Source of the DNA: Macrostomum lignano
Taxonomy: Eukaryota
Length of the DNA stretch: 64,000 nt
Assembly: GCA_002269645.1 (NCBI GenBank)
Contig: NIVC01003032.1
Coordinates: 1 to 64,000, forward strand
Reading direction: 5' to 3'
Part shown: positions 1 to 64,000 of the stretch, one piece after another
Layout: each line of letters opens with the position of its first letter
Numbering within the stretch: the first letter of the stretch is position 1
The notes under the pieces: generated by a model
The model's database searches: none
What the model saw: only the letters and a program-made list of their open reading frames with translations
What the model was told of the DNA's origin: nothing
Position numbers and translations under genes: made by a program

Positions 1-2714
1 TTGCCCGACTCTGCTATCCGTTGCCTTTGGGATTGTAAGCCGTTGTTTTTGTCTTCGTGACTCCCAGGCCTCGCAGAGTGTCTTGAAAAAGCTGAGACTC
101 GAAATTCGGTCCTTGATCGGAGTGGATGACTCGGGGAAGTCCAGTCTGGGAGCAGATGGAGAGGAAGCGCGCGAGCAGTAGTCTCAGCAGTCTGGTCAGG
201 AATCGCCACGGCCGTCAGGTACTTGGAAAACTGATCCTGAGCCACCAGCAGGTATTTGTTGCGCGCGCGATGATGGCGCCACCTTGACGATGTCGATAGC
301 CACAGAATCCCACGGCGAGCCGATTGGCAGTTCTCCGAGTGCGCGCTGGTCCGCGAGCCCGCTTTCTTCTCCTGACAGACAGAACAACTCTGGCAGTGTT
401 GCACGATGTCTTCAGCCATGCGGGCCAGTAGGCGCGTCAGTTTCAGTGTGCGGTAGCATTTCTCGCTCTGAAATGACCTCCCAGACCTTCGTGAGCGTTG
501 GTCAAAAACTGTTGTCAAAGCCGCGCTGCACCACTGGAACCTCCCGCAGGCCGTCTGGGTCATTGAACTTGCGCAGTAGAACACCGTCATCATCCAGCTT
601 CAGCTTCTTCCAGATTCTGCCGAGTTGCTGCAGTGGTCCTGCTCGCCATCTGGGTACAATTTCTGCATCCTTGTCCATTGCCTAAATCACCTGCTGAGCT
701 CCGGGTCATGTCGCTGCGCAGTTTTGAGCTCTTCAGTGTCGATTTCCGGAGTCAGCTGCGTAGCTGCGACTTCTTGGCCGTGCAGTCTGGACAGCGCGTC
801 AGCATCTGTGTCTCAACGCCTCTTTGGTACTTGACGGTGAAGTCGAACTCTTGAAGCAGCAGACGCCATCGTCCTAGCCTGCCGTAGCTGTCAACTCTCT
901 GTGAATCGATGTAAGTGAGCGGGCAGTGATCCGTGTGCACCGTGAAATGCTTGCCGAGAAGATAGTGGCGAAAAACTTTGAAATGCGTGCAGGATGGCCA
1001 GGCACTCCTTTTCTGTTGCAGAGTATTTCTTCTCAGCTGAATTGAATGCGCGGCTTGAGAACTCGATCACCGCCTCGCCTTGCTTCAGAATTGCACCAAC
1101 TCCGCTGCCACTGGCATCCGTGAAGACTGAGAACTCCTTAGTGAAATCCGGGTTCACCAGGATCGGAGGACTAATTAGGCACCTTTTGAGCTCGTCGAAG
1201 GCCGTCTGGCATTTCGAAGTCCAGTCAAATGGGACGCCCTTGCCAGTCAGATGGTGCAGCGGTGCGGCGATGGCAGCAAAGTTGGCTACATGGTGTCGGT
1301 ATTGGTTGCACAGGCCGATGAACTGACGCACCTCCTTGGCTGACCTCGCTCTCTCCACTGCTGAATTGCCTCCAGCTTCTCCTGGCTGGGCTGGGCACCA
1401 TCCTTTGAATACCGTGTGCCGAGAAAGGTCACTTCGGGTACCGCGATCTTGCACTTGGAGCCTCTTAATGTCAGTCCGGCTGCTCGAAGTCGCTCGAAGG
1501 TCTCTCGAAGTTGCCGCAGATGATCCGACTTGGTCTTTGAGAAGCACAGGCTGTCATTGAAGAACGTGAAGACGAAATCGCAGCCGTTGAAAACTTTTGA
1601 CATTAGCATGCAGAATATGCTTGGGCATTGTGAATGTGCCCGACAGACCTTGGGGCATTCTCTTAAATTGGTACAGCGGCATCCCTGGTCCCAGACAGAA
1701 AGCAGTTTTTAGCTTGTCTTCTTCTGCCATCAGAATTTGAAAATAGCCTCCATTGAGATCCAACACAGAGAACACTGAACTGCCTGCGATTCGATCTCTT
1801 GCCTCCTCCATCAACGGAATTCCCTGTGCAGAGCGAATAGTCTTCTTGTTGATCTCTCGATAGTCTATGGTCAGGCGGAGACTGCCATCCTTCTTTGTCA
1901 CGTACACCGGTGGGGCCACGTACGGACTTTTGCTCAGCTCTATCACGTCGTTCTCCAGCAGTTCCTGAATCAGCTGCTCTACCTTCTCCCGGTAATGCAC
2001 AGGCATTCGGCGCGGTGGCACTCGGACAGGTACTTCATCCGAGAAAACAATTCGGTGCTGTTGCAGATGAGTTAGTCCCGGCTTTTTCTTGAACAAGTCT
2101 TTGAACTCCACCAGCAGCCGTTGTACATCAGGGTCGTCGGTAGTCGGCAACTCGAACTCTTCACAGCTGAACTCGGGGACGAGTGCGTCTTCGATGTCAA
2201 CTGGATCGTCGGTGTCAGTCTAGAATCTGGTGCTGCAGACTTGGCCGGCTTCTTGTGAAGATCCTGTGAAGTCCAGTTGCAAATTATGCTTGCCGATGAA
2301 GTCGACTCCAACAATGACAGGGCAGACCAAACCTGACACAACGAAAAACAATTGCCGGGCTGTCACTCCACCGACTGTAAGTGGCAATTCGATTTGCCGT
2401 TCTATGCTAATTGGCTGCTTGTTCACTGAATGAAGTTGCACTCTGGCTGCAGTTGCCTGTCTGAGCTGGAATTTTGTCAGGATGCTGGACTCAACTAATG
2501 AGCACTGGCTTCCGGTGTCTAACAGCGCCTTCACACTTCTGCCATCAAGCTTGCACTCACACTGCGAAAGTCGGTCGGGCGCGACGCTGCATCCGTCAAA
2601 GATCCCGCCGACTGTGAGCGCCGGCCTTGAAGCCGCTGCTGCTGGGCCCGCAGTTACTGCTGGCCGGGGTTGCGGGCCCGCACACCCCAGCCTCTGGCAT
2701 TTCCCGGCTGTCGC
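1..2714 (-). pseudogene. pol: Retrotransposon pol (protease-RT-RNase H-integrase), broken by several frameshifts
   Basis: Protease LLDTGS (~2500-2530); RT SPYVAPPVYVTKKDGSLRLTIDYREINK and LDLNGGYFQI (1554-2150); the YXDD position reads FFND; RNase H TDASGSGVGAIL...YSATEKECLAI...TDH (~750-1150); integrase CQSCSVC, AIDIV and IHSDQGPNFES (1-420). The pieces lie in different frames. Confidence 0.9.
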
Positions 2715-3463
2715 CTACTGTAGCAATCTCTGGCAATGTGGCCGGCCTTGTGGCAGTTGTAGCAGATGATGTCAGACTTCGAACGGTGCTGCGGTCTCGT
2801 TGTGCTGCTCGTCCTCACTCCACAGGCTGCCAGCTGCTGCAGCTGGGAACTCAGGGTGCTCACCGATGCCTGCAGACTCTGCACAGTGTCCCGCAGCTCC
2901 TGAACTTCGCTGGATTGGCTCGGCTGAGGTTGCACCGCTGCTGCTAGGATGCTTGGCGAGCTGTGCTGCATCAGTAGCTGGGCCTTTTGAAGCGCTTGCT
3001 TTGAGGTCTTAACGCTGGAGTCCGTGCGAATCTGCCAGCTCACGGATTCGGGAAGGCCACAGACGAACTGATGGAACAGCAGAGCCTCTTGAGCATCTTT
3101 GTTGTCCACGGAGGAGCTTTTGAGCATCTTCTTTAACTCGTAAAGATACATGCGTGGAGTCTCATTCGACAAAATCTTCCTTGATTTGAACGCATCCATG
3201 ACGGCGAAGTGCTCGCGGTTCGGGTGGAATGCATCATCCAATGCCTGGACTACTTTGTCGTAGTCTGCCTGATCTCCTGCCGAAAGTTCCAAATAAACGA
3301 CGAGAGCCTCGCCATCCAAAAATGTGGCCAGTCGCTCCGCTTTGCACGTGTCCCACTTGTTGACTTTTGCGCATACATTGAAACGCTGCAGCCATTCCTT
3401 AAAGTTGCCGGTACTGAAAACTCTGGGCAGCGCTGCACTGGCGGTCAAACCTTTCTCAGCCAT
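2654..3463 (-). CDS. gag: Retrotransposon Gag with CCHC zinc knuckle
   Basis: Intact 269-aa ORF with CYNCHKAGHIARDC (CX2CX4HX4C) and a capsid-like N-terminus (EWLQRF...KW...LATFLDGEAL). Confidence 0.92.
   Translation of the reverse strand: MAEKGLTASAALPRVFSTGNFKEWLQRFNVCAKVNKWDTCKAERLATFLDGEALVVYLELSAGDQADYDKVVQALDDAFHPNREHFAVMDAFKSRKILSNETPRMYLYELKKMLKSSSVDNKDAQEALLFHQFVCGLPESVSWQIRTDSSVKTSKQALQKAQLLMQHSSPSILAAAVQPQPSQSSEVQELRDTVQSLQASVSTLSSQLQQLAACGVRTSSTTRPQHRSKSDIICYNCHKAGHIARDCYSRRQPGNARGWGVRARNPGQQ
2662..2705 (-). promoter_or_regulatory. Putative -1 programmed ribosomal frameshift signal (gag-pol)
   Basis: Slippery heptamer G GGA AAT in gag phase (2699-2705), 6-nt spacer, then a 13-bp GC-rich hairpin (2662-2692). 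The pol frame is -1 and opens right after a TAG at 2715-2717. Confidence 0.75.
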
Positions 3464-3477
3464 TCTAGAATAATTTG

Positions 3478-3488
3478 CTCTGCTACCA
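3478..3488 (-). promoter_or_regulatory. Primer-binding site (tRNA-iMet)
   Basis: Minus strand reads TGGTAGCAGAG, complementary to the 3' end of metazoan initiator tRNA-Met (...CTCTGCTACCA). It abuts the LTR, 14 nt before the gag ATG. Confidence 0.85.
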
Positions 3489-3750
3489 GTTATAGACTAA
3501 GGCAGAGAGATGCGACTGAGAGTTGACGAAGCCTCTTGGCATTTATTAGATCGATACGCAGGTTAAATACGATACAACGATTGTTACAAAACTGGGTATA
3601 AAAGATAGAGACAGGGGTGGGTGAAAAGCACGTACATGCTGTACAATAGCAACCCCCACCCCGCTCTAGCGACTGGCGCATACAAGTACACTTGCAACTC
3701 ACTACATCTGTCCTTATAAATAGTTCCACAATGTCACCAAAGTTGTAACA
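3489..3750 (-). repeat. 5' LTR (~262 bp)
   Basis: On the minus strand it starts TGTTACAA (3750) and ends ...TATAAC directly before the PBS. It contains a TATA-like TATTTATAAG (~3712-3722) and AATAAA (3542-3547). The second LTR is not in the window, so the boundaries cannot be confirmed by comparison. Confidence 0.7.
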
Positions 3751-4997
3751 AGGGATTAATTCTTCTTACTGATCTTACTGGTTATTACTGGTAGCACATG
3801 TACTTCTATTGATAGTGTATGTACTTCTATTGTACTTTCTGGCCTGAGCAGTCTTTTAGGCACTGTCTATCCTATTCCTATACCCTTCTAAAGATATTAT
3901 TCTATTATTCTCTCAGTCCTGGGTGTTCCTGGGATCAGAGGGTCACAGCTTACTTGCTGGGTATTCTGCCCTGAGGCGGGTTTCTCAGACTCTGAGTCTG
4001 GACTTCTCTACCCTTTGGTAGGATTCCTGCCTTCTAAAGGCGATTTCTTAGATTCTAGATCTGGATGTCTTGTTCTCTGAGAATGGACTGAACTCCCAAT
4101 CTTGGGGCAACTCCTATGTCACTATCTACTACTCAAAATAAGTAACACGAGTGATGACAAGCCCAAGGCTGATTTGAAGCTTGATCAATGTTCAAAGCAA
4201 TGGTACAAGGCCAACAAACAAGAAAAGGTTATTTATTTTGGCTCCCAGCTGACTCCTTTTTATAGTAAAATTTTTCCTATTATTTAACACAAAGTATTAA
4301 TACATAGAATATTCAGAATATTCTGCATATAAGAAATATTTTTAATATTCGTGTAGTATGACAACAGTAATACATTTTTGAAATGCAACTTTTTCTAAGA
4401 AATTGTTATAAAAACTGGAGGCCTATTATATAATTAATAGTATTAATTGGCCTAAACTAAAATTGCTTTACCTAATTGCAAAGCTTTTTATCTTTTTTAA
4501 AAATGCCTATTAAGTATATTGCCCTAATATTGAATTAGCTCTATAAAGAATGTTAGCTCCAACTTTCAAATATATTTTACAATATAATATTGTAATCACA
4601 CAAGATATGTTTTAGTACTATAAACATAAATACTTATATATCTACACAGATCATTAAGGGGTGCAGCAGGCATTAAGAGTGTACATTATTAATTAGAAAG
4701 TCAAGGCTGTTGTGCACCATGCGTGAGTGTGTGTACACTTGTATGCTCAGATTGTTGTGGGGGTCAATGTTGCTAGTGACTGGTATCATTTTGTGGCATT
4801 TATCTACCCAAGTCAAACCTAGTCATAGCATTTTAAATTTAACCAAACATTTAGTCTAGCTTTTAAAAAAAGAGATTTTCTAAGAAATGCAAGCATATAG
4901 TTTCAACAGCTTAATTATCGATTGCACACATGGACTCCCATAGTCTTATTATCGATTGCAAGTTGCAACCATGGACTCCTAATTATCAATTCATGCC

Positions 4998-5459
4998 ATG
5001 GACTCCCATCCTGGCGGTTTCAAACAGGAGATGCCGCCCAAAGGCGGATTTAAACCAATTGATTTCGTTCGCAAGCAGATTAAGCGTCCTTGGCGTGGTC
5101 ACCTGCTAATTGCCGGCACCTACCTGTGGACCTACGCCGGCATCACCCTGTGGATCACTCCCCAGCGGCAGAGATATTATTACCAGAAGCAGGAGGCTCA
5201 GGAGGTCCGCATCGCAGCTTGGCCATTTGTCCTGGCCGAGCGGAACCGGTTGTACCTGAAGCACCTCATCAAACTGCGCGACGCTGAGTCTGAGCTCATG
5301 AAGGACGTGCCCGATTGGAAAGTTGGCCACTGGTTCTCCACGCCGATATTTCACAACCCCCGCGGCCTGTGGATTGACCCGCTTCTATACGGCTTCTACG
5401 CTCTCAATTCTAAGAAAGACTACAAGTACAGGCGCTTCTTCCACCATTATTTCGTCTGA
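4998..5459 (+). CDS. NDUFA13: NADH dehydrogenase 1 alpha subcomplex subunit 13 (GRIM-19), single coding exon
   Basis: Contains KQEMPPKGGF, a single TM segment, RIAAWPFVLAERNR and LMKDVPDWKVG, matching the recalled NDUFA13 family motifs; 153 aa. Confidence 0.92.
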   Translation: MDSHPGGFKQEMPPKGGFKPIDFVRKQIKRPWRGHLLIAGTYLWTYAGITLWITPQRQRYYYQKQEAQEVRIAAWPFVLAERNRLYLKHLIKLRDAESELMKDVPDWKVGHWFSTPIFHNPRGLWIDPLLYGFYALNSKKDYKYRRFFHHYFV

Positions 5460-5810
5460 GCTGGCTGGCTTTTGAAAGCGAACTTGGCCGATTGTTGACC
5501 CTCACCTTAGAACTGCACATCTGTAGTAGCACTACTATTAGTAGTTAACTATTCAATTCAGATAGTTACAGGTACTGCTAATGATATATTTATTATTAAC
5601 TAATCTGAAAGCCAGCCTTTGTAGCCGCACACACAGTCTAAATGTAGACTAATTTGGCTATCCAACTTCTTTCTCTCTACTGTTAGTAGTAGGAAAACAA
5701 AGAGCCCTGGTTTTTGCTAACTAAATATTCGACCGAGATAGAATGTGAAATATACGATTTAAGCTTAAAACTGTATTTGGCCAGAAATCCTTTGTTTGTT
5801 TATTCCATCA

Positions 5811-6178
5811 GGCCGTCACCCCAGCTTGTTTAGTTTTACTGCCCCAAGCTTTTGATTGGCCGTCACCCCAGCTTGTTTAGTTTTACTGCCCCAAGCTTTT
5901 GATTGGCCGTCACCCCAGCTTGCTTAATTTTACTGCCCCAAGCATTTAATTGGGCCGTCACCCCAGCTTGCTTAGTTTTACTGCCCCAAGCTTTTGATTG
6001 GCCGTCACCCTAGCTTGCTTAGTTTTACTGCCCCAAGCTTTTGATTGGCCGTCACCCCAGCTTGTTTAGTTTTACTGCCCCAAGCTTTTGATTGGCCGTC
6101 ACCCCAGCTTGTTTAGTTTTACTGCCCCAAGCTTTTGATTGGCCGTCACCCTAGCTTGCTTAGGTTGACTGCCCCAAG
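5811..6178. repeat. 47-bp minisatellite (~8 copies)
   Basis: Unit GGCCGTCACCCCAGCTTGTTTAGTTTTACTGCCCCAAGCTTTTGATT, starting at 5811, 5858 and onward. Confidence 0.95.
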
Positions 6179-6254
6179 CGATGGCTCACCACACAAATCT
6201 GCTGCAAAAAACATATTAAAGCTGCCGCCCAATCTTGCAGCAGAGCCAGTCTCA

Positions 6255-7724
6255 ATGTCCAGCAGCGCCGCCATTGACGAAGGCTACCAGGGCCCGCTAG
6301 CCAGCAAAATACGCGCCAAATTAAGCGCCGAGTTGGCGCCAAGCCACCTGCTGGTAATCAACGAGTCCGCTGGGCACGGAGCCGGGCCCACCGGGGAGTC
6401 GCATTTTAAGGTGCGGTCAAGTTTTATTTATATTTTTTTGTTAAAAGCAGGGGTTGTACGCACCCTGGCGCACTTTAAGCGACATTGTCACACAACCGGC
6501 GAGAGGCATTACTACCCATTACGCCGATTCCCCTGAGCAGGCACACAAGCGTGCGGATACATCACACAGGAGTGTACAGCGGCCCCAACTTTATTTTATC
6601 GTTAGGCATGTACACTTCACTGTGCCTTGGGGATTGGTCCTCAAGCTGACCGCTAATTGCACGAGCAGAGCCAAGCCAAGATTCCTATTTAGCTCCAATC
6701 AATGCTCTTGGAATCGAGCCTATGCCGCTTGCACATCAGAGCGCCGCGCTAGACGGCCCTCCCCCTGTACTATATCTAGAGATGCAGGACAAATTGACAC
6801 TCCTACAGTTAACCTGTTCGAACCACCTTAAAATTCTACGCAATCATTAACTGAAATATTGCCATTGTAAATCCTCTAAAAAGCAAATCTTCCTTCATAT
6901 CCCCGCAACACTGTGTGTGTGCCTTCTGAGTCTTCAAATCTTATTGTTAATCGCCTTTCAACACTAAAAAACTGGCCTTTAAATCCTTATTGTAAATCGG
7001 CATTCAGATCCCCATGAAAATTAGCGTAATGATCGGCCTTAAAAAATCCCTGTTGTTTAATGGCCTTGTATCCCCCGATGAGATTCGGCCTTCAAATCCA
7101 TATTTTTTTATAAATCGGCCTTTATAAATCCCTATTTCTGAACCGGCCTTCAAATCTCTATTTCTGGATCGGCCTTCAAATCCCTATTTCTGGATCGGCC
7201 TTCAAATCCCTATTTCTGGATCGGCCTTCAAATCCCTATTTCTGGATCGGCCTTCAAATCCCTATTTCTGAATCGACCTTTAAATTCTTATTTCTGGATC
7301 GGCCTTCAAATCCCTATTTCTGAATCGGCCTTCAAATCCCATTTTTTTAAATCGGCCTTCAAATTCCCATTTTCTGAATCGGCCTTCAAATCCCCATTTC
7401 TGAATCGGCCTTCAAATCCCCATTTCTGAATCGGTCTTCAAATCCCTATTTCTGAATCGTGCTTCACAAGAAGCAATCGCACATACATACACCTGTCAAT
7501 CCCCTCCGCAGGTAGTGGTGGTGTCGGACCGGTTCGCTTCCGTGGCCCGCCTCCAACGGCACCGGATGGTGAACGACAGCCTTGCCGAAGAGTTGAATAC
7601 GCAAAGCGCAGATCACAAACAGAAAATTCACGCCCTCAGCATTGTGGCGAAGACTCCGGAGGAGTGGGCAGCCAGCGACGCCGTGCCCGCCACACCGCCG
7701 TGCGGGGGCGGTGGCGGACGCTGA
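6255..7724 (+). CDS. BOLA1: BolA-like protein 1; exons 6255-6410 and 7512-7724
   Basis: Contains GPLASKIRAKL, INESAGH, ESHFK|VVVVSDRF, RHRMVN, IHALSI and TPPCGGG. A phase-0 GT-AG intron (6411-7511) joins the two exons. The start codon is uncertain (a longer N-terminus is possible). Confidence 0.9.
7085..7459. repeat. 26-bp intronic minisatellite
   Basis: Unit TCGGCCTTCAAATCCCTATTTCTGGA (e.g. 7169, 7195) inside the BOLA1 intron. Confidence 0.93.
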
Positions 7725-7959
7725 CAAGAATTTTTCTTCTCCGATTTGTTAAGTAGTAATGAACGCGCTTGAATGTAGCTTTTTGATACAAGCAAATAAA
7801 TAAAGATCATGAAGTCTATGCGACTTTTTTTTATTCGACCACCAGATTGTTCAGCCACAGCAGGCGCAGTTTAGGTTGACGTGACTTGGTGATTTTTTGT
7901 TCAGGTTGAGATTTTAGCGATTTTTAGCTTAGCTTAGGGTAAGGTTTCACAGTCCAATG

Positions 7960-8321
7960 GTGAGATTTTGAGATTTCTGTTTTAGGGCGAGATTTTGTGA
8001 TTCCCAGTCTAAGGTTGAGATTTTGTGATTCCCACCCTATTTTGAGATTTTGTGATTCCCAGTCTAAGGTTGAGATTTTGTGATTCCCAGTCTAAGGTTG
8101 AGATTTTGTGATTCCCAGTCTAAGGTTGAGATTTTGAGATTCCCATTCTAAGGTTGAGATTTTGAGATTCCCATTGTTGGGTGAGATTTATAGATTCCCA
8201 TTGTAGGGTGAGATTTTGATATTCCCATTGTAGGGTGAGATTTTGAGATTCCAATTGTAGGGTGAGATTTTGAGATTTCCATTGTAGAGTGAGATTTTGA
8301 GATTCCAATTGTAGGGTGAGA
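7960..8321. repeat. 27-28-bp minisatellite
   Basis: Units TGAGATTTTG(T/A)GATTCCCA...AGG(T/G) between BOLA1 and TPRG1L. Confidence 0.9.
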
Positions 8322-8396
8322 TCTTGTTATTGTTTGAGAATGCAACTTTCCGCCGCATTGCCCATGCAGTTGAAAATATTTTTCTGCCAGTCTGAA

Positions 8397-9591
8397 ATGT
8401 CCTCCAACTCGCCGAACTCCTCGCCCTCCAAGTCCACCCTGGACGCCAATCTGTTGAACTTCCCGCCCCGCCGGGAGCGCTTCTTCGTTGCCATGGTGCC
8501 GCTGCAGGAGGCGGTGGAGGCCTGTCAACGCCTGGCGGTCAGCCCGGACACGGACGGCCAGGTGCTGTCCAGCTTCGTGCTGACGGAGACTGACCACTGG
8601 GGCAACAACTACGAGAAGCTGGTGTTCCTCACCGAGCGGTCGGTTGTGCTCAGCAAGTTCGACTTTGTCACCCGGCGGCATCGGCACTCGCGCCGGCTGT
8701 TGTTCAGCGACCTCACCAAGGTGGCGCTGGGCGACCTGACCCTGCCGGCGCGCTCCTTGGCGCCGATGCGCTGCCACGGCGCCCTTCGACTGTTCTGGGG
8801 CGAGCCGAGCCGTGTGGGGGTGGGGCAGACCTGGAACCCCTTCAGCTCGGTGGCCATTCCCTACACCACCCTGGCTCATCACCCGCTGCACTACTGCGAG
8901 CCCGAGGCCAAGAACCCGGTGTACGACTTGGACTGCTTCGCCTCGTCACTGATTGGCACTTTGGCTGATCGGGTACCTCAGGCATGAAACACCTGTCTGC
9001 TTGCTGGGGTTTTTCTCTGCTTTCTCTCCTCACGAGGGCCAAATCCCCAGGCTTAGCGTGCTCAGGGGGTCATCGAAATGAGCGTGAGTCCCACTGAGAA
9101 CGTTACCGTGACAAGAATCGCTAAAGAGTTCAAGTTGCAAACAAAACTCACTGGTGACTCTATAGCGACTCCAGCACGCCTCAGACACGACCCTACGAGT
9201 CATTATAGAAGCGCCATAAAACACCTGAAATTGACTCTTCGGCTACTCTTTGACGACGTTTTTTAGCGACTTGTACCGTGACATCTTGTTTTAGAATCGT
9301 CCAGCAAGTGACTGTGGGGTGCTTCTTGCTTTACTGTTCTATAACAAACAGTTCACGGGGGTTTGATAAATTTGGTCCAAAAAGTAATAAATGAAAGCAA
9401 AGTGTTTTAATAAGTCTGGAAACATTGCCGTCTAAAATATGTATTACACAATTTGCTTTGCTCGGTCGCGCCCACAGGTGCAAGTGGTGTCGGAGCCGCT
9501 GCCACTGAACCTATATCACGGCATCTCGTCAACCGTGTTCAACCAGAGCTGGCTGGGCTACTCAAAGGATCGAAATGGAGCCAGTTTTTAA
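8397..9591 (+). CDS. TPRG1L: Tumor protein p63-regulated gene 1-like (hSac2 domain); exons 8397-8972 and 9478-9591
   Basis: Contains LTETDHWGNNYEKLVFLTERSVVLSKFDF, WNPFSS and IPYTTLAHHP. A second exon after the cccacag acceptor encodes VQVVSEPLPLNLYHGISSTVFNQSWLGYSKDRNGASF*, resembling the TPRG1L C-terminus (LGYS..RG..GF). Phase-0 junction. Confidence 0.85.
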
Positions 9592-9774
9592 TATCGAGGA
9601 CGCAGGTGATTTGGGACTAACGGCGCAAGTTTCTACTCAACTCAGTGTTGTGACTTTGGAAACTGTCAGGTCTATCTAGTCAAAGCAGTTTTTTCAGTTT
9701 AGCCTCTAGTCTTGTTTGAGAGCAACTTTTCAGATTGTACTTTTTTGCTACGGTGTTAGTCGGTTAAATGTTTT

Positions 9775-10837
9775 TTCTGACCCCCAGTTAGCGACTGTCT
9801 GACCCCCAGTTAGCGACTGTCTGACCCCCAGTTAGCGACTGTCTGACCCCCAGTTAGCGACTGTCTGACCCACAGTTAGCGACTGTCTGAACCCCAGTTA
9901 GCGACTGTCTGACCCACAGTTAGCGACTGTCTGACCCCCAGTTAGCGACTGTCTGACCCCCAGTTAGCGACTGTCTGACCCACAGTTAGCGACTGTCTGA
10001 TCCACAGTTAGCGACTGTCTGACCCCCAGTTAGCGACTGTCTGACCCCCAGTTAGCGACTGTCTGACCCCCAGTTAGCGACTGTCTGACCCCCAGTTAGC
10101 GACTATCTGACCCACAGTTAGCGACTGTCTGATCCACAGTTAGCGACTGTCTGACCCCCAGTTAGCGACTGTCTGACCCACAGTTAGCGACTGTCTGACC
10201 CCAGTTAGCGACTGTCTGACCCCAGTTAGCGACTGTCTGACCCACAGTTAGCGACTGTCTGATCCACAGTTAGCGACTGTCTGACCCCCAGTTAGCGACT
10301 GTCTGACCCCCAGTTAGCGACTGTCTGACCCCCAGTTAGCGACTGTCTGACCCCAGTTAGCGACTGTCTGACCCACAGTTAGCGACTGTCTGATCCACAG
10401 TTAGCGACTGTCTGACCCACAGTTAGCGACTGTCTGACCCCAGTTAGCGACTGTCTGACCCCCAGTTAGCGACTGTCTGGCCCACAGTAAGCGACTGTCT
10501 GACCCCCAGTTAGCGACTGTCTGACCCACAGTAAGCGACTGTCTGACCCCCAGTTAGCGACTGTCTGACCCACAGTAAGCGACTGTCTGACCCACAGTAA
10601 GCGACTGTCTGACCCCCAGTTAGCGACTGTCTGGCCCACAGTAAGCGACTGTCTGACCCCCAGTTAGCGACTGTCTGACCCACAGTAAGCGACTGTCTGA
10701 CCCCCAGTTAGCGACTGTCTGACCCACAGTTAGCGACTGTCTGACCCCCAGTTAGCGACTGTCTGACCCCCAGTTAGCGACTGTCTGACCCCCAGTTAGC
10801 GACTGTCTGACCCCCAGTTAGCGACTGTCTGACCCAT
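9775..10837. repeat. 22-bp minisatellite (~48 copies)
   Basis: Unit CTGACCC(C/A)CAGTTAGCGACTGT. Confidence 0.95.
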
Positions 10838-11630
10838 AGCTACTGAGCAATTAATTAACTTTGACCGATTTCAATTGTTTTTTTAGTCTCGTTGTGCAAT
10901 TGAAGCCCGCCCTGTTCCATGTTTTGGGTGTTTTAAGTTCAGGATAATGTTCTACTTTACCCAAAGAGAGCCGTATATTACCGGAGCTGTATATTTAGGG
11001 AAGTCCACCATTTTTTGCTTGCTGTTGGCTGTGAATATCGCCGCGGTATTTTATTAGAAAGTATCCCTAGAACTGTTTTGAATTTTAATATTCGGTCGTT
11101 TTATCAACTGGAATATCGCACCATCTATCATAGATTACTCATCGATCAATATTCTAATATTTTATATTAATTTGCTGTCTTTGCTGTGCTTCTTTATTGT
11201 CTCGTGCGTTTAACCCCGTAGCAGCTTTTTGCCACTGTTTTTGTGCGATGCCTTTGCAACACCATTTCCTGTTTTCAGTCATAAAAATAAAATTCAACGC
11301 TACTCATGCTACTGCTTAGCAGTAGTCTAAAACGAACCTTATTTGTTTTAATTAACAATAAATTTGTGATTTACGCATAAAACGCCTCGTTATCGGGATG
11401 TCTGTAGATTGTTATCAAGCACTATATCACACTTGAAGAATTAGGTTTTGTTTTTGTACTGTATTTATCCTCTTCTTTCACATTAAAGTACACAGGGCCA
11501 AGTCTGATTGGAAGTCGGTGAGAGTTGGAAAATAGAAACTGATGATGAGTGGAAAAAATGGGAACACGTGCGAACGACCATCGACATTCTACCCGTAACT
11601 GCTGCAAAATGGCGAATTGCTCAATCGCTC

Positions 11631-14600
11631 TGACACTAAATGGTCATAACTGAGATACAGAGTCGTCACAACTGATACAGAGTCACTCTAACTGACACTG
11701 AATCGCCACAACTGATACAGAGTCGCTCTAACTGACACTGAATCGTCACAACTGATACAGAGTCACTCTAACTGACACTGAATCGTCACAACTGATACAG
11801 AGTCACTCTAACTGACACTGAATCGTCACAACTGATACAGAGTCACTCTAACTGACACTGAATCGTCACAACTGACACTGAATCTTCACAACTGACACTG
11901 AATCTTCACAACTGACACTGAATCTTCACAACTGACACTGAATCGTCATAACTGACACTGAATCGTCATAACTGACACTGAATCTTCACAACTGACACTG
12001 AATCGTCATAACTGACACTGAATCGTCATAACTGAAACTGAATCGTCACAACTGACACTGAATCGTCATAACTGACACTGAATCGTCACAATTGATACAG
12101 AGTCGCTCTAACTGACAGAATCGTCACAACTGACACTGAATCTTCACAACTGACACTGAATCTTCACAACTGACACTGAATCTTCACAACTGATACAGAG
12201 TCACTCTAACTGACACTAAATCGTCACAACTGACACTGAATCTTCACAACTGACACTGAATCTTCACAACTGACACTGAATCTTCACAACTGACACTGAA
12301 TCGTCATAACTGACACTGAATCGTCATAACTGACACTGAATCTTCACAACTGACACTGAATCGTCATAACTGACACTGAATCGTCATAACTGACACTGAA
12401 TCGTCACAACTGACACTGAATCGTCATAACTGACACTGAATCGCCACAACTGATACAGAGTCGCTCTAACTGACAATGAATCGTCACAACTGATACAGAG
12501 TCACTCTAACTGACACTGAATCGCCACAACTGATACAGAGTCGCTCTAACTGACACTGAATCGTCACAACTGACACTGAATCGTCATAACTGACACTGAA
12601 TCGTCACAATTGATACAGAGTCGCTCTAACTGACAGAATCGTCACAACTGACACTGAATCTTCACAACTGACACTGAATCTTCACAACTGACACTGAATC
12701 TTCACAACTGATACAGAGTCACTCTAACTGACACTGAATCGTCACAACTGACACTGAATCTTCACAACTGACACTGAATCTTCACAACTGACACTGAATC
12801 TTCACAACTGACACTGAATCGTCATAACTGACACTGAATCTTCACAACTGACACTGAATCGTCATAACTGACACTGAATCGTCATAACTGACACTGAATC
12901 GTCACAACTGACACTGAATCGTCATAACTGACACTGAATCGTCACAACTGATACAGAGTCGCTCTAACTGACAGAATCGTCACAACTGACACTGAATCGT
13001 CATAACTGACACTGAATCGTCACAACTGATACAGAGTCACTCTAACTGACAGAATCGTCACAACTGACACTGAATCGTCATAACTGACAGAATCGTCACT
13101 ACTGATACAGAGTCACTCTAACTGACAGAATCGTCACAACTGACACTGAATCGTCATAACTGACACTGAATCGTCACAACTGACACTGAATCGTCATAAC
13201 TGACACTGAATCGTCACAACTGATACAGAGTCACTCTAACTGACAGAATCGTCACAACTGACACTGAATCGTCATAACTGACACTGAATCGTCACAACTG
13301 ACACTGAATCGTCACAACTGACACTGAATCTTCACAACTGACACTGAATCGTCACAACTGATACAGAGTCACTCTAACTGACAGAATCGTCACAACTGAC
13401 ACTGAATCGTCATAACTGACACTGAATCGTCACAACTGATACAGAGTCACTCTAACTGACAGAATCGTCACAACTGACACTGAATCGTCATAACTGACAC
13501 TGAATCGTCACAACTGATACAGAGTCACTCTAACTGACAGAATCGTCACAACTGACACTGAATCGTCATAACTGACACTGAATCGTCACAACTGATACAG
13601 AGTCACTCTAACTGACAGAATCGTCACAACTGACACTGAATCTTCACAACTGACACTGAATCTTCACAACTGACACTGAATCGTCACAACTGACACTGAA
13701 TCGTCACAACTGACACTGAATCTTCACAACTGACACTGAATCGTCACAACTGATACAGAGTCACTCTAACTGACAGAATCGTCACAACTGACACTGAATC
13801 GTCATAACTGACACTGAATCGTCACAACTGATACAGAGTCACTCTAACTGACAGAATCGTCACAACTGACACTGAATCGTCATAACTGACACTGAATCGT
13901 CACAACTGATACAGAGTCACTCTAACTGACACTGAATCGTCACAACTGATACAGAGTCACTCTAACTGACAGAATCGTTACAACTGACACTGAATCTTCA
14001 CAACTGTCACTGAATCGTCACAACTGACACTGAATCGTCATAACTGACACTGAATCGTCATAACTGACACTGAATCGTCACAACTGACACTGAATCTTCA
14101 CAACTGACACTGAATCGTCATAACTGACACTGAATCGTCATAACTGACACTGAATCGTCATAACTGACACTGAATCGTCACAACTGACACTGAATCGTCA
14201 TAACTGACACTGAATCGTCATAACTGACACTGAATCGTCACAACTGACACTGAATCTTCACAACTGACACTGAATCGTCACAACTGATACAGAGTCACTC
14301 TAACTGACAGAATCGTCACAACTGACACTGAATCGTCATAACTGACACTGAATCGTCACAACTGATACAGAGTCACTCTAACTGACAGAATCGTCACAGC
14401 TGACACTGAATCGTCATAACTGACACTGAATCGTCACAACTGATACAGAGTCACTCTAACTGACACTGAATCGTCACAACTGATACAGAGTCACTCTAAC
14501 TGACAGAATCGTTACAACTGACACTGAATCTTCACAACTGTCACTGAATCGTCACAACTGACACTGAATCGTCATAACTGACACTGAATCGTCACAACTG

Positions 14601-17600
14601 ACACTGAATCGTCATAACTGACACTGAATCGCTCTAACTGACAGAATCTTCACAACTGACACTGAATCGCTCTAACTGACAGAATCTTCACAACTGACAC
14701 TGAATCGCTCTAACTGACAGAATCTTCACAACTGACACTGAATCGCTCTAACTGACAGAATCTTCACAACTGACACTGAATCGCTCTAACTGACAGAATC
14801 TTCACAACTGACACTGAATCGTCATAACTGACACTGAATCGTCACAACTGATACAGAGTCACTCTAACTGACAGAATCGTCACAACTGACACTGAATCGT
14901 CATAACTGACACTGAATCGTCACAACTGATACAGAGTCACTCTAACTGACACTGAATCGTCACAACTGATACAGAGTCACTCTAACTGACAGAATCGTTA
15001 CAACTGACACTGAATCTTCACAACTGTCACTGAATCGTCACAACTGACACTGAATCGTCATAACTGACACTGAATCGTCACAACTGACACTGAATCGTCA
15101 TAACTGACACTGAATCGCTCTAACTGACAGAATCTTCACAACTGACACTGAATCGCTCTAACTGACAGAATCTTCACAACTGACACTGAATCGCTCTAAC
15201 TGACAGAATCTTCACAACTGACACTGAATCGCTCTAACTGACAGAATCTTCACAACTGACACTGAATCGCTCTAACTGACAGAATCTTCACAACTGACAC
15301 TGAATCGCTCTAACTGACAGAATCTTCACAACTGACACTGAATCGCTCTAACTGACAGAATCTTCACAACTGACACTGAATCGCTCTAACTGACAGAATC
15401 TTCACAACTGACACTGAATCGTCATAACTGACACTGAATCGTCACAACTGATACAGAGTCACTCTAACTGACAGAATCGTCACAACTGACACTGAATCGT
15501 CATAACTGACACTGAATCGTCACAACTGATACAGAGTCACTCTAACTGACACTGAATCGTCACAACTGATACAGAGTCACTCTAACTGACAGAATCGTTA
15601 CAACTGACACTGAATCTTCACAACTGTCACTGAATCGTCACAACTGACACTGAATCGTCATAACTGACACTGAATCGTCACAACTGACACTGAATCGTCA
15701 TAACTGACACTGAATCGCTCTAACTGACAGAATCTTCACAACTGACACTGAATCGCTCTAACTGACAGAATCTTCACAACTGACACTGAATCGCTCTAAC
15801 TGACAGAATCTTCACAACTGACACTGAATCGCTCTAACTGACAGAATCTTCACAACTGACACTGAATCGCTCTAACTGACAGAATCTTCACAACTGACAC
15901 TGAATCGTCATAACTGACACTGAATCGTCACAACTGATACAGAGTCACTCTAACTGACAGAATCGTCACAACTGACACTGAATCGTCATAACTGACACTG
16001 AATCGTCACAACTGATACAGAGTCACTCTAACTGACACTGAATCGTCACAACTGATACAGAGTCACTCTAACTGACAGAATCGTTACAACTGACACTGAA
16101 TCTTCACAACTGTCACTGAATCGTCACAACTGACACTGAATCGTCAAAACTGACACTGAATCGTCACAACTGACACTGAATCGTCATAACTGACACTGAA
16201 TCGCTCTAACTGACAGAATCTTCACAACTGACACTGAATCGCTCTAACTGACAGAATCTTCACAACTGACACTGAATCGCTCTAACTGACAGAATCTTCA
16301 CAACTGACACTGAATCGCTCTAACTGACAGAATCTTCACAACTGACACTGAATCGCTCTAACTGACAGAATCTTCACAACTGACACTGAATCGCTCTAAC
16401 TGACAGAATCTTCACAACTGACACTGAATCGCTCTAACTGACAGAATCTTCACAACTGACACTGAATCGCTCTAACTGACAGAATCTTCACAACTGACAC
16501 TGAATCGTCATAACTGACACTGAATCGTCACAACTGATACAGAGTCACTCTAACTGACAGAATCGTCACAACTGACACTGAATCGTCATAACTGACACTG
16601 AATCGTCACAACTGATACAGAGTCACTCTAACTGACACTGAATCGTCACAATTGATACAGAGTCGCTCTAACTGACAGAATCGTCACAACTGACACTGAA
16701 TCTTCACAACTGACACTGAATCTTCACAACTGACACTGAATCTTCACAACTGATACAGAGTCACTCTAACTGACACTAAATCGTCACAACTGACACTGAA
16801 TCTTCACAACTGACACTGAATCTTCACAACTGACACTGAATCTTCACAACTGACACTGAATCGTCATAACTGACACTGAATCGTCATAACTGACACTGAA
16901 TCTTCACAACTGACACTGAATCGTCATAACTGACACTGAATCGTCATAACTGACACTGAATCGTCACAACTGACACTGAATCGTCATAACTGACACTGAA
17001 TCGCCACAACTGATACAGAGTCGCTCTAACTGACAATGAATCGTCACAACTGATACAGAGTCACTCTAACTGACACTGAATCGCCACAACTGATACAGAG
17101 TCGCTCTAACTGACACTGAATCGTCACAACTGACACTGAATCGTCATAACTGACACTGAATCGTCACAATTGATACAGAGTCGCTCTAACTGACAGAATC
17201 GTCACAACTGACACTGAATCTTCACAACTGACACTGAATCTTCACAACTGACACTGAATCTTCACAACTGATACAGAGTCACTCTAACTGACACTGAATC
17301 GTCACAACTGACACTGAATCTTCACAACTGACACTGAATCTTCACAACTGACACTGAATCTTCACAACTGACACTGAATCGTCATAACTGACACTGAATC
17401 TTCACAACTGACACTGAATCGTCATAACTGACACTGAATCGTCATAACTGACACTGAATCGTCACAACTGACACTGAATCGTCATAACTGACACTGAATC
17501 GTCACAACTGATACAGAGTCGCTCTAACTGACAGAATCGTCACAACTGACACTGAATCGTCATAACTGACACTGAATCGTCACAACTGATACAGAGTCAC

Positions 17601-20600
17601 TCTAACTGACAGAATCGTCACAACTGACACTGAATCGTCATAACTGACAGAATCGTCACACTGATACAGAGTCACTCTAACTGACAGAATCGTCACAACT
17701 GACACTGAATCGTCATAACTGACACTGAATCGTCACAACTGACACTGAATCGTCATAACTGACACTGAATCGTCACAACTGATACAGAGTCACTCTAACT
17801 GACAGAATCGTCACAACTGACACTGAATCGTCATAACTGACACTGAATCGTCACAACTGACACTGAATCGTCACAACTGACACTGAATCTTCACAACTGA
17901 CACTGAATCGTCACAACTGATACAGAGTCACTCTAACTGACAGAATCGTCACAACTGACACTGAATCGTCATAACTGACACTGAATCGTCACAACTGATA
18001 CAGAGTCACTCTAACTGACAGAATCGTCACAACTGACACTGAATCGTCATAACTGACACTGAATCGTCACAACTGATACAGAGTCACTCTAACTGACAGA
18101 ATCGTCACAACTGACACTGAATCGTCATAACTGACACTGAATCGTCACAACTGATACAGAGTCACTCTAACTGACAGAATCGTCACAACTGACACTGAAT
18201 CTTCACAACTGACACTGAATCTTCACAACTGACACTGAATCGTCACAACTGACACTGAATCGTCACAACTGACACTGAATCTTCACAACTGACACTGAAT
18301 CGTCACAACTGATACAGAGTCACTCTAACTGACAGAATCGTCACAACTGACACTGAATCGTCATAACTGACACTGAATCGTCACAACTGATACAGAGTCA
18401 CTCTAACTGACAGAATCGTCACAACTGACACTGAATCGTCATAACTGACACTGAATCGTCACAACTGATACAGAGTCACTCTAACTGACAGAATCGTCAC
18501 AACTGACACTGAATCTTCACAACTGACACTGAATCTTCACAACTGACACTGAATCGTCACAACTGACACTGAATCGTCACAACTGACACTGAATCTTCAC
18601 AACTGACACTGAATCGTCACAACTGATACAGAGTCACTCTAACTGACAGAATCGTCACAACTGACACTGAATCGTCATAACTGACACTGAATCGTCACAA
18701 CTGATACAGAGTCACTCTAACTGACAGAATCGTCACAACTGACACTGAATCGTCATAACTGACACTGAATCGTCACAACTGATACAGAGTCACTCTAACT
18801 GACACTGAATCGTCACAACTGATACAGAGTCACTCTAACTGACAGAATCGTTACAACTGACACTGAATCTTCACAACTGTCACTGAATCGTCACAACTGA
18901 CACTGAATCGTCATAACTGACACTGAATCGTCATAACTGACACTGAATCGTCACAACTGACACTGAATCTTCACAACTGACACTGAATCGTCATAACTGA
19001 CACTGAATCGTCATAACTGACACTGAATCGTCATAACTGACACTGAATCGTCACAACTGACACTGAATCGTCATAACTGACACTGAATCGTCATAACTGA
19101 CACTGAATCGTCACAACTGACACTGAATCTTCACAACTGACACTGAATCGTCACAACTGATACAGAGTCACTCTAACTGACAGAATCGTCACAACTGACA
19201 CTGAATCGTCATAACTGACACTGAATCGTCACAACTGATACAGAGTCACTCTAACTGACAGAATCGTCACAACTGACACTGAATCGTCATAACTGACACT
19301 GAATCGTCACAACTGATACAGAGTCACTCTAACTGACACTGAATCGTCACAACTGATACAGAGTCACTCTAACTGACAGAATCGTTACAACTGACACTGA
19401 ATCTTCACAACTGTCACTGAATCGTCACAACTGACACTGAATCGTCATAACTGACACTGAATCGTCACAACTGACACTGAATCGTCATAACTGACACTGA
19501 ATCGCTCTAACTGACAGAATCTTCACAACTGACACTGAATCGCTCTAACTGACAGAATCTTCACAACTGACACTGAATCGTCACAACTGACACTGAATCT
19601 TCACAACTGACACTGAATCTTCACAACTGACACTGAATCTTCACAACTGACACTGAATCGTCATAACTGACACTGAATCTTCACAACTGACACTGAATCG
19701 TCATAACTGACACTGAATCGTCATAACTGACACTGAATCGTCACAACTGACACTGAATCGTCATAACTGACACTGAATCGTCACAACTGATACAGAGTCG
19801 CTCTAACTGACAGAATCGTCACAACTGACACTGAATCGTCATAACTGACACTGAATCGTCACAACTGATACAGAGTCACTCTAACTGACAGAATCGTCAC
19901 AACTGACACTGAATCGTCATAACTGACAGAATCGTCACACTGATACAGAGTCACTCTAACTGACAGAATCGTCACAACTGACACTGAATCGTCATAACTG
20001 ACACTGAATCGTCACAACTGACACTGAATCGTCATAACTGACACTGAATCGTCACAACTGATACAGAGTCACTCTAACTGACAGAATCGTCACAACTGAC
20101 ACTGAATCGTCATAACTGACACTGAATCGTCACAACTGACACTGAATCGTCACAACTGACACTGAATCTTCACAACTGACACTGAATCGTCACAACTGAT
20201 ACAGAGTCACTCTAACTGACAGAATCGTCACAACTGACACTGAATCGTCATAACTGACACTGAATCGTCACAACTGATACAGAGTCACTCTAACTGACAG
20301 AATCGTCACAACTGACACTGAATCGTCATAACTGACACTGAATCGTCACAACTGATACAGAGTCACTCTAACTGACAGAATCGTCACAACTGACACTGAA
20401 TCGTCATAACTGACACTGAATCGTCACAACTGATACAGAGTCACTCTAACTGACAGAATCGTCACAACTGACACTGAATCTTCACAACTGACACTGAATC
20501 TTCACAACTGACACTGAATCGTCACAACTGACACTGAATCGTCACAACTGACACTGAATCTTCACAACTGACACTGAATCGTCACAACTGATACAGAGTC

Positions 20601-23600
20601 ACTCTAACTGACAGAATCGTCACAACTGACACTGAATCGTCATAACTGACACTGAATCGTCACAACTGATACAGAGTCACTCTAACTGACAGAATCGTCA
20701 CAACTGACACTGAATCGTCATAACTGACACTGAATCGTCACAACTGATACAGAGTCACTCTAACTGACAGAATCGTCACAACTGACACTGAATCTTCACA
20801 ACTGACACTGAATCTTCACAACTGACACTGAATCGTCACAACTGACACTGAATCGTCACAACTGACACTGAATCTTCACAACTGACACTGAATCGTCACA
20901 ACTGATACAGAGTCACTCTAACTGACAGAATCGTCACAACTGACACTGAATCGTCATAACTGACACTGAATCGTCACAACTGATACAGAGTCACTCTAAC
21001 TGACAGAATCGTCACAACTGACACTGAATCGTCATAACTGACACTGAATCGTCACAACTGATACAGAGTCACTCTAACTGACACTGAATCGTCACAACTG
21101 ATACAGAGTCACTCTAACTGACAGAATCGTTACAACTGACACTGAATCTTCACAACTGTCACTGAATCGTCACAACTGACACTGAATCGTCATAACTGAC
21201 ACTGAATCGTCATAACTGACACTGAATCGTCACAACTGACACTGAATCTTCACAACTGACACTGAATCGTCATAACTGACACTGAATCGTCATAACTGAC
21301 ACTGAATCGTCATAACTGACACTGAATCGTCACAACTGACACTGAATCGTCATAACTGACACTGAATCGTCATAACTGACACTGAATCGTCACAACTGAC
21401 ACTGAATCTTCACAACTGACACTGAATCGTCACAACTGATACAGAGTCACTCTAACTGACAGAATCGTCACAACTGACACTGAATCGTCATAACTGACAC
21501 TGAATCGTCACAACTGATACAGAGTCACTCTAACTGACAGAATCGTCACAACTGACACTGAATCGTCATAACTGACACTGAATCGTCACAACTGATACAG
21601 AGTCACTCTAACTGACACTGAATCGTCACAACTGATACAGAGTCACTCTAACTGACAGAATCGTTACAACTGACACTGAATCTTCACAACTGTCACTGAA
21701 TCGTCACAACTGACACTGAATCGTCATAACTGACACTGAATCGTCACAACTGACACTGAATCGTCATAACTGACACTGAATCGCTCTAACTGACAGAATC
21801 TTCACAACTGACACTGAATCGCTCTAACTGACAGAATCTTCACAACTGACACTGAATCGCTCTAACTGACAGAATCTTCACAACTGACACTGAATCGCTC
21901 TAACTGACAGAATCTTCACAACTGACACTGAATCGCTCTAACTGACAGAATCTTCACAACTGACACTGAATCGTCATAACTGACACTGAATCGTCACAAC
22001 TGATACAGAGTCACTCTAACTGACAGAATCGTCACAACTGACACTGAATCGTCATAACTGACACTGAATCGTCACAACTGATACAGAGTCACTCTAACTG
22101 ACACTGAATCGTCACAACTGATACAGAGTCACTCTAACTGACAGAATCGTTACAACTGACACTGAATCTTCACAACTGTCACTGAATCGTCACAACTGAC
22201 ACTGAATCGTCATAACTGACACTGAATCGTCACAACTGACACTGAATCGTCATAACTGACACTGAATCGCTCTAACTGACAGAATCTTCACAACTGACAC
22301 TGAATCGCTCTAACTGACAGAATCTTCACAACTGACACTGAATCGCTCTAACTGACAGAATCTTCACAACTGACACTGAATCGCTCTAACTGACAGAATC
22401 TTCACAACTGACACTGAATCGCTCTAACTGACAGAATCTTCACAACTGACACTGAATCGCTCTAACTGACAGAATCTTCACAACTGACACTGAATCGCTC
22501 TAACTGACAGAATCTTCACAACTGACACTGAATCGCTCTAACTGACAGAATCTTCACAACTGACACTGAATCGTCATAACTGACACTGAATCGTCACAAC
22601 TGATACAGAGTCACTCTAACTGACAGAATCGTCACAACTGACACTGAATCGTCATAACTGACACTGAATCGTCACAACTGATACAGAGTCACTCTAACTG
22701 ACACTGAATCGTCACAACTGATACAGAGTCACTCTAACTGACAGAATCGTTACAACTGACACTGAATCTTCACAACTGTCACTGAATCGTCACAACTGAC
22801 ACTGAATCGTCATAACTGACACTGAATCGTCACAACTGACACTGAATCGTCATAACTGACACTGAATCGCTCTAACTGACAGAATCTTCACAACTGACAC
22901 TGAATCGCTCTAACTGACAGAATCTTCACAACTGACACTGAATCGCTCTAACTGACAGAATCTTCACAACTGACACTGAATCGCTCTAACTGACAGAATC
23001 TTCACAACTGACACTGAATCGCTCTAACTGACAGAATCTTCACAACTGACACTGAATCGTCATAACTGACACTGAATCGTCACAACTGATACAGAGTCAC
23101 TCTAACTGACAGAATCGTCACAACTGACACTGAATCGTCATAACTGACACTGAATCGTCACAACTGATACAGAGTCACTCTAACTGACACTGAATCGTCA
23201 CAACTGATACAGAGTCACTCTAACTGACAGAATCGTTACAACTGACACTGAATCTTCACAACTGTCACTGAATCGTCACAACTGACACTGAATCGTCAAA
23301 ACTGACACTGAATCGTCACAACTGACACTGAATCGTCATAACTGACACTGAATCGCTCTAACTGACAGAATCTTCACAACTGACACTGAATCGCTCTAAC
23401 TGACAGAATCTTCACAACTGACACTGAATCGCTCTAACTGACAGAATCTTCACAACTGACACTGAATCGCTCTAACTGACAGAATCTTCACAACTGACAC
23501 TGAATCGCTCTAACTGACAGAATCTTCACAACTGACACTGAATCGCTCTAACTGACAGAATCTTCACAACTGACACTGAATCGCTCTAACTGACAGAATC

Positions 23601-26600
23601 TTCACAACTGACACTGAATCGCTCTAACTGACAGAATCTTCACAACTGACACTGAATCGTCATAACTGACACTGAATCGTCACAACTGATACAGAGTCAC
23701 TCTAACTGACAGAATCGTCACAACTGACACTGAATCGTCATAACTGACACTGAATCGTCACAACTGATACAGAGTCACTCTAACTGACACTGAATCGTCA
23801 CAATTGATACAGAGTCGCTCTAACTGACAGAATCGTCACAACTGACACTGAATCTTCACAACTGACACTGAATCTTCACAACTGACACTGAATCTTCACA
23901 ACTGATACAGAGTCACTCTAACTGACACTAAATCGTCACAACTGACACTGAATCTTCACAACTGACACTGAATCTTCACAACTGACACTGAATCTTCACA
24001 ACTGACACTGAATCGTCATAACTGACACTGAATCGTCATAACTGACACTGAATCTTCACAACTGACACTGAATCGTCATAACTGACACTGAATCGTCATA
24101 ACTGACACTGAATCGTCACAACTGACACTGAATCGTCATAACTGACACTGAATCGCCACAACTGATACAGAGTCGCTCTAACTGACAATGAATCGTCACA
24201 ACTGATACAGAGTCACTCTAACTGACACTGAATCGCCACAACTGATACAGAGTCGCTCTAACTGACACTGAATCGTCACAACTGACACTGAATCGTCATA
24301 ACTGACACTGAATCGTCACAATTGATACAGAGTCGCTCTAACTGACAGAATCGTCACAACTGACACTGAATCTTCACAACTGACACTGAATCTTCACAAC
24401 TGACACTGAATCTTCACAACTGATACAGAGTCACTCTAACTGACACTGAATCGTCACAACTGACACTGAATCTTCACAACTGACACTGAATCTTCACAAC
24501 TGACACTGAATCTTCACAACTGACACTGAATCGTCATAACTGACACTGAATCTTCACAACTGACACTGAATCGTCATAACTGACACTGAATCGTCATAAC
24601 TGACACTGAATCGTCACAACTGACACTGAATCGTCATAACTGACACTGAATCGTCACAACTGATACAGAGTCGCTCTAACTGACAGAATCGTCACAACTG
24701 ACACTGAATCGTCATAACTGACACTGAATCGTCACAACTGATACAGAGTCACTCTAACTGACAGAATCGTCACAACTGACACTGAATCGTCATAACTGAC
24801 AGAATCGTCACTACTGATACAGAGTCACTCTAACTGACAGAATCGTCACAACTGACACTGAATCGTCATAACTGACACTGAATCGTCACAACTGACACTG
24901 AATCGTCATAACTGACACTGAATCGTCACAACTGATACAGAGTCACTCTAACTGACAGAATCGTCACAACTGACACTGAATCGTCATAACTGACACTGAA
25001 TCGTCACAACTGACACTGAATCGTCACAACTGACACTGAATCTTCACAACTGACACTGAATCGTCACAACTGATACAGAGTCACTCTAACTGACAGAATC
25101 GTCACAACTGACACTGAATCGTCATAACTGACACTGAATCGTCACAACTGATACAGAGTCACTCTAACTGACAGAATCGTCACAACTGACACTGAATCGT
25201 CATAACTGACACTGAATCGTCACAACTGATACAGAGTCACTCTAACTGACAGAATCGTCACAACTGACACTGAATCGTCATAACTGACACTGAATCGTCA
25301 CAACTGATACAGAGTCACTCTAACTGACAGAATCGTCACAACTGACACTGAATCTTCACAACTGACACTGAATCTTCACAACTGACACTGAATCGTCACA
25401 ACTGACACTGAATCGTCACAACTGACACTGAATCTTCACAACTGACACTGAATCGTCACAACTGATACAGAGTCACTCTAACTGACAGAATCGTCACAAC
25501 TGACACTGAATCGTCATAACTGACACTGAATCGTCACAACTGATACAGAGTCACTCTAACTGACAGAATCGTCACAACTGACACTGAATCGTCATAACTG
25601 ACACTGAATCGTCACAACTGATACAGAGTCACTCTAGCTGACACTGAATCGTCACAACTGATACAGAGTCACTCTAACTGACAGAATCGTTACAACTGAC
25701 ACTGAATCTTCACAACTGTCACTGAATCGTCACAACTGACACTGAATCGTCATAACTGACACTGAATCGTCATAACTGACACTGAATCGTCACAACTGAC
25801 ACTGAATCTTCACAACTGACACTGAATCGTCATAACTGACACTGAATCGCTCTAACTGACAGAATCTTCACAACTGACACTGAATCGCTCTAACTGACAG
25901 AATCTTCACAACTGACACTGAATCGCTCTAACTGACAGAATCTTCACAACTGACACTGAATCGCTCTAACTGACAGAATCTTCACAACTGACACTGAATC
26001 GCTCTAACTGACAGAATCTTCACAACTGACACTGAATCGTCATAACTGACACTGAATCGTCACAACTGATACAGAGTCACTCTAACTGACAGAATCGTCA
26101 CAACTGACACTGAATCGTCATAACTGACACTGAATCGTCACAACTGATACAGAGTCACTCTAACTGACACTGAATCGTCACAACTGATACAGAGTCACTC
26201 TAACTGACAGAATCGTTACAACTGACACTGAATCTTCACAACTGTCACTGAATCGTCACAACTGACACTGAATCGTCATAACTGACACTGAATCGTCACA
26301 ACTGACACTGAATCGTCATAACTGACACTGAATCGCTCTAACTGACAGAATCTTCACAACTGACACTGAATCGCTCTAACTGACAGAATCTTCACAACTG
26401 ACACTGAATCGCTCTAACTGACAGAATCTTCACAACTGACACTGAATCGCTCTAACTGACAGAATCTTCACAACTGACACTGAATCGCTCTAACTGACAG
26501 AATCTTCACAACTGACACTGAATCGTCATAACTGACACTGAATCGTCACAACTGATACAGAGTCACTCTAACTGACAGAATCGTCACAACTGACACTGAA

Positions 26601-29600
26601 TCGTCATAACTGACACTGAATCGTCACAACTGATACAGAGTCACTCTAACTGACACTGAATCGTCACAACTGATACAGAGTCACTCTAACTGACAGAATC
26701 GTTACAACTGACACTGAATCTTCACAACTGTCACTGAATCGTCACAACTGACACTGAATCGTCATAACTGACACTGAATCGTCACAACTGACACTGAATC
26801 GTCATAACTGACACTGAATCGCTCTAACTGACAGAATCTTCACAACTGACACTGAATCGCTCTAACTGACAGAATCTTCACAACTGACACTGAATCGCTC
26901 TAACTGACAGAATCTTCACAACTGACACTGAATCGCTCTAACTGACAGAATCTTCACAACTGACACTGAATCGCTCTAACTGACAGAATCTTCACAACTG
27001 ACACTGAATCGCTCTAACTGACAGAATCTTCACAACTGACACTGAATCGCTCTAACTGACAGAATCTTCACAACTGACACTGAATCGCTCTAACTGACAG
27101 AATCTTCACAACTGACACTGAATCGTCATAACTGACACTGAATCGTCACAACTGATACAGAGTCACTCTAACTGACAGAATCGTCACAACTGACACTGAA
27201 TCGTCATAACTGACACTGAATCGTCACAACTGATACAGAGTCACTCTAACTGACACTGAATCGTCACAACTGATACAGAGTCACTCTAACTGACAGAATC
27301 GTTACAACTGACACTGAATCTTCACAACTGTCACTGAATCGTCACAACTGACACTGAATCGTCATAACTGACACTGAATCGTCACAACTGACACTGAATC
27401 GTCATAACTGACACTGAATCGCTCTAACTGACAGAATCTTCACAACTGACACTGAATCGCTCTAACTGACAGAATCTTCACAACTGACACTGAATCGCTC
27501 TAACTGACAGAATCTTCACAACTGACACTGAATCGCTCTAACTGACAGAATCTTCACAACTGACACTGAATCGCTCTAACTGACAGAATCTTCACAACTG
27601 ACACTGAATCGCTCTAACTGACAGAATCTTCACAACTGACACTGAATCGCTCTAACTGACAGAATCTTCACAACTGACACTGAATCGCTCTAACTGACAG
27701 AATCTTCACAACTGACACTGAATCGTCATAACTGACACTGAATCGTCACAACTGATACAGAGTCACTCTAACTGACAGAATCGTCACAACTGACACTGAA
27801 TCGTCATAACTGACACTGAATCGTCACAACTGATACAGAGTCACTCTAACTGACACTGAATCGTCACAACTGATACAGAGTCACTCTAACTGACAGAATC
27901 GTTACAACTGACACCGAATCTTCACAACTGTCACTGAATCGTCACAACTGACACTGAATCGTCATAACTGACACTGAATCGTCACAACTGACACTGAATC
28001 GTCATAACTGACACTGAATCGCTCTAACTGACAGAATCTTCACAACTGACACTGAATCGCTCTAACTGACAGAATCTTCACAACTGACACTGAATCGCTC
28101 TAACTGACAGAATCTTCACAACTGACACTGAATCGCTCTAACTGACAGAATCTTCACAACTGACACTGAATCGCTCTAACTGACAGAATCTTCACAACTG
28201 ACACTGAATCGCTCTAACTGACAGAATCTTCACAACTGACACTGAATCGCTCTAACTGACAGAATCTTCACAACTGACACTGAATCGCTCTAACTGACAG
28301 AATCTTCACAACTGACACTGAATCGTCATAACTGACACTGAATCGTCACAACTGATACAGAGTCACTCTAACTGACAGAATCGTCACAACTGACACTGAA
28401 TCGTCATAACTGACACTGAATCGTCACAACTGATACAGAGTCACTCTAACTGACACTGAATCGTCACAACTGATACAGAGTCACTCTAACTGACAGAATC
28501 GTTACAACTGACACTGAATCTTCACAACTGTCACTGAATCGTCACAACTGACACTGAATCGTCATAACTGACACTGAATCGTCACAACTGACACTGAATC
28601 GTCATAACTGACACTGAATCGCTCTAACTGACAGAATCTTCACAACTGACACTGAATCGCTCTAACTGACAGAATCTTCACAACTGACACTGAATCGCTC
28701 TAACTGACAGAATCTTCACAACTGACACTGAATCGCTCTAACTGACAGAATCTTCACAACTGACACTGAATCGCTCTAACTGACAGAATCTTCACAACTG
28801 ACACTGAATCGCTCTAACTGACAGAATCTTCACAACTGACACTGAATCGTCATAACTGACACTGAATCGTCACAACTGATACAGAGTCACTCTAACTGAC
28901 AGAATCGTCACAACTGACACTGAATCGTCATAACTGACACTGAATCGTCACAACTGATACAGAGTCACTCTAACTGACAGAATCGTCACAACTGACACTG
29001 AATCGTCATAACTGACACTGAATCGTCACAACTGATACAGAGTCACTCTAACTGACACTGAATCGTCACAACTGATACAGAGTCACTCTAACTGACAGAA
29101 TCGTTACAACTGACACTGAATCTTCACAACTGTCACTGAATCGTCACAACTGACACTGAATCGTCATAACTGACACTGAATCGTCACAACTGACACTGAA
29201 TCGTCATAACTGACACTGAATCGCTCTAACTGACAGAATCTTCACAACTGACACTGAATCGCTCTAACTGACAGAATCTTCACAACTGACACTGAATCGC
29301 TCTAACTGACAGAATCTTCACAACTGACACTGAATCGCTCTAACTGACAGAATCTTCACAACTGACACTGAATCGCTCTAACTGACAGAATCTTCACAAC
29401 TGACACTGAATCGCTCTAACTGACAGAATCTTCACAACTGACACTGAATCGTCATAACTGACACTGAATCGTCACAACTGATACAGAGTCACTCTAACTG
29501 ACAGAATCGTCACAACTGACACTGAATCGTCATAACTGACACTGAATCGTCACAACTGATACAGAGTCACTCTAACTGACACTGAATCGTCACAACTGAT

Positions 29601-30638
29601 ACAGAGTCACTCTAACTGACAGAATCGTCACAACTGACACTGAATCGTCATAACTGACACTGAATCGTCACAACTGACACTGAATCGTCATAACTGACAC
29701 TGAATCGCTCTAACTGACAGAATCTTCACAACTGACACTGAATCGCTCTAACTGACAGAATCTTCACAACTGACACTGAATCGCTCTAACTGACAGAATC
29801 TTCACAACTGACACTGAATCGCTCTAACTGACAGAATCTTCACAACTGACACTGAATCGCTCTAACTGACAGAATCTTCACAACTGACACTGAATCGCTC
29901 TAACTGACAGAATCTTCACAACTGACACTGAATCGCTCTAACTGACAGAATCTTCACAACTGACACTGAATCGCTCTAACTGACAGAATCTTCACAACTG
30001 ACACTGAATCGCTCTAACTGACAGAATCTTCACAACTGACACTGAATCGCTCTAACTGACAGAATCTTCACAACTGACACTGAATCGTCATAACTGACAC
30101 TGAATCGTCACAACTGATACAGAGTCACTCTAACTGACAGAATCGTCACAACTGACACTGAATCGTCATAACTGACACTGAATCGTCACAACTGATACAG
30201 AGTCACTCTAACTGACACTGAATCGTCACAACTGATACAGAGTCACTCTAACTGACAGAATCGTTACAACTGACACTGAATCTTCACAACTGTCACTGAA
30301 TCGTCACAACTGACACTGAATCGTCATAACTGACACTGAATCGTCATAACTGACACTGAATCGTCACAACTGACACTGAATCGTCATAACTGACACTGAA
30401 TCGCTCTAACTGACAGAATCTTCACAACTGACACTGAATCGCTCTAACTGACAGAATCTTCACAACTGACACTGAATCGCTCTAACTGACAGAATCTTCA
30501 CAACTGACACTGAATCGCTCTAACTGACAGAATCTTCACAACTGACACTGAATCGCTCTAACTGACAGAATCTTCACAACTGACACTGAATCGCTCTAAC
30601 TGACAGAATCTTCACAACTGATACAGAATCGCACTAAC
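11631..30638. repeat. ~19 kb satellite array of 20/18-bp monomers with higher-order repeats
   Basis: Monomers ACTGACACTGAATCGTCACA (and variants), ACTGATACAGAGTCACTCTA and an 18-mer ACTGACAGAATC(G/T)TCACA. No ORFs in the track across this span. Confidence 0.98.
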
Positions 30639-31708
30639 TACGGTAGAACCAGCAAAATGTATGTAGAATCGACACTAACTCTTTAAAATCGCTTAAAACT
30701 GCTGCAGAATGGCCCCTAGCAGCTGCAGAAGCACGCTTGAACGATAGACAGTGCAGCAGTTCAGGAAAGAATTGAAACCGACAGCAGCCGCAATGAATTG
30801 TGACATTAATATCGTGTGAAATATTAATTATGAATGAACAGGCAATCAGCCGGTTTGCAATTGTATTATGTGTATGTAAACAAAGCATTTACAAAACTAC
30901 CAATGCTAGTTGATATAAAAACGGCGAACAATGGTGAAACATTATTATTCTCATTATTATTTTAAATCGGTATGCAATTAGCAGTTGAAATTATTCTGAA
31001 CAAAGCAGGCGGTGACTGTGACAGTTGTTTGCCAAGCGGCAATCAACAATAAACTGACAGCAAAAAGTGCACTGCAATTAGACAGGAGCAGCTCGAACGG
31101 GAGGGGAGTTTAAAGACCAGCTAATGGGTATATAAAATAAGCAGAAGCCTGTTCAAGGGTCCTCACGGTCTCCTACAAATAGTTCTTGCACTGGCCACCC
31201 AATCACTGGCTCTGGCGCAGATTAAAATATTGAAACTGTTTATCTGCGTAGTCAGTAAATGGCTGCACAGCCAGTATGTACACAGGAACTGCCAGAGCCA
31301 GCAGAAACTAATCATTCAATTATATGCAACAGGTGAATATGCACGGACAGCATAAATATAGTATAAATATAGAAATAGCAGTTAGAACGGGACAACAAAG
31401 GAACACGGAAGGTCATTTACTTACAGAGAAGGTGCCCAAGGCCGATTTAGATTGAAGAGACAATCTCTAGGGAGATGGGGAAATGCAGGAGAGTGAACTA
31501 GCTGGATACAGGCTGGGTCAGAGCCGAAGAAATTTATAAAAAAAGGTCAATTTGAATAACACAACGGCGCAAGGAAGATGATTTTGTGAAGAAGAGTTGG
31601 ATGATCAGAGTTGCAAAATAAAGCAATTGAAACAGAAGAGACCAGCACGGAGCCGCTCCGCTTATTAAAAACAAAGGCAAATGTCTGCTTGGCCCATGGG
31701 CGGCGGCC

Positions 31709-40680
<8,972 letters not shown>

Positions 40681-40849
40681 CTGATTGTCGGTTTGGTGAG
40701 CATTTTGGTGTCTGAATTACTTCTTTAACTAATAACTTTGTGCAGTACACTGTGGACATAAGTTTTGTAAGATGTATTTAAAATAGCGTTATGTTTAAAT
40801 AAAAATGTAAAAAATTCGTTTTTTTTCTTTGATTTTTTGTGTGGTTACA

Positions 40850-41439
40850 CAAGGGGTCGGCAAACTCTGACTCGCGGGCCACACGCGGCTCGCAGAGCCT
40901 CTCTATCTGGCCCTCGGGCCTTTTGAAACTTCACAATAGCAATCCGTTCTTATCTCTTCTCAGCGCTCTTCCCTCTACATGTAATATCCACTCCACTCTT
41001 TTTCTCTCTCCTCTCTCCTCTTCTCAATCCTCTATTCTCTTCTCAATCATCTCCTCTTTAGTCTCTCCTCACCATTCTCTTCATCTCCTCTCCTCTCCTC
41101 TCCTCTCTTTTCCATTCTCCTATCCATTATCCTCATCTCCTCTCCTCTCCATTCTCCTATCAATTATCCTCATCTCCTCTCCTCTCCATTCTCCTATCCA
41201 TTATCCTCATCTCCTCTCCATTCTCCTCATCTCCTCTCCTCTCCATTCTCGTATCCATTATCCTCATCTCCTCTCCTCTCTCCACTCCTCTCTTCTCCTT
41301 TATTCTCTACCCTCTCCTTTCCTTTCCCCTGTATCCCTTCTCTCTCCTTTATTCTCTCTCCTCACTCCCCTCCTCCGGTCTGCAGTCATTATCTAGGTTA
41401 TCTATCTGGCCTTTGAGGTAAAAAGTTTGCCGACCTATG
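40850..41439. mobile_element. hAT-type MITE with CT-rich interior
   Basis: Terminal inverted GGTCGGCAAACT / AGTTTGCCGACC (resembling hAT/Charlie CAGGGGTCGGCAAACT ends). GGTTACA is duplicated on both flanks (40843-40849 and 41440-41446). Confidence 0.75.
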
Positions 41440-41769
41440 GGTTACAAAAATAGCACAATCCATGTTTGGCAAGAGTTACCCGTTTTTAAAAACAAAACAT
41501 GCACAAAAACTAAGAAACCTGGCTTAATATTGTTGATGATTGTTGCAAGTTTTAACTTCAACAGCTTGTAATTGTTTTTTTGGCAAATAAAGTAAGTTGT
41601 TAACAAAGGATAAAAACAGCAGTGGTTTTAATTAAAAAATGGTGCTTATATGAACAGATATGCAACTAATAGCTCAGCGACAGCTATTGCATGACACATC
41701 TGAAGGTTGCATATGGCTGTTCAGTCCAAGGACTGGGGGGTTGCCACACACACCCTGAATTACCCCAGC

Positions 41770-41880
41770 TAATGCTGGCACCCACTTTATAGCTAGGTGA
41801 ACCGAAGCAATATAGAGTTAAGTATCTTGCTCAATGACAAATTGTTCTAGGTGGGACAATAATTGAGCCCCTGACTTTCA
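41770..41880 (+). mobile_element. Degenerate SINE/L2-tail-like fragment
   Basis: GCTGGCACCCACTTTATAGCTAGGTGAA...GAGTTAAGTATCTTGCTCAATGACA resembles the widespread GTTAAGTGACTTGCCCAAGGTCAC SINE core. This is recalled similarity only. Confidence 0.35.
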
Positions 41881-43135
41881 AGTTATGGCATACATGTGCA
41901 ACACCTGGTCTAGCAGGGGCCAGTCAAGGTAAGCCACAAAAAATGCCCACCTAGAAATATAGATTTAGTATTAATTAGATGACTTTAGCCTTAAAGATAT
42001 AGTCAAATTTACTCTAACCATTTATCCAAAATTACATTAATTTTTGCTTAGGTTTCTTACATAGGTAAGTCTTAGTTTTGATCAGAAAGTAAGTCCCATG
42101 GCCAGAATAAAGCGGGGGGGGGGGCTGTGTATGTAAGTCATGAGCATAACTAACCATTGAGCATAATACATTATTGTCTTGGATATCAATGTTTTATTTT
42201 AGTCATGTGTATTAGTTTGTATTTTAATTTTTTGACTGATATTAGATAGGTACTTGGTTTTTTATTTTGTTTACTAAATGTGAAGGTAAATGAATGCACT
42301 TTGATTAAAATAAGTATCTTTATATATAAAAAACTTTTTTAGGAATATTTTAGGACTTTAAAGTTTGATACACCTTTATAAGTCAAGTTATAATATATTA
42401 ATATATGTTCTGTATTTATTGCTTTTTATTTTTAATAATACTAAAAAGTTTAAATTAATAACTAAAATTAATACTATTAGAAGTATTCAGTATACCTGAA
42501 GATAAAAACTACTACATATCTTTCTAACACATTTTTTGTTTAAATTCTTATTTAATTATTTGTTAATAGTTTATAATAATTTCAATTAATAAATATAGTT
42601 AATAAATCATCAAATTATAAACTGTAGTCATCTATAGTAATGAAATAAAATAAAATATACATTGCATTGACTAGAAATAGAATAGAAGGTGGTTAAAATT
42701 TCTTATTATTAGATTTCAAATATTATATTGTAGATGTGTATTGACTTCTATAATAGATTAATATATTTCTTTATATGCATAGCTTGTCCCAATTCTTTTA
42801 CAAAATTGATAATTGTATAACTCATTTTGATTGCATGCCAAATCTAGGAAAACACATTTGTTTTAATACATGTATTTTTCATAATATTTTATATGAACTA
42901 ATTTGTGTTTAAACTAGGAGTAAATTTTAGTATAAACAAGCTGTTGAAACCCGCAGATTTTGAACCCGGGGAACTCCATTCCCTGGAATTTTTTTTGCAT
43001 GTATTCTAAAATCTGAGGTCAAACTCAAACAAAAACTTGTTAATAGTTAGGATTAGAGTTAAACATAAAATAGTGTACATTCATGTAAAATTAGGATTTG
43101 AGGCAAACATTGCTATTGTTGGCTGGGGTGCTGCG

Positions 43136-44898
43136 CAGAATGTCAGGCAAACTCTGGCCTCTACCTCTGCCTCTCCCTATGTCCTTTGCATCCTTTGAAA
43201 CTTCCATCTTCTTTTCTGTTTCCTATCTTCTCTCTTGTCTCTTCTCTTCTCTCTCTCTCCTCTTATCTCTTCTTTCTTCTCTCCTCTCTAGTCTCTTCTC
43301 TCATCTCTTCCATCTCCCCTCTATTCTTTTCTCTCTCTTCTCCTCTTTTCTCTCTGGTCTCTGGTCTCTCATATCTCCTTTCTCCTCTTTTATCTCTTCT
43401 CGTTTCTCTCTGCTCTCTGCTCTCTCTTCCCTCACCTCTCTTCTCACTCCTTACTATACCCTCTCTTAACTTTTTCCTTATCTCTACTCTCTCCTTTTTC
43501 CTCTCTTCTCTCAACTCTCTCCTCTCATGTCTTCTATCTCTCACCTCCCTTCTCTCTCGTCTTTGCTATCTTATCTCTCATTTCTTTTCTTTTATCTTCT
43601 CTCTCCTCTCCCCCTCTCTCTTCTCATCTCTCGGCTATCTCCTGTCCTATCTCTCTTATCTCTCCCCTCTTTCCTCTCCTCTCTCGTCCTTTTCACCAAT
43701 TTCCCCTGTCCTCTCGATTCTCTCCCTTCCCCTCCTCTCTCCTCACTCACTTCTCATCTCTCCCTTGTCTGCACCTCTCATCTCTCCCTTGTCTGCACCT
43801 CTCATCTCTTATTTCTTATCTCTCCTCTTTTCTCTCTACTCTCCCATCTCTCGTCTGTTCTGATCTCTCATCTCCCCTCTCTGTTCTGTCATCTTTACTC
43901 TCATATGTTCTCTCACCTCTCTCCACTTGTACTCCTCTCTTTCCCCTTTTTTGACTCAGGAGGACTCGATCCTTTCTTCTTTCTTCTTGTCTCTTCACTT
44001 CTCTCTTCTATACTCTCTCCCTCTCTTGTCTTCTCTCTTCTTTCTCACTTTCCTCTCTCCTCTCTTATATCGTCTGTTCACTCTCATCTTCGCTATCTCA
44101 TTCCCCTCTCTCTTCTGTCATCTCTACTCTCCTCTCTACTGTGTACTCTTTTCTTTCCCCTCTTCTGACACCCCTCTTTCCTTACTCCTCTCTTCTCTTC
44201 CCTCTTCTATACTCTCTCCCCTCTATTCTCTTCTCTCGTCTCTCTGCACTCTGCTCTCTCTTCCTTCATCTCTCATCTCTACTCTCTCGATTATCTTTTT
44301 TTCATCTCTCTCATCTCCACGATCTCATCTCTTTCCTCTCTCCTCCTCTTCCCTTTACTCTATCATCTCTCCTTTCTCCTCTCTTCTTTCTCAACTCTCT
44401 CTCTCTTATCTCTTATATCTTATATCTTATCTCATCTTCTCACTCTTCCCTCTCTCATCTCTTATCTCCTCTTCTCACTCCTCTCTCTTCCCTCTATCCC
44501 CCTCTTATCTCCTCTCTTCTCTATCCTTTCTAATCTCTCCTCTCGATCCTCTCTCATCTGCCTCTCTGTTCTCTCATCTCTCATCTCTTCTCACTCTTCT
44601 CTCTCATTGATCCTCTGTCTCATCTCTCCCCTCTTCTCTCTCCATCTTCTCACCTCTAATTCCATCTCCCTTCTCCCTTCCCTCCTCTCGCTTCTTCCTC
44701 CCGACTCCCATATTCTCTGCTCTGCCGCTGCCCTCGACCCCCTCATCTCTTCTGATATCTTCTATCTATTCTCTTATCCCCTCTCGCCCCTCCTCCCTTT
44801 CTCATAGTCTATTCCTTTTCCTTTTCACTCTCATCTGCCCCGCAGCCATAAGCTTGATTCTTTATCTGGCCTTTGAGATAAAAATCTGCCGATCCCTG
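43136..44898. mobile_element. Second, degenerate copy of the same hAT-type MITE with ~1.65 kb CT-rich interior
   Basis: Right end TATCTGGCCTTTGAGATAAAAATCTGCCGATCCCTG matches the right end of the 40850-41439 copy. The left end CAGAATGTCAGGCAAACTCTG is degenerate and no TSD was seen. Confidence 0.55.
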
Positions 44899-45564
44899 CT
44901 TCGAAAGCCAGTTTGTGGGACGTAGTACTATCATGGTTGTTATAATTTCTCGTGCTCTTTCTGGCCAATTAGCAGTCCTGAGAGGAATTTTTGTATCTCC
45001 ATTCTCTAGCTCTACCACTACAGTCTGCAGCAGTCTAACAACCAAGGAAATACGCATTTCTTAGGAGGTTATTTAAATTTTCAAGTACCTTATTCGTATC
45101 TTAATGTTAAAATTTTCATGGTGTAAGCAATTTAGTAGGATTGCATTGTAATCAGTTCATTGTAATCATTAATTTTTCGCTATTTTTACAAACCATCCCT
45201 CATCGCCTTGATTTGCCATCCTTGTTTAACTCCTGCAGACTTGTCTTATACAGGAGTGAGGACAGTGGTTGAATCTCTTGCTAAACTCTCTCCTCTCCAT
45301 GCCTCTCCACTCGCGGGGGTACAGAGAAGGCTATTCCAAAACACTGTACATTTGCTATGTACATTTAGCCCTATCGCCTGACCCTTCATCTGGCTCTGGG
45401 GGAATGAGTGAGTGGCACAAACAACAGAAAAAGCAGACAAACTTCACATGCTTACAGTTTCTTTTTTCGGTTGAGTTACAGAGTTGAAACTTTACATTTA
45501 GATAGAGAATGTGTCAATGAAGAATTGTGTCAGGTTTAAAGTCAATCACTTTAATTGGAGCAAA

Positions 45565-46045
45565 CTTATGGCAGCCGAAAGTTAGTCAATTTTGAAACCC
45601 CTTTTACGCATCTGGGCCCAGATCGGGAAAGAGAGGCAGCCGGGTGGAGGTTGGGGTGGTTGCTACACTGAAAAAACAGCCTAACTTTAAAAGTGCACAG
45701 CACCGCTCAGGATTAACTTCGAGACTCAAAATTTTACATGATTGTGCCAAAGTAGTTTAAGATTATCTGTGTCAAATTTGAAGAGAATCGGTAGAAGTGG
45801 AGCGGCGCTATGGAGGATTTAGTGAAAAAATTGCGCATTTTGAGCAGTTTTTTGCACTTTTAGGTAGGAAGACTCAAGTTTAGGAAATTTAAAGGTAGCC
45901 TAAGACATTCTCCGTAGTGAGTTTAGGGTGGATGTAAAATTTGGTGTCATTTGGTTGAGCGGTTTGGGAGTCCATAGCGATCAAAATTGTCCACACACAG
46001 ACAGACACACACACACACAGAGTTTTGATTTTTATATGTAGAGAT
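45565..46045 (+). mobile_element. Non-autonomous Helitron/Helentron-like element with microsatellite seed
   Basis: 3' end AAATTTGGTGTCATTTGGTTGAGCGGTTTGGGAGTCCATAGCG...(CA/GACA)n...TTTTTATATGTAGAGAT resembles microsatellite-associated Lep1/HINE-type elements. The 5' end is uncertain. Confidence 0.55.
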
Positions 46046-48646
46046 AGAAGCATTTTTGTTGGAGAGTTATTTATTGATTGGTTTCTTTATATTTAACAAT
46101 TAAGACTAAAAATGGGTCAATAAAATTCAGAAATGTAAATAAATTAACAATAGATTGTACAGTCCGGCGGAGCGCTCACAAAGTTAAAATGAGAGGGAGA
46201 AAGAGATAAATGAGCACAAGTGTACACCTGGAATACTCTAAGGAGGGCACTGGCACAATGATTGACAAGTTGCTTATTTAGGATTGGTTTATGCAATTTT
46301 ATATATAGGGCTTCAAGCACTTTTAGTCTGTATTCATTTGAGCATATATGGATGGTGGAAAAGTTTCTATCTATTTGGCTGTTATAGAGCAGAGCAAGAT
46401 TCCTATATTAGCTTTAATGGATTAATGCTTATTAATGATTATCAGTTAACTTTCAGTTAATTTAACAAAATTAAGAGTTTATAAGTTAATATTTTTTGTT
46501 TTAATGCTAACACTTTTGCCATTAATGGAAGTTAAGATTTTCATTAATGGTATCTAACACAGTTCCTTGAATCTATATTGCTTAAAACCTACTTAAACTA
46601 AAGAAGTGAAAACCATATGATCTATCATCTCTTTTGCTATTGTATACTTGTATTTTTGTGATAGTTTTTGCTATAAGGAAATTTTTAGTGCTAAATCAAT
46701 AGTTTGGCATCCTATTTTTCACTTTCAAGTACCATAGGCACTAGGCTTATCAAAAAGTAACTTTTGTCACCAAGTCTAGCATTCTAAAAAATGAACTAGA
46801 AAAAGTGCCACTTAAAAAAGTAATCTATAGTACTAAAAATGCTGAAACTCAAACTTTGCTCAATACTAATTATACAATTATGCAATAATCTTGTAATAAA
46901 CAAAATTATATATACAAAAATGATATCTCATTATAAGTTTTATATGATTCAAAAATCTTATCTAAAAAATAAGCTTTATAATTATAATATAGGCCTATGT
47001 AATTTATTTAAATTTCTTTTTTTTCAAAGTTTTTATTTGCCAATAGATAAATTGACTATATAATAAGCAAGCCTATAGTATTATGCATGGTTATATTATA
47101 TTAATATATCAATTGGTTTCAAAATTAGTATAAATACAGAGTGAAAGGTAAAAAAAATAGACATGGCACAACTTATAGTATTTTGAGCTTATCTTCCACT
47201 TTGTTGCAAACTAGCCAAATATTCAAGTTAGGTTTATATATTCTAGTATATAAAGCTTTAGCAAATTTTAATTTATTATTATATTTATAATATTTAATTA
47301 ATAATTTCATTATTAATTTATTAACAGTTTTTAGACTAGTTTGTTCATAAATATACTAGTATATTAGGATAATTTGGATTGAATTAGCCCTAACAATATC
47401 TATGATAGACAAATTTTGATAAACTTGTTATAAGTTCATTATCTTATAACTATTCAATAAGATTCATATTTTTGAGCTATTGTTTTTTGCAGACAAAAGA
47501 GTGGCAGACAAACTGATAGGCAGACAAATGACTAGGTCTTTTATTGTATTAACTGCTTGTTTTAGTCTAGGCATAATTAAGAATAAAGTAAATATATAGG
47601 TATTTAAAATACATAGAATCTTTAGTTACTTACTGGTGGCCGATTTGGGTACATTCTTTTGGCTGACTTTATGTTTTTCTGTTTAGTTGAATCAATGGTG
47701 CTGGCTTTTATATTAGTTTTTTAGTTAAAATTAGCTAGTGACAACTGTGGTCAACAATATATAATTCAATTTTATCAAATTGAATTCCAAAATATTAGAT
47801 AGACCTAAAGAATAAGTGGAATCTTCAACACACAAGGTTTCTCCTATGTCAAGTAATTTAGGCCTAACTAAACAAAGTTTTAAATGGCATGGGTGTTTCA
47901 CAGTAAATGACAAATTTTCTATTAGGCCTATATTTCAGACATTTGGCCTAGAAATATTTGTTGTGAATTAGTAAATATAAGACAAATTTAATTTTTACCA
48001 ACCAATAACACGAATTATTCGCTTTGGTTATGTCAAAAGAAATAAATAACTAACTTATTAGAAAGCTTACCACACCATAAAAAATCGGACAAAGAGACGA
48101 ACAAATAGCAAATAACGCTTTCTTTAGTTTAAAATTACCAGATTTCGTATAGGCATGTATAAAAATTAGTCTGAAAATATTTTTTCAATTATTTGCATTT
48201 CAGTCACTTCTGCATTTCTGAAACTTTAAGATTTTGTTTTAATTGTTTGTTTAACTTTAATTTTATAGATTACGGTGTCGACAATTGCCTTAACCTGCTG
48301 TCAATGAGAAGGGGTCGTTCCAATACGCCAAATTTTTTTAACGTCTGAGTAAATTTTTAAAGTGTGACGTTGTCCATCCAAGTAGCCCCGTCAAGGGCCG
48401 TTTTAGCATGCGGTACCAATTTATAATATTGTTAATTTAATGGTCTAGTCCTCTCACGCGTACGTCTGCTTTAAGTAGTGCCCAAAGAATTTTAAACAAC
48501 TTGCGTACATTTGTAAAGCCTAAGTACAGTAGGCGATCGATAATTTCTGCTTTTTTCTCGCCGGTCAATAGAAAATCCGCGCATAAATTATATGTTAGCC
48601 TGAAATTAAGGTTTCCGCGCGCACCCACCCCCAGCCCGCGATCCTT

Positions 48647-48906
48647 GGGCCTTTTCATATTACCAATTCCAGAACCAGAATCGGTTCGGAATTCCAAGAA
48701 AAACAGCAGTATAACTATTAAACTCTGTTAATATTTGACTGCCTTAACAACATAACTTAGCACAATTTTTCACTTTCTTCTTGGCGATTGTCATTCAATA
48801 ATAAAAACTTTATAGCACGTATCTCCCTCTAGTTATGGAGACAAAAAGTTATACTTCACAAATTGGTTCTGGTTCTGGAACCAGAACAAGCAATATGAAA
48901 AGGCCC
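48647..48906. mobile_element. 260-bp MITE, PIF/Harbinger-like
   Basis: Perfect 15-bp TIR GGGCCTTTTCATATT / AATATGAAAAGGCCC, a further 14-bp inverted TTCCAGAACCAGAA, and a 3-bp CTT on both flanks. Confidence 0.65.
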
Positions 48907-49583
48907 CTTATCAGTCCTGTCTGGCTGGGGCGCTCGGGGTTATCCCGCCTTAGACCCCTTAGACCTTTGCCACCCCGGCACTCCTTGTTTGCTTGCCTTC
49001 TCTCTCCGCCTCGCTCCGCCACAGTTCTAAACCACGCCTCTGCCAAATCTCAGTCACGCCACCTCTACTGTCTGTACGGCTAGCTCTCGCTACGAGCACC
49101 GCCACCACGTACGTTCACCGCCATCACATCGTCACCATTGCCTCAGGCTCATCGACTCACTCTATCGTCTACCATCTATATTTTTGTTGCGTAGCCGCCC
49201 AGTGCATTTCTTACGGATTCAGCAAGTACTCTGATCTATCTCTGTTGACCACACCCAGACGGAATTGATAATAGCAAGCCTCCTCTCATACGGTTACAAT
49301 AAACAAAGACTGCTGCCGTTGCCCGCATCAGTCGGTACTAGCATCAAGTGCTACCGCTACAAAATTTGCCTCTGCCGTGTTTGTCTTCGTTGATTACTTT
49401 CGAGGCCACCGGATAATCGTCACAAAAGGATCGAAACGTCATACAAGGCTGAAATCTCATAACGCCGAAAATTCAAGATTCAGCATCTTTCACTAGACCG
49501 AAAATTTGTAACGCCATAGCCAAAAAAGACACGTTTTTATCTTCAATCTCATACAAACTCCATTCACTTTAGACAATCGGAAG

Positions 49584-49936
49584 TTGAACTCTAGCTCTGT
49601 ACATGTAAATCTACATTTACCGGTATTTTAGACAAACTCTTATCAATATAGACAGCAGGCACAAATAATTTGTATGAGGAAGAAAGCATATGTTGTTTGG
49701 AACAAAACTTCATTTCATTTTCGCTATAGATCGCTAGGATCGCTAGCACAGCTGGGATAAAATACTCCTTCGGCGGAAGGGTGGGCGCCCACCTAACCAA
49801 AACGAGACATTGGGCGAACGACCAAGCGCCAACAATATAATGGCTTTCTTCCTCATACAGTACAAATTTGTGCTTGCTGTCGATATTAAATAGGAGTTTG
49901 TCTAAAATGAATGTAGATAGAGAATAGAATGTTCAA
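49584..49936. mobile_element. Foldback element with ~75-bp imperfect inverted arms
   Basis: 49611-49687 (CTACATT...TTTTAGACAAACTC...GACAGCAGGCACAAAT...TGTATGAGGAAGAAAGC) is the imperfect reverse complement of 49843-49916, with a 155-bp spacer. Confidence 0.7.
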
Positions 49937-50761
49937 AAAGACCATAGAAGACCATCAACATACAGTCAGTACAGAGCTTAGAAGTGTCGAAGCTGCTGCA
50001 TGTATTGTCTAAAGTGAATTGGAGTTTGAATGAAGGTAAAATGGTGTACTTACAAGGGCCTCTCACAAGAACTTAGTGTCCGAAAGACATAAAGACCAAA
50101 AGTTAAAGACCAAAACTTTTAAGAACTTAGCCTTAACTCTAACCCAAACCAACTTTACTCCGGTCTTGCACGTAACTCATACCCATCAACATTCAGACAT
50201 GCAAGGACCACGTAGGTTACCGTGGTCCTTGCATTCATAAATTTCAGCTTCCACATTATAAAAGTACGTCGTTCATGCTGTCTCGAGGTAAATAAAGTAT
50301 TTTCTTTCATCTATGATTAAAATTTTTAGTTCTTTTAAATAAAAATTATTGGAAAGAGCATTCAGTTATTTTAATCATATTTTGTGCAAGTTTAATTCGT
50401 TTACGTACATCATGCACATGTATACATGCATATGCCATGGCTATTTTTTCCTGTTGATTTAAAGGGTCACATGGATACATACATTCACATTCATGTAAAT
50501 ACATACATACCTTGTATGTCCACGAACTAGATCGAGGTTTGCTTTTTAATTTTTGAAATACGCCATGTACGAGCGTAAGTAACAGTGGTACATTCTGTAT
50601 TTAAGTGCCCTACTGCCCCATACATGTACATGTACATACCTTTACATTGATTCGAATGCATATACGAGTTCACATGTACATGTACAATTAATTGTACCCG
50701 TACGAACGTACGTCTTCTGTAAATGTCATACATGTACAACCATGTAAATTATACAGTAGCA

Positions 50762-53700
50762 TCACAACTCATTGAAGGTGACCCCCATCCCTGCACTGTT
50801 CCGAATGCCAACGCCGCTCGGCTGTTTGATAGTTCCACAGTCAGCATCATCGTCTGCACTTTTACTATTCCGAGTTGCTGGTCGCCCGCGGCCAATGAAA
50901 CGCAGGCGACCGCCTTCCCGACCGCGCCTTTTGCGACGCCGACGTCCAGCAGCTGATCTGCTGATTGCCGCGGCGTGCTCCGGCGACGCCTTGACGATGC
51001 CCAGCCGCCTGCCTAACCGCCGGACCTTTTGAATGGCCTCCTCTTGCATCAGCTTGAAGCACATGGCGAATACGGACAGGCCGACGGCCACGTAGATGCA
51101 GGTGGCAATCAGCTTCTCTTTGGGGTTCTTTGGATCGATCTCGGTGCCTGCAGAAGTGTTAAAAAGAGTTTTGAATTACATTCTGGTATAGTAAAGGAGA
51201 TTTCTAAACTCTCCGCATGGCGCCACCCAAACTGTCAGCATGGCGCCACCCAAACTCTCCGCATGGCGCCACCCAAACTCTCCGCATGGCCCCACCCGAA
51301 CTCTCAGCATGGCGCCACCCAAACTCTCCGCATGGCGCCACCCAAACTCTCAGCATGGCGCCACCCAAACTCTCAGCATGGCCCCACCCAGAACTCTGCG
51401 CATGGCGCCACCCAAACTGTCCGCATGGCGCCACCCAAACTCTCCGCATGGCGCCACCCAAACTCTCCGCATGGCACCACCCGAACTCTCCGCATGGCGC
51501 CACCCAAACTGTCCGCATGGCGCCACCCAAACTCTCCGCATGGCGCACCCAAACTCTCCGCATGGCGCCACCCAAACTCTCAGCATGGCCCCACCCAGAA
51601 CTCTGCGCATGGCCCCACCCAAACTGTCCGCATGGCGCCACCCAAACTCTCAGCATGGCCCCACCCGAACTCTGCGCATGGCGCCACCCAAACTGTCCGC
51701 ATGGCGCCACCCAAACTGTCCGCATGGCGCCACCCAAACTCTCCGCATGGCGCCACCCAAACTGTCCGCATGGCGCCACCCAAACTCTCAGCATGGCCCC
51801 ACCCGAACTCTCAGCATGGCCCCACCCGAACTCTGCGCATGGCGCCACCCAAACTGTCCGCATGGCGCCACCCAAACTGTCCGCATGGCGCCACCCAAAC
51901 TCTCCGCATGGCGCCACCCAAACTGTCCGCATGGCGCCACCCAAACTCTCAGCATGGCGCCACCCAAACTCTCAGCATGGCGCCACCCAAACTCTCCGCA
52001 GGGCGCCACCCAGAACTCTGCGCATGGCGCCCCTAAGCTCATGTTTCATAAAGCGTATCGCCGATTCATATCCAAGCTTTTTTAGCAGCAAGAAGACTTA
52101 AAAGTACGTGCTCGATGTATTGCAGCTATACTGTAATGTTATTTGTCGACATAATTAGTACATGCTGAAGGTATTTCAGGCTTATGGCTGGGTAATAGTA
52201 GTCTTTGGTTTTAGATTGAGTTTATTAAAAGTTCTCACGCTATTAGAACTATCAATCTCAGCTCAAACAAACCCGCCGAACAGTTCGGAGTTGTTTGAAG
52301 ACAATCGTGTGCATCTTTGACTGCACTGCATTTTGCTGCAAAAGCAACAAATTCTCAGCAAATTAACTGCGACTCAGTTGGCTTTTAAGCAAGGGTCAGA
52401 GAAAAATGTCTCACTGTGTTTTAAGCCCTAAAACGAGCTCAATTTAATAGCTAACAGACACAATTGATAGCTGTCAAGAGATGAAGCTGAGAAGCTGAGA
52501 GGCCAACAATTAATCTTGCTCGAATGGTTTCTGCATGGTCTATTTTCCTTTTATAATTGCCGCTACGCTTTTGCGGCAGTAGAAAGTATGAGAAATTATT
52601 ATTCATAATTGTGCTACTTAGCGGACCGTGGGAAGCGGCAGGTGGACTCTGAGACCTACGCAGCTCTAATTTGCCCCGCTGTCTCCCTTGCAGGTATCGC
52701 TGAGTAGCTGCTGCATCGTCTCTGAAGCGTGAACATTTCCTGCACCGGTCTGGAACGCACCGAAAGCTCCGTTGCACAAGGACTGCTACGGTTCTGAGTG
52801 ACCGCGGTGATCTCTGACTCACTGACTTCGTCTCTGACTTCTCTCTTTCTATAGTTGATTCTTTAGTATAGTGGCTTCACCCCTCGCGCTCGGAAGTAAT
52901 TGAAACTGCATAATGATTTTTTTAAAGAGCAAGCTTTCCTTTCTAAAAGAGCAACGAAATCATTGTACATGTTCGTCTGCATAACCATTTTTAATGGTTG
53001 CTCAGGTTACTCAGGTTGTTTTTAGTTACAAGCGTTACAAGTTACATGTTACAAGGGTTGGTCCTCAAGGGCGTTAATTTCACGAGCAGAGTCAATCCGA
53101 GATTCCCAATTTAGCCCTAAGTTAATGTGACTGACGGCACTTGGAATCGAGCCTGGGCCGCTGGCACATCATAGCGCCGCGCTGGACCACTGGTCTCAGA
53201 GAGAATTACTCTTTTGAAAAAAACTATTTTGGGGTAGGAGTGTCACTTCCGTATCTCCAGTGTTCCCAGCTCTGGGTCGGGCTCCTCCGATTCTTATTTT
53301 ATTTTTCAATTTTGACATCCCTATCAAAGCTGCATGAGTTTCCAGGGGGCTCGGAGCAGATCGAACGCTGCGGGGGGGGGGGCTACTATGAGCGGCGGGA
53401 AGAAGGCGTTAGACTTGGGAAGCAATCATTTTTTCAAAGGAAATCACCATTCCATTGGCGGCCTCTTGAGAGGCATACTATATGGTAGCGTATCGAGCGC
53501 CAGCTAGAAGGGCCCTCATCGCCCTGGCTGGGCCCGCTGCCCCGCCTTACCTGGCACAATGTCGCCAAAACCGATTGTGCTCAGCGTGATGAAGCAGAAG
53601 TAGGACCACTTCACGTAGTCCCTATTTTCCCAGATGGTGAATAGAAATGAGCCCAGCACAACATATCCGACCATGAGTGTCACTGAGAGACTCAGCGGCA

Positions 53701-55968
53701 CCGTCACTTTGCGCAATCTCCGGCTCACAGACAGCCGCTGGAGTCGATCGAGTCGACGGCGAAGATCCAGCAGCCGCTGCATTCGGTGGTGGTTCTGTCC
53801 GCCTGCGGCGAGGTCTCCTGGAACAGCGACGGCTCCGGCAGCCACGGCAGCGCTGGCCGCAATGCTGCTGGGGCCAACCGAATTCTCCAAGTCATGGCTG
53901 ACCGCCAGTGCTTCAATGTCCAGCGAGCCAACAACTCCAATGGGTTGGAAGATGCCAGCGACATGGTCGACGATGAGGATGAGTCTTCAGAAGAGGGATG
54001 CTCCGGACTTGGTAGGCTGATGTAGCTGATGCATCTGGGCAGCGGCTCGGCCTCCCGCTCAACCTCGTTAACTGTTTTGACGCCGGCTGCTGGTCCAGAA
54101 AAATCCCAATCGATGACGGTCCAATCAACCAGCGGTGCCGCGCATTGTGACGGTGCTCTCGCGAGGTTAGTGGTGGTGGGCGCTTCTGGCACCGAGCGAC
54201 TGCGGACAAGCGGCGTGCGGACCTGCGGACGAGCCGCCGTAGCCGGGAGAATCCTAGCTGTGGCGACGCCCCGCCGAACCCTCGTCGAGTCCTGACCGGA
54301 GGAGTCGACGGCGGCTGGGTTGATTTCGACCGGCTTCGCTTCAAACAGAAGATCCCGCTTTGTGCGCGACGACTCTGGAAGCGGCGTCTCTCTGGCGTGA
54401 GCCGCAGATTCCGATGCCGTGCGAGACAACGGCCTAGCAAAATCGGTTTTGACGCGAACAATATCGAATGCCTCTCGGTGGCGACTCCTTCGTCGGGTTG
54501 TCTCACTGTCGTTGCCCTCTCCGTTGTCTTGCCGGTCAAAAAGGCGCATGCGTTTCAACCGCGGCCGGCAGGTGTTACTGTACAGGTAGCGGAACCCGTC
54601 GGCAAGGTAGTCACCGATGTTATTCAGGTAGAGAAACATTAGCGGTATGCCGAGGAACGCACAGGCCATGGTACCCAGCATGCCCTCCAGTGTCTTCGGC
54701 ACCGCGTGTCCGTAGCCTACAGATGCATATGATTTGGCTTGAAGCTGATTTGATGTAATGGAAAACTTGTGCAGTTTTGGAGTCTCTGATCCTATAGCTA
54801 TATACGCTGCCTCCCAGCTGGGCGCCAGAGCAAGTCACTGCACTCTTCCCAGCTGGATAATATTTCTGCTTGACTTCCCGTCGCTATCACCCCGGGGCAT
54901 AGCACAGATTGAAAATGAATAAACAAAGAAGCATATATCCCGAATGGTTCTACAGCTTTGCCGCTAATCAGAGACTGCTTCTCGTACAACAAGGCGAACG
55001 TTTACGGCTTAAGAACATCCGGCTGTCTTTCAATCATCGTCTATTTTCAGATCCTGTCTCTCGGGCTGACCCAGAATGATACCTATATCAATTTTGCACC
55101 ATATGAACACTTTGGTTGCCCTGATGTTGCATTAATTATGATATCCTCGTCGCCAAATGAGCCGGCATGTGGGAACGACTTCTACCCCACTGCTTAAAGA
55201 AGTAGCCTGAGAATCCCGGACAGTGCACTGCTTCGCTGCAGCGAAGAGCGGTATAAACGATATGCAACAGCATATTTTATGTCTATTAGCAGCTATTTTC
55301 TAGGGCACAGTAATATCGATAGCAGCCGTCATGCTAGTTATAATAAGTCTGCCACCCCGTCACTGCAGTCAGTTGAAAAGTGCAACCAAGGGAGCGGTCA
55401 AGAGCTCGACAAACTCACCGATAGTTGTGATAATTGTGACCACAAACAGCAGCGCCCCAGGCAAGTTCCAAGTGTACTCGTGCTCCTGCAAGCTGCCATT
55501 CCAACCGTCCTCCTTCACATACTTGGTAATGTTGGCCACAACCTGAGCGAGGGTCTCGTTGGCCAGGTGGCCCAGTTCAGCCAGCTGACTGTCGGTCAGG
55601 AAGCACCTGATGCTCGAATTTTCTCGAATTTCCACGACACTCTCGGGGCAGAGCAGCCGCTTCTGCCTGCTAAGAAACGTCGCCAGAGTGTTATTCTTGA
55701 ACCGCCGAATCTGCTCACGCAGACTGAGCTCGAAAGGCAGCTCGATGGCTTGGAAGGCGAGACCGCCAGCTAGGATGTAGGCGACAATGAGGCAGGACAG
55801 TCCAATGTGGCTGAAAGTGAAGGCCAGAAACTTCTTGCAGAAGGTGCCCGCTTGTCGGAGTTGTCTCCGTCGGCGCTCGCGCTTCTTCAATCGGCGCCGT
55901 TCCAGCCGGGACAGACGCTGACGTCGCGATGATGACGACGCCACCGACACCTGGCGTTCAGTGGGCAT
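50762..55968 (-). CDS. Two-pore domain potassium channel (K2P/TWIK family); exons 55968-55419, 54716-53551, 51147-50762
   Basis: TM1 (SHIGLSCLIVAYILAGGLAFQAIE), P1 ALLFVVTIITTIG|YG, TM2 GIPLMFLYL, TM3, P2 YFCFITLSTIGFGDIVPG, TM4 (YVAVGLSVFAMCFKLMQEE). Exon 2 needs +1 nt near 53942. Confidence 0.95.
51214..52032. repeat. 23-bp intronic minisatellite
   Basis: Unit GCATGGCGCCACCCAAACT(C/G)TCC. Confidence 0.95.
53025..53200 (-). mobile_element. Candidate tRNA-derived SINE
   Basis: Minus strand has an A-box-like TGGTCCAGCGCGG (53177-53189), a B-box-like GGCTCGATTCC (53143-53153) and a 3' tail of (T/A)TGTAAC heptamers (53025-53054). Confidence 0.4.
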
Positions 55969-57126
55969 TTGGATTTGTCGCTTGCAGGACTGAGGGTGCT
56001 ACCTACCGGGGATTCAGCATATTTTCCACCTTAATCCGCTTTCAACTCAGATCGGTCTCCCCATCCACCGCGCCTATGCAGCCAGCCAATGAAAGCGAGG
56101 CTGTCATTCCCCAAGCGAAGTCTTTCTTCCTTCCCGACGACTGCTGCAAGCTTGCAGTGTCAGCCCAGCAAAGCAGTGTTTGTCGGAGGCAAAGTATTGC
56201 ATAGAAAACTCTGCCGGGCGACTTAACTCTCTTAGCATGATTTCAGCTTCACATAAGCAATGAAGTTATTCAACTCAACTGGAGGGGTTGGGGGCAAGCA
56301 TTGTATACCGAATGCAAACACTTTGCAGTGTTGCAGGTGAGCAGAGTACGAGTAGTTTACAGTTTTGCACTCGCTGCTTTCTCAAACAGCGTGATCCTTA
56401 AGTTTCAATGCATGCATTTTACAGCCGCCCACTCAAGATATTTGATATATTAATATCTTAGAAGCTAAGACTCGAGTCTGACTAGTAATGCATTTGAGCA
56501 GTTTCAGAGTCAGAAATAGAGTATCACGCTTATTTGTGATGCTCTCGTCACGCCGCATCGCGCACTGGTCATTGTGAGTGGAGATATAGCTATAGAACAA
56601 GAATAGGCTAGCGGTCCACGCGTCCAGCCGTCTAACAGGCCCAGCGCGCCTTGAGCAGTGCGTCACAGTTAATTATACCTCTCCAACCCACACACAGAGT
56701 GCCGAGTAAGTCCATGAGAAGCAGCGAAGGCTTTGCGCTTTTTATCTAGATAAATGCTAACTGTTCGCTACTAGACCCTGGGCAATTGTCACTACGGCAG
56801 TCGCAAAATAAAAAAAAGAACTTCCATCTTTCAAACCATTTTTTAAGCCTCCCAGGCCCATAAAATCACTCAGCAGCATCGTGATGTCCCTCGGTCCACG
56901 CCACGCCACTTCGTACCCCATTAACGGAGCAATTTCGCTCGCTTAATGAGGGCTGCCCAATAGCTTTAACCAGCTGCGACAATGTAGCCGTCGCATTGTC
57001 TTACTCGTCTGTCTGCTCTATTCAAGATGGCGATTATAAAAGAAGGGCAGATTATGAACTCTGTTAGAGACTACTTGAGCCCACTCAGACTAAGGAGTCT
57101 GACATCATATTTTTAATGCTATTACA

Positions 57127-59011
<1,885 letters not shown>

Positions 59012-59483
59012 ATGCGCAAATGACGCTACTGACTACCAAAAATAGTAGTATGATCGAGTCACTTCCGTCTTGCCTGACACATCATCAGCACCTTCCCATG
59101 ATTTTCTCAACCATTTTCTCCCTCATCCTTCATCCTCAATTGTTTCGTTTTCAATAACAAAATGCCTGCCGTCCAACGATGCTAGCAACAAGCTGTAAAG
59201 TTTGCTTCTAAATTCTAAATTTTAGTTTTTGCAATTGCCTAGTAGTGCAGCCGCCATGTATTCATGAGCAGCTTGAGTTGCCAAGCCTTCGGTAGAGACT
59301 TCTCAGTAAAGCGCTTTGAAGAACGAGATTCTCAAGGACCTCGAGTGCAGATGGCAAAGCGGAATTCGGGGAAAACAAAGGAGAGCAACTGCAGCTCGTA
59401 AGCATGCCGAAATGTCAGAGCGCTTTTGAGATATTTGAGTATGTAAACAGTATCTCCATTGATTAAAAGTACTTAATTTATAA

Positions 59484-59950
<467 letters not shown>

Positions 59951-60829
59951 ACAGGCAGGTAGACAGACTGGCAGACCGACAGAAAACCACTTTTAATTGA
60001 AGAAGAATGGATGAGAGATCTTTCGTGTTGTGTTTCAAGTGCACTTGTCTCTCCTAGGGGCCAAGAATATTCGACCCTCCGCTCTGCGCATCTCTCCTGC
60101 GCTCACTCCAGTACTTTTTTGAGTGCCGATGAGCTGCCAGCTGTGCCTCATCAAGATCGCTCTTAAGATTTGAAGATTTCCAGCCAGAGGGACTGCTCGG
60201 GTAGCGCATGCATATTCTGGAGAACTCGTGCAGAGTGTACGGTAGAACTGTACTATAGATTTTACTCATGTAAAAGATCTCTTATTGAGATTCAAGCGTT
60301 GCGATAATTCGGTCTCAACCAATCTCATCTATCTAATGCACAATTGAGAAGCCTCAATGCCGCTCCCAAAAAGCAACACCAAAGGCTCTTAAACACGAAA
60401 AAAAGCCAACTCACGAAAGAAAAGTTACTATTGAGACTTTTTAGCCGGCTTAGCGAATTCCATTCAAGCAATGGGTCTCGAAGAAGCAGAAGCAGATGTC
60501 AGGGGATGGCTGCAAGCATAGATGGATTAATGCTCAAGCAGCAAGGAACTTTCTCACGCACTATAGCAGACTGGCTGAGTGAGCAGCTACTCAAGGGGAC
60601 TCATTTGCCCCAGCAGTATTGGATTAATGCGGCATCCTCACTGGCACTGGGCCTGAGGGCGGTGATCGATCACTGCATGGCAAGTCCATCATTCGACACG
60701 CTCTCAGAATCCTTTTCACTCCATTATGAGAATCATCTTACACAGTCGGCTTCATCGATTATTGAGGCATTGCGGAGGCTGCTTAAGCTTCTAACGCTGT
60801 TACCTGTCCATAGACATGTCACACATGCC

Positions 60830-61462
60830 TTCACTATAGACAAGACACATATCACAGTGCCATAGACACATGTCATAATGTACCATAGACACATGCCAGT
60901 ACCATAGTCACACGCCATATGTACCATAGTCACACGCCATATGTACCATAGACACACGCCATATGTACCATAGACACACGCCATATGTACCATAGACACA
61001 GGCCATATGTACCATAGTCACACGCCATATGTACCATAGACACACGCCATATGTACCATAGACACAGGCCATATGTACCATAGACACACGCCATATGTAC
61101 CATAGTCACACGCCATATGTACCATAGTCACACGCCATATGTACCATAGACACACGCCATATGTACCATAGACACACGCCATATGTACCATAGACACAGG
61201 CCATATGTACCATAGTCACACGCCATATGTACCATAGACACACGCCATATGTACCATAGACACAGGCCATATGTACCATAGACACACGCCATATGTACCA
61301 TAGTCACACGCCATATGTACCATAGTCACACGCCATATGTACCATAGACACACGCCATATGTACCATAGACACACGCCATATGTACCATAGACACAGGCC
61401 ATATGTACCATAGTCACACGCCATATGTACCATAGTCACACGCCATATGTACCATAGACACA
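60830..61462. repeat. 22-bp minisatellite
   Basis: Unit ACGCCATATGTACCATAG(A/T)CAC. Confidence 0.95.
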
Positions 61463-61677
61463 TGCCAGTTCCAAATCAGACCGCATCAAATAGCATCCGC
61501 TCCGAACTACGTCAAGGAATTCAGTATTGATGAAATTTATAGAAGTTCTGCATTCTGATTGGCTGAATCCAGCACCAGATGTCGTATCTGCTGTATAAGT
61601 AACCCCGTTGGATACTAATGATTTGCTAAATTTCCAAAATCAGTACAAGAAAGCTCACCTATTACAAGCCTGTTAAA

Positions 61678-62258
61678 ATGCCACCCACCGTATAACTGGC
61701 CCTCGCTCTGATAGCTCTGATTCACCTGATTGATTACCCAGCTCTCGCCTTGAACCAACCGGGTAAGACAGCGAGAACTTCTTTCAAACTTAATATCAAG
61801 AAAAATTCTCATTTTTCTACCCTAGTTGCTTCTGTCCCAATTTATTAAATTTCAGATTTTTCACCTGAAGAAATTGCCAGCCTTAATGAGGCTGTGGAAA
61901 AGCGATTCACAGGTAAACACCTAGGGGTCGTACTATAAAGCTGTCGTAGCGTAAGTTCGATCGTACGTCGGAACTTTTACACGGCGGAGATAGGAGCTAA
62001 GAACGATCGTATCTTACGATGGCTTTATAGAACGGGCCCCTATTCTGCACGGCGTAAACACGAGTCTGTTTTGTAAATACCTTGATTTTAAGCAAGAATT
62101 ATGGATTTATCGCTCCTCCTGCAGACCCGGAGAGCCTGTTCGGCAGTCCGCTGCAGTGGAACAGCGAGGACATCGAGTTCCGGCCGGCCTCCAGCACTGC
62201 GGGCTTCAAGCCGCTGAGAGGCAAGAGGACCCGAGGCCGAGGCAGACCTGACAACTGA
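61678..62258 (+). CDS. Putative secreted neuropeptide precursor; exons 61678-61762, 61856-61912, 62125-62258 (in-frame TAA at 61693-61695)
   Basis: Three exons joined by two canonical phase-1 GT-AG introns give MPPTV*LALALIALIHLIDYPALALNQPDFSPEEIASLNEAVEKRFTDPESLFGSPLQWNSEDIEFRPASSTAGFKPLRGKRTRGRGRPDN. It has a hydrophobic leader ending A-L-A, a KR site and a GKR amidation site. ATTAAA at 62333. Confidence 0.6.
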
Positions 62259-62444
62259 GCAGCTTATTAGACTGCAGACTAAACTACTCACACCTGTACT
62301 CGAGCTTAACACCTTCGATTCGAAAGGAGCTCATTAAAGTTTCATGCCAATTCGGAAAACTTTGAATTAAAACTAAGTAGGATCCCTGCAAGAATTGGCT
62401 CGCATATTTTAATTAGCGTTTTGTCTTACTATAAGTAGAGAAAT

Positions 62445-62770
62445 AAGCAAAATGCATAGAAATGGCGCCAACATGCATAGAAATGGCGCCATGCCCATAA
62501 TGCATAGAAATGGCGCCAAAGTGCATAGAAATGGCGCCAAAATGCATAGAAATGGTGCCATCATGCATAGAAATGGCGCAAAAATGCATAGAAATGGCAC
62601 CAAAATGCATAGAAATGGCACCAAAATGCATAGAAATTGCGCCAAAATGCATAGAAATGGTGCCAAAAATGCATAGAAATAGCGCCGAAATGCATAGAAA
62701 TGGCGCCAAAGGGCATAGAAATGGCGCCGAAATGCATAGAAATGGCGCCAAAATGTATAGAAATGGTGTC
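62445..62770. repeat. 21-bp minisatellite
   Basis: Unit AAATGCATAGAAATGG(C/T)(G/A)CCA. Confidence 0.93.
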
Positions 62771-63289
62771 ATAATGTACACAATTTAGTCTAGGAGTGCA
62801 CATATGAAACTCCATGAAATGAAGACCTATTCCCTCCCATTCATTCCTCGCCAACAGTAATTCAAGTGCATCGGAAATCTCAGTGCAAACGTTTAGGCTA
62901 ATTTTTTAATAAGGCTAATCGTTTAAACTTGTGCCCGTTTTAACTATGCACCTCAGCACAGAGCCGCACAGGTTATCCCCCCTGTCCGCAGCGAATATTG
63001 AATGGGAATTCAGTCAAGTTTGTATGGCACGCCTGCATGGGCCACAGTGCCTTATCTTATCAGTTCTGGCGCACCCTCCAGGGCAAACGGCCTCACATAA
63101 GGGTGGGAGCAACCCCCTCCAACCTCCAACTGATAAGGAAAGTGGGGACGCCAGGTGTGCAGTCTGAGTAGGCCCAATAATAGCTATCTGTATGCACATG
63201 CATTTTATAGCGGACTCATCAAGAATCAGGGAAGCGAGGCGCACAAGAATTGTCTTCGGTCTTTTCATCTGTCAGTCTGTCGAGTAAAA

Positions 63290-63889
63290 ATGCAAATCAC
63301 AGCATTTGTCTTTGCACTGCTGTCCCTGCCTGCTCTGGTGGCAGCGCAGGCGGCCTCGGCCGGCATCCAGTACATCATTGTGATCGACGCTGGCAGCACG
63401 GGCACCCGGCTGAACGCCTACAAGTTCCAGCTGGACGGCAGCCACTCCACCGGGCTGAGGATCCTCGAGCTGAGGGACAAGAAGATCTCGCCAGGCATGT
63501 CGGCCTACAAGAACTTCCCGGGCCGCCTGCGGCAGGCTCTCAGCCCGCTGATGAAATTTGCCGAAGCTTACGTGCCGGCCAGTTTCCATGGCAACACCAC
63601 GGCGATAGTGCGAGCGACTGCCGGCCTGCGACTGCTGGCGCCGAGGGATCGAGCCGCGGTGTCCCGGGTTGTCGTTGAAGTGCTGCGCAAGTCGCCATTC
63701 TTGGTGCCGGCCGCGGACGACAGGGCTGTGCGAGTCATCTCGGGCAGGGAGGAGGCCGAGTACGGCTGGGTGTCCGTGAACTTCCTCATGGACACCTTCG
63801 ACCAGCCGGGCGAAGAGACTTACGGCATGTTGGACATGGGAGGCGGCTCCACCCAGATCACCTTTGTGCCTAAGGAGGACGACTTGCAG
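63290..63889 (+). CDS. Ectonucleoside triphosphate diphosphohydrolase (GDA1/CD39 family, ENTPD5/6-like), first coding exon; gene continues beyond the window
   Basis: N-terminal signal peptide, ACR1 DAGSTGTR, ACR2 ATAGLR, ACR3 GREEAEYGW, ACR4 DMGGGSTQ; donor CAG|GTGCGT at 63890. Confidence 0.93.
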
Positions 63890-63904
63890 GTGCGTAGTAT
63901 CCTC

Positions 63905-64000
63905 AGATTAGTTAGTTAGTCAGTCAGTCAGTCAGTAGTTAGTTAGTTAGTTAGTTAGCTAGTTATTTATTTATTTATTTATTTATTTACTTAGTTAGTT
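63905..64000. repeat. Compound (TTAG)n/(TCAG)n/(TTTA)n microsatellite
   Basis: Seen directly at the start of the ENTPD intron. Confidence 0.9.

Follow-up and report, generated by a model that had tools for sequence, protein, structure and literature searches.

The question raised by this locus is whether three short exons within a 64,000-nucleotide stretch of Macrostomum lignano DNA (contig NIVC01003032.1, bases 1–64000; hereafter the window) form a real gene for a peptide precursor, what that gene would encode, and whether the copy found here can still make its product. A sequence-only reading had described a three-exon precursor, missed by the ORF track, that would release one amidated peptide of possible tachykinin or natalisin affinity, or else lineage-specific, and that carries a stop at codon 6. 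The answer that we favour, and hold to have somewhat better than an even chance, is a joint one: the intact gene is the source of a secreted signalling peptide (a neuropeptide or peptide hormone), and the copy in the window is a real null allele.

The gene model was rebuilt base by base. The three exons join into 276 nt with a 91-codon frame, which in the window translates as MPPTV, a stop, LALALIALIHLIDYPALALNQPDFSPEEIASLNEAVEKRFTDPESLFGSPLQWNSEDIEFRPASSTAGFKPLRGKRTRGRGRPDN and the terminal stop. The strong splice sites, the phase 1 position of both introns and the 91 codons claimed earlier came out exactly on this rebuild, and the two sister copies described below agree. A plain ORF list holds over exon 3 only a 58-aa ORF with a TTG start, as expected from the earlier remark that the ORF track had missed these exons. 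The model comprises the following features, where a slash marks a splice junction or cleavage site:

5′ UTR, 61645..61677, + strand: the PAA92305.1 model begins 33 nt 5′ of the ATG, at the counterpart of 61645.
Exon 1, coding part, 61678..61762, + strand: 85 nt with the start codon, the predicted signal peptide and the first propeptide bases; donor CCGG/GTAAGA.
Predicted signal peptide, codons 1–24, 61678–61749, + strand: hydrophobic core at residues 4–18; A-L-A/L site after residue 24.
Intron 1, 61763..61855, + strand: 93 nt, phase 1, GT..AG, 31% GC; boundaries the same in both annotated copies.
Exon 2, 61856..61912, + strand: 57 nt, symmetric (phase 1-1); acceptor TTTCAG/, donor ACAG/GTAAAC; contains the acidic spacer DFSPEEIASLNEAVE, K44-R45 (61900–61905) and two residues that open the predicted peptide.
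Intron 2, 61913..62124, + strand: phase 1; 212 nt in the window copy versus 93 nt in the other copies.
Exon 3, 62125..62258, + strand: 134 nt, acceptor CTCCTGCAG/; contains the remainder of the predicted 34-residue peptide, to R79 (62217–62219), then the putative amide donor Gly80 (62220–62222), K81-R82 (62223–62228), the tail TRGRGRPDN and a TGA stop.
Candidate poly(A) signal ATTAAA, 62333..62338, + strand: 75 nt past the stop, with another at 62366, both from a pattern scan.

The 5′ end of the mRNA likely lies just after the AG at 61642–61643. This AG may be a spliced-leader trans-splice acceptor, a reading suggested by the preceding AATCAG and by how common trans-splicing is in M. lignano (PMC5730564).

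Base composition separates exon 3 from its surroundings: it is 66% GC, and the introns are AT-rich. Its GC3 is 0.82 in the proposed frame, versus 0.55 and 0.61 in the other two, and matches that of the clear genes of the window (0.70–0.80). Exons 1 and 2 have an unremarkable GC3 of 0.48 and lack codon-position GC bias. A 90-codon frame stays open in just 4% of composition-matched shuffles.

We next considered the reading that takes the transcript to be non-coding and its 91-codon frame, with the motifs, to be fortuitous. Such a reading draws on the shortness of the ORF, its want of homologues, the few shuffles that do keep the frame open and the flat composition of exons 1 and 2. Against it, the frame spans two phase-matched junctions and uses the first ATG, which lies in an AAAATG context with 33 nt of mRNA ahead of it; a signal-peptide-like N-terminus and processing sites follow in the correct order; and the high GC3 of exon 3 appears in the proposed frame only. 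We consider a non-coding transcript very improbable. The three-exon gene itself is real and beyond chance, because the annotation of two other genomic copies places the exon boundaries at exactly the same points.

These two copies were retrieved using the product with Lys in place of the stop as the query. A word-indexed protein search matched two M. lignano entries only: PAA50402.1 ("hypothetical protein BOX15_Mlig008231g3", 91 aa) and the UniProt model A0A1I8H6M5, taken up below. Clustered with PAA50402.1 is PAA92305.1 ("BOX15_Mlig031932g1, partial", 102 aa), which is the 91-aa protein plus 11 N-terminal residues of translated 5′ UTR. The gene for PAA50402.1 lies on NIVC01003643.1 (locus L004) and that for PAA92305.1 on NIVC01000056.1 (locus L005). 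Three-way alignment of L004, L005 and the window demonstrated identical exon boundaries and splice sites. The three copies share 97–99.5% identity and the same synteny, with the gene lying between a 644-aa Ser/Thr kinase gene and a 502-aa GDA1_CD39 (NTPDase) gene. Exon 3 is protein-invariant across them, the sole difference being a synonymous GAC/GAT in L005, although this identity says little about constraint because the three copies are so close in sequence.

A threefold locus is in keeping with what is known of the source genome. The NIVC01 contigs belong to the Mlig_3_7 assembly of line DV1, in which non-repetitive blocks that occur in duplicate with at least 95% identity add up to about 180 Mb, a redundancy attributed to the additional large chromosomes of DV1 (PMC5730564). 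The GRIM-19 ORF of the window likewise occurs, in exact form, on three contigs of GCA_002269645.1; on one of them, NIVC01003032.1, bases 2998–7459 match window 2998–7459 without a difference.

The GenBank annotation of Mlig_3_7 was built from StringTie/TACO transcripts assembled from RNA-seq, with ORFs called by TransDecoder and non-coding transcripts removed (PMC5730564). Since it derives from RNA-seq transcripts, the three-exon splice pattern is transcript-supported, and this support belongs to the gene family rather than to each copy because reads cannot separate identical exons. With a stop at codon 6 and the removal of non-coding transcripts, the window copy would be dropped, which accounts for its being hidden. 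The earlier description of the gene as unannotated therefore holds for the window copy but not for its sisters: the gene is already modelled in GenBank, functionally unannotated and solely as a hypothetical protein, and only the window copy is hidden. An older gene model, UniProt A0A1I8H6M5 (72 aa), differs by an in-frame skip of the symmetric 57-nt exon 2. This skip removes the first KR, and signal-peptide cleavage would then leave a 36-residue amidated peptide.

The gene is also unmentioned in searchable papers: the gene identifiers and the strings FKPLR, PLRamide and KPLRG were absent from the relevant ones. Identifiers and motifs were likewise absent from the supplements of M. lignano papers; these files seem not to use that identifier format, and because the format apparently differs, the absence of the identifiers there carries no weight either way.

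To assess what the intact gene would encode, we examined its predicted product for processing signals. An n-region MPPTVK, a hydrophobic core at residues 4–18 (12–15 residues) and an ALA/LN cut after residue 24 together predict a signal peptide, as judged by simple rules (Kyte-Doolittle >1.5 for the core). Dibasic sites occur only at K44-R45 and K81-R82, the second in an R-G-K-R context, and Gly80, directly before K81-R82 in FKPLR-G-K-R, is the putative amide donor. The product has no cysteines, and no Pfam domain was matched in it at E≤0.01 or even at E≤10; no Rfam match was found across the whole window. The predicted pieces are an acidic 19-residue spacer, one amidated 34-mer and a basic 9-residue tail. 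The 34-mer, FADPESLFGSPLQWNSEDIEFRPASSTAGFKPLR-NH2, ends in AGFKPLR, is net acidic and has a computed monoisotopic mass of 3794.87. Hydrophobic leader, acidic spacer, KR, 34-residue peptide and G-KR, as earlier claimed, are thus all present in the intact product, which by its sequence has a prohormone and amidation architecture.

Prohormones are processed by signal peptidase, PC2/furin, carboxypeptidase E and PAM, and this product can be carried through the same steps. In the proposed mechanism, the starting point is a 91-residue preproprotein encoded by this gene, whose three syntenic copies are almost identical. Signal peptidase would cleave behind Ala24, and a PC2/furin-type convertase would then cleave behind K44-R45 and behind K81-R82 (R-G-K-R). 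A carboxypeptidase would strip the basic residues, and peptidylglycine alpha-amidating monooxygenase would turn Gly80 into a C-terminal amide. The outcome would be the one 34-residue amidated peptide, most likely a secreted signal of a lineage-restricted, unnamed family and, if it is a neuropeptide, presumably expressed in neurons. A further, monobasic cut at EFR/P, giving a 13-mer, is unlikely: under the known rules of prohormone cleavage, Pro at +1, an aromatic residue at −2 and the lack of an upstream basic residue all disfavour it.

The same features would suit any convertase-processed secretory protein. The product could accordingly be a secreted protein other than a neuropeptide, from a gland, the epidermis, the seminal fluid or the adhesive organ, cut at R-G-K-R by ubiquitous furin, with the Gly before KR incidental or amidation serving stability only. 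M. lignano is rich in fast-evolving, lineage-specific secreted reproductive proteins, according to two reports (PMC5977470, PMC7336406), and the database searches agree with such an origin in that they returned no homologue from another animal. What speaks for a signalling peptide instead is the compact, classical prohormone layout with its short tail and without cysteines or a domain. A non-neuropeptide role is unlikely in our judgement, while retaining an appreciable share of the probability.

The search behind this statement was an exhaustive phmmer run of PAA50402.1 against 1.84 billion representative proteins, which returned the gene itself and one spurious match only. The sole foreign match, a KKWNSQQLEGRP repeat protein, was rejected as spurious, its score being summed over 10 stretches. 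We used GRIM-19 as a control for database coverage and found nothing between 100% identity (M. lignano) and 47–54% identity (cestodes). This gap indicates databases without other Macrostomum species, so "no homologue" cannot here mean "not conserved".

We then compared the predicted peptide with known families. Arthropod tachykinin-related peptides end in S-G-F-x-G-x-R-amide, and dipteran natalisins carry Pro in FxPxRamide. The Macrostomum peptide resembles protostome tachykinin-related peptides in its predicted amidated C-terminal Arg, its Phe at −5 and the small residue plus Gly before it (AGF versus SGF), and it departs from them in having Pro at −3, one copy and 34 residues, where they have Gly, several copies and about 9–15 residues. 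F75-K-P-L-R79-G80 likewise fits the natalisin consensus FxxxRamide, many natalisins being FxPxRamide peptides, but the Macrostomum precursor is single-copy and its host a flatworm, whereas natalisin precursors are multi-copy and come from arthropods and tardigrades. A published study states both points: tachykinin-related peptides have the form FX1GX2Ramide, come from multi-copy precursors and were not found in flatworms, and natalisins, with an FxxxRamide consensus and multi-copy precursors, are confined to arthropods and tardigrades (PMC6880623).

On this comparison the tachykinin suggestion of the sequence-only reading fails, on the defining Gly replaced by Pro, on the single peptide per precursor and on its length of 34 residues. 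The natalisin suggestion survives in the motif and falters on the copy number and the host; the motif match is weak evidence because it involves two fixed residues (F and R), picked post hoc among many candidate families. The link to either family is a five-residue resemblance only, and no tachykinin family came up in either the phmmer or the Pfam search. If the peptide were a genuine member of these families in a flatworm, acting with its F-x-P-x-R-amide end on a tachykinin-type GPCR, this would explain the A-G-F-K-P-L-R-(G) C-terminus, which fits the published FxxxRamide consensus (PMC6880623) and resembles the arthropod tachykinin end. Given the counter-evidence just listed, we consider such membership very improbable. 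If it were true, this would be the first such ligand from a flatworm, N-terminally extended to 34 residues and in single copy, and natalisin-like peptides would be placed outside Ecdysozoa.

Pyrokinin/PBAN-type PRXamide peptides have the core FxPRLamide. They share with the Macrostomum peptide the C-terminal residue types (F, x, P, L/R) and the predicted amidated end, and differ from it in the order of the last two residues (PRL versus PLR in Macrostomum), so that the PRXamide core is missing. Motifs of NPF/NPY, pyrokinin, myomodulin, DH31/DH44 and allatotropin peptides do not fit. A net-acidic 34-mer present once per precursor departs from what is typical of the best-known short neuropeptides of invertebrates.

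The closest parallel in kind is with the planarian secreted peptide prohormone (spp) and neuropeptide precursor (npp) genes of Schmidtea mediterranea (PMC2953531), which are also small precursors known only by a signal peptide, basic sites and a Gly amide donor. Many of these precursors lack relatives beyond the flatworms, and the nervous system is where most of them are expressed (Collins et al. 2010, PMC2953531). The Macrostomum gene differs in having no sequence relation to them; the motifs PLRG, KPLR, GFKP and LRGKR occur nowhere in the supplementary text of that planarian peptidome study.

To determine whether the window copy could contribute any of this peptide, we compared it with its two sisters. 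Two lesions in the gene are confined to the window copy:

Nonsense codon TAA at codon 6, 61693..61695, + strand: A>T at 61693; the other copies have AAA (Lys).
Non-autonomous TIR element (MITE) of 117 bp, 61924..62040, strand not assigned: in intron 2, window copy only.

The earlier caveat, that the TAA marks either a dead copy or an error, can now be narrowed: in the three-way alignment both L004 and L005 carry AAA, so the TAA is not fixed in all copies and intact paralogues exist. In the window CDS, codon 1 is the only in-frame ATG, as Met42 is replaced by Val. A secreted product from this copy is thus predicted to be impossible, given the TAA at codon 6 and no in-frame ATG to rescue it. In the proposed mechanism, the change of Lys6 to TAA (A>T) would place a stop 5′ of both introns and, with Val at Met42, leave no product; extra copies in the DV1 genome would let this loss be tolerated.

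The window copy has six private single-nucleotide variants, at 61693, 61829 (intron 1), 61894, 61908, 61909 and 62048 (intron 2). Those in exon 2 comprise M42V (61894), a synonymous change (61908) and A47T (61909), so that exons 1 and 2 bear one nonsense and two missense changes versus an invariant exon 3 protein. All six variants and the private MITE fall within 61693–62048 (356 bp).

The 117-bp insertion has the look of a recently arrived Tc1/mariner-type MITE. A TA duplication borders it at 61922–61923 and 62041–62042, its inverted arms of 42 nt are 71% complementary, its termini read GGGG...CCCC, and the empty site ACACCTATTCTG is intact in L004 and L005. Length, terminal inverted repeats, TA target-site duplication and precise empty paralogous sites are all as in Stowaway-like (Tc1/mariner-type) MITEs; in contrast to these, the intron 2 element is present as one copy only within the 64-kb window.

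The adjacent Ser/Thr kinase gene (57127–59011, + strand) is also damaged, its window copy lacking about 600 bp relative to the 644-aa gene of both sisters. The deletion (window 58430–58580 versus L005 6634–7237) takes an exon end, one whole internal exon and donor sites; its junction at 58499/58500 shows TGAC microhomology and leaves an in-frame TGA at 58500–58502. By its predicted effect, the deletion adds another loss-of-function lesion to the contig, independent of the TAA. An exact look-up with a kinase ORF of the window gave no recorded match.

These observations bear on the alternative that TAA arose at 61693 through an error of assembly or polishing, or represents a variant that is rare or somatic, which would leave the window copy as functional as its sisters. 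Three copies at 97–99.5% identity do invite mis-assignment of reads during polishing. The substitution, however, sits among five more private variants and a private 117-bp insertion in 356 bp, which points to a distinct haplotype, and next to it on the contig the kinase gene bears its own disabling deletion of about 600 bp. Substitution errors that remain after polishing are also far rarer than the 1–2% of real divergence among copies. We regard an error or rare variant as quite improbable, and the TAA is probably real, because the private variants are clustered and an independent deletion disables the adjacent kinase gene. A reassigned TAA codon was rejected: the flatworm nuclear code is standard, the host belongs to the animals, and TAA also ends a gag-like ORF in the window. 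Judged from these lesions, what the window contains is either a null allele or a redundant duplicate in decay.

Variant sharing among the copies is mosaic. Across exons 1–2 and the introns, the window is the odd one out, with L004 and L005 alike. In the flanks (61560–61692 and 62049–62300), the window equals L004 save for the L004-private base 61602, and the private changes are in L005. Such a pattern points to exchange between the copies by recombination or gene conversion.

Should the amidated 34-mer indeed be produced from the intact copies, as we favour, a model of regeneration and sexual selection in which transgenesis and RNAi are available gains an orphan signalling peptide, apparently restricted to Macrostomum. 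The window copy is likewise a small, clean case of gene decay after the recent DV1 chromosome duplication: this one of the three copies carries a nonsense codon and a MITE insertion, and the gene beside it has a deletion. The finding is a plausible improvement of annotation and leaves current understanding unchanged.

The window further contains a gypsy-like retroelement and genes for GRIM-19/NDUFA13, Groucho/TLE, a protein kinase and a GDA1/CD39 NTPDase, together with very many minisatellites. The peptide gene is bracketed by two of these, a 22-bp unit repeated 28 times upstream (60860–61467), whose length varies among the three copies, and a 21-bp unit repeated 15 times downstream (62448–62766). 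In L004, a 5.2-kb array of a 24-bp unit (3978–9153) lies about 850 bp upstream of the peptide gene, and the other copies are without it. A 19-kb tandem array occupies 11630–30639, with the 20-bp unit CTGACACTGAATCGTCACAA in about 970 copies, a 78-bp higher-order period and a strong strand asymmetry (GC skew about −0.32). The Groucho/TLE gene (32900–40700, − strand), with its Q domain at 39760–40680 and a WD40 exon at 33685–34341, has introns, and possibly a coding spacer, packed with at least seven different minisatellite arrays of periods 21–46 bp. Fragments of a gypsy-type LTR retrotransposon lie at 891–3463 on the − strand, comprising gag with a CCHC knuckle (2654–3463) and RT-containing ORFs (891–2150) interrupted by stops.
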